IMG/VR virus record: IMGVR_UViG_3300024264_000006 | Coordinates: 64,001 to 128,000 of that record | Strand: one strand, 5' to 3' | DNA length: 64,000 nucleotides | Source: a virus | In this document: piece after piece, positions 1-64,000 of the stretch | Layout: every line of letters starts with the position of its first letter | Position numbering within the stretch: the first letter of the stretch is position 1 | Notes under the pieces: generated by a model | Databases searched by the model: none | What the model saw: the letters and a program-made list of their open reading frames with translations, nothing else | What the model was told of the DNA's origin: nothing | Translations under genes and position numbers: made by a program

Positions 1-50
1 TGTTAGGAGATCATCAATGCGTAGTTTTTGAGGCATTGTTGATTGTGGTC

Positions 51-287
51 TCATGTGTTTATTGTGTTCCCTCTACCTGAGCCTTTTTTCATGCGGTCAA
101 GATGGTTTTCCCAGTCTTTACCAGCGACACGCATTGTGGATTTTGTTCCGGATATGGTTGCAGGCGCAGAGAGATGCACCTGTTTTAGATTTGGGTTATC
201 AGTTTTATACTGATCTAAATCGGAAATCCGGAGAGACACTTCTGTAATCTCTCCGGATTCCTTGTCTTTAAAATTGTAAAATGGCAT
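51..287 (-). CDS. FmdB-like small protein (degenerate zinc ribbon)
   Basis: MPFYNFKDKESGE start resembles the FmdB MPxYxY pattern but lacks the cysteines. Confidence 0.5.
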   Translation of the reverse strand: MPFYNFKDKESGEITEVSLRISDLDQYKTDNPNLKQVHLSAPATISGTKSTMRVAGKDWENHLDRMKKGSGRGNTINT

Positions 288-360
288 TTATATACTTCAC
301 TCTTAATCGCAAAATCTCACCTACGACAACCGTGTTGGTTGAAGAGATAGGATCACCCCC

Positions 361-513
361 TTAGTTCAAAGTTTGAATAGTCTGGTTAAGAAAGTCTCTC
401 TTCTCCATGAGTTTATGAGCTTTACTTTCCTTTCCGTTCTTCTTAAGTCTCGTAATGTAATAATTAATTTCACGAGAATCTTTTTTTAACCGTTCTATTT
501 GGGTTGCTGTCAT
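361..513 (-). CDS. Small hypothetical protein, 50 aa (not in ORF track)
   Basis: MTATQIERLKKDSREINYY...IQTLN*; AAGGAG Shine-Dalgarno upstream of ATG at 513. Confidence 0.75.
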   Translation of the reverse strand: MTATQIERLKKDSREINYYITRLKKNGKESKAHKLMEKRDFLNQTIQTLN

Positions 514-537
514 CCGCACTCCTTGTTAGTTAATGGA

Positions 538-960
538 TTATTTTTTGATTAAGTTTGGAAATGCCTCCTTTACTAGTTTTTTAGTTAAGCCTTTGATGGG
601 TGATTTTTTATTCACCATCGCCATTACCAAGAGTGCGTCATCAGCGTGAACACTCTCAAGTAAACCAATGAAAGAATTTTCTCGTTTGTATGGTGGCCAA
701 TCGTCCGCTGGGCCACCTTTGACAAAGTAGCCGAAATCTCTATGTTTTTTAAGAAGCGTGGAAGGGATTGACTCCGGACGATTCGGGGTGTAGGGTGGTT
801 TGCCTTCTGGGAGATTGAACTCCAGTGTATCATCAAACATTCCTCTAAGAATATCCCTTAGAGCAGGGATATTATTCTGTTTCAAAATCTCAATACGTTT
901 TGATCGAGACTTTTCTAATTCGAATTTATCGAAAATTTCATAAACTTGAATGGGTTGCAT
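538..960 (-). CDS. Conserved T4-like phage protein (DUF6433-like)
   Basis: LPEGKPPY...KRENSFIGLLESVH pattern typical of marine T4-like phages; GAGG SD. Confidence 0.65.
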   Translation of the reverse strand: MQPIQVYEIFDKFELEKSRSKRIEILKQNNIPALRDILRGMFDDTLEFNLPEGKPPYTPNRPESIPSTLLKKHRDFGYFVKGGPADDWPPYKRENSFIGLLESVHADDALLVMAMVNKKSPIKGLTKKLVKEAFPNLIKK

Positions 961-977
961 TTTCTAACCTCACTATA

Positions 978-1214
978 CTATATAGTCTTTTTGACCCTCT
1001 CACTTGAAACTAAGTAAGAGAATTCATCAATATCTGAGACAATTTCGTTATAATAACTGTCACAAACTTCCTTAGCATATGCTGCTTCAAACTCAGGCCT
1101 ACCCTGAGAAATGAAACTCTCATATACCTTTTCCTTACAGATATGTAGGGGTTCGTTAAAGTTCTCTTCAACGGCCGTCTGCACATCCAAAACCAAAGCA
1201 CCCATCTTGCTCAT
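978..1214 (-). CDS. Hypothetical protein
   Basis: ORF translationally coupled to the upstream gene; GAGG SD. Confidence 0.65.
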   Translation of the reverse strand: MSKMGALVLDVQTAVEENFNEPLHICKEKVYESFISQGRPEFEAAYAKEVCDSYYNEIVSDIDEFSYLVSSERVKKTI

Positions 1215-1576
1215 TACGCTACCTCGCTATATGCTGGTTCAACACCAGATTCAACAATTTGTTCAACTATATCTGAAGCGTTATAGTCAAACCCACCAAT
1301 GTTCCACTGACACTCTTCAACGGGAATGCACCCATATTTCCAAGCGTAGATAGAGACCTGTTCATAAGACCAGTCATCTGCATCCTCAGCAAAATCATCT
1401 AAAACTTTGACGTTCAGAACCCACTCGCAAGAAACTTTTGCATAAGGATCAGCATCAGAATAAGATGGTGGCCCAAACAGGGCGACTAAATCGTCATACT
1501 TTGCCGTAATGTGGCCCTTCAAAGATGACCCGCTCTTGCTGAACCAGTCATAAACGTCATACTCAATTATTTTCAT
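1214..1576 (-). CDS. Hypothetical early phage protein
   Basis: GAGAGAGG SD directly behind an early promoter; W...WNIGG pattern. Confidence 0.7.
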   Translation of the reverse strand: MKIIEYDVYDWFSKSGSSLKGHITAKYDDLVALFGPPSYSDADPYAKVSCEWVLNVKVLDDFAEDADDWSYEQVSIYAWKYGCIPVEECQWNIGGFDYNASDIVEQIVESGVEPAYSEVA

Positions 1577-1605
1577 AAAATACCTCTCTCATAATCAATA
1601 CAAGT

Positions 1606-1634
1606 ATTATACACTATTATACAACACTTGGCAA
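1606..1634 (-). promoter_or_regulatory. Sigma70-type early promoter (repeat family copy A)
   Basis: TTGCCA-N17-TATAAT on minus strand. Confidence 0.75.
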
Positions 1635-1645
1635 ATAAAAAAAAA

Positions 1646-1717
1646 TGGGTAGGGCGACAGGGTTAGCATGTCCCGAGCTTCCGGTTGAGTCCCCATCTTT
1701 CGACAGGGACATACCCA
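1646..1717 (-). ncRNA. Candidate structured RNA downstream of tRNA-Arg
   Basis: GC-rich island: TGGGTA...TACCCA closing stem, GTCCCTGTC-GAAA-GATGGGGAC hairpin, followed by a T9 run. Confidence 0.45.
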
Positions 1718-1722
1718 AAAAT

Positions 1723-1799
1723 TGGCCCGCTAGAAGAGATTCGAACTCCTGACCCTTGGTTTCGTAGACCAATGCTCTATCCATCTGAGCTACTAGCGG
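1723..1799 (-). tRNA. tRNA-Arg (ACG)
   Basis: Cloverleaf CCGCTAG/CTAGCGG acceptor, anticodon arm TTGGT-CTACGAA-ACCAA, GTTCGAATC T-loop, encoded CCA. Confidence 0.95.
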
Positions 1800-1807
1800 G
1801 TGCTTCA

Positions 1808-1960
1808 TTAGTTACTGAACTGTTCAGTCCAAGCGATAAAAACTTCCTTCGCTTCTTTCTTGTCCAGATCGAATGATTCCATCAAAACACGTGGAGCTGC
1901 GAACATGTTGATCTGTCCGGACTCACGTAGTTCATTCAAAAATTCAAAGTAGAATTCCAT
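1808..1960 (-). CDS. Small conserved phage protein, 50 aa (not in ORF track)
   Basis: MEFYFEFLNELRESGQINMFAAPRVL...; LRESGxxNMF motif common in phage early genes; coupled to upstream stop. Confidence 0.75.
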   Translation of the reverse strand: MEFYFEFLNELRESGQINMFAAPRVLMESFDLDKKEAKEVFIAWTEQFSN

Positions 1961-2205
1961 TACTTGGCTCCCATAACTTTGTTATTCTTGAAGTAGACAC
2001 CAACAGGCGCTGTCAACTTGCCGATAATGGCCCAGTCTTCTGCCTTAAGAGCAGCGACATAGTTACCACCAGCGTCAGCGAACTTCACTCCAAGTTCGTT
2101 ATAGTCGTTGAGGAATTCAACCGCCTCAATTGCAGTCGCAAATTCTTTTGTATCTTTTGCGTTAGATATTTTTGGTTTTGCTATAAACATATTCACCTCT
2201 CTCAT
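1960..2205 (-). CDS. Hypothetical protein (start probably ATG at 2190)
   Basis: ORF; GAGAGAGGTG SD precedes MFIAKP. Confidence 0.65.
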   Translation of the reverse strand: MREVNMFIAKPKISNAKDTKEFATAIEAVEFLNDYNELGVKFADAGGNYVAALKAEDWAIIGKLTAPVGVYFKNNKVMGAK

Positions 2206-2558
2206 TAAACCGCATACACATCGATGTCAACGTAGTGCTTCCTGTGGAAGTAGTCAGTCATCGCATCGTCGTTGTTGAAGTAGTTCTCACCTTTCAAGGC
2301 AGTCATCAACTTCTCAAGCATCTCAACCACAACAGGTTGATCAGCATAGTGTTCTTGGAACCAGTAAGGGTTAATGCTCTTACCCCACTTCGCTTCGAAT
2401 TCATCCTTCATAGTGAACATCCCAGCAACGTCCTTCAACTTAAGAACGATAGTGCTGTGGTTCCTGATACGCAAAGTACCTTTCTGTCCGTATTCTTTCA
2501 GGATTTTCTTGACAACCGGAGCGATTGCCTTTTTCTCTTCTTGATTTATGTAAGCCAT
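2205..2558 (-). CDS. Conserved early phage protein
   Basis: MAYINQE...DDAMTDYFH pattern; first gene after an early promoter. Confidence 0.75.
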   Translation of the reverse strand: MAYINQEEKKAIAPVVKKILKEYGQKGTLRIRNHSTIVLKLKDVAGMFTMKDEFEAKWGKSINPYWFQEHYADQPVVVEMLEKLMTALKGENYFNNDDAMTDYFHRKHYVDIDVYAV

Positions 2559-2574
2559 AATGTATTCTCTCTCA

Positions 2575-2690
2575 ATTTTTGGAAGGGACTATTCCCAACC
2601 AACATGTATATAATACCACAACTGGCGGCAATGGCAACACTTTTTTTGAAAAAAAGCGCACTTTTTTTAGAACTTTTTGTTCTTAAAATC
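2575..2690 (-). promoter_or_regulatory. Early promoter with leader stem-loop (copy B)
   Basis: TTGCCA-N16-TATTAT, upstream A/T tracts and TTAAGAACAAAAAGTTCTAA motif, leader hairpin GGGA-ATAG-TCCC. Confidence 0.65.
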
Positions 2691-2930
2691 ATCCTTCTTA
2701 GGTCTAAATTGTGGTGGTAATTCGTTGATCCACAGAGTGTCAAACTGATCACGGTTAGACCACATACCCCATAACATGAGTCCAACACCCACTAGTAACC
2801 AGATAATCGATCCTACGAGACTAGGCGGGTCGCCAGCGATACAATCTGCAGCTGCGTAACACTCATCCCAAAAGTCTTGATTACCTACCGTTCCCAGTAC
2901 AATAAAGAATCCAACAAAAATTCTGATCAT
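2667..2930 (-). CDS. Hypothetical membrane protein
   Basis: Two hydrophobic segments. Confidence 0.6.
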   Translation of the reverse strand: MIRIFVGFFIVLGTVGNQDFWDECYAAADCIAGDPPSLVGSIIWLLVGVGLMLWGMWSNRDQFDTLWINELPPQFRPKKDDFKNKKF

Positions 2931-3127
2931 TTCGGCACCTCGTCTATGTGATAGACCCTGAAGGTATCAAAGTCTTGGTATTGTGGTTGTTGGAGTAGTT
3001 CCTTACCAGCATCTACAAATTCGGAAGTTTTGTACTTCTTCTTGATAATCTTCTCATAGTACGGTGTAATCGATATCAGTGCGATGCACCACTCTTTCTT
3101 CTCTCTAGGCACAGTTCCACTCCACAA
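2927..3127 (-). CDS. Hypothetical protein (start may be the internal GTG)
   Basis: ORF overlapping the next gene by ATGA. Confidence 0.5.
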   Translation of the reverse strand: MWSGTVPREKKEWCIALISITPYYEKIIKKKYKTSEFVDAGKELLQQPQYQDFDTFRVYHIDEVPK

Positions 3128-3272
3128 TTACGTAGTTGTTGATTGCCCAACATTCTGCATACTCAACAGCTTCTTCTTCGCTAGCGAAACATTCCTCGTA
3201 GAAAATTTCTCCTTCGATCTCCAAATAATAGACTAAGTCTTTCACATCTTTACTCCATGACTCCTTTGTCAT
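3105..3272 (-). CDS. Small acidic hypothetical protein (not in ORF track)
   Basis: ...VKDLVYYLEIEGEIFYEECFASEEEAVEYAE...; GGAG SD before GTG at 3245; follows an early promoter. Confidence 0.6.
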   Translation of the reverse strand: MTKESWSKDVKDLVYYLEIEGEIFYEECFASEEEAVEYAECWAINNYVIVEWNCA

Positions 3273-3289
3273 AACCAATTTCAATAAAC

Positions 3290-3357
3290 ATTATAGTCGA
3301 TTCTTGTTGTAAAGGCAAGCGTTTTTTAAACTTTTTCTTATACTTTTTTGTTATAAG
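3290..3357 (-). promoter_or_regulatory. Early promoter (copy C)
   Basis: AAAAAACGC-TTGCCT-N17-TATAAT with upstream CTTATAACAAAAAAGTATAA. Confidence 0.75.
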
Positions 3358-4573
3358 CAACGTCCAAATACCCACGTAATTGATCCATATTCAGCTTAGT
3401 ATCTTGGTAGAAAGGGGTCAGATCAAGGTCTTCCGGTATGGTATCAGCCAACTCCGGATTCCCCTGTTTTATCACTCTCCCAACAAAATAGTATTTATCT
3501 CCACGTTGTTCTACAAGATCACCCATTTCACGAGTCCAGTCATCACAGGATACCTGAAGTCTCGTGCCGTTGAATCGGACATCATAATAGTCGTCCGGTA
3601 CAGAACCAAGACACCAATCAGAATCCTCATCTTCAGGTAGGTATCTTACCAGAAGAGGTATGGCTGTGTCAATAGACCCGTAGTGTTGAAGGAAGGATAT
3701 ATTGTAATTTAGACACATCGTGTTGTATTCAGGCCCCATAGTGAACCCAGACATATTCATGAGAACATTGTTTTCGAAATAAGGATCGGAAGACAATATC
3801 CAATTGAGAACATCCCTATTCGGAACGATCATGTGAGATATGTGTTTGGAATTCACGAACCGACAAAACTCTTTTGAAGATGTGGTATGCCACTCATTCC
3901 TATCTGCAAGTGTGAAGTTGTAGTGTTTCTTAGATACCATCAGTGACGGTATGAGATCGGTAATCATTGCACTAGCATGGTGCATGTTCTTGGTATGTAA
4001 TACAACAGAGTCCTGTTCAAATTTAAAGATGTCGATATTGCGTTTACTCATATCGTACACTTCTTTGTGTGAGAAAGTAATCTGCCTAGAGAACTTTGTG
4101 GTTCCGGAAGTACTTGATATCAAGAAATCGTCTTCCGGTTGGACTTCCCACGGTTGGATGTCTTTATTTACCATATCAGACACTTGAGGTGGTCTGATAT
4201 TTTCTCCACCATACTGGTTTATCATCTCCGAATGTAACCCATCATAAAGCTTACTACCACTACCATCATCAAGACAAAACCTCGCAGGCCCGAATCTGGC
4301 GAGTTTAGTGAAGGGTAATGACTCCTTTTTTGCGGGTGAGTCTAAAAGTATGACACGTAAACCTAACTCAGCGCAGGCGAACAATGCAGTCACGTGCCAG
4401 TGGTTTACGTTAAGGATAGAGATTGCAACAAGGTCTCCCTTCTTCGCATGTCTCTTTACTAGGTATTGTTTCCACCTATTGATAAGACTTTCAAGGTGAT
4501 CATAATTGAACGTATCATTATATTCAACTTCTCTGTTTATTAAGTTCCTATTAATCTTCATAGAGTTTCCCAT
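3338..4573 (-). CDS. ANL-superfamily (AMP-binding) adenylate-forming enzyme-like protein, C-terminally short
   Basis: KKGDLVAI, SSTSGTTK P-loop, HYGSID, GD...YYFVGR motifs. Confidence 0.7.
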   Translation of the reverse strand: MGNSMKINRNLINREVEYNDTFNYDHLESLINRWKQYLVKRHAKKGDLVAISILNVNHWHVTALFACAELGLRVILLDSPAKKESLPFTKLARFGPARFCLDDGSGSKLYDGLHSEMINQYGGENIRPPQVSDMVNKDIQPWEVQPEDDFLISSTSGTTKFSRQITFSHKEVYDMSKRNIDIFKFEQDSVVLHTKNMHHASAMITDLIPSLMVSKKHYNFTLADRNEWHTTSSKEFCRFVNSKHISHMIVPNRDVLNWILSSDPYFENNVLMNMSGFTMGPEYNTMCLNYNISFLQHYGSIDTAIPLLVRYLPEDEDSDWCLGSVPDDYYDVRFNGTRLQVSCDDWTREMGDLVEQRGDKYYFVGRVIKQGNPELADTIPEDLDLTPFYQDTKLNMDQLRGYLDVAYNKKV

Positions 4574-4639
4574 ATAATAACACTAGCACCCACACTCAAC
4601 AATCCAAGGTAACTAAAATAGATAAAATAAAAAATTAAC

Positions 4640-5251
4640 TCAACCACAATATATCTCCATTTCTTTACATTTCGAACACTTACCACACGCCTTAGAGTTC
4701 TTCGATGTGCATGTTCTTATATGGGGTCTGACCTCTTTAGGGATCATTAACCATTGTTCTTTCTTACTTAGATGTTCCAATGGAGCAGACATCTCACTCT
4801 CAAACCCAAAGAGTTTACCTTGTTGTTTGCAATAATTTTGTGCAACTTCCCATGTATCTGCATTACCATCCGAACTGTTTTTACCTATGTAGATATCTTT
4901 GCACCAAGGGTTGACAATCTGAGTCATGAAAGCCATACTAGTCCACAAGGGTAGGACAGGGTATCCACCACCAAACTTTCTGTGTTTCCAGAACTCGGCG
5001 GTCTTCTCCACATCGGGGATTGCTGATTTACATTCGATGAAACTTACTTCAACACCAAGTACATCAGACATACGTTCTACTGCATATGTCTCAAACGGAT
5101 TGGCTTGAATGTTGTTGTTATAGATTTCTAAGTGGATTATAAGAGGGTTTCTTTTTTCTAGTACAAGTTGATGTACTAGTGAGGTACTTTCTACACCTCC
5201 AGACCAAGCGACTATACAATCATGATTTGAGGTGTTTAACATGGCTTGCAT
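4640..5251 (-). CDS. QueC-like PP-loop ATPase
   Basis: AWSGGVESTSL PP-loop, PLEHLSKKE, C-terminal C-x7-CGKCSKC zinc site. Confidence 0.7.
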   Translation of the reverse strand: MQAMLNTSNHDCIVAWSGGVESTSLVHQLVLEKRNPLIIHLEIYNNNIQANPFETYAVERMSDVLGVEVSFIECKSAIPDVEKTAEFWKHRKFGGGYPVLPLWTSMAFMTQIVNPWCKDIYIGKNSSDGNADTWEVAQNYCKQQGKLFGFESEMSAPLEHLSKKEQWLMIPKEVRPHIRTCTSKNSKACGKCSKCKEMEIYCG

Positions 5252-5639
5252 GAATCTTACATCCTATAAATTCGTTGTAGTACTTATCACTGAGTAACAC
5301 ATCGTTTTCAAATTGCAGCTTGGCTTCGTAGTATGAACACTCACCCTTTGTTTTGCACAAACGGAGTATCTCACGATGGTACACATCCGTACCATTCTTT
5401 TCAACCAATAATTTTAGTTCCGCATTAGAACCGTAGTAATCCTGCCAATCAGACATTACTATCTTCTTTCTCTTACGAGTTTTACCCTTCAATGGTGGAA
5501 GGGTTCTTTTAGACCAAAAGAATTTCTTACCGATATATTTCTTTCCGGTAGCTCTATTGGTTATACAATATACGAATCCGTAGTTGTCTCCAACATCATC
5601 ATCGGTAAAGTTTTCTGACTGGTTGCGATAGTACCACAT
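5220..5639 (-). CDS. GIY-YIG (Seg-like) endonuclease
   Basis: GFVYCITN...KYIGKK, YYGS, conserved E and YN motifs. Confidence 0.8.
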   Translation of the reverse strand: MWYYRNQSENFTDDDVGDNYGFVYCITNRATGKKYIGKKFFWSKRTLPPLKGKTRKRKKIVMSDWQDYYGSNAELKLLVEKNGTDVYHREILRLCKTKGECSYYEAKLQFENDVLLSDKYYNEFIGCKIHASHVKHLKS

Positions 5640-5645
5640 AAGTTA

Positions 5646-5798
5646 CTATATAGTACCATCACTATCCCCCAGATATTCCACCTCAGCCTCTTCTCCACAC
5701 ATGGGACAGAAGAGGGGACTGTCATCGTCGTAGTTACAAACCACTCTGGTAATATTGTCACAAATCGCACATTCCAATTCGAATATATACGACTCCAT
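5646..5798 (-). CDS. Small zinc-ribbon protein, 50 aa (not in ORF track)
   Basis: MESYIFELECAICDN...FCPMCGEE; ATG overlaps the nrdB TGA. Confidence 0.75.
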   Translation of the reverse strand: MESYIFELECAICDNITRVVCNYDDDSPLFCPMCGEEAEVEYLGDSDGTI

Positions 5799-6796
5799 CA
5801 AGCGGCACAACCTTGCCCGTCCAATGCACAGGCCTCCGGTTCAGGTTCTTCCCAACCCCAATCACCTTCCATTCCATTAACGGAATACTCAGTGACTCTC
5901 TTCTCAAAGAAGTTATCGTGGGATGCACCGTTCAGTACCCAGTCCAACCACGGTAGTGGATTGTCCTTTTGTCGGAACTTTGTTTTCATACCAAGTTGTA
6001 GTAGTCTACGATCTGCAATGTGTCGGATGTATGCACGTACTTCTTTAATAGTCAAACCTTCTACTTTATTACCTTTGAATGCGAGTTCAATAAACTTGTC
6101 CTCTAGTGCAACCGCAGTCTTGGCCATTTCATAGATTTTAGACTTTAGTTCGTCATTGACGATACGTGGATGTTCCTCTGTAAATGTTCTGAATAGTTTT
6201 GCGTTACCTTGCACATGTAAAGTTTCGTCTCTAATAGACCACTCAACAATTGTACCCATACCTTTCATCTTACCGAAACGTTGGAAGTTCAACAACATCA
6301 CGAATGATGAGAACAGTGACATACCTTCATTGAATACAGACTGGGCCAATGCAAGTGCAAGACCTGTGTGTGTATTAGTATCGCCTTCTTTCATGAAGTC
6401 AACCTTGTCGGCCATCTCCTTAAACTCTAGGAATTTGTGATACTCTTCGTCGGGTAATCCTAACGTGTCATTAAGGAGAGCATACGCCCGTTGGTGTACT
6501 GCTTCTCTACCAGCGAACGAGGACAGCATGTTTCTGACTTCGTTATTCTTGAACTTCGGTATTAGAAGTTCGTGGTAGTTCTCACCGACCTGTACATCTG
6601 ACTGTGTGAACAATCGTAAGATGTGGGTAATAAACTCTTTCTCTTGACTGGATAGTTTGGTCTTCCAGTCCTGTACGTCTTCGGATAGTTCCGCTTCATC
6701 TTCAACCCAGTGAACCTCTTCATGTTTCTTCGATAACTCAACCGCCCACGGGTACTTGAACGGTTTGTATGTTGTGCTAAATTCTAATAACGACAT
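5798..6796 (-). CDS. nrdB: Ribonucleotide reductase class I beta subunit
   Basis: EAVHQRAY, NEG..LFSSF, RDETLH diiron motifs; NFFEKRVTEY tail. Confidence 0.95.
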   Translation of the reverse strand: MSLLEFSTTYKPFKYPWAVELSKKHEEVHWVEDEAELSEDVQDWKTKLSSQEKEFITHILRLFTQSDVQVGENYHELLIPKFKNNEVRNMLSSFAGREAVHQRAYALLNDTLGLPDEEYHKFLEFKEMADKVDFMKEGDTNTHTGLALALAQSVFNEGMSLFSSFVMLLNFQRFGKMKGMGTIVEWSIRDETLHVQGNAKLFRTFTEEHPRIVNDELKSKIYEMAKTAVALEDKFIELAFKGNKVEGLTIKEVRAYIRHIADRRLLQLGMKTKFRQKDNPLPWLDWVLNGASHDNFFEKRVTEYSVNGMEGDWGWEEPEPEACALDGQGCAA

Positions 6797-7173
6797 TAAT
6801 GTTTCCTTTTATAATCTTTTATTGCTTCTTTTATCGCATCTTCGGCAAGTACACTACAGTGGATTTTGACTGGTGGTAGTGCGAGTTCGTGTGCGATATC
6901 TGTGTTTTTAATACTCCCAGCTTCATCAAGAGTGCGACCTTTAACCCATTCGGTAAGCAATGAGGAAGAAGCGATAGCACTTCCGCATCCGTAGGTTTTA
7001 AATTTAGCATCCTCGATAATTCCATTTTCACTTACCTTTATTTGAAGTTGCATGACATCACCACAGGCAGGTGCTCCGACCATACCTGTACCAACATCTT
7101 CATCTTCTTTGTTAAGTTTACCAACATTCCTTGGGTTCTCGTAGTGATCAAGAACCTTTTCTGAATAGGCCAT
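6796..7173 (-). CDS. iscU: Fe-S cluster scaffold protein IscU
   Basis: YSEKVLDHYENPRNVG, GAPACGDVM, GCGSAIASSS, LPPVKIHCS. Confidence 0.97.
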   Translation of the reverse strand: MAYSEKVLDHYENPRNVGKLNKEDEDVGTGMVGAPACGDVMQLQIKVSENGIIEDAKFKTYGCGSAIASSSLLTEWVKGRTLDEAGSIKNTDIAHELALPPVKIHCSVLAEDAIKEAIKDYKRKH

Positions 7174-7176
7174 TTA

Positions 7177-9156
7177 TTAACCCTCGCAAGCACGGCACTC
7201 CTCTGTTTCTGATTGGATTTCTGTCTTTAACAATTCCATCAGTTCTTCGTAACCACCCACATATTCACCTTCAAGGTAAACCTGTGGGACGGTCTTAACT
7301 CTTCTACCTGTTACTTCAGCGGCAGTCTTACCTACCTCTTCCAGATCAATATAATCAAAGGGGATACCACGTAGGTTTAATTCGTCTTTAGTCATTTCAC
7401 AGAAAGGACAGTTCTTCTTACCGTACACCAAGGTACGTTTATCATCTTCAAGGGCAACTCTTTCTACCTTTTCAGACACATTCTCCGCACGAGAACTTGA
7501 TTCTGTACGTAGGTAGTAGAGTCCTTTGAGACCTGATTCCCATGCCTTCAAGTGCACCTTGTTGACATAAGACTTCTGGACACCAGATGGAAAGAAAAGA
7601 TTTACGGATTGACCTTGACAAATGTTGGGTTGTCTATCGGCCGCATGTTTGATAATCCATGTCTGATCTAATTCTTGTGCAGTCTTATATATGCTTTTCT
7701 CACCCTCAGTGAGTTCTGGTAAATGTTGTACCGAACCTTTATTGGTAATAATAGACTTCCAGATCGAATCGTTGTTTAGACCACGTGGTTCAAGTAATTG
7801 TTCTAGGTACTTGTTCTTAACTAAGAACGAACCCGCACGTGTACGATGTGTGTATGCATTTGCCTTCAACGGTTCAATAGATGGACTTGTCGATAAGATT
7901 ACGCCAGACGAGGCATTAGGAGCAATTGCAAGTAGATGGGCGTTACGTTGTCCACTTCCCACCCCATCAGGGTACTCCCCTCTCTCATCTGCCAGTAAAG
8001 CCGACTGCTTCGATGCCTGATCCTTAATTCTTTCGAACACAACCTTATTGATATCTCTAGCTCTTTCGGACTCCCAAGCAACTCCGTGTTTTTGTAACAA
8101 CGAGTGAAATCCCATCGCTCCAAGACCGATTGACCGTTCTCTTTCGGCGGAGTATTTGGCTCTTGTGATTGTGTCGGGTGCTTCGTCGATGAAGTACTGC
8201 AAGACGTTATCAAGCATAGTAATAAGATCAGCGACAATTGTAGTATCTTTCCATTCATCATAGTATTCCAAGTTCAGTGATGACAAACAACAGACGGCAG
8301 TTCTGTCTTCGTTTGTTGGTAAATGAATCTCATTACAGAGATTCGACCCATTGATTTTTAGACCCAAGTCTTTTAACGGTTGAGGTAAATCACGGTTTGC
8401 TGCATCGATAAAGTTTATGTATGGTTCACCTGTGCGAAACCGGACTTCAAGTATTCTTTCCCATAGTTTTCGTGCATTGATCATTTCCTTAACTTTATCG
8501 TCCTTGGGATCACGTAGTGCAAACTCTTTGTTGTCACGAACAGCTTCCATGAACTCATCGGTGATATTGATTGCGTTGTGTAGGTTCAATGCCTTACGTT
8601 GCACATCACCCGTAGGGATACGCATGTTCAAGAATTCAATAATGTCTGGATGACTCACGTCCATGTAGGCCGCATATGATCCTTTACGAGTCTTACCTTG
8701 ACGGTAAGCAATCATATCTGCGTCTACAGTGTGAAGGAAGGGAATTGGGCCTGGAGCAATGTCAGACACAGTTCGCACGTCTGACCAATGGCCTCCGACA
8801 CCCCCGCCGTAAACACTAAGCCAACGTAACTCAGAACTATGACTAATGAGACCGTCCAGAGTATCTGGGACATACGTAAGGAAACAGGAGATTGGCATCC
8901 CCTTTCCTTTGCCATGTCCATTCGGTGCATTAGATAGAACCGGACTTGCAAACATAAACCACTTATTACTAACATAATCATATAAACGTTCAGAGAGTCC
9001 TTCATCCATTTCTCCCTTATATGTTGACCATGCTTTGGCAGCACGTGCATACCCTTCTTGCGGCGAGTCTTCGTTGTCGTTTAGATAGAAATCCTTCAAC
9101 ATTCCCACAGCATAGTCTGCTAGTAGGTCATCCTTTTTTTTATTAATTTTGATCAT
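7177..9156 (-). CDS. nrdA: Ribonucleotide reductase class I alpha subunit with C-terminal glutaredoxin domain
   Basis: PISCF, GSNLCNEI, APNASS, GLYYLR; CPFC...TVPQV Grx domain; terminal CRAC. Start taken at MIKINK. Confidence 0.93.
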   Translation of the reverse strand: MIKINKKKDDLLADYAVGMLKDFYLNDNEDSPQEGYARAAKAWSTYKGEMDEGLSERLYDYVSNKWFMFASPVLSNAPNGHGKGKGMPISCFLTYVPDTLDGLISHSSELRWLSVYGGGVGGHWSDVRTVSDIAPGPIPFLHTVDADMIAYRQGKTRKGSYAAYMDVSHPDIIEFLNMRIPTGDVQRKALNLHNAINITDEFMEAVRDNKEFALRDPKDDKVKEMINARKLWERILEVRFRTGEPYINFIDAANRDLPQPLKDLGLKINGSNLCNEIHLPTNEDRTAVCCLSSLNLEYYDEWKDTTIVADLITMLDNVLQYFIDEAPDTITRAKYSAERERSIGLGAMGFHSLLQKHGVAWESERARDINKVVFERIKDQASKQSALLADERGEYPDGVGSGQRNAHLLAIAPNASSGVILSTSPSIEPLKANAYTHRTRAGSFLVKNKYLEQLLEPRGLNNDSIWKSIITNKGSVQHLPELTEGEKSIYKTAQELDQTWIIKHAADRQPNICQGQSVNLFFPSGVQKSYVNKVHLKAWESGLKGLYYLRTESSSRAENVSEKVERVALEDDKRTLVYGKKNCPFCEMTKDELNLRGIPFDYIDLEEVGKTAAEVTGRRVKTVPQVYLEGEYVGGYEELMELLKTEIQSETEECRACEG

Positions 9157-9166
9157 TCTTTTCCCA

Positions 9167-9517
9167 TTATAATTTACTGTAATCGTAGAAGGGGTCTGCT
9201 TCTGAAAACTCATATTCTTCTATAAAGACTTGTTTACCTGTCTCTATAAAAGTTTTAGCCATCTTCAACATGTACTCTTCCTGTTGATCCTCAAATATTT
9301 TGTCCTCATATAGTAGATGAGATAACATCGAGGTGTGGTAATTCTCCACGACAAATCTGTCGGGGTAGAGGTATTTATTACTGGTGCCATCTCTACAGAT
9401 GTATACTAGACTATCTTTTTCGTTTTCTTCTTGGAAAACTAAGACTTGATCGGACTCCTCGTTATCGAAGATTACGACATAGTGTCCGGAAGGTAAAGGT
9501 GTAATGTTCATACTCAC
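9167..9517 (-). CDS. Hypothetical protein heading the nrd operon
   Basis: ORF behind a sigma70 promoter; GGAG SD. Confidence 0.65.
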   Translation of the reverse strand: MSMNITPLPSGHYVVIFDNEESDQVLVFQEENEKDSLVYICRDGTSNKYLYPDRFVVENYHTSMLSHLLYEDKIFEDQQEEYMLKMAKTFIETGKQVFIEEYEFSEADPFYDYSKL

Positions 9518-9534
9518 TCCAATTTGAATGAGTA

Positions 9535-9564
9535 ATTATATCAGTGGTTGGGGTACTTTGTCAA
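9535..9564 (-). promoter_or_regulatory. Sigma70-type promoter of the nrd operon
   Basis: TTGACA-N18-TATAAT. Confidence 0.75.
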
Positions 9565-9570
9565 GGGGTT

Positions 9571-9759
9571 TCATTTACTTTGTTGCTTAGATTTCTCTGA
9601 CCACTTCTCCATAAATCTGGACAAAACCTTAGCCATATCTTTGCGTTTCTTTTTGCGGTCAAACTTCTTACGGACAACAACGGTAGAAGAATCATCACCA
9701 GTTCCGACTACAGAACTAGTTCCAGTCATCTCTTCATAGAACTTATCGAATGATTTCAT
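9571..9759 (-). CDS. Small protein with capsid-targeting-like N-terminus
   Basis: MKSFDKFYEE resembles T4 CTS MKTYQEFIAE. Confidence 0.65.
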   Translation of the reverse strand: MKSFDKFYEEMTGTSSVVGTGDDSSTVVVRKKFDRKKKRKDMAKVLSRFMEKWSEKSKQQSK

Positions 9760-10352
9760 TTTGTTATCTCTCCGGTTGTGAAATATATGCGTTGTCTTGT
9801 TTTTAAATGTGTTCCTTCGTATATACTCAATCCCAACATCTCTTCAACCGGATTACCGTCTACGATTCTAATTTGATCGTCTTTACTGACAGCCTCAACA
9901 AAAGATGTTGCTGTCATGGAATCGTTCTTCATACGATATACGCCAGGCGATAACTCATTACCCTGTAACATAAACCACTGAGAATCTTCAGCGAGTACGT
10001 CAAGGATATCGATACCAGTCTTTGCGTGGATTTTTTCTATGTCGGTGTCAGATAGTTCACCGTGTTCTTTGATGAGAGCGAGAGCAGCACCATAACGTGC
10101 AACGACTGACTTACCGCCAGGCGCTTTCGCCATGATCTTCTTTAGGTTATATACGAGACGATGAAATGCGGTATAGTGATCTCTAAGGGCTTCACGATTC
10201 TCCATTGTATTATCGTCGAAGTCCTTACGTCTTTTTCCGTTCTCATCTACGATGCCTAGTTTGAATGCTTCAGTGTTTTCGATAGGAGTTACTAGCAACT
10301 TCAGAAATCGAATAGTGTATACTAGGTCTGCTGCAGATTTTAAGATTCCCAT
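9756..10352 (-). CDS. Conserved marine T4-like phage protein
   Basis: AADLVYTIRFLKLL...YTAFHRLVYNLK pattern. Confidence 0.7.
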   Translation of the reverse strand: MGILKSAADLVYTIRFLKLLVTPIENTEAFKLGIVDENGKRRKDFDDNTMENREALRDHYTAFHRLVYNLKKIMAKAPGGKSVVARYGAALALIKEHGELSDTDIEKIHAKTGIDILDVLAEDSQWFMLQGNELSPGVYRMKNDSMTATSFVEAVSKDDQIRIVDGNPVEEMLGLSIYEGTHLKTRQRIYFTTGEITK

Positions 10353-10718
10353 CTATATTCTCCTAATCTCTCTTAATCGCTCTACTGCGAGTTGATCCAT
10401 ATTTACTTCAGGATATCCATGTTCGTCAATGGCTCTTAGAAAAATTAGAAATGGTTTTAATACTGACCAGTGTTCCTTTTCTATTTTAAACTCTAGGATG
10501 TGTAATCCCGCCTCATAACCAAACACATTAAATACAACTATGAGGTGATTCAGAACCAATCTTTCACTCAGATCACCTTGGTCTTTATATCGGTTCAACA
10601 ATCTCTTTATGTACTTGAACCGTTTTAAGTCTTCAAAAAACTGATCACCATCAATCGCCATTGGTGTGTGATAATGCTTTGCTGCATATATCATCAGGTT
10701 CTTACTATTCAAATTCAT
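10353..10718 (-). CDS. Conserved marine T4-like phage protein
   Basis: YAAKHY...EDLKRFKYIKRLL...ERLVLNH pattern. Confidence 0.75.
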   Translation of the reverse strand: MNLNSKNLMIYAAKHYHTPMAIDGDQFFEDLKRFKYIKRLLNRYKDQGDLSERLVLNHLIVVFNVFGYEAGLHILEFKIEKEHWSVLKPFLIFLRAIDEHGYPEVNMDQLAVERLREIRRI

Positions 10719-10765
10719 TATATACCTTTCAGGATAAAATTAAGTCTATCCTTTATATAGGGGTG

Positions 10766-11074
10766 TCAAGATAGTTTTTCTATAAGACTCTTTTTACTAT
10801 CCCAAGTACGTACTTCAACACCACTTTGCTCTGCAAGAGCAACCAATTGAGGTTTAGTCATTGATGACAAACCCACGTTTCCGACAGGAGCTTCATGTAA
10901 CATCTGTGGTGCTTGATGAACTACCTGTTCCGTGACTTGACTAACACCAAGATAATCTTCGATCTCACCAGAAGTAATTCTTTGTGATTTCAAAAGTTCT
11001 CCCGTGACCGGATCAATCCAGCCACGAGTAGTAGGTGTAGAACTTGAAGCCCATGAGGGTGGTTTAATTGCCAT
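10766..11074 (-). CDS. Hypothetical protein with C-terminal Rho-N/HeH-like helix pair
   Basis: LSSMTKPQLVALAE...KKSLIEKL. Confidence 0.6.
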   Translation of the reverse strand: MAIKPPSWASSSTPTTRGWIDPVTGELLKSQRITSGEIEDYLGVSQVTEQVVHQAPQMLHEAPVGNVGLSSMTKPQLVALAEQSGVEVRTWDSKKSLIEKLS

Positions 11075-11076
11075 AA

Positions 11077-11781
11077 TTAGTCCTCTACTTTCTGATCTGC
11101 AACTTCTTGTGCGATTTCACCCCAAGTCTTACCAGACAATACATCCATGATCTTCTCACGTGATGTACGAGTGTCTTCCTTTACGGGGTTAACAACATTC
11201 TTGTCACCAGACTTATTATCGCCGGGTCTCTTAGGTGCTTCTTTACCAGAGTTACCTGCTTTAGTTGTTGCGTCAACTGCCTTTTCTTGATGTTTCTCAT
11301 GTTCAGGATCAGACTTCTTGTGTTTCGCAATAAATTCTTTTGACTTAGGAGATTCCTTGTCATCGATTTTTTCACCTTCTTCAGGTTTTGCCTTGGCTGC
11401 TTCACCAAGTGCATCGACCAATTGATCCAAATCTTCTTTAGTAGTCACCTTCTCACCGATCTTAGAAATCTCAGCGGTTTTACCGTCTGTGTTACCGGCT
11501 ACAGGCTTCTTTTTCTTCTTATCTTTTGAAAGATCAGTCTCTCCACCTTCTTGATCCTTATCGTCACTCTTCTTAGCGTCGATAGCATCGTCGGTAGCAG
11601 CACGCTTCTTGTGCAGATACTCATCTGAAGAATCTACGTCTCCATCATTGTCGATGTCCTTGTCCTTACGATCTTTGAACTTCTTATCGTTCTCTTTATC
11701 GTCTACAGGATCAAGTTTCTTTTTCTCAGAGACAACCTCAAGATACGCCTCCGCCATTTTTTTGATATCTTCCGTTCTCAT
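11077..11781 (-). CDS. Highly charged putative internal head protein with EF-hand-like loop
   Basis: D/E/K rich; DIDNDGDVDSSDEYL; VSE, LGE and VKE potential gp21-type sites. Confidence 0.6.
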   Translation of the reverse strand: MRTEDIKKMAEAYLEVVSEKKKLDPVDDKENDKKFKDRKDKDIDNDGDVDSSDEYLHKKRAATDDAIDAKKSDDKDQEGGETDLSKDKKKKKPVAGNTDGKTAEISKIGEKVTTKEDLDQLVDALGEAAKAKPEEGEKIDDKESPKSKEFIAKHKKSDPEHEKHQEKAVDATTKAGNSGKEAPKRPGDNKSGDKNVVNPVKEDTRTSREKIMDVLSGKTWGEIAQEVADQKVED

Positions 11782-11792
11782 TATTGTCTCCG

Positions 11793-12086
11793 TTACATGA
11801 ACCAGAATAGTTTGATTATACCGCCGATCACACCAGTGCCGACGATCAGGGCGATTCTATTAATAATATGTACAGTCCTAGCATTATCATCCACTTTCTT
11901 TTCGATGTCATCGAGCTTCTGGGAGAATCTATTCATTCTCTCAAAATTAGAGTGGTTGTTCTTCTCAATAGCTATAAGCTTCTCCTCCGCCCGAGCGAGA
12001 GCAATCATCGCATCTGCGAGTTTATCAATCTTTTCCTCAATTCTGTCAAGTCGTTTTGCTTGAGTTTGATGAGTTTCTACTGCCAT
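11793..12086 (-). CDS. Coiled-coil protein with C-terminal transmembrane helix (late)
   Basis: RLDRIEEKIDKL coiled coil, hydrophobic C-terminus; late promoter upstream. Confidence 0.7.
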   Translation of the reverse strand: MAVETHQTQAKRLDRIEEKIDKLADAMIALARAEEKLIAIEKNNHSNFERMNRFSQKLDDIEKKVDDNARTVHIINRIALIVGTGVIGGIIKLFWFM

Positions 12087-12126
12087 TTGTGTACCTATCC
12101 CATAGAAATATAGTAATAACTTATTC

Positions 12127-12134
12127 TATTTATA
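12127..12134 (-). promoter_or_regulatory. T4-type late promoter
   Basis: TATAAATA on minus strand in an intergenic gap. Confidence 0.75.
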
Positions 12135-12139
12135 TTATT

Positions 12140-12490
12140 TTAATTATCAACCTTAGCGCTTCCACGCCATTGATAACAACTCCAATACCTCGCTTTCCAC
12201 TTAGGGCCAGGATTTGCACAATTGTGCCTTGCTCTAAATGACGCTCTCTTCTTAGGGTTGTCTCTATTGATTCCCATATTGGGATCACCAAATCGAACAA
12301 CCACAACCTTACCACTTTCATTCTTTACATACACCTTGAACTTCTTATTAGGGTTCTCAGATGTACGAATAGGGTCATTTAGTTTGACCTTCTTGCCTTG
12401 GTATTCTGACTCAGTTATTTCCAAGTCTTCGAAAAGATCATTGCATTCGCAATGTTCATCTATGCTTAAGTACTCTGTAAATTTTTTCAT
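12140..12490 (-). CDS. DUF6321-like basic protein with CTS-like N-terminus
   Basis: MKKFTEYL..; VRFGDPNM...RASFRARHNC...ARYWSC. Confidence 0.75.
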   Translation of the reverse strand: MKKFTEYLSIDEHCECNDLFEDLEITESEYQGKKVKLNDPIRTSENPNKKFKVYVKNESGKVVVVRFGDPNMGINRDNPKKRASFRARHNCANPGPKWKARYWSCYQWRGSAKVDN

Positions 12491-12771
12491 GTGATGTATG
12501 TATTGAGTTCGTAACGTTTGTTGTCCAAATTAGTTACCTGTACTGCAAGCATCTTACGCTTCTCATCCTTTAATTTGAGAGTGAAACTGTTGGTCTTACC
12601 ATTGGAAGGTTTCCTAGGCCCCATTGCCACCTTTCTATCAATGTCATCGGTATCCACTTCAAAACCCCTTTTCTTCGCAAATGCGTATGCAGCTGCCATC
12701 GCAGCAGAATAGGTTTTGTGGTAGATTGGATAAGAATCCTTCTTTTCTCTTAATTGGTCAAATGTAATCAT
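12487..12771 (-). CDS. Putative internal protein
   Basis: MITFDQLRE N-terminus; YELNTY C-terminus. Confidence 0.65.
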   Translation of the reverse strand: MITFDQLREKKDSYPIYHKTYSAAMAAAYAFAKKRGFEVDTDDIDRKVAMGPRKPSNGKTNSFTLKLKDEKRKMLAVQVTNLDNKRYELNTYIT

Positions 12772-12773
12772 GG

Positions 12774-13505
12774 TTACCTCTTCTTCATCATTTTGTAGGC
12801 GATAGAGGCAAGAGCGGGGACAGTCATTCCGTCCATTCGCTTCTTGTTCTGATCATTGACTTTATCGTAGATTTGAGTAATTGCGGATGCTGTAAACATA
12901 TCTACCATAACACCATTGACCTTCTTGGCCTGTTGATTCTTTACTATATCACGTAGTTGATCCATATGTCCAGCCTTTTTTTCAGTAATTCCATCACAGT
13001 TCTCTGCTTGTTCTTCAATTTCAGTAGATTCAAACATTTTAGCAAGTTGCTTCGCATTAACTGTTTTGAATGAACCGAACTCATCAGTAACCCTAAATGA
13101 TAACTTACTACCATCAACTTTCATATCGACGGTGTGTACTTTACCCTTCTTATCTCTAAGACCTTTTTTAATCTTAGGGGGTCTTGCAGCCTCACTGACT
13201 TCTGCTTGTTCTTGCATCAAGCGTCCATTCTTGAACATTCCATGTTTCTTAAGAATTGTCAAAACACCATCACGGGGATCGGTGTCCATATTAGAAACAT
13301 GTTTCTTCAATCCCATGAATGCCTTGTTCTGAACCATAGTAGATGAGTTTTTACCAATCTCTCTTACGTATGCGGCCGCCTTTTCGAAATCTCTCTTGTC
13401 GATACCACCAGACTTCTTTGCGTAGTCAGATAGTGCCTTGGATGTCTTGAAGAAATCAATTGATTCATTGACTTTTATTTTTTTACGCAGTTCTTTTAAA
13501 TACAT
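12774..13505 (-). CDS. Putative multi-module internal protein
   Basis: MYLKELR; modules separated by VNE/VSE/MFE/ITE; VDMFTASAI module. Confidence 0.65.
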   Translation of the reverse strand: MYLKELRKKIKVNESIDFFKTSKALSDYAKKSGGIDKRDFEKAAAYVREIGKNSSTMVQNKAFMGLKKHVSNMDTDPRDGVLTILKKHGMFKNGRLMQEQAEVSEAARPPKIKKGLRDKKGKVHTVDMKVDGSKLSFRVTDEFGSFKTVNAKQLAKMFESTEIEEQAENCDGITEKKAGHMDQLRDIVKNQQAKKVNGVMVDMFTASAITQIYDKVNDQNKKRMDGMTVPALASIAYKMMKKR

Positions 13506-13753
13506 TATGCTAAATCCTTATCGTGGTTGAGACCACCTTTTTTCTTTTTTACTATGAAGGCGTTGACACGTGCATATCCCCATTGTTGAGGGGTAGTGCC
13601 TGGCCTATGACCAGTCTTCCAAGCTGCAACACCACGATTATAAACCTTTCTTAAAGTAGCTACGGAGATACCAGATTTCTTTGCTTTCGCAGCAAGTCCG
13701 TCTGGGCCTTCTCCCAAGTCACCTAAACTGTCCCAAAGAGAGTATCGTTTCAT
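13505..13753 (-). CDS. DUF5824-like small basic protein
   Basis: KAKKSGIS..LRKVYNRGVAAWKTGHRPG..QQWGYARVNAF. Confidence 0.75.
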   Translation of the reverse strand: MKRYSLWDSLGDLGEGPDGLAAKAKKSGISVATLRKVYNRGVAAWKTGHRPGTTPQQWGYARVNAFIVKKKKGGLNHDKDLA

Positions 13754-15261
13754 TCCGTCTCCCGATTTTTAACTTTAGCACGAGCGAGTCTTGCTCGATC
13801 TAGAACTCTATCGTGTCTTTTTTTGTCTTGTTCTTTTTCTCTGTTGATATCATTACGAGCGGATTTTACTGGATCGGTCTCTTCATATGCCTCACCACGT
13901 ACCGCACCACCCAATGCTTTGATATCCAACTTCAAACCGTGTTTACGGATAAGTTGTTGTGCGTAGTACTCAGGGCCATGTCTACCCTTGTCCGCTTTCA
14001 TTTGTTTGCGGATATGTTTCGCAACTTGTTGGTACTGTTTTTTCTTAACTGTTTTTGATGCCCAACGGGATATCATCTGAGGTGTGGTCTCTGCCTTGAG
14101 ACACATCTCAAAAGTAATTTCAAGTTCTTCAGGTACGCAATCAGGAACCATCTTGTTCCCTTTCTTCTTCATACCGACTTCTTTGTACCCATCCCAACAG
14201 TCTTCGTCATACATATCTTTGAATGCTTTGGTGTACTTGGACGGTTTGGTCTTTGCGGTCTTGTCGCCAGGCGCAGGCTTATATGCAGATGCGTCATCAT
14301 CATCCTTCTTGCCATGCTTCTTAAAATGTGCGTCTCGTTTTGACTTGGTAGACTTCTTTAGTCCGGCGTGATATTTTGCGGGTTGTGTACCTTCTCTATC
14401 TTTGATATCGGGGTCTTGTCGTTCAATGAGTTCGACTGACTCCAACCATTTGCGTAGTCGAGTGCCGTTCTTGCGTTCAACGATAACGTAATTTGATCCG
14501 AGTACACTGACCGTAGCCACTTCTTCGCTTTCTTTAATAACAACAGAATCTCCAATTTCATAGAGTTTACCCTGTACATATTTTTCTCTTGTTTCTGAAA
14601 CAGGCGTTAGTTCAATATGATTCTTGAATGAGTGCTCTTCCTTGAGCCCCATCCCTTTACGGACATCATTGAACAACTTCCTTGCATCTCTGTCCGACAT
14701 AGACTTAGGCACACCCTGTGCAAAAGTCACGAAGTCATTGTTCTGTGCGTTTGCACGTTGCTTAGATGCGGACATACCTTCCACACCTTCAGCATCCGGA
14801 TCACGTTTACCAGCGGATACTACACGAATAGTTTCGAAGTTATAAAACCCGTGACGAGCTTTCTTACCATTGTACTTAGACAACAGGACATCAAACTCAC
14901 GTACACGGTCATCCCCGACAACCATTGTTACTTTTTTATACCCTTGGTCATACAACCGTGAGGCGACATCAAATACATTCTTGACGTTCTTGTCGATCAT
15001 CACACTACGTGCATGTTTTGGAAACATCTTACGCACATGTTTAACCTTGTCTGAATATGACAAAGGGTCTTTCTTGGGGTTTGATACTTGGGACAAATAG
15101 ACTTTGTAGTCTGCGCCACCAGATTTGGAGGCAAGTGTGTCCATTACTTTACCGTGGCCGATAGTAGGTGGGTTCATTCTACCAAAGGTAAAATAAACTT
15201 CCCTTTCTTCTTCGACTAGGTACTGTGAAAAATTCTTAATCATCTTTGTTCTGTCCGCCAC
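13750..15261 (-). CDS. HIGH-motif cytidyltransferase/NMNAT-like nucleotidyltransferase, multi-domain
   Basis: FTFGRMNPPTIGH, VVGDDR, SAGKRDPD..GMSAS; then KOW-like, QPAKY...KPSKYT and CWDGY..VPDCVP modules; likely start MIKNFSQYLVEE. Confidence 0.8.
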   Translation of the reverse strand: MADRTKMIKNFSQYLVEEEREVYFTFGRMNPPTIGHGKVMDTLASKSGGADYKVYLSQVSNPKKDPLSYSDKVKHVRKMFPKHARSVMIDKNVKNVFDVASRLYDQGYKKVTMVVGDDRVREFDVLLSKYNGKKARHGFYNFETIRVVSAGKRDPDAEGVEGMSASKQRANAQNNDFVTFAQGVPKSMSDRDARKLFNDVRKGMGLKEEHSFKNHIELTPVSETREKYVQGKLYEIGDSVVIKESEEVATVSVLGSNYVIVERKNGTRLRKWLESVELIERQDPDIKDREGTQPAKYHAGLKKSTKSKRDAHFKKHGKKDDDDASAYKPAPGDKTAKTKPSKYTKAFKDMYDEDCWDGYKEVGMKKKGNKMVPDCVPEELEITFEMCLKAETTPQMISRWASKTVKKKQYQQVAKHIRKQMKADKGRHGPEYYAQQLIRKHGLKLDIKALGGAVRGEAYEETDPVKSARNDINREKEQDKKRHDRVLDRARLARAKVKNRETE

Positions 15262-15664
15262 GCTTTCGGTCTTTTTCCATTTTGCGTACTTTAGGTAACA
15301 GTTTACGAGCTACCTTATCAATTTTAGGACGCATCTTATCTAGGCGTTTCTCTATCTCTTGTCTACGAGCAAATGAGAGTTTACCTTTATCCGCACCCTT
15401 AGTCAACTTTTTGAAGAACATAGTACGTGCTTGTTTCTGTGCACGTTTCTTAAGTTTGTCCATATCGGCAAATTTACGTGCAGCTCTTTTACGCCCCATG
15501 GCGATCTTAGCTTTATTCTTCTTGAGTGATCGTGCGAGTTTTCGACGGGCAGCAAAATCTAATGCTTCTTCGGCGTTTTTCTTTGATTTGTATGCAACCT
15601 GATCGTCACCCGATTGAGTGCGATCTGTGGTTGTGAAGTCTTTAAATCCTAATGGCTTTGCCAT
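15236..15664 (-). CDS. Very basic conserved phage protein
   Basis: K/R-rich helix after EEAL; LGFKDF N-terminus. Confidence 0.7.
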   Translation of the reverse strand: MAKPLGFKDFTTTDRTQSGDDQVAYKSKKNAEEALDFAARRKLARSLKKNKAKIAMGRKRAARKFADMDKLKKRAQKQARTMFFKKLTKGADKGKLSFARRQEIEKRLDKMRPKIDKVARKLLPKVRKMEKDRKRGGQNKDD

Positions 15665-15667
15665 TTC

Positions 15668-16885
15668 TTACCTCTTTGGTTTATCCCATCCTTTCAAAAT
15701 ATCAGGCGAAAAGTTGTTATATGAAAATTCCATACGGTCAACGAGTTTCACTGCGTCACCACCAAGTTTGTCGATTGCTACGTAGCCTTCTTCGCCAGTT
15801 ACCTTGTAACCTTTGTTTGTTTTAACGAACGTATCAATCTTCTTTAAACTATCAAGTTTATTTATAAGTTTCATCTTCGCTAAAACGATCTGTTTTTGCA
15901 ATTCAAACATTTTAACAAGAGATTTTTTATTTGTTAGTGAGAAAAATTTCATGTAGGCGTCGAGTTTATCCTGTTGAGTTTTCTTGCCTCGTGCAGTACT
16001 TCTCTTATCCATCTCTGCCTTGAACTTTTTATTGATCCAATTAATAAGTCCGTTTACGTGCGTAGAAGTGTTACCAATCACCTGGCCAACCCGCACAAAA
16101 GTGTTATTGTATTGTTCTATCAACTTGGCAAGGTCATCGTTACCTTCAAGTTCTCGCAGAGTAGTACCGGATATCTGATTGAACAATTTACCAGCCTTAC
16201 TCAAGTAACCCGTTACTTCCGCAGTTTCTTTCTTATCCATCGTTGCATTTGTCACATCACGTAACATGGCGTCCTGAGACCACACACCAACTGAGTTGCG
16301 GAACTTAGATACATCAACACCATAGGATGCTTTCATAGACTCAAAGTCCGATCCGGTGTAGGTAGTATGCCATACGATACCGATCTTAGATTTTAGAATG
16401 TCCCCAGCCATTGATACGGGAACAGCATATACGATAGTATTAGGATGGAACGTAACATATTTTTCTCCATCGATGGTCTCTTTCTTTAAATCGCCGGGCC
16501 CGTAGAGGAAGTCACCCTGAACAACACCCTTGATGCCTAGAGCAGGAAGTTCTGCAAGTGCAACCTTCATTTTGTCTGCAAGGTCACCACTCATGTCCAC
16601 ATCAATCTCAGCATCGGTCTTATAGATTTTTGGATTCTTTGCAAAGATACCCTTTTTCGCAACAAAAAACTTTCCGTCATTGGGGTCTTGACCACAGAAA
16701 ATTGCAGGCGCACCGTCCCACTTAATGGAGACTCGACCTGTATCCTTTCCGCCTAACATATCACGCAACTCACGTAGAGCGTTTATTGCTTGACGTGTAC
16801 CATCAACACCACCATAGAGAACCTTGTCCTCAATGTGGGTCATGTGGGTGTTTTTATTCTCTGTTATAAACTCTGCGAATTTCAT
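15668..16885 (-). CDS. DUF6267-like protein with ligase-type nucleotidyltransferase motifs
   Basis: KNTHMTHIED; KWDG, VQGDF, EEGYV, VKLVDR; MKFAEFITE N-terminus. Confidence 0.75.
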   Translation of the reverse strand: MKFAEFITENKNTHMTHIEDKVLYGGVDGTRQAINALRELRDMLGGKDTGRVSIKWDGAPAIFCGQDPNDGKFFVAKKGIFAKNPKIYKTDAEIDVDMSGDLADKMKVALAELPALGIKGVVQGDFLYGPGDLKKETIDGEKYVTFHPNTIVYAVPVSMAGDILKSKIGIVWHTTYTGSDFESMKASYGVDVSKFRNSVGVWSQDAMLRDVTNATMDKKETAEVTGYLSKAGKLFNQISGTTLRELEGNDDLAKLIEQYNNTFVRVGQVIGNTSTHVNGLINWINKKFKAEMDKRSTARGKKTQQDKLDAYMKFFSLTNKKSLVKMFELQKQIVLAKMKLINKLDSLKKIDTFVKTNKGYKVTGEEGYVAIDKLGGDAVKLVDRMEFSYNNFSPDILKGWDKPKR

Positions 16886-17331
16886 TTTCTCACCATGTTG
16901 AACATAGTTCCACTGCTACTTGTGTCGGTTGAAATCTTATATGCTCTGCCTAAATTCTTTGTTAAAAGTCTCTTGTACAATCTCTCTCTTCCCTGTAATA
17001 ATTTCTTATTACCTTTTTCTTTACCTGCCGCTGCATTCATATACTTGGGTTTTTCTATCTTAACAAATTGATTGACCACCTTAAAAACGGTTGCCATGAT
17101 ACGCAATGCATCACCCTCACCCGTCATTGATTGTTGACCATTACGTTCAAAACTAATCTCCCAATCTATGTGGTCATAGTCATCGATGTGTTCATCACCT
17201 TCGATGTTTATATTTAATTGACCACCATCATCAAGTTTAACTGTAGAACGATACCCCTGTTTCCCGTCCTTCTTTAGAGTGGCTGGATAAGGGTTGTCTA
17301 GTGATTCGGTTAGTTCTTTAAACCTAATCAT
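16882..17331 (-). CDS. Putative internal protein
   Basis: MIRFKELTE N-terminus; TGEGDALRIMATV...RERLY pattern. Confidence 0.65.
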   Translation of the reverse strand: MIRFKELTESLDNPYPATLKKDGKQGYRSTVKLDDGGQLNINIEGDEHIDDYDHIDWEISFERNGQQSMTGEGDALRIMATVFKVVNQFVKIEKPKYMNAAAGKEKGNKKLLQGRERLYKRLLTKNLGRAYKISTDTSSSGTMFNMVRK

Positions 17332-18428
17332 CAGTTTGCCTTCGTATTCGGTTTGTAATCACACATAATATGTGATGGGTAGAGACCACCCTGTTTGTTA
17401 CGAATATTAAATTTGAATATGTAGAGTGGGGTGACAACTTCTATGTCAATTCTTTTTGCTTCACCTTTCTTAGGATAGAGAATCTTGATCGACTTGATTG
17501 TAGAAGCCTTTCTCATACGTGCTCTAGTCATCTCATAGAACTCTACCTTCTTACCTTTACGGTGTACCATCCAGTATCCCATACCGATACCCGTAATCAG
17601 AAGTCTTTGTAGTGCACGTCTGTTTGCTTGTGTTGGAATGACAACATCTTTTTTACCACGAGTAGCCGCCTTTTTAGGATCGTACTTGGTAAACGTTTCG
17701 ATGAATCTATCATGATCGATGCCGAACATGTTTAATAGTTTCTTAGCATCAGTGTGTGTGATCTTGCCACTATTAAACTGATCGTCGGTAAAGATGGTGC
17801 GGACACCCGCATTGAAAAATGTTACTGTACCACCAAATTTGGCAGACAGATAGTATGTACCCTTGTCGGTAGTAACTGTTACGTCTGTTACTTTGTGACC
17901 AATGTTCAGTTCACGTGAACCGATAACTGCACTAACATCTCCGAACACTAAGGGTCTTTTGGTGTTCGCTGTACCGTCTAGTTTAACTTCGATAAAAGAT
18001 GCATCCTTCAGAAACGCATCGTGCATTTTCTTTATCATATTAGGGAACTTGAAATCCCCATCTAGACCGGCTTCTTTATACTTGATTAGGTCAGTCACAA
18101 TCTGACCTTCGAATGCAAACCCTTGTGAGTTTATTCCACCGCCTCCACGAGAACCATTTCCCGCACTAAGTTTGAAACCATATTCGGAACCAAGGGCCGG
18201 TAGATTTAAATCAACTGCAACGGATCGTGCAATTTTAAGACCTTTCTCTTTAGGATTTTTAGATAATGCAATGGGATCAGCCATACCAGTTTGCTGAGTG
18301 ATATAGGCGTAGAGTGTCTTGAGGTTTTCCCTCTTCTCATCGGATAGATGATCTAGGTCATCTACCTCTGCTTGAGATTTTGGAATTATGTCATATGCTT
18401 CTGACACATACGATCCGAACTTCAACAT
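17331..18428 (-). CDS. Putative PD-(D/E)XK-fold nuclease-like protein, late
   Basis: GFAFE...VTDVTV...YLSAK; MLKFGSYVSE N-terminus. Confidence 0.55.
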   Translation of the reverse strand: MLKFGSYVSEAYDIIPKSQAEVDDLDHLSDEKRENLKTLYAYITQQTGMADPIALSKNPKEKGLKIARSVAVDLNLPALGSEYGFKLSAGNGSRGGGGINSQGFAFEGQIVTDLIKYKEAGLDGDFKFPNMIKKMHDAFLKDASFIEVKLDGTANTKRPLVFGDVSAVIGSRELNIGHKVTDVTVTTDKGTYYLSAKFGGTVTFFNAGVRTIFTDDQFNSGKITHTDAKKLLNMFGIDHDRFIETFTKYDPKKAATRGKKDVVIPTQANRRALQRLLITGIGMGYWMVHRKGKKVEFYEMTRARMRKASTIKSIKILYPKKGEAKRIDIEVVTPLYIFKFNIRNKQGGLYPSHIMCDYKPNTKAN

Positions 18429-18465
18429 GGCGTTATTCCCATAAGTCTTGGTGATTATACCATAC

Positions 18466-18473
18466 TATTTATA
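18466..18473 (-). promoter_or_regulatory. T4-type late promoter heading the internal-protein cluster
   Basis: TATAAATA about 38 nt upstream of ATG 18428. Confidence 0.8.
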
Positions 18474-19152
18474 AGAATTGCACGCTTGTATTTTCCTCAT
18501 TGTATTGTGCAATTGTCTCTTTTAATGGTCTTACCCAATTGTCACGGTGTTCGATAAAGACCTGAGGCTCGTGGTTGTCTACCGCAATGATAGTTACCAA
18601 CTGAGTGATAGGAATACCTGTACGTTCTTCCCACATAATTGAGTATGCAGATTCTTGCATGAAGTACTGTTTGATCATAGAAGGAAACTTCTTCTTACGA
18701 GAAGTTTTGAAATCTATGATGCTGAGGGCGCCATCAAACTCAGCAACGCAATCCACCCGACCAGCCACACCAAGGTGATTGGAATAGAGTGGAGCCTCTT
18801 GTGCAAATACTGTCCCAATACGATTGTCGAGGATATCACGAACATCATTAAGAGACTGAATAATATCAGGTGTGTATCCATCTTTATAATCCTCTTTGTT
18901 ATCAATGTACTTTTCGATAATCTCATGAACCTTCGTACCACGAGTTGAAGCAACACGAGATATTCGGTTTGCTTCTTCATCACCAACACGTCTACGCCAA
19001 GCGGCAATACCGTCTCGACTTAGGATTGACAGACATGTAGTGATTGAAGGTAGATCAACGCCTTCTGGGGTATGGTACTTACGACCTTCCTCAGTAGTCA
19101 CTGCTTCCATCTCTGTTAGTTCCACCTGTTTGTGGTCAAATATCTTTCTCAT
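18469..19152 (-). CDS. PD-(D/E)XK (Cas4-like) exonuclease
   Basis: PSITT, RGTKVH, AGRVDC, IIDFKTS, YFMQ..AY. Confidence 0.85.
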   Translation of the reverse strand: MRKIFDHKQVELTEMEAVTTEEGRKYHTPEGVDLPSITTCLSILSRDGIAAWRRRVGDEEANRISRVASTRGTKVHEIIEKYIDNKEDYKDGYTPDIIQSLNDVRDILDNRIGTVFAQEAPLYSNHLGVAGRVDCVAEFDGALSIIDFKTSRKKKFPSMIKQYFMQESAYSIMWEERTGIPITQLVTIIAVDNHEPQVFIEHRDNWVRPLKETIAQYNEENTSVQFL

Positions 19153-19418
19153 AAAAATTCCCGTATGAATGCGCTTCCCAATAACAAAGTCATTGACGCA
19201 TTTAAAACAATCAATGCACGATCATTCCATATGATCGATACCCATAACCATAGTATTGTACCAATAGTACCTATGGACAAATCAAAAGCACGCCACTCTG
19301 GGCCTGCATTACGAAATACAACAGACGTTAGAATTGCAACAGTAGCCGCCCACTTCAAATACCAATCGAAGTTATCTGGATACCAATTCCTATCGGGTGT
19401 ATGTTTCGTAAGTTTCAT
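19149..19418 (-). CDS. Small membrane protein (DUF6552-like)
   Basis: DWYLKWAAT...WNDRALIVLN; three hydrophobic segments. Confidence 0.65.
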   Translation of the reverse strand: MKLTKHTPDRNWYPDNFDWYLKWAATVAILTSVVFRNAGPEWRAFDLSIGTIGTILWLWVSIIWNDRALIVLNASMTLLLGSAFIREFL

Positions 19419-19702
19419 AAATCTAATTCTAGTTGATAACTGTTATCAATCATCTCATTCAGTTTGCGGTCAGCGTACTCAGCCGCATCTTCCAATGCTT
19501 GAACAAAACGTTGTGCGTCTACCGCTGTCCGTGATGTAATTATACCACCAAGTAGGGTATGTGCGTAAAGCTCTTTATCAATTAAAGTTTCATATGACTC
19601 TTCGATTTCGACAACAGCATCACCTGCTGTTCCAAAGAACACCGTAGTCTGAACTCCATTAGCAGTCAACCATGAACCAGCGTCTATTGTTATATCAGCC
19701 AT
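19415..19702 (-). CDS. Hypothetical protein
   Basis: ORF in a coupled series. Confidence 0.6.
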   Translation of the reverse strand: MADITIDAGSWLTANGVQTTVFFGTAGDAVVEIEESYETLIDKELYAHTLLGGIITSRTAVDAQRFVQALEDAAEYADRKLNEMIDNSYQLELDL

Positions 19703-20330
19703 TTCTTAAATTCTCCATTCTTGCCTTGGAGGCTTTCCACTGTTCAAACCCCATAGGTTTACGAGCTTCTCCGAAAGCGAGTTTACGTTGTTTGAATTCC
19801 GCCTTCAACACCTTCTTACAATCGGAACCTAAAAATGTACCAACCATTTGAAGTAGAGTTTTACGGAACGACCTTCCGTGGTGCATATACCCAAGACAAT
19901 GAGTTAACTCATGAATCAAAGTGTATGCATCAAATCCACAGTAACTATCTAGGGTGACGGTATATCCGTTAGTGTGACCAGCAGTACCACGTCCGGATGA
20001 ACGTGCCTTTTGAATCACCTTCGGAGTCGAAGCAAAGATGCGAGTCACATCCCCGTCGATAGATTGAGACCAGAGTTTCTGCCAAGTCTTAGACTTGTAA
20101 ATCTTCTTGGCGAACTTCTCCGCCTCTTTGATATCCTTGAATTGAGGAATCGGTTTGAAGGCAGTACCCGACTGCCTTTGCATGGCCCATTCCGCTTCGT
20201 AACACTTTGAACGTTCAGAGTCCTTAGTCCCGAAAGAACCTTTGTTCTGAGAAACCTTCTGTTTCTTCAGGTAAGCTTTGTAACCGGACACAAACTCATC
20301 ATTGAACTTTTCGACTTGAGCACTAGGCAT
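19695..20330 (-). CDS. HExxH zinc metalloprotease-like (SprT/WLM-like) protein
   Basis: LIHELTHCLGYMHHGRSF. Confidence 0.65.
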   Translation of the reverse strand: MPSAQVEKFNDEFVSGYKAYLKKQKVSQNKGSFGTKDSERSKCYEAEWAMQRQSGTAFKPIPQFKDIKEAEKFAKKIYKSKTWQKLWSQSIDGDVTRIFASTPKVIQKARSSGRGTAGHTNGYTVTLDSYCGFDAYTLIHELTHCLGYMHHGRSFRKTLLQMVGTFLGSDCKKVLKAEFKQRKLAFGEARKPMGFEQWKASKARMENLRNG

Positions 20331-20607
20331 TCTTCAGAATCTCCTCAATGTATTCGTATCTGACCCTCTCTCTATCGATAGAGTCTCCACCACCCCAAGT
20401 GTAGTTGTTGACTTCGACCTTCTTGAGGTATTCAAAGATTGCCTTCTCGACAATGGCGACAGTCAAACCTTCGGTAGGATAGATGCCGTCATAGGCGTAG
20501 AAAGACAAAATATAATTCCTAAACTCGACAAATGTAGGATTGTTTCTCAATGCGATGCAATTAGTAATCATAACCACTCCTATCTCAAGTACAGTGGGCC
20601 AGTCCAC
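20323..20607 (-). CDS. Hypothetical conserved phage protein
   Basis: YILSFY..DGIYP...WGGGDSIDRERVR; likely start MITNC. Confidence 0.65.
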   Translation of the reverse strand: MDWPTVLEIGVVMITNCIALRNNPTFVEFRNYILSFYAYDGIYPTEGLTVAIVEKAIFEYLKKVEVNNYTWGGGDSIDRERVRYEYIEEILKNA

Positions 20608-20879
20608 TCAACAACATAATCTTCGAACAAGTTCCCTCTAGGGGCGTTAAGAGCGGGAGCATTCCAGCTTGCAGCCTTAAGAATGTCACCTTTCTTGAAC
20701 TTAGGATTCGCAAGGTTGATAAAACCCCATGCGCTACCACCACTCAAGATTTTGATGTACTTCTTACCGATCTTGTAGTCAAGACCTTCAGCGTACCTTT
20801 CTTCCATTTCGGGTCTAAACCCCATTCTTTTGTAATCGGCGATGCACGCTTCAAACAACTTTTTGATTTCGTTTTCCAT
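20580..20879 (-). CDS. Conserved early phage protein
   Basis: GKKYIKI...GDILKAASWNAPA...RGN pattern. Confidence 0.75.
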   Translation of the reverse strand: MENEIKKLFEACIADYKRMGFRPEMEERYAEGLDYKIGKKYIKILSGGSAWGFINLANPKFKKGDILKAASWNAPALNAPRGNLFEDYVVEWTGPLYLR

Positions 20880-20960
20880 AATTTACCTCTCTCATCAATT
20901 TACTGTACCAGTATAACCTATTCTTGTTATAATGGCAAGCGTTTTTTCAAACTTTTTTAA
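20880..20960 (-). promoter_or_regulatory. Early promoter (copy D)
   Basis: AAAAAACGC-TTGCCA-N17-TATACT; leader identical to copy G over 26 nt. Confidence 0.8.
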
Positions 20961-21133
20961 CAAAAACAATACTGAGGAACCTTAAATTCTTCCTCAAACA
21001 TACCAATTTCATCGAAACCGTACAGGACATAACCGTCCATAGGGTCACCACCTTTCTCGTAAACCACTAAGTCCGCACCAGCTCGGGGACGTTCAGGGAT
21101 CACACCATTTATGTCAAAGTCAACGTGTTTCAT
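20957..21133 (-). CDS. Small hypothetical protein, 58 aa (not in ORF track)
   Basis: MKHVDFDINGVIPE...QYCFC*; AAAGGA SD; own early promoter. Confidence 0.7.
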   Translation of the reverse strand: MKHVDFDINGVIPERPRAGADLVVYEKGGDPMDGYVLYGFDEIGMFEEEFKVPQYCFC

Positions 21134-21164
21134 ATCAATTCCTTTCTCTCATTTCTCAGACTAT

Positions 21165-21246
21165 ATTATAACACAGCCACAGCCCGTTACAAGCGGTTTT
21201 TGAAAAAAAGATGAGTTTTTTTAGAATATTTTGTTATAAGGATATA
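21165..21246 (-). promoter_or_regulatory. Early promoter (copy E)
   Basis: TTGTAA-N16-TATAAT with upstream CTTATAACAAAATATTCTAAAAAAA. Confidence 0.65.
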
Positions 21247-21257
21247 ACTGGAACGTC

Positions 21258-21282
21258 TAAACTTCGCCCCGTGAGGCGAAGC
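21258..21282 (-). terminator. Probable intrinsic terminator after the DUF932 gene
   Basis: CTTCGCC-TCACGG-GGCGAAG followed by TTT. Confidence 0.55.
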
Positions 21283-21297
21283 AAGACTGTTTGTTCC

Positions 21298-22254
21298 TTA
21301 CGCTGCAGTCGCAAATTCTACTGCCTTGTTGACAGCTTTTTCTTTACGAGTTTGGTTAGAACCGAACCAAGCAGAAGCTAAACGGGTATCCGCAGAACGT
21401 CCCATCTTGTGATCGGTCAAGTAGGTAACACTGTTAAGTGCTTGCCACCATGTACCTTCACCGAACTGAGCGCCGGGTTGTGTCTCAAGGAATGAGTACG
21501 CAGCCTGACCGTTAGTGGTGAGGTCTTTGAAGTCCTGAACGGTTACTTCTTTTTTACCTTGGTAGGTACGTGGGAAGACTTCGTTGTAGTAGTTGATCAA
21601 AGATTCAACGGTGAACTTCTTAGTTGAGAGGAATTCAGCCATCTCTTTGTACTTCGCAAACTTCTCGTGTGCGATGCCAAGGGCTTCTTTTACCTTCTCA
21701 GGGTTGAACTCTGAACGGTGGTTCAACTTGCAAGAGTTTGCAACTTGTTGTCCCAACGATAGTGTCAGAGTATTGTTACACACAACACGAATCGGAGTGA
21801 ATCGAACATCGATTGACTTACCATACATGTGTGGGTTTGAGAACAACAAGTATGAATCAACTTGGTCACCACCAAGGATGTCAAAAGACTCCTTGATCTT
21901 CGCAAGTGCCCAGACCATCTGTCCACCTTTTAAAGAACCAGCGGTGTGCATTTCCATGTCACCAGCAGCGCAATACTCTGAGAAGAACTCAAACGCATCT
22001 GCGTTCTGAACAGGGTTCCAGTTTGCACCAACTTGAGTCAGAACCTTGTTATCCGAGGATCGGACAAGGGCTTCTACACCTGTTGGAATTTCTTGATCAC
22101 CTACTCGTGCGTAGGTAGGGATTTTCTCGACAGACCAGTCGAGTCCCGCTTTCTCCATCATTTGTTGTGGATGCAGATCATTTGAGACAGCAACACCCAG
22201 ACCATGCCAAGGGACAGCTCCGGCGTATGCCATTGTTTCTACTTCATGACTCAT
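21298..22254 (-). CDS. DUF932 family protein
   Basis: PWHGLG, AGLDWSV, PVQN..AF.FF, TAGSLKGG, TPIRVVCNNTL. Confidence 0.9.
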   Translation of the reverse strand: MSHEVETMAYAGAVPWHGLGVAVSNDLHPQQMMEKAGLDWSVEKIPTYARVGDQEIPTGVEALVRSSDNKVLTQVGANWNPVQNADAFEFFSEYCAAGDMEMHTAGSLKGGQMVWALAKIKESFDILGGDQVDSYLLFSNPHMYGKSIDVRFTPIRVVCNNTLTLSLGQQVANSCKLNHRSEFNPEKVKEALGIAHEKFAKYKEMAEFLSTKKFTVESLINYYNEVFPRTYQGKKEVTVQDFKDLTTNGQAAYSFLETQPGAQFGEGTWWQALNSVTYLTDHKMGRSADTRLASAWFGSNQTRKEKAVNKAVEFATAA

Positions 22255-22279
22255 AATATATTTCTCCGTAAGTTAAGGC

Positions 22280-22350
22280 GTTTGGGGAACCTCTCCCCAG
22301 ACAACATACGTATTATCTCATAATAAGAACAAGTTTGTCAAGCGTTTTCT
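22280..22350 (-). promoter_or_regulatory. Early promoter with leader stem-loop (copy F)
   Basis: AAAACGC-TTGACA-N18-GATAAT; hairpin TGGGGA-GAGGT-TCCCCA. Confidence 0.7.
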
Positions 22351-22359
22351 TCAATTAAT

Positions 22360-22578
22360 TTAAAGTTTTTTTCTACGGACTAGTTCTTTCTTGATCTTTT
22401 GTCGTAGTTTAGGGGTGGTACTGGACTTATCCATGGCTTCAACCAACTCCGGAGTAGGAGTAGATTTCATGTACTTGTGCACTATAGAGACCTTTCCGGT
22501 CTCCCTATTGCGTATTACATGTGATTGTCCGAATTTTACTGGCATCTTATTATACGAATTTTGCGAGGGTTTCAACAA
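22360..22578 (-). CDS. Small basic conserved phage protein (start probably MPVKF)
   Basis: ORF ending PKLRQKIKKELVRR. Confidence 0.6.
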   Translation of the reverse strand: MLKPSQNSYNKMPVKFGQSHVIRNRETGKVSIVHKYMKSTPTPELVEAMDKSSTTPKLRQKIKKELVRRKKL

Positions 22579-22807
22579 CCTTTACTAGTTTTTGTTTCAT
22601 CTGAGTAATCTCTGCTTCTTCCCAGATCAGTTCTGTGGTGCGAATATCACCAAGTAGTTCGATGTATTCTTCTTCTGTCAGTTCACCTTCACGTCTAGCA
22701 TGGACTATATCGATGATGACCTCTCCCAGTCTACTGGCTTCCCAGTCTTCATCTTCGTTATCGATAATCTGTTGAAGAATCCTTTCTTCTTCTGTATATC
22801 TAGTCAT
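22550..22807 (-). CDS. Hypothetical acidic protein
   Basis: Coupled ORF. Confidence 0.6.
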   Translation of the reverse strand: MTRYTEEERILQQIIDNEDEDWEASRLGEVIIDIVHARREGELTEEEYIELLGDIRTTELIWEEAEITQMKQKLVKVVETLAKFV

Positions 22808-23205
22808 TAGTCATATCTCCCCATAACCGTTAACGCAATTGCTTCTGATTGTTGCAACAATACACCTTGTTTTAAGGCACAGTATCTTTGCGATACAGTT
22901 TCCTTTTCATACATGGGGTCTAGGGTTAAAGACATCTTATCCAATAGGTATTCAATGTCACTAGTACCCTTAGTTTCCACATAAGTACTTAACCAACCAT
23001 GCTTCTTATAGATGTCATCTATCATGTGTGTGATTAACACCGGATCAAGTTCACAATCTAACCAGATGATTGCCCATCTTAAATCGGTTACACCAGCTGC
23101 CTCATTGTCATCCCATTTGGATGGCAACAAACTACAACCAGTAATCATTATTCCCAACAGGGAAGCTGTAATTATACTATAAAATTTTCTCACTGTCAAC
23201 CTCAA
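22807..23205 (-). CDS. Predicted lipoprotein
   Basis: Hydrophobic leader ending in lipobox ITGC. Confidence 0.7.
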   Translation of the reverse strand: MRLTVRKFYSIITASLLGIMITGCSLLPSKWDDNEAAGVTDLRWAIIWLDCELDPVLITHMIDDIYKKHGWLSTYVETKGTSDIEYLLDKMSLTLDPMYEKETVSQRYCALKQGVLLQQSEAIALTVMGRYD

Positions 23206-23681
23206 TCTGATAATGGATTATCTAAAGCTTTCTGCAATTTCTCGTCTAGTTTTTCTTCTAGTTCTTCTATCTCTTTTCGCAGTTTAGCATATGCTTGATC
23301 ATAATCATCGGATAACTTATCTCGACGATTCTCAAATCTTTCTTCTGCATTATCTATACTATTCCTAACGTCCACTTCTACGGCCCGTATTTTATCGTCT
23401 ATACGATCCACGTTCTTTTCAAGAGAAAGTAAATCATCACGAAGACCCGACTTGATATCACGAGTATAGTCAATAGCTTCATCTAGTTTAGTTTCGATAA
23501 TTGCATTACGGGACTCAATCTGATCCACATCAATGTTTTGAACAACCTCTCTCATGTCCATGTAGTCCTTATAGAACTCAAAACCAGCCCAAGATGCTCC
23601 GCCCAATGTAGACAGTGCGGTAAGTAAGATTGCCATCTTACCCCCAGTAAATTTCATTCCCGCAAATTCTACCTCTGCCAT
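23202..23681 (-). CDS. Membrane-anchored coiled-coil protein
   Basis: N-terminal TM then a long heptad region ending ALDNPL. Confidence 0.75.
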   Translation of the reverse strand: MAEVEFAGMKFTGGKMAILLTALSTLGGASWAGFEFYKDYMDMREVVQNIDVDQIESRNAIIETKLDEAIDYTRDIKSGLRDDLLSLEKNVDRIDDKIRAVEVDVRNSIDNAEERFENRRDKLSDDYDQAYAKLRKEIEELEEKLDEKLQKALDNPLSD

Positions 23682-23683
23682 TC

Positions 23684-24154
23684 TTACTCCTCAAATTTTA
23701 GTTTACGTAGGTTGACGATCTCTTGTTGCAACCTCATAACTTCTAATCTTTTTTTCTCTAATTCTAATTTGTATAGTGCGTTGCAGTTTAACCTTTCTTT
23801 AGGTGCACCGATTGGCACTGTGATCCTTGCGTATACACCAACGTTACGCATAAAGTCATCATTGTAAGGTAATAGTACTCTATTTGGATCGACAAAACTG
23901 CCGTTCCCCGTCCTGTATTGATCCCACGGATCGTTTTGATCCATGATACCGACAACACCAAACTCTAAGTTCGTGGATGAACCGATAGCTGCTGAACACT
24001 CAACGTCACCCGCTCTCACTCTATCAGACTGAAAACTCTGTGGCGACTGTGGTATTGCCAAGTTCAAAGAACCAGACTGTGCGTTCACCGAGCTCGACCA
24101 GAAACTTATTACCAAAACAAATAATAATATTAATCTCATTTTATTTTCGAACAT
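23684..24154 (-). CDS. Exported protein of fimbrial-like cluster
   Basis: Signal peptide (..SSVNA); SDRVRAGDVEC...VGVYARITVP...LNCNALY. Confidence 0.7.
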   Translation of the reverse strand: MFENKMRLILLFVLVISFWSSSVNAQSGSLNLAIPQSPQSFQSDRVRAGDVECSAAIGSSTNLEFGVVGIMDQNDPWDQYRTGNGSFVDPNRVLLPYNDDFMRNVGVYARITVPIGAPKERLNCNALYKLELEKKRLEVMRLQQEIVNLRKLKFEE

Positions 24155-24510
24155 ATCCTTGAAGCGATTAAGGCCTTTGTGCCAGAATCTTTCACTAATT
24201 TAGATTTTGAACAGATATATGTTACTTTTTCACTGTCCGACTTTCGGACGTAAATGTTAACTGACGCCCTACTCAAATACTTTACTCTTATAATTCTCTG
24301 TGCAACCGCAAAGGGGACTGGATTCCAATCACTGTCCCATACGTTTATCTGGTAGTATTCAACATCTGGTCTACCATTCCACAGTTCCATCTCAGTAACC
24401 AAAACCGATTCGACATATGATTGAGTTAGTTCTGGATAAGTGGGTGTCCACTCGTGGGCCTTCAGACCCACTGAGCAGAACACCAAACTTAGTATCATAA
24501 CAAAGCGCAT
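24136..24510 (-). CDS. Exported pilus-chaperone-like (Ig-fold) protein
   Basis: Signal peptide (..LKA/HEWTP); beta-rich, two C-terminal cysteines. Confidence 0.5.
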   Translation of the reverse strand: MRFVMILSLVFCSVGLKAHEWTPTYPELTQSYVESVLVTEMELWNGRPDVEYYQINVWDSDWNPVPFAVAQRIIRVKYLSRASVNIYVRKSDSEKVTYICSKSKLVKDSGTKALIASRICSKIK

Positions 24511-24514
24511 ACTA

Positions 24515-25012
24515 TTATATAGCGATACACTCAGCTGTTACCACTGAACGATATTGTCCAGCAGGAAAAGCCTTGTCGTAACCATAATTAGCAGTCGATG
24601 CGACCTTAAACCATGTGCTTCCAGCAATAGTCAAGTCGATCTCTGTTATGTTATTGTACTCAATTTTGTTGTTGTCATAAGCAGACATAGCAGCATCAGA
24701 TACTTCTGATACAGTTACATCACCAACCCAAACCACCACATCATTAAGAGTAGGACTCTCTGTGAATTCATTCGGTCTTGAGATGACAGCCTTGTAGTAA
24801 TCCGCTTGGATTACGTCATACCTAACGACAGGCGGTACACCACCGTTCGACAGATTAGTTGTCAACGTATTTGGCGTTGGGTTACCATAGACACCTTGAG
24901 TGTCTGTTGTTACTACACACTTAGAATCTACAGAGCCCATAATTGGGACTTCGGCAGCTACTGCGTTAGACAACGTAAAAATGCCTAGTAAGGCAAATAT
25001 ATTTTTAAACAT
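24515..25012 (-). CDS. Exported fimbrial-subunit-like (spore-coat-U/CsuA-B-like) protein
   Basis: Signal peptide; I.GSV.SKC.V near the N-terminus and AGQYRSVVTAEC C-terminal strand; 165 aa. Confidence 0.55.
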   Translation of the reverse strand: MFKNIFALLGIFTLSNAVAAEVPIMGSVDSKCVVTTDTQGVYGNPTPNTLTTNLSNGGVPPVVRYDVIQADYYKAVISRPNEFTESPTLNDVVVWVGDVTVSEVSDAAMSAYDNNKIEYNNITEIDLTIAGSTWFKVASTANYGYDKAFPAGQYRSVVTAECIAI

Positions 25013-25039
25013 TATAGTGCTCCTATGTAAAATGTTTTT

Positions 25040-25906
25040 TTATTTTTTATACTGTAAATTTACTAACTCTTTATGTAATAACTGTTGAGCGAGATTTTGT
25101 CTCCGTAACAATCGATTGTCTGGAAGACTTGCATCTTTCAAAACAACAGTTTCTTCATATTTCGAGTCCGGAAGAACTTCAAAGTAACTAACCGGAATAT
25201 AATTCTGAGCCATCAATGACGTATGTTTACGTAATGATTCAGAGGCCAACAACGAGTTGTTAACCGTACCCAAAATCGCCTCCAGTCTCATATCTTCTAT
25301 CTCTTCTTCCGACATCATTTTTTGACGATCTTTATCTTCTTCATCCTCATCACGTGGTTCCCAATCCTTTTCTAGTTCTCTCTGAACCCACTGATCGTTA
25401 AGTGGATCATAAAACCCTATCTCCGGAATTACCGGAACAGGTGGGATATAGTCGGGACAAGATGGGTCTGTAGTAACACCAAAACACGTATCGTAAGAAT
25501 AATTGTACAATACGGTGGCGCCCTCTACCGAACCTTTCCCTTCTACTTCAATCGACCCATCTCCCCAAAACTCTAATGGTATTGTATTGACGGGTACGAG
25601 TTTATTGATTGAGTTGCCAGGCAACCCACTCCAGTCATCTGCGTTCCTAAAGATATAACCACCATTGATGGCATCTTCGTTTTGAACATAAACAACCATA
25701 TCATCTTCTGCATTCTTTACCGTAGTATAACGGTATACGATTCCATTGACAGTCAATCCCGCATTCTGAGGCAGGATATTAGTCATAACCCAATTGAGGC
25801 CAAATGCGGCCGCATTGGGTGAAGTTTCGTTTACTTGTTCAGAGTAAGAGTAGGACGAGCAAACTAGCAATGCCAGCGCCGCCCAATAGTGTCTTGTTTT
25901 GGTCAC
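25040..25906 (-). CDS. Exported protein
   Basis: Signal peptide, beta domain, C..DPSCP motif, acidic linker. Confidence 0.7.
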   Translation of the reverse strand: MTKTRHYWAALALLVCSSYSYSEQVNETSPNAAAFGLNWVMTNILPQNAGLTVNGIVYRYTTVKNAEDDMVVYVQNEDAINGGYIFRNADDWSGLPGNSINKLVPVNTIPLEFWGDGSIEVEGKGSVEGATVLYNYSYDTCFGVTTDPSCPDYIPPVPVIPEIGFYDPLNDQWVQRELEKDWEPRDEDEEDKDRQKMMSEEEIEDMRLEAILGTVNNSLLASESLRKHTSLMAQNYIPVSYFEVLPDSKYEETVVLKDASLPDNRLLRRQNLAQQLLHKELVNLQYKK

Positions 25907-26444
25907 TCATCGGCTCCTTTTTCTTATCTTCATCTTCAACGGGTAAATCATCAGTATTTACTGACCATGCAGCTTTAGCTTCCTCACCTATTAGTCCATC
26001 AAACGGACAAGGTGTACCAGCATTCATCATAGCGTCAAAAACCCGTGGGTCTTGACACATAAGAGATACTGCTGCAACTTTCATACCCATATCGAATAAT
26101 GTCTTAGAATTTTTTAATCTTTCACAGTTATCGTCTGTTACTTGTGTGCCTGTTGAGATACCTAGTATCTGAGTTTGGATTGCACCCGCAACACCAAACG
26201 TACATAGGTCTGAGTTGGAGGTATTGATCGTAGGAGAGATCGCTGAGGCCGGAGGCGACTTCAACGTAGTAGTAGTATTACCATTAGTGGTAACGGTAGA
26301 CTCAGTTATGATAGGTTCGATTGCAGGCGTTACGGGTTCATCCGTACCCCCGCCACCATCTTGAGCGTTAGCGTCTTCTGCCAGTAATCCGAAAGAGAAC
26401 ACACAAAGTGCAATCAAGGACAATTTTCTTATTGCGTTATACAT
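25839..26444 (-). CDS. Exported cysteine-containing protein with C-terminal TM anchor
   Basis: Signal peptide; SPPASAISP...NCERLK...MKVAAVSLMCQD...GTPCP. Confidence 0.75.
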   Translation of the reverse strand: MYNAIRKLSLIALCVFSFGLLAEDANAQDGGGGTDEPVTPAIEPIITESTVTTNGNTTTTLKSPPASAISPTINTSNSDLCTFGVAGAIQTQILGISTGTQVTDDNCERLKNSKTLFDMGMKVAAVSLMCQDPRVFDAMMNAGTPCPFDGLIGEEAKAAWSVNTDDLPVEDEDKKKEPMSDQNKTLLGGAGIASLLVLLLL

Positions 26445-26477
26445 ATTATACCCATTGAAAATAATTCATATCAAGGG

Positions 26478-26485
26478 TATTTATA
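26478..26485 (-). promoter_or_regulatory. T4-type late promoter heading the exported-protein operon
   Basis: TATAAATA about 34 nt upstream of ATG 26444. Confidence 0.8.
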
Positions 26486-26526
26486 CTTGAAGTTATCTCA
26501 AAGCGTCAATTAATTGACAGCTAAAA

Positions 26527-26820
26527 TCAGATTCTTTCGGGAACTGAACAGTCCAAATCATCTAGTTCTTTAGTCATACGGTGATACTCTCCACAGACAC
26601 CTTCGAACTCTTCCCACATTTCTTGGAATCTTAGATTAGTCAATTCTTTTGTTCCAAGCAAAAGGTTTCCTATCTTATCCGCATGTTCAGCTGCGATAGG
26701 AAGATTATCAAGGTATCGTAAGATGCTATCGATATCATCGACTACACTCCAAGTCCTCATAATTTTGTCTTCCAGTGCAATGATATTGCCGGTAATGGGA
26801 TCAATAAATGGTTTGTTCAT
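26527..26820 (-). CDS. Conserved hypothetical protein
   Basis: LEDKIM..W.VVDDI...NLLLG pattern; AGGA SD. Confidence 0.65.
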   Translation of the reverse strand: MNKPFIDPITGNIIALEDKIMRTWSVVDDIDSILRYLDNLPIAAEHADKIGNLLLGTKELTNLRFQEMWEEFEGVCGEYHRMTKELDDLDCSVPERI

Positions 26821-26861
26821 GACAATTCCTTAGTTGGTGATGCGGTAATGTTTTACCGCTT

Positions 26862-27614
26862 TTAGTAGTATTTCTGAAAAAGGTGGTGAAGTAGTTCCGC
26901 ATAGTATCTGTGCGATTCTGTGCCGGGATGTCCATTCTCTGCAATGTCTTGAAACTTTTCTCTTGAAAGTGAGTATAGATCATCTCCGACACCCAAACCC
27001 AATCTGGAAGATTTCCTTAATCTACTGAACATATTAGATATCTTGGTAGTGTAATCTTGCCATTCGGGACGATTGGACTTGTATATCATTTTAATATTTT
27101 CAAGGTTTCTTTCATGGAAGCCACCCTGAACCAACTTAATACCTTTAGCGTCACATAGGTCTTGGAGGGCCAACATAAACGCCAATCCGTGAATAACATC
27201 GGTCTTGTATGTCTGACATAGATTATACCATTGATGCATGGCGCCCCATCGTTTAGACGCTAACCAGTGAATCCTATCAGCAGAGAACTGAGTCATACAG
27301 TCACTTCTCTGTACCTTCGATTCATATTCGGTATGATCAAGTTCGTGTGACCCTTCTGCCAATTCATTTCTTTGCCATGCTGACCAAAGGACAACAACGT
27401 GAGTAATATCATCATTAGCAGCAAGAGCCTCAATTGTGTCACGGAATATCTTCTCGTTTCCGTTACCACAGGCTGCAATGTTCAGAGGTTTAACGCCCAA
27501 CTTTTTCGCAAGGTGATATGTGAAGGTTAATTTCTGGTGTGTAGGCGGATCGTTGTAACAGCCGGGAAGTTCATCTCCCCACACAAAACTACATCCACAT
27601 GTTAATAATTTCAT
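26862..27614 (-). CDS. SGNH/GDSL hydrolase-like protein (paralog 1)
   Basis: GCSFVWG, NIAACGNGN, HPG..H. Confidence 0.65.
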   Translation of the reverse strand: MKLLTCGCSFVWGDELPGCYNDPPTHQKLTFTYHLAKKLGVKPLNIAACGNGNEKIFRDTIEALAANDDITHVVVLWSAWQRNELAEGSHELDHTEYESKVQRSDCMTQFSADRIHWLASKRWGAMHQWYNLCQTYKTDVIHGLAFMLALQDLCDAKGIKLVQGGFHERNLENIKMIYKSNRPEWQDYTTKISNMFSRLRKSSRLGLGVGDDLYSLSREKFQDIAENGHPGTESHRYYAELLHHLFQKYY

Positions 27615-28444
27615 GGTGCTCCTGGCGTCATGTTGTTAAATGTCTCATAAAGCATCTGTGCATAATACGTATGTGTATTTCCACAAGGATGCCCCAGAGG
27701 ATATAAGAAGCAATCCGGTTTTGATTCAGCAATACTTGACATGTCTCTGCCGTCACCAAAACCAAGTTTACATTCTGGTCTAAGATACTTTATATAGTGC
27801 TTTATTTCTTTTACTGCAAAGGGTAGAACATCTTCTTCTTTGAGAACACATTTGACATTATTCCACAGATCATAATGTATGACTCCTTGAATCAACTTAA
27901 TACCTTTAGCATCACACATGTCTTGCATTATGGTCATGTAGTTTAGATGATGGAGAACTGGAGTTGCCATGGTGTAGGCATGTTTGAACCAATTTATACA
28001 GGCCTGTTCATGTTCTTTTTTCTTTTCGTCTGCCCAGTGATCGTTCCAACCTCTTAATCCAAAACGTAAACTTCCCTGATAATGATCTGGGATTAATTGA
28101 TTCATATTGCATTCTTGGAAAATCCAAACCTGTTCGTCAGTAGGTCTGTGATCCATACTAACAATTTCGGTTCTACCCCAACTAGACCACATGATAACCA
28201 TATAGTCAACTTGTTTAGAGGTTTTCTGTAAGAAGGTGGTGCCTCTTCTTAGAATTTTTTGATTGGACGCACCGTTAGCCCCTAAGTTTACATAGTCACG
28301 GTCTAAGTGTTCTGCTAGTTTATGAGAGAATGTGAGATGATGATGGATAGGCGGCATGGGCCTACCCTTCTCATTGAGTCTTCTAGAGCCAGGCAGTTCA
28401 TCGCCTTGGGTGAAACTATCACCATTAGTCAGTAGTATTCCCAT
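27611..28444 (-). CDS. SGNH/GDSL hydrolase-like protein (paralog 2)
   Basis: GDSFTQG, NLGANGASN, HPC..H. Confidence 0.65.
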   Translation of the reverse strand: MGILLTNGDSFTQGDELPGSRRLNEKGRPMPPIHHHLTFSHKLAEHLDRDYVNLGANGASNQKILRRGTTFLQKTSKQVDYMVIMWSSWGRTEIVSMDHRPTDEQVWIFQECNMNQLIPDHYQGSLRFGLRGWNDHWADEKKKEHEQACINWFKHAYTMATPVLHHLNYMTIMQDMCDAKGIKLIQGVIHYDLWNNVKCVLKEEDVLPFAVKEIKHYIKYLRPECKLGFGDGRDMSSIAESKPDCFLYPLGHPCGNTHTYYAQMLYETFNNMTPGAP

Positions 28445-28889
28445 GTGTCCTATCGTGCTCGAATAACATCAAAAACCCGTAATGAATAATCTTCATTATA
28501 TCTTTTCGATGATCTTCTGCTGTTCCCTTTTTTCCGTAACGTCCATTGTATTTATCAACATTGCCAGAAAAGAAACCCATACCATGACCACGATCAATGA
28601 TCACTTCAGACGATTGTAGTCCGCCTTGACCATAGTGTGCACCATAGGTAGAATCGATGTAGTTCTGAAACTCTTCAATAAGTTCACCTTCACGAAATTT
28701 ATATTCAATTTCTTCCATATCATAATCCAAGTTGTAGTCACTATCAGTGACCGTAAATATTTCTTCACCGGATGCTCGTTGGGATTCCATTGTTTGTTTT
28801 CGTTTGATTTCGCCTAGGTGCATCCGATTCATTTCATTCCACTGTTGTGGTGTGATATCATCGATGCTGCCGTTATTTGTTTTCGCCAC
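28425..28889 (-). CDS. DUF3310-like protein
   Basis: YIDSTYGAHY...GNVDKY..RYGKKG...DIMKIIHY. Confidence 0.7.
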   Translation of the reverse strand: MAKTNNGSIDDITPQQWNEMNRMHLGEIKRKQTMESQRASGEEIFTVTDSDYNLDYDMEEIEYKFREGELIEEFQNYIDSTYGAHYGQGGLQSSEVIIDRGHGMGFFSGNVDKYNGRYGKKGTAEDHRKDIMKIIHYGFLMLFEHDRTHGNTTD

Positions 28890-30342
28890 TGTTCAAGTAC
28901 CTCACTCTGTTGACTTCATATTCATCAAATCCATATTCAAACTGGTTCTTTAAAGCATGCCAGTCCCTATACCTGCTATTTTCCAAACAGAAGGCCATCT
29001 TATCAGAAACACCTATGTCTGTCAAGCCTAAGGTGTCTAGAAGTTTACTTTGTTGTGGTGTGGGTTCTTCAAACACTGCAAGATAGTTTAGAGCGTTCTT
29101 ACGCAACAACCAGAAATTATTGTGGCCCAATATTTGTTCTACACGTTCTTGGAATGGATGTACCTCAACAAAACCCTTGAAGACGTACTCCGCATTATCC
29201 AACTTCTCCAACTTAAACGATAGGGGATAATACTTGGTATCATTATGAGAACGAACAAAGCACACATTCTTCTGTGGACTGTGTACTACCTCATAGTAGT
29301 TGTCCGCTATGAACCCTACACTGTCTTCAACATATGATCCTCTTATTGGTTTTACAAAAAGAGTCATACATTTGGATCGGGTCTCACCATACATAATTGC
29401 ACAATTCAATTGTCTCTCATCACACAGGTCATGAAGTTCTGGTGTGATCACTCCCATAGGGGAAACGAACTCAATTCTCTTTGCTTGTTCAGGCGTAATA
29501 TTTCTAGTACAAACTTCCAAGGTTTCTAAATTCTTAAAGAAGATAACCTTTCTATCATCCATCTCAAAGACGTTCTGTAAGGCCTTACCTAGACCACCCA
29601 TTTGCCACATCTCTATCCTATCCCACCAGTTCACAAAGTAGTGTTTTGTTGAACCCATGAAAGAGGCACACGTATATGTGATGAAAGACATGCCATGCAA
29701 CACATTAAAAGAATGGATACCAATAGTGTCCTTCATGTTAAACAATTTATAGTGACGATGAGCTAGACCCCAACACTCCTTGTGAGTATAATATTGGTAC
29801 TCAAATCCGTCTTCGAACTGACCATCCGAATAGGTGACCCAAAAAGGATCGTCAGGTAAAACATCTGGATGATGAAACTCAATCGGTTTATTATAGTTTT
29901 CAATGTCTACAGTATCGACGTTTATCATTTCAACCTCGACAGTATCCTCGTAGTACTCTTCCTGAACTCCATCCAACATCTTAAGTGTCAAGGAATCCCA
30001 AAATCCAAATGATGCGGGCAAGTCTGTCGCAACCATAGGAACCTTTGCTTTCGGGTTCCAAGCCAAATTAGCAGAAAACACTTGTGCACCTAGTTCTGCA
30101 CACGCCATAACAAGAGCGGTAGTCTTCACATTATTCTTCGAAACACCAAGACCGACCAATTGACCCTTGCGTAGTCCATACTCATTTGACAGGTATGCTT
30201 TCCATTTGTCAATAGTATTCCAGAAACGTTCCTTGTCATAAGGTGTTGAATCACCCAACATCTGATTCATGACGTTTCTGAGTTGAAGCTGTTCTCTGTT
30301 TTGAATTATGTATCGATCAATAATCATTTTCAATTTCCTCAA
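28873..30342 (-). CDS. Degenerate ANL-superfamily protein, paralog of 3338..4573
   Basis: Shared blocks KWK.YL, ACAELG, PDD.F, YTHKE, YGET, DNYY.V; P-loop degenerate (TYSDG). Confidence 0.55.
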   Translation of the reverse strand: MRKLKMIIDRYIIQNREQLQLRNVMNQMLGDSTPYDKERFWNTIDKWKAYLSNEYGLRKGQLVGLGVSKNNVKTTALVMACAELGAQVFSANLAWNPKAKVPMVATDLPASFGFWDSLTLKMLDGVQEEYYEDTVEVEMINVDTVDIENYNKPIEFHHPDVLPDDPFWVTYSDGQFEDGFEYQYYTHKECWGLAHRHYKLFNMKDTIGIHSFNVLHGMSFITYTCASFMGSTKHYFVNWWDRIEMWQMGGLGKALQNVFEMDDRKVIFFKNLETLEVCTRNITPEQAKRIEFVSPMGVITPELHDLCDERQLNCAIMYGETRSKCMTLFVKPIRGSYVEDSVGFIADNYYEVVHSPQKNVCFVRSHNDTKYYPLSFKLEKLDNAEYVFKGFVEVHPFQERVEQILGHNNFWLLRKNALNYLAVFEEPTPQQSKLLDTLGLTDIGVSDKMAFCLENSRYRDWHALKNQFEYGFDEYEVNRVRYLNSGENK

Positions 30343-30988
30343 TTAACATATCACGTAACTGTATTGCATTTTCATCACGGGAATCATTTTTACCATATCC
30401 GCAGAATTTATATGCGAGAGTAATACGTTCTCCACCAGCGTAGGCGGCATGCCAAAATATATTTTCAGGTTCTTCTTTTGGCCCAAAGTAATAGTGTCTG
30501 CACTGCCAACCTTTGACATCTGGAATAGTGACTACTTCGTCTTTCTCATTATCATAATAAGTAAAGTAACCATCACCATCTGACCAAGTAAAGAGAACTT
30601 GATAGGCAGAGGCATCCCAGTTAGTGTGCCATCCAACAAAACCGCCTGGCGGATAATACGACAAAAGGGCACTAGTGTGTGCCCCTATCTCAGCAGCGAA
30701 TTCAAACTTGACCATGTTCATATATGAAGACCAAACATTCGGGTCTTCACGCACCATCTTTCCAATCGGTTGTGCGAAATGCCTGTCCGGTGGGCCTACC
30801 AGTCCACCCTTGAGAGATACGTCTCTAAGGTATTCTTCACTGGTGTAATACTCACCCTTCTCCATGTCCTCAGTAGAACTGTAAGCGTAGTACTTGGGGT
30901 TTCTGTAACCCTCTGTAGAGAACATCTCATCTTTGAACTTATCAAGAGTAACAAGAAACGTCTTGTTGCGAATCGTGACTTCGGACAT
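30317..30988 (-). CDS. 2OG-Fe(II)/cupin-fold oxygenase-like protein
   Basis: YPPGGFVGWHTN...WHAA...RITL. Confidence 0.6.
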   Translation of the reverse strand: MSEVTIRNKTFLVTLDKFKDEMFSTEGYRNPKYYAYSSTEDMEKGEYYTSEEYLRDVSLKGGLVGPPDRHFAQPIGKMVREDPNVWSSYMNMVKFEFAAEIGAHTSALLSYYPPGGFVGWHTNWDASAYQVLFTWSDGDGYFTYYDNEKDEVVTIPDVKGWQCRHYYFGPKEEPENIFWHAAYAGGERITLAYKFCGYGKNDSRDENAIQLRDMLIEEIENDY

Positions 30989-31257
30989 TAGATAATAAGA
31001 CCGGATACCGCTTGACGATATGAAGAAGCAAAGTCATCACTAGTTGCTACCACATACACATAATTTTTAAACTGAGCGCTGGTAGGATTTTCACGGCCGG
31101 TCATACAGACACCACGTGCAAATCCAATCTCGTTTTCGGCCGTTGCAACCAACATACGAGGATCGTTGATCAAAAGAACACCGTCTTTCTCACCATTATA
31201 TTTACCAACATATTCACCACTCTGTGCTACCACAGATACAATATCATTTTTCTTCAT
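30988..31257 (-). CDS. Conserved Sm-like small protein
   Basis: DIVSV...GEYVGK...Y.QAVSGLII pattern. Confidence 0.6.
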   Translation of the reverse strand: MKKNDIVSVVAQSGEYVGKYNGEKDGVLLINDPRMLVATAENEIGFARGVCMTGRENPTSAQFKNYVYVVATSDDFASSYRQAVSGLII

Positions 31258-31417
31258 TTCTTATTCCCTTTTTAAAAGACCACTGATCAGTGATATCATT
31301 TTTCTCCCAGATAATAGTATCACCGACCTTAAGGTCAAGTGCATCCATCATCTCATCAGAGAATTCTAAACACTGATAGCCGTCACTATCTTCAATTACG
31401 TTACACGTATAAATCAT
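31244..31417 (-). CDS. AbrB/MazE-like small protein, 57 aa (not in ORF track)
   Basis: LEFSDEMMDALDLKVGDTIIW; ATGA overlap with thyX. Confidence 0.65.
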   Translation of the reverse strand: MIYTCNVIEDSDGYQCLEFSDEMMDALDLKVGDTIIWEKNDITDQWSFKKGIRNEEK

Positions 31418-32166
31418 CCTGTAAACTTACCCGTTTCAATATCAACACCCGCATCATCTACAAGTCTTTGTTTAGGTTCAGGATCAAATGCCTTCATTAC
31501 ATTCGGGAAGTGCACACCCAATAAATCCCAACAATCTTTAGCAATCAACATATGTTCTTTCTGTGTACCATTAGCCATTCGCAATTGACAGTAGTGAATC
31601 CATGATCGAAGTGTACCAGACACATAAAGAGTTGTCTCTGTGTTACCTTCAGGTAGGACTGCACGTGCTTGTTCTTTTGCGATACCATTATCTAGTGCCC
31701 ACTTATAGACTTGTTTTGACTTATTGATAACTTCAGACTGTTTCATATTCCAGTTTTCGTACAGGCGTTCTTCTTGAGTTTTATTACCACCCTTACCAAA
31801 GTCTTCGATATCTAGGTCAACAGAATTCTGTCGGTTCTTGGGGTCTTGCAGTCTTGCAGCCCTCTGAGTAAAGTCTTCACTGACCGCATACCTCTGAGAG
31901 AATTCTTGAAATGAAAACGAGCGGTGTCGAATAATTTGTCGAGAAATATCACGAGTCGTTGTAATTTCTATAGTTGCACTAACCATTTCAAAGGGTGACC
32001 AGTGTTGTTCACGGATCAAGTATTTCAACAGTTTTGGGGCCGTTTCTTTGTTCGCCTGATTGCCTGGGTTACTAACTCTAGCTGCATACGCAACAAGTTC
32101 TTCAGCAGTATGACAATCAGTGATTGCACTGGGTTGACTTAGAGAAATTAATTTAATCTTGCTCAT
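31414..32166 (-). CDS. thyX: Flavin-dependent thymidylate synthase
   Basis: HWSPFE, RHRSFSFQEFSQRY, EQARAVLP, TQKEH. Confidence 0.95.
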   Translation of the reverse strand: MSKIKLISLSQPSAITDCHTAEELVAYAARVSNPGNQANKETAPKLLKYLIREQHWSPFEMVSATIEITTTRDISRQIIRHRSFSFQEFSQRYAVSEDFTQRAARLQDPKNRQNSVDLDIEDFGKGGNKTQEERLYENWNMKQSEVINKSKQVYKWALDNGIAKEQARAVLPEGNTETTLYVSGTLRSWIHYCQLRMANGTQKEHMLIAKDCWDLLGVHFPNVMKAFDPEPKQRLVDDAGVDIETGKFTG

Positions 32167-32347
32167 TTTTTATTTCATTTTCCTTTTCTTCGTCGAACCA
32201 GCCCTTCTCCATGAAATATTCAAGGGCTTCTTCGACTCCTTCTATTTTGCCTTCTTCTTTTCCAAGATATCTTGCTATATACCATACAGGTACTATAACT
32301 AACAAAGAATAGAATAAGTGTTCCCACATTCCAATTGGTTCAGACAT
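32153..32347 (-). CDS. Small membrane protein
   Basis: N-terminal TM; coupled ORF. Confidence 0.6.
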   Translation of the reverse strand: MSEPIGMWEHLFYSLLVIVPVWYIARYLGKEEGKIEGVEEALEYFMEKGWFDEEKENEIKNEQD

Positions 32348-33774
32348 TAGATTTTAAATCCTCTGAATTTATTTTCCATGTTCAATCTCTCACCAGAGGC
32401 AGAGTTATCAAACGCTGGGCCATTGTCCTCTTCTTCCTGTTCAGAAGATTGATCACAATCGTATAACCGCATCTTACTACGATCCACACCAAGTACGAAA
32501 CGTGCATTGTATGTAGGATCATTATATCGGTTCTTAAGTTGTTTAACCAACATCTTACCTTGTGCTTGTAATTCTTGATTTGATATCAAGGCAAACATAA
32601 AGTCAGCAGTTGCGGGAAGTCCGAATGATTCGGAAGTATCTTCCAGACCGACATCATCATTAGAGTAACCAGAACGTGTTGTCTGCGTGGCAGATACGAT
32701 TGGTAGATCGAACTCCACAGCAAGTCCACGTAACTCTTCTGCAATACTCTTGATGTAAGTGTACGAGTTAATTGCACCACCCATAGACTTCATACGTGAA
32801 GAGGCACAGATGTTTAGATAGTCAATGTAGATGATATCAGGAACAAAGTTCTTTTTCAGTTTCAGTTCATTGAGAAGGGCACGGAAATGACTGGCGTTCG
32901 CTTGTCCTGTAGGATACTCCTTGACAATTAACTTGCCTTGAGTTTTACGGGATATCTCACCCACCCTATCACGGAACATATCCAGAGAGAGGTTCTCAAG
33001 TTGATCTATTGGAACATTCAATAGATTAGCATCGATACGTTCAGCAATGCGTTCCTCAGCCATTTCCATAGTGACATATAATACATTCTTACCTTGGGAA
33101 AGGTTAGCTCCAGCACAGTGGCACATAAAAAGGGATTTACCTACACCCGTACCCGCAAGGGCAATGTTCAGGGTCTTGTTAGGCATTCCACCCTTAGTGA
33201 TGGAGTTGAAGTATTCTAGATCAAACGGTAGTCGTTCTTCCTTCTCATGATAGAAGTTGTAACGAGAGTCTACGTTCTCTAGATAGTCATGACCAATGTT
33301 GGTATCAAAGGTAACCGCCAATGCCTTGGTCAGAACATCGGGGATAGAACCCTTGGAGAGGGTCTTGTGTTTACCTTCAATAATGTTGATTGATTCCATG
33401 ACAGCATTGAATACGGCCCGATCTTGGCACCATGATTCAGTACGGTCAACTAACCAATCTAAATTAGTGTTTTCTTCTTTCTGAAATAAGTTAGGTAGTA
33501 TCTCCATTGCATGACGGTACTGTTCATCCGACATACGATCACCTTCATCAATCTCAATCTTGAAGGCTTCCATCGTAGGAAGTTTGTTGTACTTGGCAAT
33601 GAACTTGGTAAACTCTTTGAATAGAGATCGATACACACCATCAAAATAATCTGGTTGTACGAATGCAGCTACTTTACGAGCATACTGATCATTTGTTACT
33701 AGGTTTTTGAGTACGGTTTGTTCTAAATTAATTTCCACTAGTTCTCTCTTTTGCGACAAGCCAACCTTCAGCAT
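32347..33774 (-). CDS. 41: Replicative DNA helicase gp41 (start probably GTG 33738)
   Basis: AGTGVGKS, TMEMAEE, IDYLNI, ATQTTR, SESFGLP, KQLKNRY. Confidence 0.95.
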   Translation of the reverse strand: MLKVGLSQKRELVEINLEQTVLKNLVTNDQYARKVAAFVQPDYFDGVYRSLFKEFTKFIAKYNKLPTMEAFKIEIDEGDRMSDEQYRHAMEILPNLFQKEENTNLDWLVDRTESWCQDRAVFNAVMESINIIEGKHKTLSKGSIPDVLTKALAVTFDTNIGHDYLENVDSRYNFYHEKEERLPFDLEYFNSITKGGMPNKTLNIALAGTGVGKSLFMCHCAGANLSQGKNVLYVTMEMAEERIAERIDANLLNVPIDQLENLSLDMFRDRVGEISRKTQGKLIVKEYPTGQANASHFRALLNELKLKKNFVPDIIYIDYLNICASSRMKSMGGAINSYTYIKSIAEELRGLAVEFDLPIVSATQTTRSGYSNDDVGLEDTSESFGLPATADFMFALISNQELQAQGKMLVKQLKNRYNDPTYNARFVLGVDRSKMRLYDCDQSSEQEEEDNGPAFDNSASGERLNMENKFRGFKI

Positions 33775-34069
33775 GAGCAGTCTCTAAAATATCTTCTAGA
33801 ATATCTGCAGCATGTTCCTGAAGGTCAGTGTCTTCAGTTGTTATGTCAGGGTCAGGGGTATATACTATCACAAAATTGAACGTAAGGCAATCCCTTTTTC
33901 CATCAAACGCAACATTACCATAACGAATAACAGTTTCCACAAAATCTCCACGTAGGATGCGAACATCCCACGCTTGATCATTTGGAGAGTCTTCTACGGG
34001 GATAAGATCATAATCCAACCCCACACAAACTTTGTCTACATTAAGCTTCGGCATACTCAGCAATCTCAT
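33728..34069 (-). CDS. gp40-like head assembly protein (positional)
   Basis: Lies between uvsX and 41 as in T4; acidic, about 107 aa. Confidence 0.5.
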   Translation of the reverse strand: MRLLSMPKLNVDKVCVGLDYDLIPVEDSPNDQAWDVRILRGDFVETVIRYGNVAFDGKRDCLTFNFVIVYTPDPDITTEDTDLQEHAADILEDILETAHAEGWLVAKERTSGN

Positions 34070-35096
34070 CCATGTCTACTTGAGTAGGAAGACCAATCTG
34101 GTATTGCTTTTTCAGGAACTCAGCGAAGTCGGTGAATTCAAAGATTGGTGTCCAGAATTCTTCTTTGAGAGTTTCTGCTAACCGTACTTTCGGTTCAGAG
34201 ACCTCTCCGCTTTCCCTATCAACACGAGCATACCAACCATTGGAAGGTTTAATACAATAACCACCAGCAAGAGCAGCGTCCAACAAACCACTAAAACGCT
34301 CCACGCCACCATCCCAAGAAACAGAGATAGGGATTTTACTTTTCTCTTTAACATATCGAGACTTTTCAACATTAATGATGAAATCATATCCAGTAACCTC
34401 CGTACCAGTTTTATTCTGTCTGCGTCCAAGAATCCAGATGTTGTCTGCACTGTAGTAAATACCAGTACCACCACCTACGACATCTTTCGGAAACAAACCA
34501 ATTTCTTTATATGTATGGTTTACGGCCAACAAAGGAATATTTTTCATTGCAAGGTATGGAGTTGTCATACGGAACAGACCTTTCAGTGCCTTCGCACGTG
34601 ACATGTCTGCAACAGACTTCTCGTTGATTGCATCTTCAAGTTCTTTCTTAGATGCGAGGTTACCAATAGAATCAATAACCACAATAACATTGTCAGTTCT
34701 TTCCATAGATTCAAGTTGACTGATTAGGTCAAACTTAAGTTCTTCTACGTTTGTGATAGGAGTATGTAGAACCCGACTAGTGTCAATTCCAAACTGTGTG
34801 AAATAAGACTGGGGTGAACCAAACTCACTATCGTAAAATAGCATGACCGCATCTTTTTTCTCCCGTAGATAAGCACCCGCCATCAATAGGGCGAATGACG
34901 TTTTAAAGTGTTTACTAGGGCCTGCTAGTACAGTCAGGCCAGGCGTAACACCACCATCGATTGATCCCGACAATGCCACATTAACCATTGGCACATCGGT
35001 GGTCACCATATCTTTTTCAGTAAAGAATTTACTCTCCGACAGTACTTCCGTTGCCTTGATCTTTGAGTTCTTCCTCAGTTTGTCCATCACGCTCAT
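34041..35096 (-). CDS. uvsX: RecA-like recombinase UvsX
   Basis: AGPSKHFKT, YDSEFG, DSIGNLAS, DMSRAK, EKSRYVKEK; GGAG SD before MSVMDKL. Confidence 0.95.
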   Translation of the reverse strand: MSVMDKLRKNSKIKATEVLSESKFFTEKDMVTTDVPMVNVALSGSIDGGVTPGLTVLAGPSKHFKTSFALLMAGAYLREKKDAVMLFYDSEFGSPQSYFTQFGIDTSRVLHTPITNVEELKFDLISQLESMERTDNVIVVIDSIGNLASKKELEDAINEKSVADMSRAKALKGLFRMTTPYLAMKNIPLLAVNHTYKEIGLFPKDVVGGGTGIYYSADNIWILGRRQNKTGTEVTGYDFIINVEKSRYVKEKSKIPISVSWDGGVERFSGLLDAALAGGYCIKPSNGWYARVDRESGEVSEPKVRLAETLKEEFWTPIFEFTDFAEFLKKQYQIGLPTQVDMDEIAEYAEA

Positions 35097-36069
35097 TATC
35101 ATCTCCAAATGTAATATTATTAACTTTCTCTCTTTCATCCAACTCGTAGTGTCTACGATATCCAGAATTGATATCTAGAACTTTCTCTAACAAGTCAAAC
35201 GAAATAGTCTCACCAGCTTCATTCTTAAACTCAGAGAATTTAAGAAAAGCCATTGTGTCTTTAGGTAGACACGCACCACCAAACCCACGCTTCCTGTCAT
35301 AGCCAGGCACACGAGTGTGTCCAATACCTACACGAGGGTCATTACCCATTACACGTGTAATAATATTGTAACTACAACCAAACGCATTCACCAGATCAAA
35401 GAACTGGTTGAAAAACGTTACCTTGGTCGAAAGGTATGAATTGATTCCGTACTTCACAAAGGATGCCTCTGCGGCTGACATACGGTAATATTGATCCGAC
35501 TTACACAAACTGAAGATATCATAAATCTCTGTCAGTTCACCAGTGGCGTTTGGTGCACCACCCAATACATGGAACTCCGCATTCACGAATTGTTCCTCTG
35601 CGTTCTTCTCTGTGAGGAACTCAGGATTGTATACGAGTCTTTCCACACCATCTTCAAACATAGAGTTGTATAGTCTATCGATGATGTCTGGTGTGATTGT
35701 TGATTTAATAACAACCAACGCTTCGGTGTGTTCTATTAGTTTGAGTACCGCATCTTCTACAATAGACGCATCAACAAATCCAGATTCAGGATTCATTGGT
35801 GTTGGTGCACATACAAAAACACACATAGGACTGAACTCAACCATTGAGTCAATGTCCGTATCATACTTCGGGTCAACAATATGTAAGTCAACTAAAGGAT
35901 GACAGAATGCATACTCTACTGCACGACCAACAAAACCATGCCCTACAATACCCAAACGAAATGGGTTTGTTGGACTGATCGGTTTCTGTTTGTCCGCTGT
36001 TGTCAAACCATCGGTGTCGGTTAACCCCTTCGGTTTATATTGATCAAAATCATCTGCCATTTGTAACAT
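35029..36069 (-). CDS. UDP-glucose 6-dehydrogenase-like (lacks C-terminal domain)
   Basis: GHGFVG, PTP, IKST, NPEFL, GFGGACLPKD. Confidence 0.85.
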   Translation of the reverse strand: MLQMADDFDQYKPKGLTDTDGLTTADKQKPISPTNPFRLGIVGHGFVGRAVEYAFCHPLVDLHIVDPKYDTDIDSMVEFSPMCVFVCAPTPMNPESGFVDASIVEDAVLKLIEHTEALVVIKSTITPDIIDRLYNSMFEDGVERLVYNPEFLTEKNAEEQFVNAEFHVLGGAPNATGELTEIYDIFSLCKSDQYYRMSAAEASFVKYGINSYLSTKVTFFNQFFDLVNAFGCSYNIITRVMGNDPRVGIGHTRVPGYDRKRGFGGACLPKDTMAFLKFSEFKNEAGETISFDLLEKVLDINSGYRRHYELDEREKVNNITFGDDNERDGQTEEELKDQGNGSTVGE

Positions 36070-37090
36070 CTCCTATTTTCGGTATCCATTCGGCATACCA
36101 TTGATAAAAATTAGTAACACCGTGTTCTATTGACACCTTCGGTTTGTACCCGAATGCCTGAAGCTTTTCGGTGTTACTCCAAGTCTCTGTTGTATCAGCT
36201 GGGTGTTTAGGCACCATATTCATTATAGCTTTCTTGCCACAATTCTGTTCTATTGAATTAATAAAGTCCAATAGATTTACCTGTTCACCCCGTCCGATAT
36301 TGAATATTTCATTTGATTCAATTTTACCAGAGTCAAAGTTCTCCAACACAATCTCAATACCATCTAGGATATCTTCGATGTATGTGAAGTCTCGCTTCAT
36401 ATCCCCATAATTATACACGTCAATTGGTTCTCCGGCAAGTATTTTTTTCGTAAATTGAAAAAGAGCCATGTCCGGTCTGCCCCAAGGGCCGTATACAGTG
36501 AAGAATCTTAACCCAACATTTTCAATTCCGGATATCTTGAATTGACATTCATTTACATACTTGGTATAAGCATAAGCGTTGAGTTGGTGTGCCTGTACAT
36601 TATCTTCTTTCCATCCGTCTTCAGTGATAGGTGTACCACCATACACAGAACTAGTAGAGGCGTAAATTACTTTGGGTCTATCTTCGGGTTTCAACTGATT
36701 AATAAAATCGATCATACACTGAGTACCGTTGATATTGTTAGAGTGGTACTCACCCTCTTTACCAAAAGAATCCCTTACACCCGCATGAGCGGCTAGGTGA
36801 ATTATATAATCAAACCCATACTTGGTATCATCCGCTCTTCTATCGGGGTCTGCGATTGCTTGGTCTGAGTTAGTGAACACGTGATCCCACAGAGAATTAC
36901 TTCTGATATCAATCTCTGTCCAAGTTGGTAGTTTGAAATAATCTCTTCGTCTGACTTTAAGTCTATTTTTGTAAAGATGGTTGTTGAAGTTGTCAATCAT
37001 AATAACATCATGATTTGCCATAAGGCGATTGTGAAGTTGTGATCCAATAAACCCCGCTCCACCAGTTACTAATATTCTTTTTCTATCCAT
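36050..37090 (-). CDS. NAD-dependent epimerase (UDP-glucuronate 4-epimerase-like)
   Basis: TGGAGFIG, HLAAHAGVR, YAYTK, RFFTVYGPWGRPDMA. Confidence 0.9.
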   Translation of the reverse strand: MDRKRILVTGGAGFIGSQLHNRLMANHDVIMIDNFNNHLYKNRLKVRRRDYFKLPTWTEIDIRSNSLWDHVFTNSDQAIADPDRRADDTKYGFDYIIHLAAHAGVRDSFGKEGEYHSNNINGTQCMIDFINQLKPEDRPKVIYASTSSVYGGTPITEDGWKEDNVQAHQLNAYAYTKYVNECQFKISGIENVGLRFFTVYGPWGRPDMALFQFTKKILAGEPIDVYNYGDMKRDFTYIEDILDGIEIVLENFDSGKIESNEIFNIGRGEQVNLLDFINSIEQNCGKKAIMNMVPKHPADTTETWSNTEKLQAFGYKPKVSIEHGVTNFYQWYAEWIPKIGDVTNGR

Positions 37091-38052
37091 TATCCATTCC
37101 TATAAATGTATTCTAACGCTCTATCAGCCTCAACTGTAAGAGGTCTGTTCTCATACCAATTACCCGTGGAACTATCAAACTGTTTACACATGTTAGCAAT
37201 CTGTGTTGCTGTGATCGGGTATCCACTTTCCACTGCTCTGCCTGCTATAGCGACCATGATCTGATACATCTTGTGATACCAACCCGTACCAGTTATTTGT
37301 ATATATTCTGCCGCCAAAGATTTAGGCCAGAAGGGACAGTCGGAGTATCCAACCCAATTATAATTGATGTTTGTGAGTTGACTCTTTCGGTGTTCAATGA
37401 CTGCCTTTTGTAATTCTGGTGGTAATCTATCTAGGAAAGAATTACCTGTCTTCTCCACGTAGGGATTTTTTGCCATTAGTTCCGATACGTTAAGAGCATT
37501 ACCGCCATCATGGTTAAAGATAAAGTTGTTGGAATTAGGATATAAAGCTGGTACATAATACATTCTCGCAAGGTCTTTAGTCTGCGGGTCTCCAATCTCT
37601 CCAAGTTCTGTATTAAGGGAGTGCCAGAATGCTTTGATATTATCTCGTGCGATAGGTTCATCAGTTCTGAATACAATACGGAACTTAGCCATATCGTCCC
37701 TAGAACTAGCAGTACTATACACAACAAAATCCAACCCATGAAACTGATCAATTAGGGTCTCCTTTAAAAGTGATATGTCGTTAGGATATGCATGGTCATC
37801 CACATCAACAGCACACCAAGAACCCCAATGCAAAGTAGATCGATTACTACGAGTCGAACCGTCTTCGAAAACAGCAGGAGTAATAAGAGGACTAGAATTA
37901 TTTCCACCTTTCTCACCTTTTTGTTTAGACAAACCATATAACAAACTTACAAACTTGTCCCATGTATCTAGAGAGACACGCTTGTGAGTTTTGTTATCAA
38001 ACTGGTTTTTAAATATAGTTAATTCATACATGGGGTGTATCATATCATACAT
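37090..38052 (-). CDS. AEP/primase-polymerase-like protein
   Basis: AVDVDD, YSTASS..KFRIVF, D...RMYYVP, helical C-terminal domain. Confidence 0.6.
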   Translation of the reverse strand: MYDMIHPMYELTIFKNQFDNKTHKRVSLDTWDKFVSLLYGLSKQKGEKGGNNSSPLITPAVFEDGSTRSNRSTLHWGSWCAVDVDDHAYPNDISLLKETLIDQFHGLDFVVYSTASSRDDMAKFRIVFRTDEPIARDNIKAFWHSLNTELGEIGDPQTKDLARMYYVPALYPNSNNFIFNHDGGNALNVSELMAKNPYVEKTGNSFLDRLPPELQKAVIEHRKSQLTNINYNWVGYSDCPFWPKSLAAEYIQITGTGWYHKMYQIMVAIAGRAVESGYPITATQIANMCKQFDSSTGNWYENRPLTVEADRALEYIYRNG

Positions 38053-38440
38053 CTAGTGTGCCTGTCAAGTACTTATGCATACGCATTACAATGTCGGGGT
38101 CTTCCTTAAGATTACTTACTCCGGTGTTACACAAATGACACAACCAGCCTCTAAATTCTCCGGACTCATGATCATGATCCAAACACCAAGAAGTTCTGAC
38201 ATAACCACGTTCAACCTGAGACTGTATAGTGTCACCACATACCGGACAACTATAATCGTCGGGTGGAGAACTGTGTTGTCGTTTTAAAAACGAGAGTTGC
38301 TTGGTATGTCTTGACTTGCAAGACTTACACTTACTCCGGACATAGGTAGTGTCCATTGCAAACTCAGTGAGTGCCTTTACTTCTCTACACTCACTACACG
38401 TTCTTGTCTCCACCCATTCATCACCCCAAAGTGTGTTCAT
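38045..38440 (-). CDS. Endonuclease VII-family nuclease
   Basis: [29 protein letters not shown]. Confidence 0.8.
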
Positions 38441-40920
38441 GCAAAGAAGTCATCCAAGTTGGCCTTGGGTTCTGCACTCCAACCTACCGCATCAAGGATA
38501 GGCGTTAACGGGTCAAGGAAAGTCTTATCAAACATCTTGTCGTAGTCTACGTATTCACCCAGACCCAGTTCCTTCGGTAGATTCAGGGGAAACGCAATGA
38601 CGTTTTCTGATAGACGGTTGGGCATCTTCAGGTAGACAAACTTGATCTTCTCACCATTCTGCACCAATACGTAACGTCTTTCCAGTGCATTCTTCTTGAT
38701 CGCATTGTTGTAAACAATCGCACCACGAACATGAATCGGTGTACCCTTCTTATAGACGGTGTATCGATCAACCCACTTGATTACGTCCGACACGCCACGT
38801 GGAAATGAGATATCCTCGACGGGTAGTCTGCGGAAGTCAGTACGGAACTCACGAATAAACTGTTGAGTATCATCCTCGCTTTTCTCCACGATCACACGGA
38901 AGATTTCTTGGAACTTGTCACGAACGATCTGTGGTGTGGATGACTTGATCGCTTCGATACCCATCATCTTGAGTTTGGGTTTTGCGTACTGGACACCCTC
39001 ATTATTGTGGACATTCAAGATGTATCGTTTCTTCGCCATCCAGATACCACGGTCTGCGATTACCTCACGTCCCATCTCCATACGATTGGTGTAAGCACAA
39101 GTCATGTCCGCAAGTTGTTGGTACGCCTTGTCAAGTACAGGTTCGAAATGTTCAGAACAAATCTTGTCCAGAAACTTTACAGGATTCTTGGGAGAAAAAT
39201 GATCAACGAGATTCCCCATCCTAATATAAACAGAATCGGTGTCAATTGCCACAACATAGTCTTCGTCTGTGTTGAGAAGTTTTTGCATCTCATTGTTAAC
39301 GGCCCTCTCCGCCCACTTGATTGCGAGTTGTCCCGCAAGAGTAATAGACTCTGCAACACGTTGGTCAAAGTATCGAAACCATCGATTACCCAACGCACCG
39401 TAGAGTGAGTTCATTAGAATCTTGATCGCCATCTGTTGGTTATTCAGGGCGGTGATCTTGTTGTCCAGTTCCTTGGTGTCACCGGATTGTTGTTCTTGTT
39501 GCAAGCGCAACATCTCTTTCTTGATGATTTTACGTTCATCATAGTACTGTCGAATCACACTAGGAATCACACCCTCTTTCTCGTGCGAGAATTTGATTCC
39601 GGTAGGTGCGACAGAGAAACCACTGTTCTCTACATTCACACTACCATCCAAGTACCCGTCAACACTTATATCGTTGTAGAACCCATCTAGGACGGTCTCA
39701 GGGGACATATTGTACTGTACAATGATGTTTGGGTACAGACTGTTCAAGTCGAATGATGTAACCCAATCATGGGAACCTACTTGAGGTTCCTTGACGTAAC
39801 CGCCAGGATATGAGGTCTTAGGTTTCTCTACCCTCGGTGGTGGACATATCTTACGTTCATTCAGGATACGATAGATGATTGTGTCCCAGATGTTTGTGGT
39901 TCCAAGTGTGTCGTTGTAGTTCACACCACCACGATAGGCCATGGTCAACACGAGAGATATCAGGTCGAGTTTCTCATCCAGTTTCTCTACGAGTTGTACG
40001 TCCTTGATATTGTAGTCGATGAACTTTTGGAAGTCAGACTTGTACAGGGTGTACAGTGAACCATGTTCCTCGTAGGAAAGTTTACCTTCACCCAATACCA
40101 CGTGACCAATATGATCCAGTCGGTAGGACTCTTGTTGACCCAAGGTGTTGTACGTAAACTTCCGGAAGATTTCTAGGTAGTCGAGTTGTTCGATGCCTTC
40201 CAGTTTGTATTCTTGTTGTTTCTTGCCGTTAATGGTGGCGTTACCTTCACGTATCAGACCCCACGGTGATAGTTTCTTGGCCATGTCTGCACCGATAGTC
40301 TTACTGATACGGTTGACCAAGTACGGGATATCGAAGAACCTCGTGTTCCATCCGGTCACAATGTCAGGTTGATTGCGAGACCAGTGATCAACAAACTTCA
40401 TCAACAGTGATGCTTCGGATTCACACTTCTCGTAGATGGTGTCTTCACGTGGTTCATAGTCGTACAGACCCCAGACCCGATACGGGCCGTTGGGTGACTT
40501 GAGACTGATAGAGATTACTGGATGGTCTGCCTTGTCAGGTACAGGGAACCCCTCATCGGATGCCACCTCAATGTCAATGGTGCAGACATCCACCCACTCA
40601 CGTTTGAATTGAATAGGAGTTGGGAACATCTCCGCAATGAACTGAGACACAAAGTTGTTCATGCCGTAGATTTTGAAGTTGGGGATATCGTCGTATCGCT
40701 TCTGGAACTCAGTCGCCTCTTTCATGGAGTCAAACTTCATAGGTTCTACGGACACACCATCGATGCCCTTCCACTCCGAAATGTTTTTGTCGGACTGGAC
40801 AAACAACGTAGGTTTGTAGGGAATTTTGGTTTGGATTTTCTTGCCGTTCTCGGCATATCCACGGAAGAGGATATTGTTACCGTAACGAACAACAGAAGTG
40901 TAAAACATTGGTTGATTCAT
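38437..40920 (-). CDS. 43: Family B DNA polymerase gp43
   Basis: [31 protein letters not shown]. Confidence 0.97.
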
Positions 40921-40946
40921 ATATGCGCCTTTTTCAGTATCCGTGT

Positions 40947-40975
40947 ATTATACATGGATCAGAACGGGTTGTCAA
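40947..40975 (-). promoter_or_regulatory. Consensus sigma70 promoter of gene 43
   Basis: TTGACA-N17-TATAAT. Confidence 0.85.
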
Positions 40976-41784
40976 GTTAAAATTTTGAAGTTGCGAGATC
41001 GTGTCCAAGGTTCCTTAATGTATTTTTCTGGGTATCCATGATGGTCTTGAGTGACCGCCAACTCTTTAGATACTACTTGAGTAGTTGGGTTCTTGACGGA
41101 GTCATCCGGATTTGGGTCGGGATAATTGTAGGCCGTGAAGATATCTCTCCCAAAATAAAGAGTACTACAATTGGCATAAGGATGAATGCAGATATTTTCT
41201 TTTCCAAAGTAATCACGTTTGCTCAGGTAGTGTGTTATGTAATTTTTAAAAAGTCTTTCCATGATACCGTATGGGCCACCGTTGATCCAGAATGCTTGTT
41301 CTGATAACAACTGATACATCCACTTAGCACAATGTGGAGATAACTGATAACATCCCATAAACAAACCTATGTTTGCGTAGTCAATGTTCTTATCAACAAT
41401 ATACTTTAGTAGCTTACGAAATTCATTTGAATGATGTGAACCTTCCCAAAGATACGAGTCATGTTCCATAACCAAGAATCTTTCTTCCGACTCTCCCTGT
41501 TGTCTCATCAACTCCCAGTGAGAACACATACCAGCTTTCTCTGTTGGGGAATGATCGTCGGGTTGACTACCTGCCAAATCGACTTTTGCCAAAGAAGGTA
41601 ACCAATTATACCTCGCACTTATTTGTGTGAATTCAGGATGGTCGGGTGTTATCGCATCGAAGGTTTCAAACTCAATAGTCTCATCATCTATTAATCGTTG
41701 AAAAGACAGTCTAGAAATTTCTGCATACGACTCTGAACGATCATCATCTTTTATAACAATTTGTTTTACTTTCATATCACACAC
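40972..41784 (-). CDS. Glycosyltransferase family 25-like protein
   Basis: FDAITP, E.AG..SH..L, LVMEHD. Confidence 0.65.
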   Translation of the reverse strand: MCDMKVKQIVIKDDDRSESYAEISRLSFQRLIDDETIEFETFDAITPDHPEFTQISARYNWLPSLAKVDLAGSQPDDHSPTEKAGMCSHWELMRQQGESEERFLVMEHDSYLWEGSHHSNEFRKLLKYIVDKNIDYANIGLFMGCYQLSPHCAKWMYQLLSEQAFWINGGPYGIMERLFKNYITHYLSKRDYFGKENICIHPYANCSTLYFGRDIFTAYNYPDPNPDDSVKNPTTQVVSKELAVTQDHHGYPEKYIKEPWTRSRNFKILT

Positions 41785-41789
41785 TAATA

Positions 41790-41812
41790 TGGGGGTGGCG
41801 AACCACCCCCAA
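41790..41812 (-). terminator. Strong hairpin (terminator or stabiliser) after the hsp20 unit
   Basis: GGGGGTGG-TTCG-CCACCCCC; weak U tract. Confidence 0.55.
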
Positions 41813-41820
41813 TAGGTAGT

Positions 41821-41913
41821 TTAGAGTAATGGTAAGAATGCGAACCACACACATGTTGCAAACATGCCCGTGACTACAAACTCACCAACCCGTTCAAATA
41901 GGTCAGTTTTCAT
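41821..41913 (-). CDS. 30-aa membrane peptide (not in ORF track)
   Basis: MKTDLFERVGEFVVTGMFATCVWFAFLPLL*; GAGGAG SD. Confidence 0.7.
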   Translation of the reverse strand: MKTDLFERVGEFVVTGMFATCVWFAFLPLL

Positions 41914-41932
41914 GATCTTCTCCTCGTTAGAT

Positions 41933-42361
41933 TTATAAAATATCGATCTTACGAGGTCTCTTCTCTTCCGGAAGTTCAAACTTCAACTGAACGGACAGAA
42001 TTCCATCCTTGAGAGAAGCACCGTCAACATAGACGTACTCTGACAGTCGGAACACCCTCTTGAACTTCTTCTGCGAGATACCTTTATGAATGTACGTAAC
42101 ATCATCTCCATCTTCCCCAGACTTTGATTTTTCACCTTTTACAGTGAGAGTACGTTCATCCTGTTCGATCTCCAGATCGTCCAGAGTAAATCCAGCTACT
42201 GCGATTTCGATTTGATAATCGTCCTCAGTAACCTTCACAACATTGTGTGGAGGATATGTATCAGTGGCGTGTTTGGCAACCCAATCAAGTTCTTGAAACA
42301 GGTGGTCAAAACCCACAAACGAAGAGCGTGGAAATAGTGTATTAGCTTTAAGATTAGTCAT
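41933..42361 (-). CDS. Small heat-shock protein Hsp20 (IbpA-like)
   Basis: GFDHLF, YPPHN, IAVAGF, HKGIS..F.R.F.L, DGILSV, PEEKRPRKI. Confidence 0.95.
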   Translation of the reverse strand: MTNLKANTLFPRSSFVGFDHLFQELDWVAKHATDTYPPHNVVKVTEDDYQIEIAVAGFTLDDLEIEQDERTLTVKGEKSKSGEDGDDVTYIHKGISQKKFKRVFRLSEYVYVDGASLKDGILSVQLKFELPEEKRPRKIDIL

Positions 42362-42420
42362 TTGTTTTCTCCTTTTTTAAAGCAAGATTAAATATGAACC
42401 GGAACCATTCCGCATTCACG
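42362..42420 (-). promoter_or_regulatory. ROSE-like RNA thermometer in the hsp20 5' UTR
   Basis: UCUUGCUUU-AAAA-AAGGAGA hairpin pairing UUGCU with the SD. Confidence 0.65.
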
Positions 42421-42477
42421 TTACTATATATACTAAATAGTATTGCAAACTATAACACATTTAAGGATTATTTGGCA

Positions 42478-42816
42478 ATGACTGATTATAAATTTGATCA
42501 AGACACAGCACCTAGTAACGGTGATGTATTGACGTGGAATGCAACTGCAAATCGCATTAAGTGGACTTCTCTTCCTTCCGACTCGACACTGGCATCTACC
42601 ATTATAAAAATTCCAAATGGTGCGGGGGAGGGTGGAACTCCGGTAATATATAGTACCCCAGCTGGTTCTTATATTGGTGGCCACGGCACCTTGTCTGGTG
42701 GTGGATTATCTACTGTTACTATGGCTGAAGGTGTGATTTATGGCCCTACCAGCGGCGCTGATATTTCAATAAGCGGAACAGAAGGCGAATACTTTATTCT
42801 GTCTAAACCCGTCTAG
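42478..42816 (+). CDS. Small fibre-like structural protein, opposite orientation
   Basis: PSNGDVLTWNA motif, G/T/S rich; AAGGA SD; CTAAATA late-like element upstream. Confidence 0.55.
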   Translation: MTDYKFDQDTAPSNGDVLTWNATANRIKWTSLPSDSTLASTIIKIPNGAGEGGTPVIYSTPAGSYIGGHGTLSGGGLSTVTMAEGVIYGPTSGADISISGTEGEYFILSKPV

Positions 42817-43373
42817 AAATAGACTGAAGGGTCTGGGTCTCCCTCAACACCGAAACTAAATGTCGCACGTGATATACGTGGGAATATTTGGTGGTGTGTG
42901 CCACGTGGTAGGTAAACATAATCGCCGGGATGGAAGTCGAATTCTTCGTTGTTATTCACTCCCTCAACACGTATACCGATAGTAGAGATTACCTGTACCA
43001 AGAAAACATCCATACTGTCTTTATGCCATGGGTAACTATCAGATTCTTGGCCAAACCCAGTAAATGCAATGTTGGTTATGCTTCTTTTGTTACCATGCAG
43101 TGAAAAGAAGTCTTCAATCTGTTCTTGAATTTCTTTCGCAAAATCAGGTGCGGAAGGTCTGCCATGAAAGACATTGAGTCCGATCCTAAACTTACTTGAG
43201 TTAGAGTCAACCTTTTCTAGTGGATGAGTATCCAACATATCCATATGTCGGTTCCAGTCGTAATTCTCAACAACGTCCTTTGGTAAACTACCAAAGAAAG
43301 GCGTCTTGGAGGCTACATTGTCTTCTTGTCCTTCAAATAGTTTTGGTATCATGAAAATCTCTTTTGTAGCCAT
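42813..43373 (-). CDS. JmjC/cupin-4-like oxygenase
   Basis: WHKDSMDVFLVQ, PGDYVYLPRGTHH. Confidence 0.75.
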   Translation of the reverse strand: MATKEIFMIPKLFEGQEDNVASKTPFFGSLPKDVVENYDWNRHMDMLDTHPLEKVDSNSSKFRIGLNVFHGRPSAPDFAKEIQEQIEDFFSLHGNKRSITNIAFTGFGQESDSYPWHKDSMDVFLVQVISTIGIRVEGVNNNEEFDFHPGDYVYLPRGTHHQIFPRISRATFSFGVEGDPDPSVYF

Positions 43374-43636
43374 TTAAACAGAGCGTATATACTCAATCCA
43401 TAAAAGGCCAACACACTCATAGGTAAAGCGATATAGGCAAGTTCCCACGGACTTAGGAACAATACCTGCCATGTAAAATCTGCGATTGCCTGTCCGTCAC
43501 CGGATAACTCAGGCACAACATCTACGTTTTCGGAAAATTCTTGTTGAAGGTCTAATTCATATTCACGTATGAATAGACTCCACTCCTGTTCGGAAAAGCA
43601 TATATGGTTTTCTTTACACCACTCCTTTTCCACCAC
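43349..43636 (-). CDS. Hypothetical membrane protein
   Basis: C-terminal hydrophobic segment. Confidence 0.55.
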   Translation of the reverse strand: MVEKEWCKENHICFSEQEWSLFIREYELDLQQEFSENVDVVPELSGDGQAIADFTWQVLFLSPWELAYIALPMSVLAFYGLSIYALFKWLQKRFS

Positions 43637-43638
43637 GG

Positions 43639-44049
43639 TTACTTGTTTCCGATATTATATTTTGGACAAAGTTCCCATTGATCCTTATCCTTAAATCCAA
43701 TAATTTTAATTTGACGCATAGGCGCACAGTCTTCTGCAACTTCCTTGTTATGGATTTCTACCAGACCCCAGTCTGCTAATAGAGTTGCGATAGTGTTGCG
43801 TCTTTGTACATCCGATAATTCTAAGTTAGACTTCTTACCGTCCAACATGAATAGTTCTTTGAAGTGTACAATGAAGTATCTTCCTTGTTTATGCAAGATA
43901 TGACAAGATTGAAATAACTTGTTCTCTTTACGAGAAGCTACTCCGATTCTTGTTAGGGTTTCTCTCACTTTCAAAAAATCATCTGGTTCTGCCAGAATGA
44001 CTTCCAACATCTTTGCCGGATTCCATTCAACAATATTATTTTCTTCCAC
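43639..44049 (-). CDS. regA: Translational repressor RegA
   Basis: DDFLKVRETLTRIG, QSCHILHKQGRYFIVHFKE. Confidence 0.96.
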   Translation of the reverse strand: MEENNIVEWNPAKMLEVILAEPDDFLKVRETLTRIGVASRKENKLFQSCHILHKQGRYFIVHFKELFMLDGKKSNLELSDVQRRNTIATLLADWGLVEIHNKEVAEDCAPMRQIKIIGFKDKDQWELCPKYNIGNK

Positions 44050-44428
44050 CTTTATTCACCTTATTTTTTATAAATTCAATTTGTTCGGAAGATAGTAGAG
44101 ATACCACTTGGCGGGCTTTTTCATTGCTATAGCCATAATACTCTTTTATCACTTCCACGTTCTTTTCAACATCAGGTTTTACCCATTTGGAGAAACGTTT
44201 CCGTTTCCTAATGATATTTATAAAAAAATCATATTGTAGACGGTTGTCTATATAGTGGTGAATATTCATGGCATTCGCCAATGAAACTGTGTCTTGGAAG
44301 TAAGATAGGGTACGATTTACCACAAAGGGTACGTACTGTTTTTCTTCGTCTGTTCCTTCCATGAGGTTTTTCTTGTTAGTGTTGATACTATTCAAGAAAT
44401 CAAATGGACTAATTTTCTGTCCAGCCAT
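44036..44428 (-). CDS. 62: Clamp loader small subunit gp62
   Basis: Y.PF.VNR.LS, QYDF, RKRFSKW, YYGYSNEKA; start taken at MAGQK. Confidence 0.92.
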   Translation of the reverse strand: MAGQKISPFDFLNSINTNKKNLMEGTDEEKQYVPFVVNRTLSYFQDTVSLANAMNIHHYIDNRLQYDFFINIIRKRKRFSKWVKPDVEKNVEVIKEYYGYSNEKARQVVSLLSSEQIEFIKNKVNKGGRK

Positions 44429-45167
44429 AATCATAATCCTCTTCATAAATACGCATTATACGCTTTTTTTGTCCGCCTGTCAATTGTTCGACACTTGGAT
44501 AGTTTGTGTAACTACTTTTGTTACGTACCTTGGTCAGAGACTCAGTACCAGTGTATTCGTTGTGGTACTTCAGGAAGACCAATATATCCCCAAACCTATT
44601 CATTGGGTATATCTGGTGATACTGTCCTCTATTGCCTAGGTAGTGAGTTTGAGTAAAGAAGTGTGAGTTCTGTATCTCCCCATTCCACACACCATTTATA
44701 ACATCGTCAATGTTTTTTGGGAGTCTCTGTACGTCCGACAACTTGTGTAATTCATACAGTTCATTTTCGTTTAAATCATCCTTTCCGGTAATATCTCTTT
44801 GTCGGTTATATTCGTCCTTTAGATACTCACAGGCGGATAAGAACCTCTTTATCGGATCACGTGAAACAGTGACCCTGTAACTATTCCTTCGAAAAGGCAA
44901 GTCCGGTTGGTAACCATACTTTTCAATTTCTTCCATACGGTGAACTTTAGTGGCGTATTGACGGTCACGCAATGTCTGACCAAGATTTGCACCGTCCACA
45001 AGAACCTTAAACATCTTCAGACTAGAGATACCGTTCTTAGGACACAGACGCACATCAATGTTGTTCTTAAAATAAAGAACGTTCTCTGTAGGCCACATAA
45101 TACCACGCAGTCTTTTTCTAAGAATCTTGCGTAGTTCCTCTTGATAAATTTTATCTATCTGGGACAT
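44409..45167 (-). CDS. Sulfotransferase family 2-like protein
   Basis: PKNGISS PAPS loop, RDPIKRFLSA, HFFTQ. Confidence 0.75.
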   Translation of the reverse strand: MSQIDKIYQEELRKILRKRLRGIMWPTENVLYFKNNIDVRLCPKNGISSLKMFKVLVDGANLGQTLRDRQYATKVHRMEEIEKYGYQPDLPFRRNSYRVTVSRDPIKRFLSACEYLKDEYNRQRDITGKDDLNENELYELHKLSDVQRLPKNIDDVINGVWNGEIQNSHFFTQTHYLGNRGQYHQIYPMNRFGDILVFLKYHNEYTGTESLTKVRNKSSYTNYPSVEQLTGGQKKRIMRIYEEDYDYGWTEN

Positions 45168-45624
45168 GGATAACTTCTATGCCACATTTCTCAAGAAAAG
45201 AAATACCAGCATCACCTTTGTGATATGTGTTGTTATAGAAAACCCTTGATATGCCAGATTGATGTATGAGTTTAGCGCAATCCATACATGGTGCCATAGT
45301 CACGTATAGACTAGAACCTTCGGACGATTCTCCAGACCTAGCAACCTTAGCGATTGCATTTGTCTCTGCATGTAAAACTTCAGGTTTAGTTTTGAGTTTC
45401 ACATAGATCGGATCAACAGTTTTTTCGTGTTGGGCCCAGATAGGCCAGTCTTCATCTTCACAGTTATTATCCCAACCAGAGGGCATACCATTGTATCCAA
45501 TGGAGATGATCCGGTTATCCTTTACAATAACACATCCAACTTTTGCTCTGCGACCATGTGAAAGATTGGCATACACATGAGCTGCATCCATGTGAGCATA
45601 GTCCCACTTAGTCAATGATTCCAT
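45151..45624 (-). CDS. dCMP deaminase
   Basis: VGCVIV, GYNG, HAETNA, PCMDC. Confidence 0.92.
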   Translation of the reverse strand: MESLTKWDYAHMDAAHVYANLSHGRRAKVGCVIVKDNRIISIGYNGMPSGWDNNCEDEDWPIWAQHEKTVDPIYVKLKTKPEVLHAETNAIAKVARSGESSEGSSLYVTMAPCMDCAKLIHQSGISRVFYNNTYHKGDAGISFLEKCGIEVIHVPDR

Positions 45625-45829
45625 CTTTCTTCACCCCAAAACGAATGACGTTGTACCAAAGCCTTTCGTGATAATAATATAATACAAACTTAATTACCAT
45701 ATCCGCAATGAATACAGCTCCGATTGCTTTTGCAGGCATTCCAAATGCCCATGCGATTAATGCTGTTGTTGTTGAAGCAATAATTCTCCAAGTAACAGCC
45801 TTCATCAAATGTCTTTTCTTACTAATCAA
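45608..45829 (-). CDS. DUF2061 membrane protein
   Basis: KAVTWR...YYYHERLW. Confidence 0.8.
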   Translation of the reverse strand: MISKKRHLMKAVTWRIIASTTTALIAWAFGMPAKAIGAVFIADMVIKFVLYYYHERLWYNVIRFGVKKDGIID

Positions 45830-46241
45830 TATCTAACGCTTCCTTAATTTTTGGCGGGAAGTATGCATCGGGTTTCATGACCTTTCCGGTATCAGGATTT
45901 TTCATCAACTGTCCATCCTGTACTTTACTCATGTTGGATTCCCATACGGCATCCCACACTTTATAGAAGTCAATACCTAGTGTACTACTTAGTCCCATGA
46001 TAACCCACACCATATCAGCAATACCGTCAGCAACTCCTACAACATCTTTATCTGCGAACGCTTCCTTGGTTTCTAGGAACTCTTCTTCAACCAAGTCCAT
46101 ATACAATTTTGATTGATCTTCATCAAACATGATTGTAGGATCGTCCGGTATAACATACCTCAATGGTTGATCCGCAGCCACCATAAAGATGTCAACATCT
46201 TCTTGAGGTGAGAACCCTTTACTTTGTTGTTTATCTGTCAT
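45822..46241 (-). CDS. MazG/PRA-PH-like NTP pyrophosphohydrolase
   Basis: LVEEEF.E, ADGIAD, V.ESNMSK, GKVMKP; start taken at MTDKQ (AAGGA SD). Confidence 0.85.
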   Translation of the reverse strand: MTDKQQSKGFSPQEDVDIFMVAADQPLRYVIPDDPTIMFDEDQSKLYMDLVEEEFLETKEAFADKDVVGVADGIADMVWVIMGLSSTLGIDFYKVWDAVWESNMSKVQDGQLMKNPDTGKVMKPDAYFPPKIKEALDID

Positions 46242-46258
46242 AACATATCCTTGTCTAG

Positions 46259-46426
46259 TTACCAGTTCCTCAAAACATTTGCCATAATCATCATAGCACA
46301 CAGTAGGTTGATACCGACAATAAATGTGCGGATAGTGGCCACGATGTTATCGTTTGCGGGATCGTATCCGTCTTGTTCTGAATATGATCCCAGTGCATGT
46401 TTCCATATAGTCCAAAGTTTATTCAT
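46259..46426 (-). CDS. Small membrane protein, 55 aa (not in ORF track)
   Basis: MNKLWTIWKHALGS...DNIVATIRT...ANVLRNW*. Confidence 0.7.
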   Translation of the reverse strand: MNKLWTIWKHALGSYSEQDGYDPANDNIVATIRTFIVGINLLCAMMIMANVLRNW

Positions 46427-46609
46427 TTAGTGTTCTCTTGATGCCTCCGTTTTCCCGACCTTTCTGAATCTCTTATTATACTTTCTTTTGATACTCTTGG
46501 CAACCCCACTTCGTGCTAGGTAACAATACATTTGTCTACCATAACCAAATGCATCGTATTCATCACCATCGTTCGTTGGTATTTTTGGGTTCTTCTTAGC
46601 CATAAACAA
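46427..46609 (-). CDS. Small basic hypothetical protein
   Basis: GDEYDA...KSIKRKYNKR pattern. Confidence 0.65.
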   Translation of the reverse strand: MFMAKKNPKIPTNDGDEYDAFGYGRQMYCYLARSGVAKSIKRKYNKRFRKVGKTEASREH

Positions 46610-46622
46610 TCTCCGAAAGTAT

Positions 46623-47012
46623 TTACAACAACCTCAGTCTTAACTCTTCTTTCATACAAGCACGTCTGATAGGACATACACCACCCATCTCAATAACTGA
46701 TTGAAGGTGTTCCGTTTCCATCTCTGCAATAGTCTTGTACTGCAATGGTTGTTTACCATCTTTGCCGTATGTTCCCCACGTGAGTACCTCACTTTGTACC
46801 TTATGGGGTTCATTGTCATACAGACACATATCAATTTGGTCTGCATGAAAAGACCGTCTTACATAATCAAGACCACCATCGACCATATAGGTCTTACCAG
46901 ACAGAGCGTCTACATGGGTCACATAGTCGTGTCGAGTTTTAGATTCTATTATAGTACCGTCAGGCGTTTGTAACGCATTACGAATAAGTCTTGGGAATTC
47001 CCTTGGAACCAT
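46623..47012 (-). CDS. Conserved phage hypothetical protein
   Basis: RHDYV...MVDGGLDY.RR...WGTYGKDG. Confidence 0.75.
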   Translation of the reverse strand: MVPREFPRLIRNALQTPDGTIIESKTRHDYVTHVDALSGKTYMVDGGLDYVRRSFHADQIDMCLYDNEPHKVQSEVLTWGTYGKDGKQPLQYKTIAEMETEHLQSVIEMGGVCPIRRACMKEELRLRLL

Positions 47013-47950
47013 TATTTAATCTCCACGTTTGCCATGACCTCAGTCATGCAAGCTACTAGGTTAAGTTCATGGTCAGCAACAAACGCATTCTTGTATTGAT
47101 AATCAGCGAGGATCAACACGAGTTGTGGAATTGATTGTGGTTGTACATGGTCTTGCATTACGTCATAGATGCCACGGAATACCGTTGCTGGTTCTACGTC
47201 CATGTTGTTGACCACCCAACTACGCATCTTCTTGAAGTCCTTGTCTTTGAGAGACTTGAAAAGAACATTGTAGTTATCATTTGCGTCATTCAAGATAACG
47301 CCGGTTTCTAATTGACCACCAATGGAGTGACGTTGTAACTCATTGAGTACACGCCTCCAGTCAGGTGAGTAACGCATGATTAGCTGTGCGAGTGTATCCT
47401 TGTTATAATTCACCCCCTCGGCAACAAGGATACTACTCGCACGCTCCATGAATTGTGCACACAAACCTGCCTGCACTTTCTTGTTAAAGTTAAACTCATA
47501 ATTAGAACAACGAGAATGTAGTGGTTCAATCACACGATTCTTGAAGTTACAAGTTAAAATGAATCGACAGTTCTGAGAGAACTCTTCGATAAACCCACGC
47601 AAGGCGGGTTGAGTTGATTGGGGATTAAGGTAGTCCGCTTCGTCTAGAATGACTACTTTGTAGCCCCCTGAGAGAGAGATAGACGAAGCGAACTGTTTGA
47701 TCTTGCCACGTAACGTGTCGATGTTACCCTCTTCAGACCCATTAATGACAATGTAGTCAAGTCCAAGGGTGTCACAGATCGCACGAGCGACTGTTGTTTT
47801 ACCAGTACCAGCAGTACCAGAAAAAAGCATGTTAGGAATCTCACCGCCATTTACAATCTTTCGAAAGGTGTCTTTCAGTGTATCGGGGAGAATTGTATCC
47901 TCGACAGTGCGAGGGCGATACTTCTCGACCCATAAAAATTCATCACGCAT
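47012..47950 (-). CDS. 44: Clamp loader ATPase gp44
   Basis: LWVEKYRP, GTGKTT, LDEAD, LRGFIE, HSRC. Confidence 0.96.
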   Translation of the reverse strand: MRDEFLWVEKYRPRTVEDTILPDTLKDTFRKIVNGGEIPNMLFSGTAGTGKTTVARAICDTLGLDYIVINGSEEGNIDTLRGKIKQFASSISLSGGYKVVILDEADYLNPQSTQPALRGFIEEFSQNCRFILTCNFKNRVIEPLHSRCSNYEFNFNKKVQAGLCAQFMERASSILVAEGVNYNKDTLAQLIMRYSPDWRRVLNELQRHSIGGQLETGVILNDANDNYNVLFKSLKDKDFKKMRSWVVNNMDVEPATVFRGIYDVMQDHVQPQSIPQLVLILADYQYKNAFVADHELNLVACMTEVMANVEIK

Positions 47951-47963
47951 AATATAAACTCCA

Positions 47964-48191
47964 TCATTTAATTTTTGATTTTTCAGTTAGGTATCTTACC
48001 ACATATATACGGGTGAAGGCAATACAAAAGAATCCGATAGTAGAAATTGTTGCAAACTTTACTGGATCGGTGATACCCCATTCATGTATAAAAAGCCAAG
48101 CAAAGAAGATACTCACGGGGTAGTTTATTACTGTCCCCATGAATACATGTATCGACGTTTCCTTGGCAATTGCCTTATCCCAGAACTCCAC
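47964..48191 (-). CDS. Small membrane protein
   Basis: Two TM segments; R.YVVR end. Confidence 0.6.
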   Translation of the reverse strand: MEFWDKAIAKETSIHVFMGTVINYPVSIFFAWLFIHEWGITDPVKFATISTIGFFCIAFTRIYVVRYLTEKSKIK

Positions 48192-48192
48192 T

Positions 48193-48468
48193 CTATAGAA
48201 GTTTTGAGATGATCTCTGCCTTTTTCATACGAGCAGATACTAGAACGTCTTTGGATTCTGCGAGGGCAATCAATTCCTTCTTGGTCATTCCGTTAAGGTC
48301 ATGAGCTTCCTCAATCTCGTCACGAACTTTATCCATTTCGGTTTTGATAACACCAGCGTCATCCATAACGGTAATGCTAGGTGTCTTATTCATAAGATAC
48401 ACAGCACCAACCAAAGCGACTAGTAAACCTAGTCCGATCAATAGTTCTAATTCCATAATTTCCTCCAA
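48193..48468 (-). CDS. TM-anchored protein with Rho-N/HeH-like C-terminus
   Basis: LNGMTKKELIALAE...MKKAEIISKL. Confidence 0.6.
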   Translation of the reverse strand: MEEIMELELLIGLGLLVALVGAVYLMNKTPSITVMDDAGVIKTEMDKVRDEIEEAHDLNGMTKKELIALAESKDVLVSARMKKAEIISKLL

Positions 48469-48471
48469 CGG

Positions 48472-49077
48472 TTATTTAGAATTACGATCAACATAAAAAA
48501 TATGTCGATCAATTTTGGTAACCATCTCAAAAGATGGCGCCCAATACGGTGTTACATAATCCGCATGATAGTACAAACTACCCTCAGTTATGTCCACAGT
48601 ATCTAGGTACAGAATATCTGTAACTAAATCTAGTATAGAATGGTAAGTACGAACATCAACGGGAATGTCACTCTTCCCATCACACCACCAACTAAAGTGG
48701 CATTGGTTCAATACAGGTACTACATTACCCTTCCAGTTAATTCTCGTTTTTCCGTGTTGTATCACTTCACATATAGTGTTGGGATACTGAGTACTCTTAA
48801 CACGATTCATTACTACTTGAGCTACTGCAACTTGACCAGCTACACTTTCACTACGAGCTTCGTAGTATGAGTTTAGTGCAAGACATTCAATATCTCTTTC
48901 TGAGTATAAGAGTTTTTCTTGTAACGGTTCTGGTGGGCCTACTAATTCAATTTCAATCGGGACTACAACAGGATCAGGTTCTACAGTTTCTTGTTTTGGA
49001 TACAAGAAGAGTCCCATGAGAAGACCAAAGGATAAGACGATCCCTACCCATAATTGCCAACATACTTGAACCCTCAT
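48472..49077 (-). CDS. SleB-family cell wall hydrolase with N-terminal TM
   Basis: CLALNSYYEARSE, VVMNRV, PNTICEV, FSW, YYHADYV.P.W, HIFY. Confidence 0.9.
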   Translation of the reverse strand: MRVQVCWQLWVGIVLSFGLLMGLFLYPKQETVEPDPVVVPIEIELVGPPEPLQEKLLYSERDIECLALNSYYEARSESVAGQVAVAQVVMNRVKSTQYPNTICEVIQHGKTRINWKGNVVPVLNQCHFSWWCDGKSDIPVDVRTYHSILDLVTDILYLDTVDITEGSLYYHADYVTPYWAPSFEMVTKIDRHIFYVDRNSK

Positions 49078-49553
49078 GATGCCTCATCAAACTTATAGTA
49101 TGAAACGATCTCGTCCATCTGTTCGAATGTAATGAGACGTTGATTAGAACAACCATCTTCGGTCTGAGACCAAGAACGCTCACCATAAGGCGTAGCTTCC
49201 ATGTCGTACTTACGTGCAACAGACTTACACAGAAGTTCGTCACGGTCAGACAACTTAATGCAGTAGATGGGAGATTCCCAGTGCTCTACATGATCCGACT
49301 CTTTGAAGTCGATCTCGTCTATGAGATCACCCAAACCAAGAATGAACTCTTCTGAGTAGTCAGACTTGTGCTCAATGCACTTCTGTACCGACTCATAGAA
49401 AGCCACGTCTTGCGCTTCCTGAAGATTCACCTCAACGATGTAGGTGCTACCACCCTTACACTTCCAGTACTGCGGGCATTCACCCTTACCGTCCCAATCA
49501 TGGGCACCATAGTTCTCTCTGAACTGAGTTTGAATAACTAATTTCATTAACAC
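49074..49553 (-). CDS. Conserved early phage protein
   Basis: TQFRENYGAHDWDGKGECPQYWKCKGG. Confidence 0.75.
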   Translation of the reverse strand: MLMKLVIQTQFRENYGAHDWDGKGECPQYWKCKGGSTYIVEVNLQEAQDVAFYESVQKCIEHKSDYSEEFILGLGDLIDEIDFKESDHVEHWESPIYCIKLSDRDELLCKSVARKYDMEATPYGERSWSQTEDGCSNQRLITFEQMDEIVSYYKFDEAS

Positions 49554-49840
49554 TTTCCTCCATAACCTAAAGCTCTCATTGCACCCACCGGATGCTCTGC
49601 AGCTGCCAACTCAAGATACTGTTCAACAGTTACATTCTTCACCAAGAAGTTAACCCACGCCTTCCAAGGCTTATAGTTCCCATACTTGAATCTCGCAATG
49701 AATTCAGGTCTGGGTTTACCAATCCAAGATGGGTGACAGTCAGGTCTGACCTCTTCCATGTTCTTAGAACCAGTATGTTTACCTCTATACATGAGATACA
49801 TACCGTCCCAAGTGAATTGTTCTTTATCAAATTTCGTCAT
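49547..49840 (-). CDS. Conserved early phage protein
   Basis: F.WDGMYLMY...FIARFKY; first gene after promoter G. Confidence 0.75.
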   Translation of the reverse strand: MTKFDKEQFTWDGMYLMYRGKHTGSKNMEEVRPDCHPSWIGKPRPEFIARFKYGNYKPWKAWVNFLVKNVTVEQYLELAAAEHPVGAMRALGYGGKC

Positions 49841-49953
49841 AATTTACCTCTCTCATCAATTTATGTACCCATTATAGGACATTCTTGTTCTAAAGGCAAG
49901 CGTTTTTCGAAAAAAAGTTAAAGTTTTTTTAGATCATTTTGTTATAAGGATAT
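49841..49953 (-). promoter_or_regulatory. Early promoter (copy G)
   Basis: AAAAACGC-TTGCCT-N17-TATAAT; upstream CTTATAACAAAATGATCTAAAAAAA. Confidence 0.8.
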
Positions 49954-49954
49954 G

Positions 49955-50137
49955 CTATTCTGATATATCTTCGATCTTGACTACTGTGGATTTTAGAATA
50001 TCTTCCCATGTTCCATCGGAACACTTCATTATCCATCTGTCGTTGTCCGGACTTCTGTTCATGTTAGTGGGTAGAATTCCTTCTCTCACCAATATGACCT
50101 CAGGCTTCTTCCAGTGTTTGTACGTTATCTTTTTCAT
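49955..50137 (-). CDS. Small hypothetical protein
   Basis: ORF with AGGA SD. Confidence 0.6.
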   Translation of the reverse strand: MKKITYKHWKKPEVILVREGILPTNMNRSPDNDRWIMKCSDGTWEDILKSTVVKIEDISE

Positions 50138-50144
50138 TCACGTC

Positions 50145-50696
50145 CTATGTGTAATGAAGACAAGTCATCATGATGTATTTATCATGATTCGTCGGTTCCA
50201 ATCCAGCATGTGGAAACATCCAGTTTGGTGGAAAGATAACTACTCTACCTCGTTTAGCCTCGACCTTCATACCAATAGTAGGGAATACTGTCGCACCATC
50301 ATTATCGTTTAAATACACAATAGCGACAGCGTATCTTCTAGCGGTTGCATGGTCAACGACATCTACATGAGTCTTGAACTGTTCACCACTATTCTTTTTA
50401 TACTTCTTGATCCTTAAAGCTTCGACGCTTGGTTTATCCAAGTGTACATAATCAGAACATTCTAACTCTTCGAAGTAGTCTTGATACCTTGGAATTAAAG
50501 TCCGATAAATGGGATCAGCAACATCCTTTATAGTAGGTGTAGTGTTGATCTCCAGTTGATTAAAAATATAACCATCGGTCTTGTGCGTTTGCACGTGGTT
50601 AAGGTTTTCTTTGTAAGCAAGGATAAGGTCTTCACAAACTTCCTTTGGAAAGACCTCATCGTAAACTTTTATGTAGTCGGTAAGACTATGCGCCAT
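50145..50696 (-). CDS. 2OG-Fe(II) oxygenase (prolyl-hydroxylase-like)
   Basis: IKKY, HVD, YLND, FPP.W.FPHAG, KY. Confidence 0.85.
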   Translation of the reverse strand: MAHSLTDYIKVYDEVFPKEVCEDLILAYKENLNHVQTHKTDGYIFNQLEINTTPTIKDVADPIYRTLIPRYQDYFEELECSDYVHLDKPSVEALRIKKYKKNSGEQFKTHVDVVDHATARRYAVAIVYLNDNDGATVFPTIGMKVEAKRGRVVIFPPNWMFPHAGLEPTNHDKYIMMTCLHYT

Positions 50697-51114
50697 CGTG
50701 ATTTAAATCTATGAGTGGATTGCCAATATGGCCATCTGTTGGATGTTTTTCCAGTGCACGTCCTTGTGTTCTTCGGACAATATCATCTCCGTCAAACTCA
50801 GACCAATACAACTCAAATGCAACACCATCGGTAACACCGACGAATTGATGCCACTTGCCAGGTTCTACTTTATAGTACTCACCGGCCTTGAGAACGGTTT
50901 GGTCACAAATGACAGGTCTACTGTCGTTTGGTTCTTCATTATCTGGCCATGTTCTAATTAACATTCTACCAGACTCAACAAAGAAACCATTCCACTTAGT
51001 TTTGTGGTAATGTTCTGAACAACAGTGATTCGCCTTGAATTCAATTCTATGAAATTCAAACGAAGACGTATGTTCAATAAGTTCTGTATGTCCCCATACT
51101 TTCCCTGATTTCAT
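50686..51114 (-). CDS. Cupin (sugar-isomerase-like) protein
   Basis: GKVWG, CSEHYH, PGKWHQF, DIVR. Confidence 0.75.
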   Translation of the reverse strand: MKSGKVWGHTELIEHTSSFEFHRIEFKANHCCSEHYHKTKWNGFFVESGRMLIRTWPDNEEPNDSRPVICDQTVLKAGEYYKVEPGKWHQFVGVTDGVAFELYWSEFDGDDIVRRTQGRALEKHPTDGHIGNPLIDLNHDGA

Positions 51115-51133
51115 ATCATGTCCCTTTTAAAAT

Positions 51134-51207
51134 TGGAGCGGAGTGGTGGAATCGAACCACCCTCTGAAGGTTGGAAACCTTCGGTAATACCACTATACGA
51201 ACTCCGC
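51134..51207 (-). tRNA. tRNA-Gly (TCC)
   Basis: GCGGAGT acceptor, GAAGG-TTTCCAA-CCTTC anticodon arm, GGTTCGATTCC, CCA. Confidence 0.95.
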
Positions 51208-51217
51208 ATTAAAATGT

Positions 51218-51294
51218 TGGCACGCCTGACAGGAATCGAACCTGTAACCTACAGCTTAGAAGGCTGTTGCTCTATCCTATTGAGCTACAGGCGC
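51218..51294 (-). tRNA. tRNA-Arg (TCT)
   Basis: GCGCCTG acceptor, ACAGC-CTTCTAA-GCTGT anticodon arm, GGTTCGATTCC, CCA. Confidence 0.95.
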
Positions 51295-51301
51295 ACTGAT
51301 A

Positions 51302-51535
51302 TTACTCAGTGTCGCCAGCCTCTTCAGATTGAAAACCTTCAGCAAGTTGAACAAACTGCATTGCTTGATCACGCAATTGTCCAATAGTAGAAAGTTCCTC
51401 GCCTTTGAAACCACCACGTTGTACTACAGTATCAATAACTGCAATAGTAGATCGTGATACACGGTTTCCGAGTTCATATGCCTGAGAGTGGTCTTGTGCT
51501 GTCTCAGTCGTTACAGCTTCGTTTGCTTTTGCCAT
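51302..51535 (-). CDS. Conserved hypothetical protein
   Basis: ID...QRGGFKGEEL..IG.LRD pattern. Confidence 0.7.
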   Translation of the reverse strand: MAKANEAVTTETAQDHSQAYELGNRVSRSTIAVIDTVVQRGGFKGEELSTIGQLRDQAMQFVQLAEGFQSEEAGDTE

Positions 51536-51537
51536 CG

Positions 51538-52224
51538 TTATACTCCAAATGTTGATGATTTTTCAAGTGCAATAAAATACTCAATGTCAGATTGTACAGA
51601 CTTGAACTGAGAGATCAACTTCTTAGAGATGTTGACTTCAAAGTCCTCGTTGACAATCTTGAGATTGTTCACATTCAATACGAAGTTGAAATCAACTTCA
51701 TTGTCATACGAACCATCTACGTCAATAGTAAACGCATTTGACGTTGCATCCTTAGTATCTAGTACAGAGATTTGAATCGATCCATTATTTGGACGGATAC
51801 TAATCTCGTTATGTCCTAGTGCCTGAGCTGCACGTTTAATGCGTCCCAACGTACCATTATCTAGTACGAATTTAACTTCGAATTCCGGTAAGTTTATATC
51901 CTTAGACGGAGAAGTTAACATGTCCGGATCAGAGTAAAAATACTTGACCTTAGAACGTCCAGTAGCATCACCCACAACAACATAATCTTTCTCAAATGAA
52001 AGAACAGGTTTATCAACCAGACCTAAAACATTTAAGAATTCATTGAGATCGTAGATGCCGAACCCTGCTGGAAATTGTTCTGACACAGTAGTACGTGAAA
52101 ACACGTTACGTGCGACAGATACGGTTCGAACATTGCTGCCTTCTTCGAAGACGATGTTCGGGTTAATGTTTGCATAGTTCTTAAGAACTGCGAGAGTACG
52201 ATCAGATAATTCCATAATATTCAC
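51538..52224 (-). CDS. 45: Sliding clamp gp45
   Basis: LKNYANIN, FGIYDLNEFL, YFIALE. Confidence 0.95.
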   Translation of the reverse strand: MNIMELSDRTLAVLKNYANINPNIVFEEGSNVRTVSVARNVFSRTTVSEQFPAGFGIYDLNEFLNVLGLVDKPVLSFEKDYVVVGDATGRSKVKYFYSDPDMLTSPSKDINLPEFEVKFVLDNGTLGRIKRAAQALGHNEISIRPNNGSIQISVLDTKDATSNAFTIDVDGSYDNEVDFNFVLNVNNLKIVNEDFEVNISKKLISQFKSVQSDIEYFIALEKSSTFGV

Positions 52225-52251
52225 CTTTTTGTTTATTTACAAATTACGCAT

Positions 52252-52280
52252 ATGATAACACAATAGACCCTTTGTGTCAA
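52252..52280 (-). promoter_or_regulatory. Sigma70-type promoter of gene 45
   Basis: TTGACA-N17-TATCAT. Confidence 0.75.
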
Positions 52281-54001
52281 GCCGCTTCTTTTATTTTACT
52301 AAAGTTTTTTTCTTTGACGAACTCAATTCGACGTTGGAAAGCCGCATCTTCTAGTTCCGCCTTATGAGAAATCACAAACACATTAGTCTCTTCACCAAGT
52401 GTGTGTATGATCTTCATCAGGTTGTCCACCCCATCATCATCCAGAGATGAATCAAATGTCTCATCAAGGATTAGTAGGTTGGTTGCAACACTGTTCTTCA
52501 TCTTTGCAATCTGTCTCCATGTAAACAGTAGGGACAAATCAATACGTTGTTTCTCACCCTCAGAGAATGAGTCATACGAAAAGTTGTCACGGAACCTTGA
52601 TCGGATAGTCTCATTGAAACTCTCATCCAAATCAAAGTGTACAAAGAAATCTAGAATCTGTAAGTACTGATTAGTCAGTTGGTTGATGACCGGAAGGTAC
52701 TGTTTAATAATCTTGGTCTTGATACCAGTGTCACGAAGTAACTCCGAACTCACCTGTTGGTAAGAATAGTTTTCGTGTAGTTTATATTTCTGATCCTGTT
52801 TGGTATCTAATTCTTTATTCAGTCTCATTAGATCGTCGTTGGCTTCTGCGAGATCACCAGTGTTCTCTGCCATACTCTCTATCTCATTGCGGATACGATC
52901 TATGTTACGATTGATTCGTGTGATCGTTTGGTTGTTGTTGTTTACCACGTTTTGTAATTCGTTGACATCAGTCAACTCCGTGTTTAACTCTTTAAGTTGT
53001 GCCTCAAACTCTTCCATCTTACTATGAGATTCGTTCATGACATCATTAAGTTCTTTTGCACGTGTCTGTGCATCGGTCTTCTTGGTATCACGTAAGTCCT
53101 CATCGATGTCTTGATCGCACGTAGGACATATAGCATTGTCCTCAAAGAACTTGGCCTGTTTGACCACAGACTTAATCTCACTCTTAAACGAAGACTGATA
53201 GTTGAGTAACTTCTCACGTGACGTGGCGACTTTTTCTAGTTTCTTCGACAGGTCTTGTTGACGTGTCGTTGCGGTAGACATATTCTCAGTGTTGAAGTCT
53301 TGGAGTTCCGCAATCTCCGTGAGTAATACGGTGATCTCAGATTCTTTCTCCTTACGGTGTGCAGTGTTTAAGGCTGATAAGTCCCGCAAGTATTTCTTCT
53401 GTGAATTGATCTTAGTCTTGACAACTTCTATCTTATGTGAGTTGTCCTTGATGTCCTCTTTAAGTATAGACATTTTTTCTTTTAATAAGGCATTCATCTT
53501 ACTGAACATGTTGATGTCAAGTAAGTCTTCGATAACCTCACGCCTTGCACCACTACCCAATTGCATAAACGGTACAAAAGAACTTGATCCAAGAACAACA
53601 ATTTGATGAAACGACTTGTGAGTCAACTTCAGAATGTTGCGTTCTAGAATCTGTTGATATTCTTTTGCATGAGAGTTCTGATTAATCATGTTGTCATTGG
53701 CCCATATCTCAAACACGTTAGGTTTGATACCACGGACAATTTTATAATTAACCCCATTAACAGAAAAAAGAACCTCGACCAGTGTGCCTTTCTGATTGAC
53801 AGAATTGACTAACTGAGACTTGGATATCTTACGATGGGACTTACCAAAGAGTCCAAACGACAAAGCGTCCAACATCGTAGACTTGCCTGCACCATTGTCT
53901 CCCACCACCAACGTGGTAGGTTTTTGGGTCAGGTCAATCTCTGTAAAGTTGTTACCAGTGGATAGAAAGTTCTTCCACCTAATCTTCTCAAATTTGATCA
54001 T
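52277..54001 (-). CDS. 46: Recombination endonuclease ATPase gp46 (Rad50-like)
   Basis: GDNGAGKST, CPTC hook, FSEGEK, LILDE. Confidence 0.96.
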   Translation of the reverse strand: MIKFEKIRWKNFLSTGNNFTEIDLTQKPTTLVVGDNGAGKSTMLDALSFGLFGKSHRKISKSQLVNSVNQKGTLVEVLFSVNGVNYKIVRGIKPNVFEIWANDNMINQNSHAKEYQQILERNILKLTHKSFHQIVVLGSSSFVPFMQLGSGARREVIEDLLDINMFSKMNALLKEKMSILKEDIKDNSHKIEVVKTKINSQKKYLRDLSALNTAHRKEKESEITVLLTEIAELQDFNTENMSTATTRQQDLSKKLEKVATSREKLLNYQSSFKSEIKSVVKQAKFFEDNAICPTCDQDIDEDLRDTKKTDAQTRAKELNDVMNESHSKMEEFEAQLKELNTELTDVNELQNVVNNNNQTITRINRNIDRIRNEIESMAENTGDLAEANDDLMRLNKELDTKQDQKYKLHENYSYQQVSSELLRDTGIKTKIIKQYLPVINQLTNQYLQILDFFVHFDLDESFNETIRSRFRDNFSYDSFSEGEKQRIDLSLLFTWRQIAKMKNSVATNLLILDETFDSSLDDDGVDNLMKIIHTLGEETNVFVISHKAELEDAAFQRRIEFVKEKNFSKIKEAA

Positions 54002-54021
54002 AGCGAGTATGTTACCATATT

Positions 54022-54276
54022 TTATTCATCGTTGTCAAGCTCAAAGTCTTCTTCCATTTTACCACACCAATTACATGGGAAATCTTTTTCTACACCCATC
54101 AAGGCATCTTCTACCTTACAGTAGTGTTCCCAAAATCCCTTGGGGGCATTGAATCCATCATTAAAACCTAGTCCCACATCCTTCTCCTTTCGAAAAATTT
54201 TGTCGTAGTTATCACGATACTTTTCACTTGTTTTAGAAACAATAGCATCACCAGTAATGTCGTTTTTTGCAGCCAT
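54022..54276 (-). CDS. Small hypothetical protein with Cys motif
   Basis: KNDITGD...HYC...PCNWCG. Confidence 0.65.
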   Translation of the reverse strand: MAAKNDITGDAIVSKTSEKYRDNYDKIFRKEKDVGLGFNDGFNAPKGFWEHYCKVEDALMGVEKDFPCNWCGKMEEDFELDNDE

Positions 54277-55340
54277 TACATTACCTCCAGTTGTTGCGCC
54301 TCAACCATGAGGGTAGAGATTTCTTGTTTGATTCGAGCTTTGTCTAGGTCAGTTTGTACTGCATCAATATAGTCCATGACTAGAGTCTCTGTGTCTTCTA
54401 CAGAAACGGCTTGGTCATCTACACTAGAACCTAAGAAGTCTTTGAAGTCTTCTACAATCTTCAGTTCATGTATGTTACAGTTCTGTACACGATCAACGAA
54501 ACGTTCAAACTCATATGCATCACCCTTGTTAACAACAACGATCTTAACGAACTTGTTGTCTAGGTATCGCATGTCCTTGAACTTGAAGTTACCCATCTGT
54601 TCATGATCATAATAAATCTTCTCGTAGATTTTGATAGGATTTTGTACAGGTGTCAGTTCTCTTGTTTCAGTATCAAGAATATGGAAGTACTTATTATCAC
54701 CACAGTCGTTCCAAAAGAACTCCATCTGTGCACCAAGGTAATGTATGTTATCCTTACTAGACCTTGTGTGGAAGTGTCCGGTCAGAACCATATCAAAGTT
54801 CTCAAAGTGTTTTGGTGACATACCATCATGACAGAACAAACCACGATCCATCTCAAATCCAGCCAACTCTAAGTGTGCGCCAACCACGGACGCCTTGCAT
54901 GACTTAAGGAATTCTAAAGTGTCACTTTCGTTTTCCTGATTTATCCAAGGAACCAAGGCAACATCTAGTTCACCATACTTGACAACCTTTGGTTCCATAA
55001 CAAGATTCACTTCGTTCATGTAGTGACCCTGTAGTTCCTTCAGTGCGTTAAGTTCGTTAGTGTTCTTGAAATAAGTGTCATGGTTGCCAGGAATAATGTC
55101 CATAGTGATACCATATTGACGCAACCTCTCTAAAAAGATTTTACGGTTGTGACTCAAGGCCTTGAAGTTGATTGTCTTACGGTTGTCGTAGTAATCACCA
55201 AGGTGTAGTATGTGTTTGATGTCATTCTCTAACAAATATGGAAAGAACACGTCCCGATAGAAACGTTCCTGATAGTCCATAAAAATGTCAGACGAATTAC
55301 GACACCCACAGTGAGTGTCATTAAGTATTGCTATCTTCAT
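54276..55340 (-). CDS. 47: Recombination endonuclease gp47 (Mre11-like)
   Basis: DTHCG, LGD, GNHD, GHFH. Confidence 0.96.
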   Translation of the reverse strand: MKIAILNDTHCGCRNSSDIFMDYQERFYRDVFFPYLLENDIKHILHLGDYYDNRKTINFKALSHNRKIFLERLRQYGITMDIIPGNHDTYFKNTNELNALKELQGHYMNEVNLVMEPKVVKYGELDVALVPWINQENESDTLEFLKSCKASVVGAHLELAGFEMDRGLFCHDGMSPKHFENFDMVLTGHFHTRSSKDNIHYLGAQMEFFWNDCGDNKYFHILDTETRELTPVQNPIKIYEKIYYDHEQMGNFKFKDMRYLDNKFVKIVVVNKGDAYEFERFVDRVQNCNIHELKIVEDFKDFLGSSVDDQAVSVEDTETLVMDYIDAVQTDLDKARIKQEISTLMVEAQQLEVM

Positions 55341-55370
55341 AAATTAAACCGAATTTATATAAATGCACCC

Positions 55371-55399
55371 ATGATACCAGATGCGGAAGGAGTTGTCAA
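55371..55399 (-). promoter_or_regulatory. Sigma70-type promoter of gene 47
   Basis: TTGACA-N17-TATCAT. Confidence 0.75.
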
Positions 55400-55953
55400 G
55401 CCCTTTCTAAATTACCTGAAACAGTGACACGAAGTTCATCACTAGTGTAAAATGGATAGACACAATGTTTTAGTTTAGATGGAAACATAAACATCTTATT
55501 GTTATACAACTTGTCTACCGGAATAAATTTCTCACACAGATCACCATACATGTTGGCAAACTGAAAAGAAAAGTGTCCAGAACAAGATGCACTAGTGTCC
55601 GGATACATGTTAAGTTCGTCCTCAATATCATACGGGACATCCACAAACATTACAAATGATAGATCGCCTCCGTGTCGGTGTGGCGGATTGAACTCATGTT
55701 TAGCCATAAGGTTAACCCACAAGTCCACCATGTTCCACTTACCTTTTTGCCACCCGTGGGCGGTCTGTTCCACGTAGTTCCTAACATTACTACGGCAACT
55801 TTCTAGTAGATACTCTCGTTTTATATTACCCGCAAGTGCACTGTTATAAGGTTTTAAATCTTCGTAGTGTGCGGATTCCAATTTGACTGCATTCATTACA
55901 TCCTTGGGAACAACAGTCTCTACATATTCACTATCAACTAGGGTCTTTATCAT
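55396..55953 (-). CDS. Putative 2OG-Fe(II) oxygenase
   Basis: WVN, FNPPHRH, FPSKLKHCVYP, RVTVSGN. Confidence 0.8.
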   Translation of the reverse strand: MIKTLVDSEYVETVVPKDVMNAVKLESAHYEDLKPYNSALAGNIKREYLLESCRSNVRNYVEQTAHGWQKGKWNMVDLWVNLMAKHEFNPPHRHGGDLSFVMFVDVPYDIEDELNMYPDTSASCSGHFSFQFANMYGDLCEKFIPVDKLYNNKMFMFPSKLKHCVYPFYTSDELRVTVSGNLERA

Positions 55954-56560
55954 CTACTAAAAAATCCGTTAGGTCTGAGTCTACTTTGACAGTTCTGCGT
56001 TTGCGCTTCTTCTGTTCATTTACATATTCTTTGAATTCCGCATCAGCACCTTTCACTTGATCAATGCGATAACGTAAAGTTTCTACGAATGGAATAATAT
56101 TAGAGTAATCTCTTTCCTGATTGCTAGCATGACCATCAAGGAATGACTCTACACCAGCTTCAGTGATATACTTCATCTTGATGTCTTGTTGTTTCTTTTC
56201 CTTCTGTATCCTACGCAAGAATGCATACCATGATATCTGTGTAAAGTAAGCAAACGCATTGGGTAGTCCGGTACGTGTTGCAGTCTTGATATCATAGTTC
56301 TCAATTGCCTTGAGACAGTTCTCTACCGCATCCATCACCATCTCTTCACGATAAGTGTACCGGACGAAGTTTGCTTTATGGGATAACCCCTGACAAATCT
56401 TCAGAAAACATTCTGCGATATAGTTTGGCACAACAGGTTTGGGGTCTCCTTTCTTTTCACACCATTCTACTCGTTGACAGTATTCAACAACAGCTTCAGA
56501 AAATTGTCTGTTGTTAACGTAATGTGGTTTATCTTTTGGTTTGATTTTTTGCTTAGTCAC
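55934..56560 (-). CDS. 55: Late transcription sigma factor gp55
   Basis: HYVNN, NF.RYTYREEM, NAFAYFTQI..AFLRRI.KEKKQ. Confidence 0.95.
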   Translation of the reverse strand: MTKQKIKPKDKPHYVNNRQFSEAVVEYCQRVEWCEKKGDPKPVVPNYIAECFLKICQGLSHKANFVRYTYREEMVMDAVENCLKAIENYDIKTATRTGLPNAFAYFTQISWYAFLRRIQKEKKQQDIKMKYITEAGVESFLDGHASNQERDYSNIIPFVETLRYRIDQVKGADAEFKEYVNEQKKRKRRTVKVDSDLTDFLVDDKDPS

Positions 56561-56583
56561 AAAGTACTCCTAAATTTCACGTA

Positions 56584-57015
56584 TTATACCTTATTGGGGG
56601 TAGGTATGGCAAGTGAAGAAACCCTTCGGCGTAGGTCAGATGTTGAAAACCTATGGTCTCTTCGGTTAAAATAAATTTCAATACCACGAGCAGCACACGT
56701 TGCACGGCCTGTGAATTTCTTATCCTTATATTCCGCACCTATAATTCTTACATCAAAGTCAAACATTTTAAGGATATCTTCCAAGTCCTGTTCTGTTTGA
56801 TAGGGAATAATTTCGTCAACATATTTAATCGCCTGTAGTTGCGTCCATCTTTCAACTAACGTTTGTACGGGTGGATTCTTTTCAGGTCTATCTGAGGAAG
56901 GGTCAACTTGTAGGGCACAAACCAAATAATCACATTGACCTTTGGCTTCTCTCAACATAGAGACATGACCAGCATGAAGTAAATCAAACGTGCTCGCAGT
57001 AAATCCTGTAATCAT
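56584..57015 (-). CDS. TagD-like cytidylyltransferase
   Basis: FDLLHAGH, YVDEI, RDHRFSTS. Confidence 0.88.
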   Translation of the reverse strand: MITGFTASTFDLLHAGHVSMLREAKGQCDYLVCALQVDPSSDRPEKNPPVQTLVERWTQLQAIKYVDEIIPYQTEQDLEDILKMFDFDVRIIGAEYKDKKFTGRATCAARGIEIYFNRRDHRFSTSDLRRRVSSLAIPTPNKV

Positions 57016-57022
57016 AATATCC

Positions 57023-57442
57023 TCAACAAAAAAATGTAACTACCAATCTATCTATAGGGAAGCCTTCGGGTCTGTGTAAGTCGTTCCCATTGTACTGAAT
57101 CAGTTTCCCAGTCTTGTACTCATGGACAACACCATCTACCTCAGTACCACATCCCCTTGCACCACGTAGATATATAACTCCAGCGTGATCGTATTTATCT
57201 CTATGTACTATAGGTTCCCAATCTGGGTCACCATCGTGTTTATGAAAGTAGAGAGAGTTAGGTCTCTTTCCAATGGCGTCATGTATATCTTCGGTCAATT
57301 CACTCATTTCGGCCACATTGAGTGTCCGGAGTCCCTTGAACCTTCCCGCCTGAGGAACTTCTTCACAAGTGTAGTATGGTAAACTATCTGCAAACTCAAG
57401 AACTTCATCTAGGTCTTTTATAAAATTTTCAACAATTATCAT
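57023..57442 (-). CDS. 2OG-Fe(II) oxygenase-like protein
   Basis: HRD, AGVIYL, GT, LH, RL. Confidence 0.65.
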   Translation of the reverse strand: MIIVENFIKDLDEVLEFADSLPYYTCEEVPQAGRFKGLRTLNVAEMSELTEDIHDAIGKRPNSLYFHKHDGDPDWEPIVHRDKYDHAGVIYLRGARGCGTEVDGVVHEYKTGKLIQYNGNDLHRPEGFPIDRLVVTFFC

Positions 57443-57449
57443 TTAGTGC

Positions 57450-57478
57450 TTGCCAGATTTTAAAATCCATGATATAAT
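57450..57478 (+). promoter_or_regulatory. Orphan antisense sigma70-type promoter
   Basis: GC-TTGCCA-N17-TATAAT on plus strand with no plus-strand gene following. Confidence 0.55.
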
Positions 57479-57510
57479 AAGAGCTCCTCTGCGGGAAAGT
57501 GAATATATAC

Positions 57511-57873
57511 CTAATGAATTTGAGGATTCTTCGGAAAATTAACTACATTAGAACCTGAGTCACGCATCTCCATCTCATGTTCATGTGACAGTCTTGAAGT
57601 CTCGGCATACATTTCTTCTAGAGCCTTCTCCCATTCAAGTTGTAAATCTTCTGGAGGGTTCGCATACGAAACAATATGTTCCGCACGAATAACACTTACG
57701 GATTCTGGACGGTCTTGATAGACCATAAAATTCTTAAACGTGTAGTATTTGTATCCGTCTTGTTCCTTAGAAATTAGACGTAACGCATTGCGTACAGGAA
57801 TTTCGAATTCATTGTCCTCTAAAACTTCACATACTACTTCATCGCCAGTTGTCAACTTAAGTTGTTTAATCAT
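57511..57873 (-). CDS. Conserved Sm-like protein downstream of uvsW
   Basis: QLKLTTGDEVVCEV; SNVVNFP tail. Confidence 0.7.
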   Translation of the reverse strand: MIKQLKLTTGDEVVCEVLEDNEFEIPVRNALRLISKEQDGYKYYTFKNFMVYQDRPESVSVIRAEHIVSYANPPEDLQLEWEKALEEMYAETSRLSHEHEMEMRDSGSNVVNFPKNPQIH

Positions 57874-59369
57874 GACTTATCCTTTAGATTAATTGGGAAA
57901 ATTTTATATTTAAAACCTTCTCTACTATATATCTTTATTCTTTCAGCAGAATGTTTCAGGGTGAAATTCCGATAACCTCTACAATGTAGATCATCTGATA
58001 TATCATAAAGGTTAGTAGCAACCCCATTGTCACTTTTTCGTAACCCTCTACCGATAGACTGAAGTACCTTAACTTGTGATTTACTTGGAGAAGCAAAGAC
58101 AATATTATGGAGATTCCTAATATTAATCCCAGTAGAAAAAGTTCCAAGGCTTGCAACGATGATAGCATTTTTTTGACCCTCTACGATACCACGTATCTGT
58201 TCTCTATCTGAAGCATCAACTTCACCGGACACATAAAATACTTTTCGATTTTCCTCAGATTCTCTTTTTATTAGATCATATAAAACTTTACCGTGTTTTT
58301 CTACAAACTGAAACAGCACCAGAGTGTTGCCTTCTTGATCCAAAGTAAGTCTCTTTATGAATTGATTTCTTCTCTCATTAGTTACTATATATTCAATTTC
58401 TTCTTGATAGGTTTTGCCTTTCATTTTGACGCATTCGTCATTGTGATATCTTAGTAACAATACTTTGATATCTAAGTCTGCGAGTTGATTGTCCTCTTGT
58501 AGTTTTACTGTGGTAGTGACCTTGAACACGGGCCCGAAAAGACCTTCAAGTACAAGTTTGTTCGTTTCAGTACCATCAAGTGTACCTGTAGTACCGATAC
58601 GATATCTAGCATTGACACACTTATCCATGAGAGTGCCTAAAGATTTGGCTTTAAATAGATGTACCTCATCCCCAAAAACACAATGGAAATCTTCAAACCA
58701 TTCTCTACCAAATTTGTAGATAGATTGCCACGTAGATATAATTATCCTCTTGTCGGTAGTCTTGTCCTTACCTGAGTAGATCATGTGGCACTGATTCTCT
58801 ACGTCATATCCGTAGTCTCTGAAGTCTTTATACATCTGTTCTACTAAAGAGGTTGTTGGTACTACAACAAGAATCTTTCCATTCTCGTTCTTCTCAATCC
58901 ATCTCATTACATTATAAATGATAAATGATTTACCGGAACCCGTAGGTGATAGAAGAATTGCACGTTTGTTCTCAATGCTGTGAGATACGGCCTCGTACTG
59001 ATAGTCGTAAGGTTCGAAAGGCGCTTTGAGGTTTCCAAGGAACTTCACCAAGTCTGGGTGGGATATCTTGTTCTTTGCGTTTGGTGTTCCCCACTCATAG
59101 GAGTCTATGATTTGTAGGGGATAGAATCGGTCTCCGCAAAATTTACGTAGTTGGGTATACAGACCGACATGAATCTGTTTGGTGACTTGATTATAGAGTT
59201 TGATCTTACCATCCCACTGGCGTCTCTTAAAGGCAGGCATAAACTTATGGCCCGGCACAAAGAAAGAGAAGTACTCACGTAACTCTTGTTCCTGTGAAGG
59301 GTTAGATTCTACTGCCATGTAAGAGTTGCTAAGCATCTTAACTCTTATAGTGTTATCCGCCGGATTCAA
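57870..59369 (-). CDS. uvsW: UvsW RNA-DNA/DNA-DNA helicase
   Basis: PTGSGKS, DEVH, TGT, QSIGRGLR. Confidence 0.95.
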   Translation of the reverse strand: MNPADNTIRVKMLSNSYMAVESNPSQEQELREYFSFFVPGHKFMPAFKRRQWDGKIKLYNQVTKQIHVGLYTQLRKFCGDRFYPLQIIDSYEWGTPNAKNKISHPDLVKFLGNLKAPFEPYDYQYEAVSHSIENKRAILLSPTGSGKSFIIYNVMRWIEKNENGKILVVVPTTSLVEQMYKDFRDYGYDVENQCHMIYSGKDKTTDKRIIISTWQSIYKFGREWFEDFHCVFGDEVHLFKAKSLGTLMDKCVNARYRIGTTGTLDGTETNKLVLEGLFGPVFKVTTTVKLQEDNQLADLDIKVLLLRYHNDECVKMKGKTYQEEIEYIVTNERRNQFIKRLTLDQEGNTLVLFQFVEKHGKVLYDLIKRESEENRKVFYVSGEVDASDREQIRGIVEGQKNAIIVASLGTFSTGINIRNLHNIVFASPSKSQVKVLQSIGRGLRKSDNGVATNLYDISDDLHCRGYRNFTLKHSAERIKIYSREGFKYKIFPINLKDKS

Positions 59370-59799
59370 GTCTTCTCCAATCTATAATGTTCTTGATGGT
59401 AGAGTGTCTCCATCTCAAAGTCTGAATGATTTCTTCTAGAGTACTTATAGTAACTTTAAGGTACTCTACTTTCTCTTCTGACTTCTGGATGTCTGTGTCC
59501 GCATCAGCCATTTTCTCTTTCATGGCTTTAGTCGGTAGGTTACCCTCAAAGGGATCATACTGCCAGTTTTTAGTGTTGATATCCTCTTGGGACATCTTAC
59601 CTTCGTAATACATAAACTTATCTTTGAACAGATTCCGTTGGGAATGTTCAGCACGTTTTAGTTGTAACTTGGTAAGAGATAGGTACTGCAAATATTTTGC
59701 ATGTAACTTCGATGTCGCTATAGAGGTATCATCTAGTTTATATCTGTCAATTTCCGCATCGGTTTTCCATTCATTCAAAATAGACTCAAGGTCTAACAT
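59353..59799 (-). CDS. uvsY: Recombination mediator UvsY
   Basis: LHAKYL, IKNIIDW; next to uvsW. Confidence 0.9.
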   Translation of the reverse strand: MLDLESILNEWKTDAEIDRYKLDDTSIATSKLHAKYLQYLSLTKLQLKRAEHSQRNLFKDKFMYYEGKMSQEDINTKNWQYDPFEGNLPTKAMKEKMADADTDIQKSEEKVEYLKVTISTLEEIIQTLRWRHSTIKNIIDWRRLESGG

Positions 59800-59801
59800 A
59801 A

Positions 59802-60449
59802 TTATTCTCCATTAATAAAATCTATACAATCCTTCCAGTAATCATAATGAGTTCTGTTAAAGACGTAACTCAAGGTCATTCTCCAACACTCAGTTTTTGC
59901 ACAATGATATACTAATTTATCATCATCATAATTACCAAAATATCCGGCCTTTAAAGACCATCCTTTTTTATCTTTCAGTATGTCATTACGTTTTGCTTCT
60001 CTGTCATACTGTATGAACTGACCATCTCCTGTCTCCGACCAAGTAAAGACTAGGTTGTAGGAACAAACGTCTGCATTGTTATGCCATCCAATCCATCCCT
60101 TGGGTGGATACAATGAACTCAATGCACTAAATCTTGATCCAAGCAGAGTATTGATCTCGGCGTCCAGTGTTCTCCATGCATTTTTATATCGGTCTGCATA
60201 CTCACCTTCGACAACAAGTTTATCGGGTTTCATAAAATGAAGAAACCCTCTATCAGCAGCACCGGAATGGTCTCTACCCTGATTGATAATCTTATCCCTA
60301 AAAACATCAGACAGATAGTAATCACGATCCATCTCTTGGCCACGTCCTTCAACTAGGTGTTTAGTCGGGAGTTCATCTATAAAAGTATACCTGAATTTTT
60401 CCAAGATGGCAAGAACTTCTTCGTTCTTAATATCGTAAAAAGTCAACAT
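59802..60449 (-). CDS. 2OG-Fe(II)/cupin-fold oxygenase-like protein, paralog of 30317..30988
   Basis: YPPKGWIGWHNN...FTWS..GDG.F...YHCA...RMTL. Confidence 0.6.
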   Translation of the reverse strand: MLTFYDIKNEEVLAILEKFRYTFIDELPTKHLVEGRGQEMDRDYYLSDVFRDKIINQGRDHSGAADRGFLHFMKPDKLVVEGEYADRYKNAWRTLDAEINTLLGSRFSALSSLYPPKGWIGWHNNADVCSYNLVFTWSETGDGQFIQYDREAKRNDILKDKKGWSLKAGYFGNYDDDKLVYHCAKTECWRMTLSYVFNRTHYDYWKDCIDFINGE

Positions 60450-60450
60450 A

Positions 60451-60951
60451 TTAAACTATCTCAAATGTGTCAAACCTAAAACTTGAAGTGTATGTTATAT
60501 AGGTCTGGTTTTGACTGGCGTTCATCTCAAAAGAACCTACGTTTGTCGGGATACAGTTTTTATACTTGATCCTTTTATTGGCGTTGTTGTGACTAGTTAG
60601 GATAGTGACCGTGATGTCTGCGAAGGTTGCTATTAGACCGTTTTGCAATGCGTGTGCAGTTGATACGTTTCCGTCATTGACCATTCTTTCCAACCAGTTT
60701 TGCATCTCTAAGTAAGACACCATATCCTCATCAAGGATAAAGTCCACTTGCAGTTCACCATAGGTGATCTTGTCACCCGCAAAAGGCAGGGACGTTATTC
60801 TACGGCCAGGCAGTTCAATAGGGTTGACGGAAGCGCCAGGATGTGTTATACTCTGTGCAAAATATTGTAGATTAGGGTAGTTGGTTCTTTCAATAGAAAC
60901 CGAAAACCCACTAGGTTGTAAGTAGTTTTTGTTAGTCGTAACAGTCGCCAT
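60451..60951 (-). CDS. 3: Tail completion/sheath stabiliser gp3
   Basis: NYLQPSGF, GDKITYGEL..F.LDED...Y.E..W; position next to uvsY; late promoter. Confidence 0.8.
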   Translation of the reverse strand: MATVTTNKNYLQPSGFSVSIERTNYPNLQYFAQSITHPGASVNPIELPGRRITSLPFAGDKITYGELQVDFILDEDMVSYLEMQNWLERMVNDGNVSTAHALQNGLIATFADITVTILTSHNNANKRIKYKNCIPTNVGSFEMNASQNQTYITYTSSFRFDTFEIV

Positions 60952-60975
60952 AATTATCTCCTGTGGTCACTCTTC

Positions 60976-60983
60976 TATTTATA
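60976..60983 (-). promoter_or_regulatory. T4-type late promoter of gene 3
   Basis: TATAAATA. Confidence 0.8.
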
Positions 60984-60986
60984 CGC

Positions 60987-61016
60987 TTGACAACCCCTAT
61001 GTAAATGTTATATAAT
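60987..61016 (+). promoter_or_regulatory. Sigma70-type promoter of the plus-strand island
   Basis: TTGACA-N18-TATAAT then GAGAGGA SD. Confidence 0.75.
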
Positions 61017-61037
61017 ACGTAGTAATGAGAGGAACTT

Positions 61038-62168
61038 ATGATTTTATCTAGACAAGATGCATGTTACGCCGCTGGTGTATTCACAGACTTCTTTGCGAAC
61101 TTTGATCGCATTGATGACTACATGCGTAAAATAAAGTTAGAACGTATGGAGACTTTTCCATATGCATTGCCTGGCATGGGGCCTGAGACTGATCTCTTTG
61201 ACAAGTTTGACATGCACCCGAATGATATGGAGTTTGTTGTATCCCCGTGTAAACAGGATCAGTTCATGTCATATATGGAGATTACTACGTCTGCACCTGT
61301 AGAGTCTTCAATCCCCGGCAAACAAATGTTGTGGTTAGTTAAAGAAAAGAACACGGGCATGGTTATGGGTATGATTCGATTTGGATCACCAACCATTAAC
61401 TCACGTCCACGTAATGAATGGTTGGGTAAACCACTAGACACCATGAGTCCTGAAGTAATGTCAAGGTTCAACAAGTCAGTGATTATGGGTTTCAACATTG
61501 TACCCACTCAACCATTTGGGTTCAACTATCTTGGCGGTAAGTTACTTGCAGCCATCTGTTGTTCCCACACAGTGCGTGAAGCACTGAACAAGAAGTACGA
61601 TGCGAACATCTGTATGTTCGAAACTACTTCTCTGTATGGGTCATCCAAGTCATCGTCTATGTACGATGGCATGAAACCCATTTTGAGGTTTAACGGTCTG
61701 ACAGACTCAAACTTCGCACCGCTTATTAATGATGATAACTTCCGTAAACTTAATGATTGGTTTAGGGAAAGGAACGGCGGAGAATTCTTAGTACCAGCTG
61801 ACGCATCTTCACGCAAGTTGAAGACTCAGACTAAGATGGCATCTATCATCAAATCCTCTCTCAAACAACATGATGAGGGTGCATATGCGAAGTTCTGTCA
61901 GACCTTTTTAGATGCAAAGGGACTTACTGAAAAGAAACGTTCCTTCTATTCAACATACGGGTATGAGAATGTACCCGACTTTCTTAACCTCAAGACTGAT
62001 ACTCTTGTTAAGAAAGATAACTTTGATCGTTTCGAACTTGAGAACCTCACCGAATGGTGGCGTAAGAAAGCAGGTAAACGATACGAGTCTTTGAAGTCAG
62101 ACGGTAGACTGCGTTCCGTTGTGGAGACTTGGAACACTAACGCAGAAGATATCGATATTATTCGATAA
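61038..62168 (+). CDS. DUF4338/DruA-like protein
   Basis: SIPG, G.I..GSP...PR..W.G, IVPTQPFGFNYLGGKLLA, TTSLYG...S.Y. Confidence 0.7.
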   Translation: MILSRQDACYAAGVFTDFFANFDRIDDYMRKIKLERMETFPYALPGMGPETDLFDKFDMHPNDMEFVVSPCKQDQFMSYMEITTSAPVESSIPGKQMLWLVKEKNTGMVMGMIRFGSPTINSRPRNEWLGKPLDTMSPEVMSRFNKSVIMGFNIVPTQPFGFNYLGGKLLAAICCSHTVREALNKKYDANICMFETTSLYGSSKSSSMYDGMKPILRFNGLTDSNFAPLINDDNFRKLNDWFRERNGGEFLVPADASSRKLKTQTKMASIIKSSLKQHDEGAYAKFCQTFLDAKGLTEKKRSFYSTYGYENVPDFLNLKTDTLVKKDNFDRFELENLTEWWRKKAGKRYESLKSDGRLRSVVETWNTNAEDIDIIR

Positions 62169-62249
62169 AAGTATTATATATACTATTGTGTTTTAGGATT
62201 CTCTATGAGTCTTCTACTTCACTTAATTTAATCCAATAGGAGAAATCAT

Positions 62250-63320
62250 ATGGCTATTATAGCACTGGCAGATTATGCCAATTCAAACCCTGACGCAATT
62301 GCGTTACCCGACTACACCGACCTTGGTGTAACATCCGTAAAAAATATAAAACTTAACTTCAACGATGTTCATATTGATGATATCGAAGGCAACGTTGGTA
62401 AAGTAGAGACTCACACTGCCGCTGAGATTGAACAACTTAGAATGTCCTTCGCAGACGGTGTGGATACTCTGGAGTTTCCGCCTGGTGTTTACTTTCGTGG
62501 TGATTCATACGAGAAACCTTATGTTCTCGTATATGGATATGGTCGTTCTGAAGCGATTCGTGCTTTAGGACAAAAAGACTGGATATTCACTTTGTTCGCT
62601 GGTACACCAGAACAGATGGAAGATGTACAAGCAAGAGAGAACGAGGGATATCCCAAACGTCTCAATAAAGAAGTTGACATGCGTAAACACTTGAGTCGTA
62701 AGATTGCGAATGGTCGTATCAAGAATAATGAGAAAGCAATTAATGCCGAGTTCGTTCGTATCTACGGTAAGACCCGTGATAAAACTTGTCGAAACCGTGT
62801 GGTAAAAATGGTTATGGAAGAGGCAGGAACTCCTCAACCATACATTCTATACACATCTGTTCCTAAAATACAGGACTGGATTGACAACCATTCATCGATA
62901 GAACATAAAATTGGTGGTGAGTTTAACCCAGAAACCGATACCTATGGTGTGTGTATTGGTGAAGGTTACCAGTATCGTGTTATCATGCAAGCTATTACAC
63001 GTTACGTAGAAACAGGTAAGTATACTGATTTGATTGGACACGTAGGTGCTCCAACGGCAAAGGCGACTCTAGAAACTAAAAGACAGAAGTTCATGACACA
63101 GTTGGAACAACACAAACATGAATTGAAAATGTGTGGATTAAAAGTCTTTCCTTTGAACGTGATTGGGTTTCTACCACAAGAACGTGGAACAGAAAATTTG
63201 AAAGAATTGGTGACGGGTACGGGTATTACTTCGCCCGTGAAGTTGACTCATACACCTTATGGCCATAAGGCATCCTTTAACTATAAAGAGGTATTAAAGG
63301 ACTTGCCTTTAACTGTATAA
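62250..63320 (+). CDS. Protein with ParB/Srx-like N-terminal domain
   Basis: LRMSFADG...PP...YVLVYGYGRSEAIRALG; AGGAG SD. Confidence 0.55.
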   Translation: MAIIALADYANSNPDAIALPDYTDLGVTSVKNIKLNFNDVHIDDIEGNVGKVETHTAAEIEQLRMSFADGVDTLEFPPGVYFRGDSYEKPYVLVYGYGRSEAIRALGQKDWIFTLFAGTPEQMEDVQARENEGYPKRLNKEVDMRKHLSRKIANGRIKNNEKAINAEFVRIYGKTRDKTCRNRVVKMVMEEAGTPQPYILYTSVPKIQDWIDNHSSIEHKIGGEFNPETDTYGVCIGEGYQYRVIMQAITRYVETGKYTDLIGHVGAPTAKATLETKRQKFMTQLEQHKHELKMCGLKVFPLNVIGFLPQERGTENLKELVTGTGITSPVKLTHTPYGHKASFNYKEVLKDLPLTV

Positions 63321-63348
63321 AAAAAGGGGGGTGTTACCCCCCTTTTTT
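63319..63348. terminator. Bidirectional intrinsic terminator
   Basis: A7-GGGGGG-TGTTA-CCCCCC-T6 between convergent genes. Confidence 0.9.
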
Positions 63349-63790
63349 ATTCCTCACACTCTTCAGCGTACCGATCATCATTCTCGTTCGGTTGTGAATA
63401 ACCAAATGCTAGTTGCTGAGAACTAGGTGTATAGTCATCACAGAATACATATGTACCATCGTTGTTGGTATCACATGCACGTTGCCAAGAGATCATATCG
63501 AAAGTCAACCCTTCACTCCAAGGGACATATGATTCACACCACGCAACCGTACCGATTGCATACGGGTCTTGTGGTTGTGGTACATAGTCTCTTTTAGTCC
63601 AAGGTTTTTGTACACGAAAATATGTATCTTTGTTTTGCATCAATTGACGTTTGAACAAAGAACTATTTGGTGTACTGATATAAATCTCTTGATTATCTGC
63701 GAGAGTATACGTAGAACCATCATCATAGTTAATTACCGTTTCTGCTTGAGCCAAAAACGGAACCAGTAGTAAGAACAGAACTGCTCTCAT
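63347..63790 (-). CDS. Exported hypothetical protein
   Basis: Signal peptide (AQA/ET); CDTNNDG Ca-binding-like loop. Confidence 0.7.
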   Translation of the reverse strand: MRAVLFLLLVPFLAQAETVINYDDGSTYTLADNQEIYISTPNSSLFKRQLMQNKDTYFRVQKPWTKRDYVPQPQDPYAIGTVAWCESYVPWSEGLTFDMISWQRACDTNNDGTYVFCDDYTPSSQQLAFGYSQPNENDDRYAEECEE

Positions 63791-63861
63791 ATCATAATCC
63801 TCGTGTTGAGGTGTGCGCTTCCATTCGTTTATTGACTACCCTGTCCCTTTTATATATACTC

Positions 63862-64000
63862 CTACCACCCTGATTTAATTCTCGTATCAAAGTGATATTG
63901 TTTGCATTCACGTACTGTCTCTGCAACACCTTCTTCTACTTCTTTCTTACACATTTTGTTCAACTCAATAGTACCATTGGTTGCACTAAGTGTGCCAAAA
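63862..64000 (-). CDS. 3' end of a hypothetical protein (partial)
   Basis: Open frame ...NKMCKKEVEEG...ECKQYHFDTRIKSGW* running off the window. Confidence 0.5.
   Translation of the reverse strand, partial: FGTLSATNGTIELNKMCKKEVEEGVAETVRECKQYHFDTRIKSGW

Follow-up and report, generated by a model that had tools for sequence, protein, structure and literature searches.

Leaders of the T4 capsid-targeting type on a late operon of basic proteins probably mark a head-loaded enzyme kit in an uncultured marine phage

The window, by which we mean the whole 64,000-nucleotide stretch analysed here (positions 64,001 to 128,000 of IMG/VR record IMGVR_UViG_3300024264_000006), holds nine tightly packed genes behind a TATAAATA late promoter. 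The features of this late cluster, together with the gene for the late sigma factor, are the following:

18466..18473, minus strand: TATAAATA late promoter, 38-45 nt upstream of the operon's first gene
17331..18428, minus strand: 365-aa basic protein, pI 9.6, leader MLKFGSYVSE, predicted cut before AYDIIPK
16882..17331, minus strand: 149-aa basic protein, leader MIRFKELTE
15668..16885, minus strand: 405-aa DUF6267 protein (Pfam 2.3e-104), leader MKFAEFITE
15236..15664, minus strand: 142-aa very basic protein, pI 10.8, variant leader MAKPLGFKDF...D
13750..15243, minus strand: 497-aa putative HxGH (cytidylyltransferase-like) nucleotidyltransferase with the N-terminal part of DUF5824, leader MIKNFSQYLVE
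13505..13753, minus strand: 82-aa basic protein, C-terminal part of DUF5824 (Pfam 5.4e-20), leaderless here
12774..13505, minus strand: 243-aa basic protein, extended variant leader MYLKELRKKIKVNE before SIDFFK
12487..12771, minus strand: 94-aa basic protein, leader MITFDQLRE
12140..12490, minus strand: 116-aa basic Cys-rich protein, leader MKKFTEYLSIDE, last gene of the packed operon
12127..12134, minus strand: second TATAAATA late promoter, ahead of the 97-aa gene
9756..12086, minus strand: five late genes without a compact leader, pI 5.3-8.1
9571..9759, minus strand: 62-aa basic protein, leader MKSFDKFYEE, resembling T4 gp61.1
9535..9564, minus strand: perfect sigma-70-type promoter (TTGACA, 18 nt, TG-TATAAT)
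55934-56560: gp55 late sigma factor gene

An earlier note on this DNA had singled out nine minus-strand ORFs for the likeness of their N-termini, and all of them were found as described, as were the TATAAATA promoters at both places. One start was corrected, in that the 503-aa ORF is better begun at the ATG at 15243, giving MIKNFSQYLVEE and an 8-nt overlap with the upstream gene. Across ~1 Mb of sequence from relatives, TATAAATA occurs 233 times on the gene strand and twice on the opposite strand; there it precedes the family of the 365-aa protein in 7 of 7 cases and is kept before the 97-aa family in 25 of 40. The sigma-70-type promoter lies where the late cluster ends and the nrd genes start. 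The pI values of all nine operon products lie at 9.2-10.8, whereas the genome median is 5.5 (p = 3e-7). The five leaderless late genes, which encode a 97-aa coiled-coil/TM protein, a 234-aa acidic DNDGD-rich protein, and proteins of 102 aa, 121 aa (DUF7207) and 198 aa, serve as internal negative controls. A megablast search of the region against isolated phages gave no match.

In T4, the capsid targeting sequence (CTS) is carried by IPI, IPII, IPIII and Alt and removed by the prohead protease gp21 (Mullaney and Black 1996, as reviewed in PMC9026906 and PMC3012670), with targeting set by residues 4 and 7, and processing by residues 8 and 10 (PMC9026906). Like the CTS, the leaders found here are peptides of ~10 residues at the extreme N-terminus, with the register Met, x, x, aromatic, x, x, aromatic, Ile/Leu, x, Glu, which is that of T4 MKTYQEFIAE. 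Six of the nine proposed leaders are strong (17331-18428, 16882-17331, 15668-16885, 13750-15243, 12487-12771 and 9571-9759), while the other three, MKKFTEYLSIDE, MYLKELRKKIKVNE and the Glu-less MAKPLGFKDF..D, are variant or degenerate. The aromatic/hydrophobic determinants at T4 positions 4 and 7 are present in seven of the nine, and six are compact (9-12 residues). In T4 the gp21 site is (I/L)-x-E, at positions 8-10. The leader of 15236-15664 keeps the aromatic pair, lacks the Glu cut site and ends in Asp. An Asp at this position blocks cleavage in T4.

At the start of the 142-aa protein, relatives have MLSFKDFLTVD or MPKPLGFKDFLTVD, and one relative has MKTFNELIE ahead of the same SLNNPY continuation (149-aa protein). 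At the other small proteins, relatives show MKNLSQITE|AIDFMK with the same boundary (243-aa), MKSFKQIRE or MKSFKNFIE (94-aa), and MK[KST]F..[EH] (116-aa, where the phrog_7595 match begins at residue 25). The 62-aa protein is similar to T4 gp61.1, which starts with MKTFKEFIKE and has a similar Gly/Ser/Val stretch ahead of a Lys-rich tail. Logos anchored on the independent domain boundary show Met at P10, Phe at P7 (63-68%), Phe/Tyr (plus His/Leu) at P4, Ile/Leu/Val at P3 (71-84%), Ser/Thr at P2 and Glu at P1 (97-100%), and the conserved P7, P4, P3 and P1 are the four residues experimentally found to determine the T4 CTS. Furthermore, the leader lies outside Pfam and PHROG domains, which start at residues 10-25 (residue 12 for DUF6267 in Pfam), and leader residues 1-10 have a pLDDT below 50 in two AF2 models with a mean pLDDT of 90-94 (365-aa protein: 90, residues 1-9 below 50; DUF6267 protein: 94, residues 1-10 below 50).

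How specific is this pattern to the cluster? Enrichment was assessed over the ~200 ORFs of the 147.6-kb genome, comparing 15 cluster ORFs with 185 elsewhere. The motif proposed in the earlier note matches five cluster ORFs and one other true start. A pattern derived solely from the experimentally defined T4 targeting positions, ^M-x(1,3)-[FY]-x-x-[FYL], is found in 7/15 cluster ORFs versus 10/185 elsewhere (Fisher p = 4e-5), and the compact leader motif in 6/15 versus 2/185 (p = 1.6e-6), the two outside matches being the major capsid protein gp23 and a basic P-loop kinase of 291 aa. None of the replication genes has the leader, as the earlier note had remarked. A 50-aa acidic early ORF (window 1811-1960, MEFYFEFLNE) also fits the leader pattern. 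At the DNA level the leaders, which are rich in AAA, TTT and GAA codons, differ in their synonymous codons; the likeness is therefore one of peptides and not of a repeated DNA element, and an origin by repeat or recombination can be ruled out. Plain BLOSUM62 scoring of all N-termini against the single T4 peptide discriminated poorly, with several unrelated ORFs ranking high, and position-specific tests were used in its place. As a positive control, the same DNA pattern finds ipII and ipIII in T4.

The leader is conserved over ~80 related contigs and over representatives of two families at 35-60% identity. In natural variants that lack it, the protein begins right at the predicted cut (M|AYDIIPK versus ...SE|AYDIIPK), and these presence/absence boundaries coincide across independent families. 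The same holds for the 82-aa ORF, which begins M|KRYS here versus MITFKKYLEE|KRYS in relatives, where MINFKKYLEE or MITFKKYLEE directly precedes the KRYS/GRYS start. Of 80 relatives, 71 have the leader on DUF6267, whereas the cyanophage and Vibrio phage homologues are leaderless; unlike here, this includes DUF6267 of both S-SM1 and P-HM2, and in P-HM2 the nucleotidyltransferase as well. Absence of the S77 prohead protease was ruled out as an explanation, for S-SM1, P-HM2 and the Vibrio jumbo phage all encode it, and the tag is therefore protein-specific. In relatives, the slot upstream of DUF6267 is occupied by at least six unrelated proteins of 260-470 aa, all of them leader-bearing, and a Pfam search with ten such variable-slot cargo proteins gave no match. 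This arrangement recalls the hyperplastic internal-protein loci of T-even phages, which retain a conserved CTS (Repoila et al. 1994, as cited in PMC9026906): unrelated proteins swap in one slot among relatives while the N-terminal tag stays. The T-even proteins are small and basic, whereas the larger slot proteins here lie upstream of a conserved DUF6267/nucleotidyltransferase pair.

The head genes fit the same picture. The genome encodes an S77 prohead protease (PF03420 4.5e-42, genome 130518-131177) with gp22 and gp23 adjacent, and the T4 gp23 cut FLTE(65)|A aligns with FMTE|A here. Directly upstream of gp21 lies an unannotated basic ORF of 72 aa with the leader M-KTFEQIRE, a TTG start, a GGAG ribosome-binding site and a TATAAATA promoter; Phage C48C1 has the same ORF, with a GTG start.

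Cyanophage S-SM1 has a homologous enzyme (T4-GC190, 'cytitidyltransferase'; PMC3037559) in a syntenic late cluster with the same leader. Among S-SM1 gene starts, the leader pattern is found only on SSM1_190 and SSM1_192, and both proteins, the former as a cytidylyltransferase, were detected in the proteome of purified virions (Sullivan et al. 2010, PMC3037559). SSM1_190 begins MKKFSAFLNE, and MLSFKELQE is likewise a leader on a virion-detected protein. The leaderless DUF6267 protein SSM1_189 is not marked as detected. The neighbours SSM1_188, 191, 195 and 197 do appear in virions, among the proteins reported as unexplained structural ones (PMC3037559). The counterpart of the acidic DNDGD protein is also virion-detected. 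This support comes from two leader-bearing proteins in one study, in a proteome without mapping of mature N-termini; on our reading, the paper refers neither to a targeting leader nor to processing.

The earlier note called several cargo proteins enzyme-sized, and three proteins bear this out: one with a nuclease fold, one resembling RNA ligases and one putative nucleotidyltransferase. The model of the 365-aa protein matches MspI (Z 8.4, 199/262 aligned) and HinP1I (Z 7.9), ahead of the next match at 6.2, with a Foldseek probability of 0.94, and its invariant D182, S195 and K197 fit a D...(N/Q/S)-x-K triad. On this modelling it is an MspI/HinP1I-like PD-(D/E)xK endonuclease fold with putative nuclease activity. 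For DUF6267, the best long-aligned matches are all RNA ligases, at middling scores (Z 7.1-7.7, thus below 8; Foldseek E ~0.1): Trl1-LIG 7.7 (199 aligned), Naegleria Rnl 7.7, T4 Rnl2 7.3 and T4 Rnl1 7.3. Across 110 sequences sharing 35-60% identity, K55-x-D57-G58, D125, E366-G367 and K380 do not vary; the motif I Lys lies in K-x-D-G, and the later nucleotidyltransferase motifs were assigned by eye. The model thus suggests a putative RNA-ligase-like covalent nucleotidyltransferase of the ATP-dependent RNA/DNA ligase superfamily. The 497-aa protein matches the PHROG cytidyltransferase family (6.9e-68), has a T-I-G-H motif, of the (H/T)-x-G-H type, near its N-terminus, is 40% identical to SSM1_190 over 277 aa, and scores weakly against Pfam CTP_transf_like PF01467 (18.2 bits, below the cut-off of 21). 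Sequence searches with the three largest proteins against PDB chains gave no match, an NCBIfam search gave nothing useful, and the protein atlas returned solely viral CTP_transf_like clusters.

Taken together, we consider it probable that these leaders are T4-type capsid targeting sequences, with core binding, cleavage, ejection and biological role extrapolated from T4. The reading as a targeting propeptide, already put forward in the earlier note, is strongly supported by the match of the determinants, the variants with and without the leader that break at the predicted cut, the leader beside the head protease gene and the S-SM1 virions, although three of the nine leaders are degenerate. Under this scheme, gp55-dependent TATAAATA promoters would drive late expression of the operon, and each protein would bind the scaffold core of the growing prohead by its first 9-14 residues, through P7 Phe and P4 Phe/Tyr/Leu. 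The gp21-type (S77) protease would then cut the leader off after [I/L/V]-x-Glu, a type of site that it is also predicted to use in trimming gp23. The mature proteins would remain in the head with the DNA and, by analogy to T4 IPI-III and Alt, exit with it at infection. The cargo would comprise the restriction-endonuclease-fold protein, the RNA-ligase-like DUF6267, the HxGH nucleotidyltransferase, several small basic proteins and a P-loop kinase encoded elsewhere. Packaging of the leader-bearing proteins is likely; cleavage, injection and any counter-defence role we infer, ejection and function by analogy. As the T4 head-loading tag sits on about ten unrelated basic proteins, several of them apparently nucleic-acid enzymes, this marine T4 relative probably carries a ready-made enzyme kit in its particle.

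On this reading the tag follows a mechanism known from T4, and what is new is its cargo. Shared with T4 are the basic cargo, the late promoters, the S77 protease, the gp22 scaffold, gp23 with its aligned x-T-E cut site, and a tag that is conserved while the cargo set varies among relatives. Unlike T4, which has four or five tagged proteins, this phage has nine to eleven; they include putative nucleic-acid enzymes of 40-57 kDa instead of small inhibitors and one ADP-ribosyltransferase, and they are encoded together in a single late operon within the 41-61/nrd replication region of a marine Kyanoviridae-like lineage. The giant phages phiKZ, 201phi2-1 and SPN3US use a protease of the same family that cuts after Glu, and have ejection proteins with long N-terminal propeptides (PMC5694885). 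In those phages many head-internal proteins, among them enzymes including the virion RNA polymerase, are loaded and ejected; their propeptides, mostly >100 residues with an A/S-x-E motif, differ from the short T4-type tag.

The leaders might instead load proteins that act within the particle or its assembly and not as injected effectors, namely as core or scaffold parts, DNA-condensing counter-ions, or in processing or repair of genome ends and nicks. We regard this as a minor but real possibility. All the proteins are strongly basic, as counter-ions would be, gp67 and gp68 of the T4 core are likewise loaded before being degraded (PMC5694885), the nuclease fold, ligase-like enzyme and kinase could equally work on the phage's own DNA, and the acidic DNDGD protein of the same cluster looks scaffold-like and has its counterpart in S-SM1 virions. 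However, the known T4 CTS cargo (IPI-III, Alt) is ejected (PMC9026906, PMC3012670), and a hypervariable slot of unrelated large cargo resembles arms-race turnover more than conserved assembly parts. Moreover, cyanophages have these enzymes without a leader, which argues that they are not needed inside the head.

It is less likely still that the N-terminus is a non-capsid signal, for late-mRNA translation efficiency, localisation to the membrane or assembly site, or regulated degradation, that converges on the CTS. The AAA, TTT and GAA codons would favour initiation, the acidic early ORF also fits the pattern, and gp61.1 bears the same leader and is, to our knowledge, not a known head protein of T4. 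Yet other late genes in the same cluster lack the leader, the leaders differ in DNA, and what is under selection is a specific set of four residues, among them an unvarying Glu at the domain boundary, rather than codon composition. The same leader also occurs on a small basic protein within the head-gene module, and the leader-bearing S-SM1 proteins occur in virions. A chance or compositional likeness, which the shortness of the motif and the poor BLOSUM ranking might suggest, is effectively refuted by the within-genome Fisher p of 1e-6 to 4e-5, the conservation over ~80 contigs and two families, and the coinciding boundaries.

If the capsid-targeting reading is right, the T4 tag would function with little change in T4-like marine phages that are distant and extremely abundant, would account for the 'cytidylyltransferase' and several hypothetical proteins in purified cyanophage particles, and would offer a sequence rule to predict packaged, probably injected proteins straight from metagenomes. 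It would also give first functional clues for DUF6267, DUF5824 and phrog_8438, and suggests that phages can bring ready-made nuclease and RNA-repair-type enzymes into the cell. Our literature search on the CTS in cyanophages, DUF6267/DUF5824, Phage C48C1 and the T4 peptide string found nothing relevant; an earlier remark in the KVP40 genome paper is possible.

A bolder reading, which we offer tentatively and think improbable as it stands, is that the particle delivers with its DNA, before any phage gene expression, a restriction-like endonuclease and an end-healing and sealing set (P-loop kinase, RNA-ligase-like DUF6267 and HxGH nucleotidyltransferase). Such a kit could attack host nucleic acid and at once repair tRNA or mRNA cut by host abortive-infection ribonucleases. 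If true, this would amount to the T4 Pnkp/Rnl1 counter-defence in injected form, and it would be common throughout a phage lineage that ranks among the most abundant in the ocean.

A P-loop kinase adjoining DUF6267 was ruled out in 80 related loci. The protein search matched >8000 DUF6267 clusters. The kinase-DUF6267 protein P0121 is a candidate fusion, and in other phages a putative single polypeptide combines P-loop kinase, RNA-ligase-like DUF6267 and HxGH nucleotidyltransferase.

The contig is that of an uncultured T4-like phage in IMG/VR (147.6 kb, completeness estimate 87%), which within the window (bases 64001-128000 of the contig) encodes gp43, gp41, uvsX, gp44/45/46/47 and the late sigma factor gp55, and just past the window end gp20/21/22/23. 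Among isolates the nearest is Phage C48C1 (OQ984149; listed under Kyanoviridae), which carries a 67% identical DUF6267 protein and a syntenic version of the cluster studied here. This cluster comprises 15 ORFs on the minus strand (9571-18428), and lies between an exonuclease gene and nrdA:

18469-19152: exonuclease gene, flanking the cluster
17331-18428, minus strand: 365-aa protein
15668-16885, minus strand: DUF6267 protein, 405 aa
15236-15664, minus strand: 142-aa protein
13750-15243, minus strand: nucleotidyltransferase, 497 aa
13505-13753, minus strand: 82-aa protein
12487-12771, minus strand: 94-aa protein
12140-12490, minus strand: 116-aa protein
9571-9759, minus strand: 62-aa protein
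9535-9564, minus strand: perfect extended sigma-70 promoter (TTGACA, 18 nt, TG-TATAAT), directly past the last leader-bearing gene
7177-9213: nrdA, flanking the cluster

From 18428 to 12140 the genes are spaced by only -8 to +3 nt, the first being preceded at 38-45 nt by the late promoter box TATAAATA, with a second box in front of the 97-aa gene. The nine leader-bearing ORFs and both boxes described in the earlier note are indeed all in place. Across roughly 1 Mb of related contigs, 233 copies of TATAAATA lie on the gene strand versus two on the opposite one, and the box precedes the 365-aa family in seven out of seven cases and internal operon genes never, so that 'late operon' seems a fair description. 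Judging from its sequence, the promoter at 9535-9564 opens the nrd genes, which would make for a sharp late/early boundary.

The capsid targeting sequence (CTS), MKTYQEFIAE in T4, is known from its use on the variable internal proteins of T-even phages. Enrichment of CTS-like leaders was tested in three ways over about 200 ORFs of the genome. The motif proposed in the earlier note matches five ORFs in the cluster and a single true start elsewhere, and since it had been fitted to these same sequences, two further motifs were scored for the 15 cluster ORFs versus 185 others. A motif derived solely from T4 experiments, the aromatic pair at CTS positions 4 and 7, is found in 7/15 versus 10/185 (p = 4e-5), and a compact leader motif in 6/15 versus 2/185 (p = 1.6e-6). 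The two compact matches outside the cluster are the major capsid protein, which is among the substrates of the head protease, and a kinase of the Zeta-toxin/AAA_33 type:

Genome 45242-46117 (2243-3118 of L088, another stretch of the contig), minus strand: basic 291-aa P-loop kinase (phrog_5268), far from the cluster; leader MQSFNSFLHEE, family profile starting at residue 20

As a positive control, a DNA-pattern version of the leader motif retrieves T4 ipII and ipIII. The same pattern fits a 50-aa acidic ORF in an early-looking region (1811-1960, minus strand; MEFYFEFLNE), either a false positive or a case of the motif being put to different use. A DNA repeat as the source of the leaders can be dismissed, as codons differ between them. 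Of the nine leaders, three are degenerate, one of which ends in Asp. In T4, a CTS ending in Asp still allows for targeting, but its cleavage is blocked (PMC9026906).

Conservation was followed in 80 IMG/VR loci that encode a DUF6267 protein of 70% identity or more, out of at least 594 such loci. Among these, the DUF6267 leader is kept as M-x(1,2)-F-x-x-[FYH]-I-T-E directly ahead of a conserved KNTHMTHIED, and that of the nucleotidyltransferase as M-I-x-x-F-x-x-[YF]-L-[VI]-E-E; the 62-, 94-, 116- and 142-aa families likewise keep theirs. In the same loci a leader was never seen on the 97-, 102-, 121- and 198-aa proteins or the exonuclease. Among more distant DUF6267 cluster representatives (35-60% identity, readable N-terminus), about half carry a leader and about one fifth do not, and DUF6267 is leaderless in P-HM2, as is the nucleotidyltransferase of that phage, and in a Vibrio jumbo phage. 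Leader forms of the 365-aa family read ...[L/F/V]-S-E↓A-Y-D-I-I-P-K (the arrow marking the boundary), and at least 12 clusters begin M↓A-Y-D-I-I-P-K instead. The 82-aa ORF lacks a leader here, and C48C1 and others place MITFKKYLEE before the same residues. As forms with and without the leader share one boundary, the tag reads as a detachable module with that boundary as its predicted cut. Logos right-aligned on it show Met at P10, Phe at P7, Phe/Tyr at P4, Ile/Leu/Val at P3, Ser/Thr at P2 and Glu at P1, the residue before the predicted cut. Amber-suppression experiments on the T4 CTS tied positions 4 and 7 to targeting, and 8 and 10 to processing (PMC9026906); the register of MKTYQEFIAE is the same as that of the marine phage leaders, and these four positions are exactly the conserved ones.

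The genome also encodes an S77 protease. T4 gp23 is cleaved after FLTE, at residue 65, and this site aligns with FMTE↓A in the present phage and FLTE↓T in C48C1. Because these cut sites align, the specificity of the head protease is plausibly conserved with T4; they are also similar to the F-I-T-E of the DUF6267 leader. Furthermore, the head module holds an uncalled ORF:

Genome 131174-131392 (1995-2213 of L001, a stretch of the contig outside the window), minus strand: basic 72-aa ORF between a gp67-like acidic ORF and gp21, directly upstream of gp21

This ORF starts with TTG behind a GGAG ribosome-binding site, is served by a TATAAATA of its own and carries the leader M-KTFEQIRE. Small, basic, tagged and adjoining the protease gene, it has the look of a T4-style internal protein and is a candidate for a true one. 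Its C48C1 homologue starts with GTG (MRTFKELRE), while the annotation begins at an internal Met. Two GenBank starts of C48C1 (OQ984149; 10685-12028 of stretch L002 and 3558-3698 of stretch L087) seem to be called too far downstream, so that the cytidyltransferase loses its conserved start and the small head-module ORF its leader. All nine operon products are basic, with a pI of 9.2-10.8 versus a genome median of 5.5 (p = 3e-7).

The strongest external support comes from the proteome of phage S-SM1, in which purified virions contained a 'putative citidylyltransferase (T4-GC190)' and further hypothetical 'structural proteins' (Sullivan et al. 2010, PMC3037559). The syntenic S-SM1 genes run from SSM1_188 to SSM1_198. 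Detected proteins according to Table S8 are GC1453 (SSM1_188), GC1454 (191), GC1455 (192), GC425 (195) and GC426 (197), to which the main text adds T4-GC190 (SSM1_190); GC71, the DUF6267 homologue SSM1_189, is without a proteomic mark in the gene table (PMC3037559). SSM1_190 starts with MKKFSAFLNE and SSM1_192 with MLSFKELQE, and SSM1_189 has no leader; two pattern scans of the whole record match gene starts only at SSM1_190 and SSM1_192. The nucleotidyltransferase of the window and SSM1_190 share 40% identity over 277 residues. This support concerns two proteins, whose mature N-termini were left unmapped in that study. An acidic 234-aa protein of the window (11077-11781) combines a stretch of the D-x-D-x-D-G-D type with a conserved N-terminus that contains YLE and VSE sites, and over 59 residues it shares 59% identity with part of P-HM2 PHM2_164. 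SSM1_191, present in the virion proteome, has a similar DNDGD stretch; BLASTP between the two gave no match.

The likening of the leaders to the T4 CTS is thus well supported by enrichment, T4 register, boundary variants and virion detection in S-SM1, and we consider it probable that they serve capsid targeting. Ejection into the host and a counter-defence role, as the earlier note proposed, would rest on analogy. As for the cargo, the DUF6267 protein has a confidently predicted fold (pLDDT 94), and the structures that match it best over a long alignment are RNA ligases (fungal Trl1 ligase domain, Naegleria Rnl, T4 Rnl1 and Rnl2; Z 7.1-7.7), a likeness that is suggestive, not decisive. Its invariant residues, K-x-D-G, E-G and a Lys, would fit a covalent nucleotidyltransferase. 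In two independent programs the 365-aa model scores clearly higher against MspI (Z 8.4) and HinP1I (Z 7.9) than against other structures, and the protein has an invariant D...S-x-K. The 497-aa protein combines a T-I-G-H motif with a strong PHROG cytidyltransferase match. Elsewhere, a single polypeptide holds DUF6267, CTP_transf_like and DUF5824, and in another phage an AAA_33/Zeta kinase is fused or adjacent to DUF6267 (protein P0121). Such fusions would tie kinase, DUF6267, CTP_transf_like and DUF5824 to one pathway, and we infer from kinase and ligase together a logic of RNA end-healing and sealing. In the 80 related loci, a hypervariable slot lies upstream of DUF6267; at least six unrelated proteins of 260-470 aa, all with a leader, occupy it, and in this it is similar to the variable loci for internal proteins in T-even phages. 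No Pfam domain was found in these slot proteins of the relatives; some match phrog_3060 or phrog_1462.

A 2022 review suggests that the CTS may be a general protein-loading route of T4-like phages (PMC9026906). In the literature searched we found no report of the tag from marine phage or cyanophage lineages, none tying it to a virion cytidylyltransferase, and nothing on DUF6267 or DUF5824. T4 itself has a protein that resembles the 62-aa protein at 9571-9759:

NC_000866 18966-19130: T4 gp61.1, 54 aa; leader MKTFKEFIKE, then a Gly/Ser/Val stretch and a Lys-rich tail

The two map to the same interval, from gene 41 to 61/nrd. However, gp61.1 is not known to be a head protein, which is a weak point of the capsid-targeting reading, as are the match to the acidic early ORF at 1811-1960 and the degenerate leaders. 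Because its start, tail and locus resemble those of the 62-aa protein, T4 may hold an unrecognised CTS-bearing protein in gp61.1.

Follow-up and report, generated by a model that had tools for sequence, protein, structure and literature searches.

DUF6267, a protein family that is very common in marine phages and annotated as a protein of "unknown function", appears from its conserved motifs and predicted structure to be a new, abundant and unrecognised clade within the superfamily of ATP-dependent ligases and other covalent nucleotidyltransferases, coupled to an NMNAT-like enzyme. We give somewhat better than even chances to the explanation that, taken as a whole, this ligase-clade protein works with its partner, the HIGH-motif protein CT ('cytidyltransferase'), and that the two are expressed from a late operon and packaged in the phage head.

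Locus and gene order

The DNA analysed (the window) is a 64,000-nucleotide stretch from a T4-like marine myovirus whose relatives include phage C48C1, OM43 phage Melnitz and pelagiphage HTVC008M, with C48C1 and Melnitz being the two nearest complete genomes; the genome searched comprised 147.6 kb and is estimated to be 87% complete. All three ORFs named in an earlier note (DUF6267, a basic protein and the HIGH-motif protein) lie on the minus strand, as do all of the features described below. A T4-type late promoter consensus, TATAAATA, is located at 18466..18473, and the first gene starts ~38 nt downstream of it (17331..18428, start at 18428); this gene encodes a 365-aa protein of phrog_8438 (p365) and is variable, being found in 4 of 80 related loci. 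This gene is followed by that of a 149-aa basic protein (16882..17331), which has a weak DUF6934 match and a leader-like start, MIRFKELTE, and whose stop overlaps the start of DUF6267 (405 aa, 15668..16885; Pfam DUF6267 E 2e-104). A very basic protein between the two enzymes had been described in the earlier note, and it is indeed so: the 142-aa product of 15236..15664 (phrog_23027) has a pI of 10.8 and 34% K+R, and it separates DUF6267 and CT in 57 of the 80 related loci.

The CT ORF spans 13750-15261, and its start is more likely the ATG at 15243 (497 aa, 13750..15243), because this ATG forms an ATGA overlap with the upstream stop and is followed by a leader, MIKNFSQYLVEE, common to homologues. 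The CT stop is overlapped by the start of a gene for an 82-aa protein (13505..13753), which corresponds to the C-terminal half of DUF5824 (Pfam E 5e-20, profile positions 64-125) and which follows CT in 46 of the 80 loci and is fused to it elsewhere. The six cluster proteins examined are all basic (pI 9.2-10.8). Both enzyme genes, the intervening very basic protein and several neighbours would form a single translationally coupled late operon.

Ligase motifs and predicted fold of DUF6267

The earlier note had claimed that the 405-aa ORF carries ligase motifs I, III, IV and V in the correct order, and this was borne out in an alignment of 93 diverse homologues (35-60% identity). The motifs are KWDG (residues 55-58), VQGDF (122-126), EEGYV (365-369) and VKLVDR (379-384), and seven of their residues, K55, D57 and G58 of motif I, D125 of motif III, E366 and G367 of motif IV and K380 of motif V, belong to the 17 columns that are invariant across the alignment, so that the motif pattern is not a product of chance. 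Lys55, predicted to be the nucleophile of the KxDG motif that becomes adenylylated, is encoded at 16721..16723. Further to these, R384 of motif V is nearly invariant, and the N-terminus consists of a leader, MKFAEFITE (residues 1-9), followed by a conserved HxxHxED (14-20). Deviations from the superfamily are seen at motif III, which has D instead of E, and at the second lysine of motif V, which is a conserved valine (V382).

By sequence comparison, no method gave a significant link between the window's own DUF6267 and known ligases. It had no match to PF09511, the Rnl1 family profile, nor in phmmer and profile searches against the PDB; the DUF6267 profile had no match in T4; and hhalign comparisons stayed below 1% probability, that with T4 Rnl1 (0.6%) aligning a sole segment comprising motifs IV-V, EEGYVAIDKLGGDAVKL to IEGYVAVMKDGSHFKI. 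Four of the 93 members weakly matched Pfam RNA_lig_T4_1, with a best E of 6e-4.

The AF2 model of DUF6267 (pLDDT 94.7) aligns at length with ATP-dependent ligases, RNA ligases first, in agreement with the RNA-ligase likeness proposed in the earlier note. Of the PDB matches, 17 align over 150 residues or more, and every one of these is an ATP-dependent ligase; they include Trl1 (9r3w, Z 7.8, 201 aa), a Naegleria RNA ligase, NgrRnl (5cot, Z 7.7, and, in a second structure comparison, 6vt3, Z 8.4, rmsd 3.9, 187 aa), T4 Rnl2 (2hvq, Z 7.3, 180 aa) and T4 Rnl1 (9do4, Z 7.2, 167 aa), these scores of 7-8.4 being middling by the comparison tool's own scale. Rnl3 and REL1 each follow at Z 6.5 and DNA ligases at about 6, and no capping enzymes are present among the structural matches listed. 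The nucleotidyltransferase domain is aligned over 167-201 residues with ligases only. In the AlphaFold and Foldseek check that the note had proposed, the fold comparison finds ligases at Z 6-8.4, while Foldseek alone gave no significant match to the model, its best being a DNA ligase at E 0.098. In BFVD, the named matches outside the DUF6267 family were mostly RNA ligases, and the low-score matches included a SET-domain protein and a portal protein.

The layout of the protein is unusual. An OB domain is absent, and the C-terminus is reached 25 residues past K380. The motif IIIa region is separated from motif IV by a basic (pI 9.9), all-helical insert of 128 residues (218-345; 15851..16234), which was matched structurally by short helical bundles only and is a candidate nucleic-acid-binding module. 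We know of no ligase with an insert at this position, before motif IV.

The HIGH-motif partner enzyme

The partner had been described as an NMNAT-like HIGH enzyme, and its predicted structure supports that description. The motifs of CT, GRMNPPTIGH (21-30) and SASKQR (158-163), vary little or not at all among 48 homologues, with T27-I-G29-H30 and S158-x-x-K161-x-R163 invariant as in the HIGH superfamily (PF01467 clan), and the fold is Rossmann-like. The PHROG 'cytidyltransferase' families phrog_395 and phrog_3041 match at E 1e-67, and Pfam CTP_transf_like scores 18.2 bits, under its cut-off of 21. The AF2 model (pLDDT 84) runs from a leader through the HIGH nucleotidyltransferase domain and a small beta-barrel to a basic linker, which is disordered, and then to a Cys knuckle and a helical tail. 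Through the NMNAT/PPAT-like HIGH domain (residues 13-203, 14635..15207), the model matched NadM (2qjt, Z 12.7, 158 aa), NadD (3h05, Z 12.5), archaeal NMNAT (1f9a, Z 12.1), PPAT (4nah, Z 11.8) and NadR (8x7f, Z 10.6), and Foldseek matched NadD (8aih) at E 1.9e-5. NMNAT and NadD head this list with PPAT tied (Z 11.8 vs 12.7), so the modelled fold does not discriminate between NMN, phosphopantetheine and other substrates; the TxGH spelling of the first motif is PPAT-like.

Residues 224-275 (14419..14574) form an SH3/KOW/Tudor-like barrel that resembles NusG KOW (1m1g, Z 8.1, rmsd 1.2, 49 aa) and Tudor/PWWP domains (Z 7.5-8.3). A Cys-flanked hairpin, CWDGYKEVGMKKKGNKMVPDCVPE, is predicted at residues 349-372 (14128..14199), partly at low pLDDT, and residues 294-353 weakly match DUF5824 profile positions 1-55.

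Linkage of DUF6267 and CT

Absence of the pair from other phages would have told against the earlier note; the two genes co-occur with hardly an exception, and in some phages are fused. In 74 of 80 viral loci, CT is found downstream of DUF6267 and in the same orientation; the six others each have <1.5 kb of downstream DNA before a contig end, so that the pair is present in every viral locus with enough DNA. CT was also present in 18 of 25 GTDB-derived loci, and the identical three-gene order is seen in a soil Stenotrophomonas phage. In S-PM2 there is a fused 591-aa protein. A P-loop kinase joins the module in 9 of the 80 related loci, the window's genome not being one of these, and in some relatives a P-loop kinase is fused to the HIGH domain.

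Leaders, promoter and virion delivery

In T4, residues 4 and 7 of the capsid-targeting sequence (CTS) serve targeting and residues 8 and 10 processing (PMC9026906); the T4 CTS MKTYQEFIAE was verified twice in the T4 genome. The CTS-like leaders pointed out in the earlier note are real: a strict T4-CTS-like pattern at the N-terminus (aromatic-x-x-aromatic/L-aliphatic-x-acidic) occurs in 4 of 98 window ORFs as opposed to ~0.4 expected by chance, all inside 9.5-18.4 kb (Poisson P about 8e-4), and the leader of the 365-aa first gene, MLKFGSYVSE, fits T4 CTS positions 4, 7, 8 and 10 exactly. The same genome encodes a gp21-type protease (Peptidase_S77, E 4.5e-42). The CTS pattern, this protease and the late promoter TATAAATA, which has six matches in the window with no overall enrichment, together match the features of T4-type CTS-targeted internal head proteins.

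Virion delivery, as the earlier note had proposed, has published support in homologues of one of the two enzymes. CT homologues have been found by published mass spectrometry in the virions of cyanophages S-CREM2, S-SZBM1 and S-SCSM1 (PMC10665884, PMC9146016, PMC9602691). For DUF6267, the text of the S-SZBM1 paper makes no mention of the protein in the virion proteome, where the homologue is leaderless, and the S-CREM2 virion proteome does not report the ORF upstream of CT, a putative DUF6267 homologue. In the phage studied here, DUF6267, CT and their neighbours would bear T4-type capsid-targeting propeptides, and on this account the two enzymes probably enter the head via the gp21-type protease system and are delivered along with the DNA on injection.

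Proposed role and alternatives

In the proposed mechanism, Lys55 of KWDG would take AMP from a nucleotide donor, with D125, E366/G367 and K380 completing the nucleotide pocket, and the basic helical insert may hold a nucleic-acid substrate, taking over from the OB or C-terminal domains that known ligases have. DUF6267 would most likely seal 3'-OH/5'-phosphate breaks, RNA or RNA-containing duplexes being likelier substrates than DNA, and it may act jointly with CT, two genes downstream, whose probable product, as an NMNAT-like adenylyltransferase, is NAD+ or a related dinucleotide. The analysis shows the fold, the conserved catalytic residues, the linkage and fusion of the genes, the leader motif, the promoter and the protease gene; adenylylation of the lysine, the substrate, the coupling chemistry with CT and packaging in this phage are inferred. 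As to the more specific roles in the earlier note, its ligase fold, NMNAT-like partner, linkage and leaders stood, and the companions of tRNA repair and NAD+ rescue were absent: there is no Pnk-type kinase near the cluster (the genome has just two AAA_33 matches, sub-threshold and away from it), and no 2H phosphoesterase, Tpt1 or NadV (PF04095) in the 147.6 kb searched. Both readings are therefore left without their usual companions, as the genome has neither an Rnl with Pnkp, 2H or Tpt1 nor NadV with NadM or NadR. No other RNA ligase was found in the window's genome.

It is unlikely that DUF6267 is instead a DNA nick-sealing ligase that replaces the T4 gp30 ligase absent from this clade, with the NMNAT-like enzyme helping ligation indirectly, for example through NAD+ for host LigA. 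Such a role is consistent with the absence of PF01068 from DUF6267 and the rest of the window's genome, C48C1 and Melnitz, and of the NAD-ligase domain PF01653 from C48C1 and Melnitz, with the gp41/MazG/primase/exonuclease neighbourhood of DUF6267 in cyanophages and a Vibrio T4-like phage, and with the DNA ligases among its structural matches. However, S-CRM01, Vibrio phage EniLVp02 and Stenotrophomonas phage DLP_6 have a canonical PF01068 ligase besides DUF6267, each of the three structure searches ranks RNA ligases above DNA ligases, the short stretch after motif V leaves no space for an OB domain, and a late promoter and capsid-targeting-like leader are ill-suited to a replication enzyme. 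The two enzymes might also be biochemically uncoupled, independent cargo of one internal-head-protein locus, adjacent and sometimes fused as a protease-cleavable polyprotein solely from shared late expression and packaging. Many genes between 9.5 and 18.4 kb carry the leader, and it is retained at the domain junction of the P0121, P0135 and P0142 'fusions', which may be either polyproteins open to cleavage or artefacts of gene calling; the locus also takes in a P-loop kinase, DUF5824 and other modules by shuffling, with fusions that differ in their make-up; the virion proteomes report CT and not DUF6267; and in jumbo phages CT is present with no detectable DUF6267 neighbour, which implies that it is useful alone. 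We nevertheless hold uncoupled cargo to be quite improbable, since the upstream cargo varies, as seen with p365, whereas the DUF6267-CT pair is constant; leaderless fusions with short linkers occur in either order (P0125 and P0253, DUF6267-CT; P0181, CT-DUF6267) and with two HIGH-domain subtypes, the second of which, GRYQGFQRGH, is borne by P0189 and P0169; and in cyanophages with a leaderless DUF6267 the gene still adjoins CT.

A working partnership could also take another form, in which the ligase fold has a non-joining role, such as adding a 5'-adenylyl group or a cap to a nucleic acid, or AMPylating a protein or a small molecule, and the HIGH enzyme makes or recycles its nucleotide donor. 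The motif V and motif III deviations, the unusual layout with its conserved N-terminal HxxHxED, and the strict tie to a dinucleotide-synthase-like partner, a dependence for which we know of no precedent among RNA ligases, would all suit this role. The nearest structures are all true polynucleotide ligases, with capping enzymes missing from the matches listed, and an alternative acceptor has no direct support, and we rate this as the least probable of the readings weighed here. The favoured explanation remains that of a ligase-clade DUF6267 working with CT.

Comparison with known systems

T4 Rnl1 and Trl1 (Rnl1 family, PF09511) share with DUF6267 the nucleotidyltransferase fold, a motif IV of the form EGYVA with the motif V lysine 13-14 residues on, an h-h-h-x-K-x-G lysine 20-23 residues past motif I (FFVAK78KG in DUF6267 and ILFK119SKG in Rnl1, at similar spacing), and a helical accessory domain where the OB fold would be. 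The helical domain of DUF6267 lies before motif IV, as opposed to that of Rnl1-type enzymes, which is C-terminal to motif V, where DUF6267 has no such specificity domain; it also differs in the lack of a significant sequence match, in the valine at the second motif V lysine, in having a HIGH nucleotidyltransferase rather than Pnkp as its partner, and in its capsid-targeting-like propeptide. The best overall structural matches are the nick-sealing RNA ligases Naegleria gruberi Rnl5 and T4 Rnl2, which require 3'-OH/5'-P ends only and therefore fit a genome that lacks end-healing enzymes. Sequence identity to these is 10-13%, and DUF6267 has neither the N-terminal OB-like domain of Rnl5 nor the C-terminal domain that follows motif V in Rnl2.

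CT shares a HIGH-type Rossmann fold with NadM, NadR and archaeal NMNAT, and has GRxNPPTxGH and SxSKxR at the expected positions; the P-loop kinase fused to the HIGH domain in some of its relatives is like NadR. It differs in its first motif, TxGH (as in PPAT) and not HxGH, in having no Nudix domain, and in its extra parts, which are the KOW/Tudor-like barrel, the Cys knuckle, the DUF5824 part and the leader. Phage NadM is always accompanied by NadV in published surveys (PMC9503650), unlike CT in the window's genome.

Finally, the locus is like that of T4 IPI-III and Alt, which are CTS-targeted, gp21-processed and injected head proteins, in its N-terminal propeptide of ~10 residues with aromatics three apart, an aliphatic, any residue and Glu (PMC9026906), and in its basic proteins, late promoter, gp21-type protease and variable locus with diverse cargo. 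The presumed cargo here would be two nucleotidyltransferases, as opposed to the restriction inhibitors or ADP-ribosyltransferase of T4.

DUF6267 and the ligase superfamily

The positions of the three open reading frames singled out in an earlier note were confirmed, and one of these, a 405-aa protein (15668-16885, minus strand), matches the Pfam family DUF6267 (E 2e-104) and also the unannotated phrog_455. In an exhaustive representative search, the family comprised 2,537 clusters at 50% identity; close relatives alone account for over 8,000 clusters at 90% identity, and members occur in almost every T4-like cyanophage and in 465 sequenced phages overall. The ligase-like motifs that the note had read in this protein are present at residues 55-58, 122-126, 365-369 and 379-384. 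An alignment of 92 representatives (35-60% identity) plus the window protein has 17 invariant columns, which include K55, D57 and G58 (motif I), D125 (motif III), E366 and G367 (motif IV) and K380 (motif V). Because the motif residues are among these columns, the motifs are where the family is most constrained and not a chance pattern.

The AlphaFold2 model built on this 93-sequence alignment (pLDDT 94.7, pTM 0.91) opens with a helix at the N-terminus, followed by a beta-rich core that holds motifs I to IIIa, an all-helical insert (residues 218-345) and two strands with motifs IV and V. For the comparison with Rnl1 and Rnl2 that the note had proposed, Foldseek against the PDB was not significant (its top match was a DNA ligase); an exhaustive VIA-align search has both enzymes among its matches. 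The ligases in this search were led by Trl1-LIG (9r3w, Z 7.8 over 201 aa) and Naegleria RNA ligase (5cot, 7.7 over 188 aa), followed by T4 Rnl2 (7.3), T4 Rnl1 (7.2), archaeal Rnl3 and trypanosome REL1 (both 6.5), with DNA ligases lower, at about 6. All 17 matches with at least 150 aligned residues are ligases, and the short matches in between are helical bundles that correspond to the insert; in a second structure run, Naegleria Rnl reached Z 8.4 over 187 aa. Among predicted viral structures (BFVD), the family itself ranks first and most of the named proteins below it are RNA ligases (Atu_ph07, phiQ1, Aeromonas, iridovirus, ASFV and RM378); low-scoring matches there include one SET-domain protein and one portal protein.

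At the sequence level, links to RNA ligases are weak and point in the same direction as the structure: Pfam RNA_lig_T4_1 weakly matches 4 of 93 DUF6267 members (best E 6e-4), and hhalign of the family profile against single T4 Rnl1 and Rnl2 sequences aligns, with negligible probability, only the motif IV segment, extending through motif V in Rnl1. The profile had no matches in the T4 genome, PDB sequence searches with this profile and with both DUF6267 and its partner protein returned nothing relevant, NCBIfam has no family for any protein of the cluster, and ESM Atlas returned unnamed viral clusters only. Since Foldseek against the PDB was not significant, the fold assignment relies on VIA-align together with residue conservation, and on these grounds DUF6267 is very likely a nucleotidyltransferase of the ligase superfamily whose active site is intact. 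It falls outside the Rnl1, Rnl2 and DNA-ligase families as these are defined, since it lacks both a profile match and an OB domain, carries a helical module before motif IV, and has valine in place of the second lysine of motif V. A shorter homologue, which covers only the first ~180 residues (the motif I to IIIa region), is present in some cyanophages, namely P-SSM2 (58603-59016), S-SM2 (53469-53882), and S-SSM7-type and ACG-2014f phages, at a genome position apart from that of the partner gene.

The HIGH-motif partner enzyme

Two genes downstream of DUF6267 lies a HIGH-motif protein annotated as a cytidyltransferase (CT; 13750-15243, minus strand). Its position is as first described, but its start is more likely the ATG at 15243 (giving 497 aa), since this overlaps the stop of the preceding gene as ATGA and provides a leader common to homologues. 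Across 48 homologues, the motifs GRMNPPTIGH and SASKQR show little or no variation. In the AlphaFold2 model (pLDDT 84), residues 13-203 align by VIA-align with the HIGH nucleotidyltransferases NadM (2qjt, Z 12.7), NadD (3h05, 12.5), archaeal NMNAT (1f9a, 12.1), PPAT (4nah, 11.8) and NadR (10.6); the Foldseek match is a NadD structure (8aih, E 1.9e-5). An NMN adenylyltransferase is favoured as the leading reading, with PPAT statistically tied and the TxGH spelling PPAT-like. Residues 224-275 form an SH3/KOW/Tudor-like barrel (NusG KOW, Z 8.1). The barrel is followed by a disordered linker of basic composition, then by a basic hairpin flanked by Cys (CWDGYKEVGMKKKGNKMVPDCVPE; 14128-14199, minus strand; model confidence partly low) and finally by a helical tail. 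A DUF5824 profile match is split over 14185-14364 and 13505-13753 (both minus strand): profile positions 1-55 have a weak match in CT residues 294-353, and the 82-aa product of the following gene covers positions 64-125. Other phages have DUF5824 in one piece, fused to the C-terminus of CT. A separate 143-aa ORF (56584-57015, minus strand) carries an N-terminal MITGFTASTFDLLHAGH, the classical TagD/RfaE-type cytidylyltransferase signature, so that the phage encodes two distinct enzymes of the HIGH family.

Linkage and fusion of the two genes

The expectation that the two genes co-occur in other phages was borne out. Among 80 IMG/VR loci retrieved with the DUF6267 alignment, a CT domain lies downstream on the same strand in 74, the remaining six having less than 1.5 kb of downstream sequence; the small basic protein (142 aa; 15236-15664, minus strand, in the window) stands between the two in 57, and a DUF5824 gene follows CT in 46. 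In a more divergent, GTDB-derived set, 25 loci extend 2.5 kb or more downstream and 18 of these have CT, and the soil Stenotrophomonas phage DLP_6 has the same order of three genes. Fusions occur in both orders, DUF6267-CT in P0125, P0253, P0247, P0189, P0169 and P0245 (P0189 and P0169 having another HIGH subtype, GRYQGFQRGH) and CT-DUF6267 in P0181 and P0236, with short leaderless junctions in several; S-PM2 also has a fused form of 591 aa. Three further apparent fusions (P0121, P0135 and P0142) keep a leader at the junction and may be cleavable polyproteins or gene-call artefacts. A GTDB scan for cellular contexts returned almost only MAG contigs resembling binned phage DNA, plus one isolate contig (Nonlabens), and no host-gene neighbourhoods.

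These data show that CT is an obligate partner of DUF6267. CT is the wider family, with 556 phage records as opposed to 465 for DUF6267, and in jumbo phages of the RaK2 and PA5oct types it occurs by itself. A 446-aa protein of Pseudomonas phage PA5oct (BFVD A0A4Y5JUK8) is a Foldseek match to the DUF6267 model (E 5.5e-5). Judging from such modelled structures, jumbo phages with a seemingly lone CT may still carry a very divergent DUF6267 partner.

Leader sequences and possible virion delivery

The propeptide MKTYQEFIAE of T4 IPII and IPIII, verified here in the T4 genome, is a capsid-targeting sequence (CTS) in which residues 4 and 7 have been shown by mutagenesis to serve targeting and residues 8 and 10 processing (PMC9026906). 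This spacing is kept in MKFAEFITE (DUF6267), MIKNFSQYLVE (CT), MLKFGSYVSE (the 365-aa ORF at 17331-18428, minus strand) and MKSFDKFYEE (9571-9759), so that four ORFs have CTS-pattern leaders where 0.4 are expected (P ~8e-4). As a detachable module, the leader is found in 37 of 93 DUF6267 members, the remainder beginning directly at KNxHxxHxED. The cluster genes (9571-18473, minus strand) overlap by 1-8 nt, and the six cluster proteins that were examined all have a basic pI (9.2-10.8). One copy of TATAAATA precedes the block's first gene by 38 nt (18466-18473), a second stands before the next gene group (12127-12134), and another falls within the DUF6267 gene, upstream of the gene for the basic protein (15859-15866), all on the minus strand. 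A protease of the gp21 type is encoded in the genome.

CT or NMNAT homologues have been detected in purified cyanophage virions (PMC10665884, PMC9146016, PMC9602691). One such example is S-SZBM1, where the virion-detected CT begins with MRFRQFIIE and the neighbouring DUF6267 (SSZBM1_141) is leaderless and absent from the virion proteome; the virion protein S-SZBM1_139 was considered as a DUF6267 homologue and rejected, being the gene downstream of CT. In S-CRM01, a leaderless DUF6267 is followed by a kinase with the N-terminus MISFDQFLSE, which is probably the protein listed, without further naming, as a putative protein kinase of S-CRM01 virions (PMC10665884). In the few cases checked (S-SZBM1 77500-85500 and S-CRM01), leader presence tracks published virion detection. 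The leader is also present in DUF6267 of DLP_6 and of C48C1 and Melnitz, the two closest complete genomes. Given leaders in these phages and in the window's clade, and a leaderless protein missing from the S-SZBM1 proteome, packaging of DUF6267 is predicted for the window's clade and not for the whole family. The leader rule predicts packaged homologues in the pelagiphage/OM43-phage clade and unpackaged ones in S-SZBM1 and S-CRM01.

Phage background and candidate functions

The window covers positions 64001-128000 of an IMG/VR virus record (147.6 kb, estimated 87% complete), which has its nearest sequenced relatives in Phage C48C1 and OM43 (Methylophilales) phage Melnitz, both classified as Kyanoviridae, and pelagiphage HTVC008M; nearly all genes in the window, T4-type replication and repair genes among them, are on the minus strand. 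The two closest complete genomes, C48C1 and Melnitz (records OQ984149 and MZ577095), gave no match to the DNA ligase domains of either type, ATP-dependent (PF01068) or NAD-dependent (PF01653), and a domain search of the record's genome for PF01068 was likewise negative, the PF01653 search covering the other two genomes. The record's genome, at 87% completeness, is without a canonical DNA or RNA ligase, 2H, Tpt1 or NadV, and its AAA_33 matches are sub-threshold only. One of these (G000:C1:45527-45997, minus strand, outside the window; E 5e-5, 20 bits) lies within a 300-aa open frame that, from its sequence, could be a nucleotide or polynucleotide kinase.

The reading we favour, by a little over even odds, is that of an RNA-type nick- or end-sealing ligase acting together with an NMNAT-like adenylyltransferase, both made late and probably injected. 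Since there are no healing enzymes, the substrate of DUF6267 could only be 3'-OH/5'-P breaks. A plain replacement for the gp30 DNA ligase would suit genomes that seem to lack one and is nevertheless unlikely, as S-CRM01, EniLVp02 and DLP_6 have a canonical ligase as well as DUF6267. The classical tRNA-repair module and the classical NadV-dependent NAD+ salvage module are both downgraded by the absence of their companion genes from the genome.

A rather improbable alternative is a new two-enzyme nucleotidyl-transfer system, in which the NMNAT-like domain supplies the dinucleotide AMP donor of DUF6267 or the pair installs a 5' cap. It is suggested by the one-way dependence (DUF6267 almost never without CT, CT often without DUF6267), by leaderless fusions in both orders, and by a conserved N-terminal HxxHxED element adjoining the ligase core. 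In the donor version, the NMNAT-like domain would make NAD+ or a relative, or regenerate the dinucleotide from the leaving group, for the ligase-fold enzyme, and DUF6267 would then be the first NAD+-type RNA ligase outside LigA. In the capping version, both enzymes would add an NAD/App-type 5' cap to phage or host nucleic acid right after injection.

Significance and relation to known systems

No mention of DUF6267 was found in the literature searched, and the DUF6267-CT pair is not described in what was searched of the surveys on RNA repair and NAD+ systems in phages. Among the protein families of ocean viruses, DUF6267 is one of the large ones without annotation, and now has a predicted ligase fold and a named nucleophile, Lys55. 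With the "cytidyltransferase" that proteomics has repeatedly found in cyanophage virions, it forms a pair for which there is now a testable biochemical hypothesis. The assignment bears on the apparent absence of a ligase from C48C1, Melnitz and the window's genome, and suggests enzymes that these phages possibly inject before gene expression.

A P-loop kinase (Zeta_toxin/AAA_33-like) is an optional third member of the module, seen in 9 of 80 related loci and not near the cluster in the window. It occurs at L058:6870-9062, L071:3185-5254 and L055:7522-9450, in P0121, and at L034:4951-5625 and L069:740-1366, and may follow CT in a fusion, precede DUF6267 in a fusion that keeps a leader where the two join, or stand as a separate gene beside both; its family is ambiguous, with adenylate kinase, PSTK and zeta toxin all weakly similar. 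Among known enzymes, T4 Rnl1 offers a parallel to DUF6267 in the segment FFVAK78KG, which resembles ILFK119SKG of Rnl1 at a similar spacing from motif I. With a kinase added, the module is reminiscent of cofactor synthases of the NadR or COASY type as well as of Pnk-ligase repair systems.
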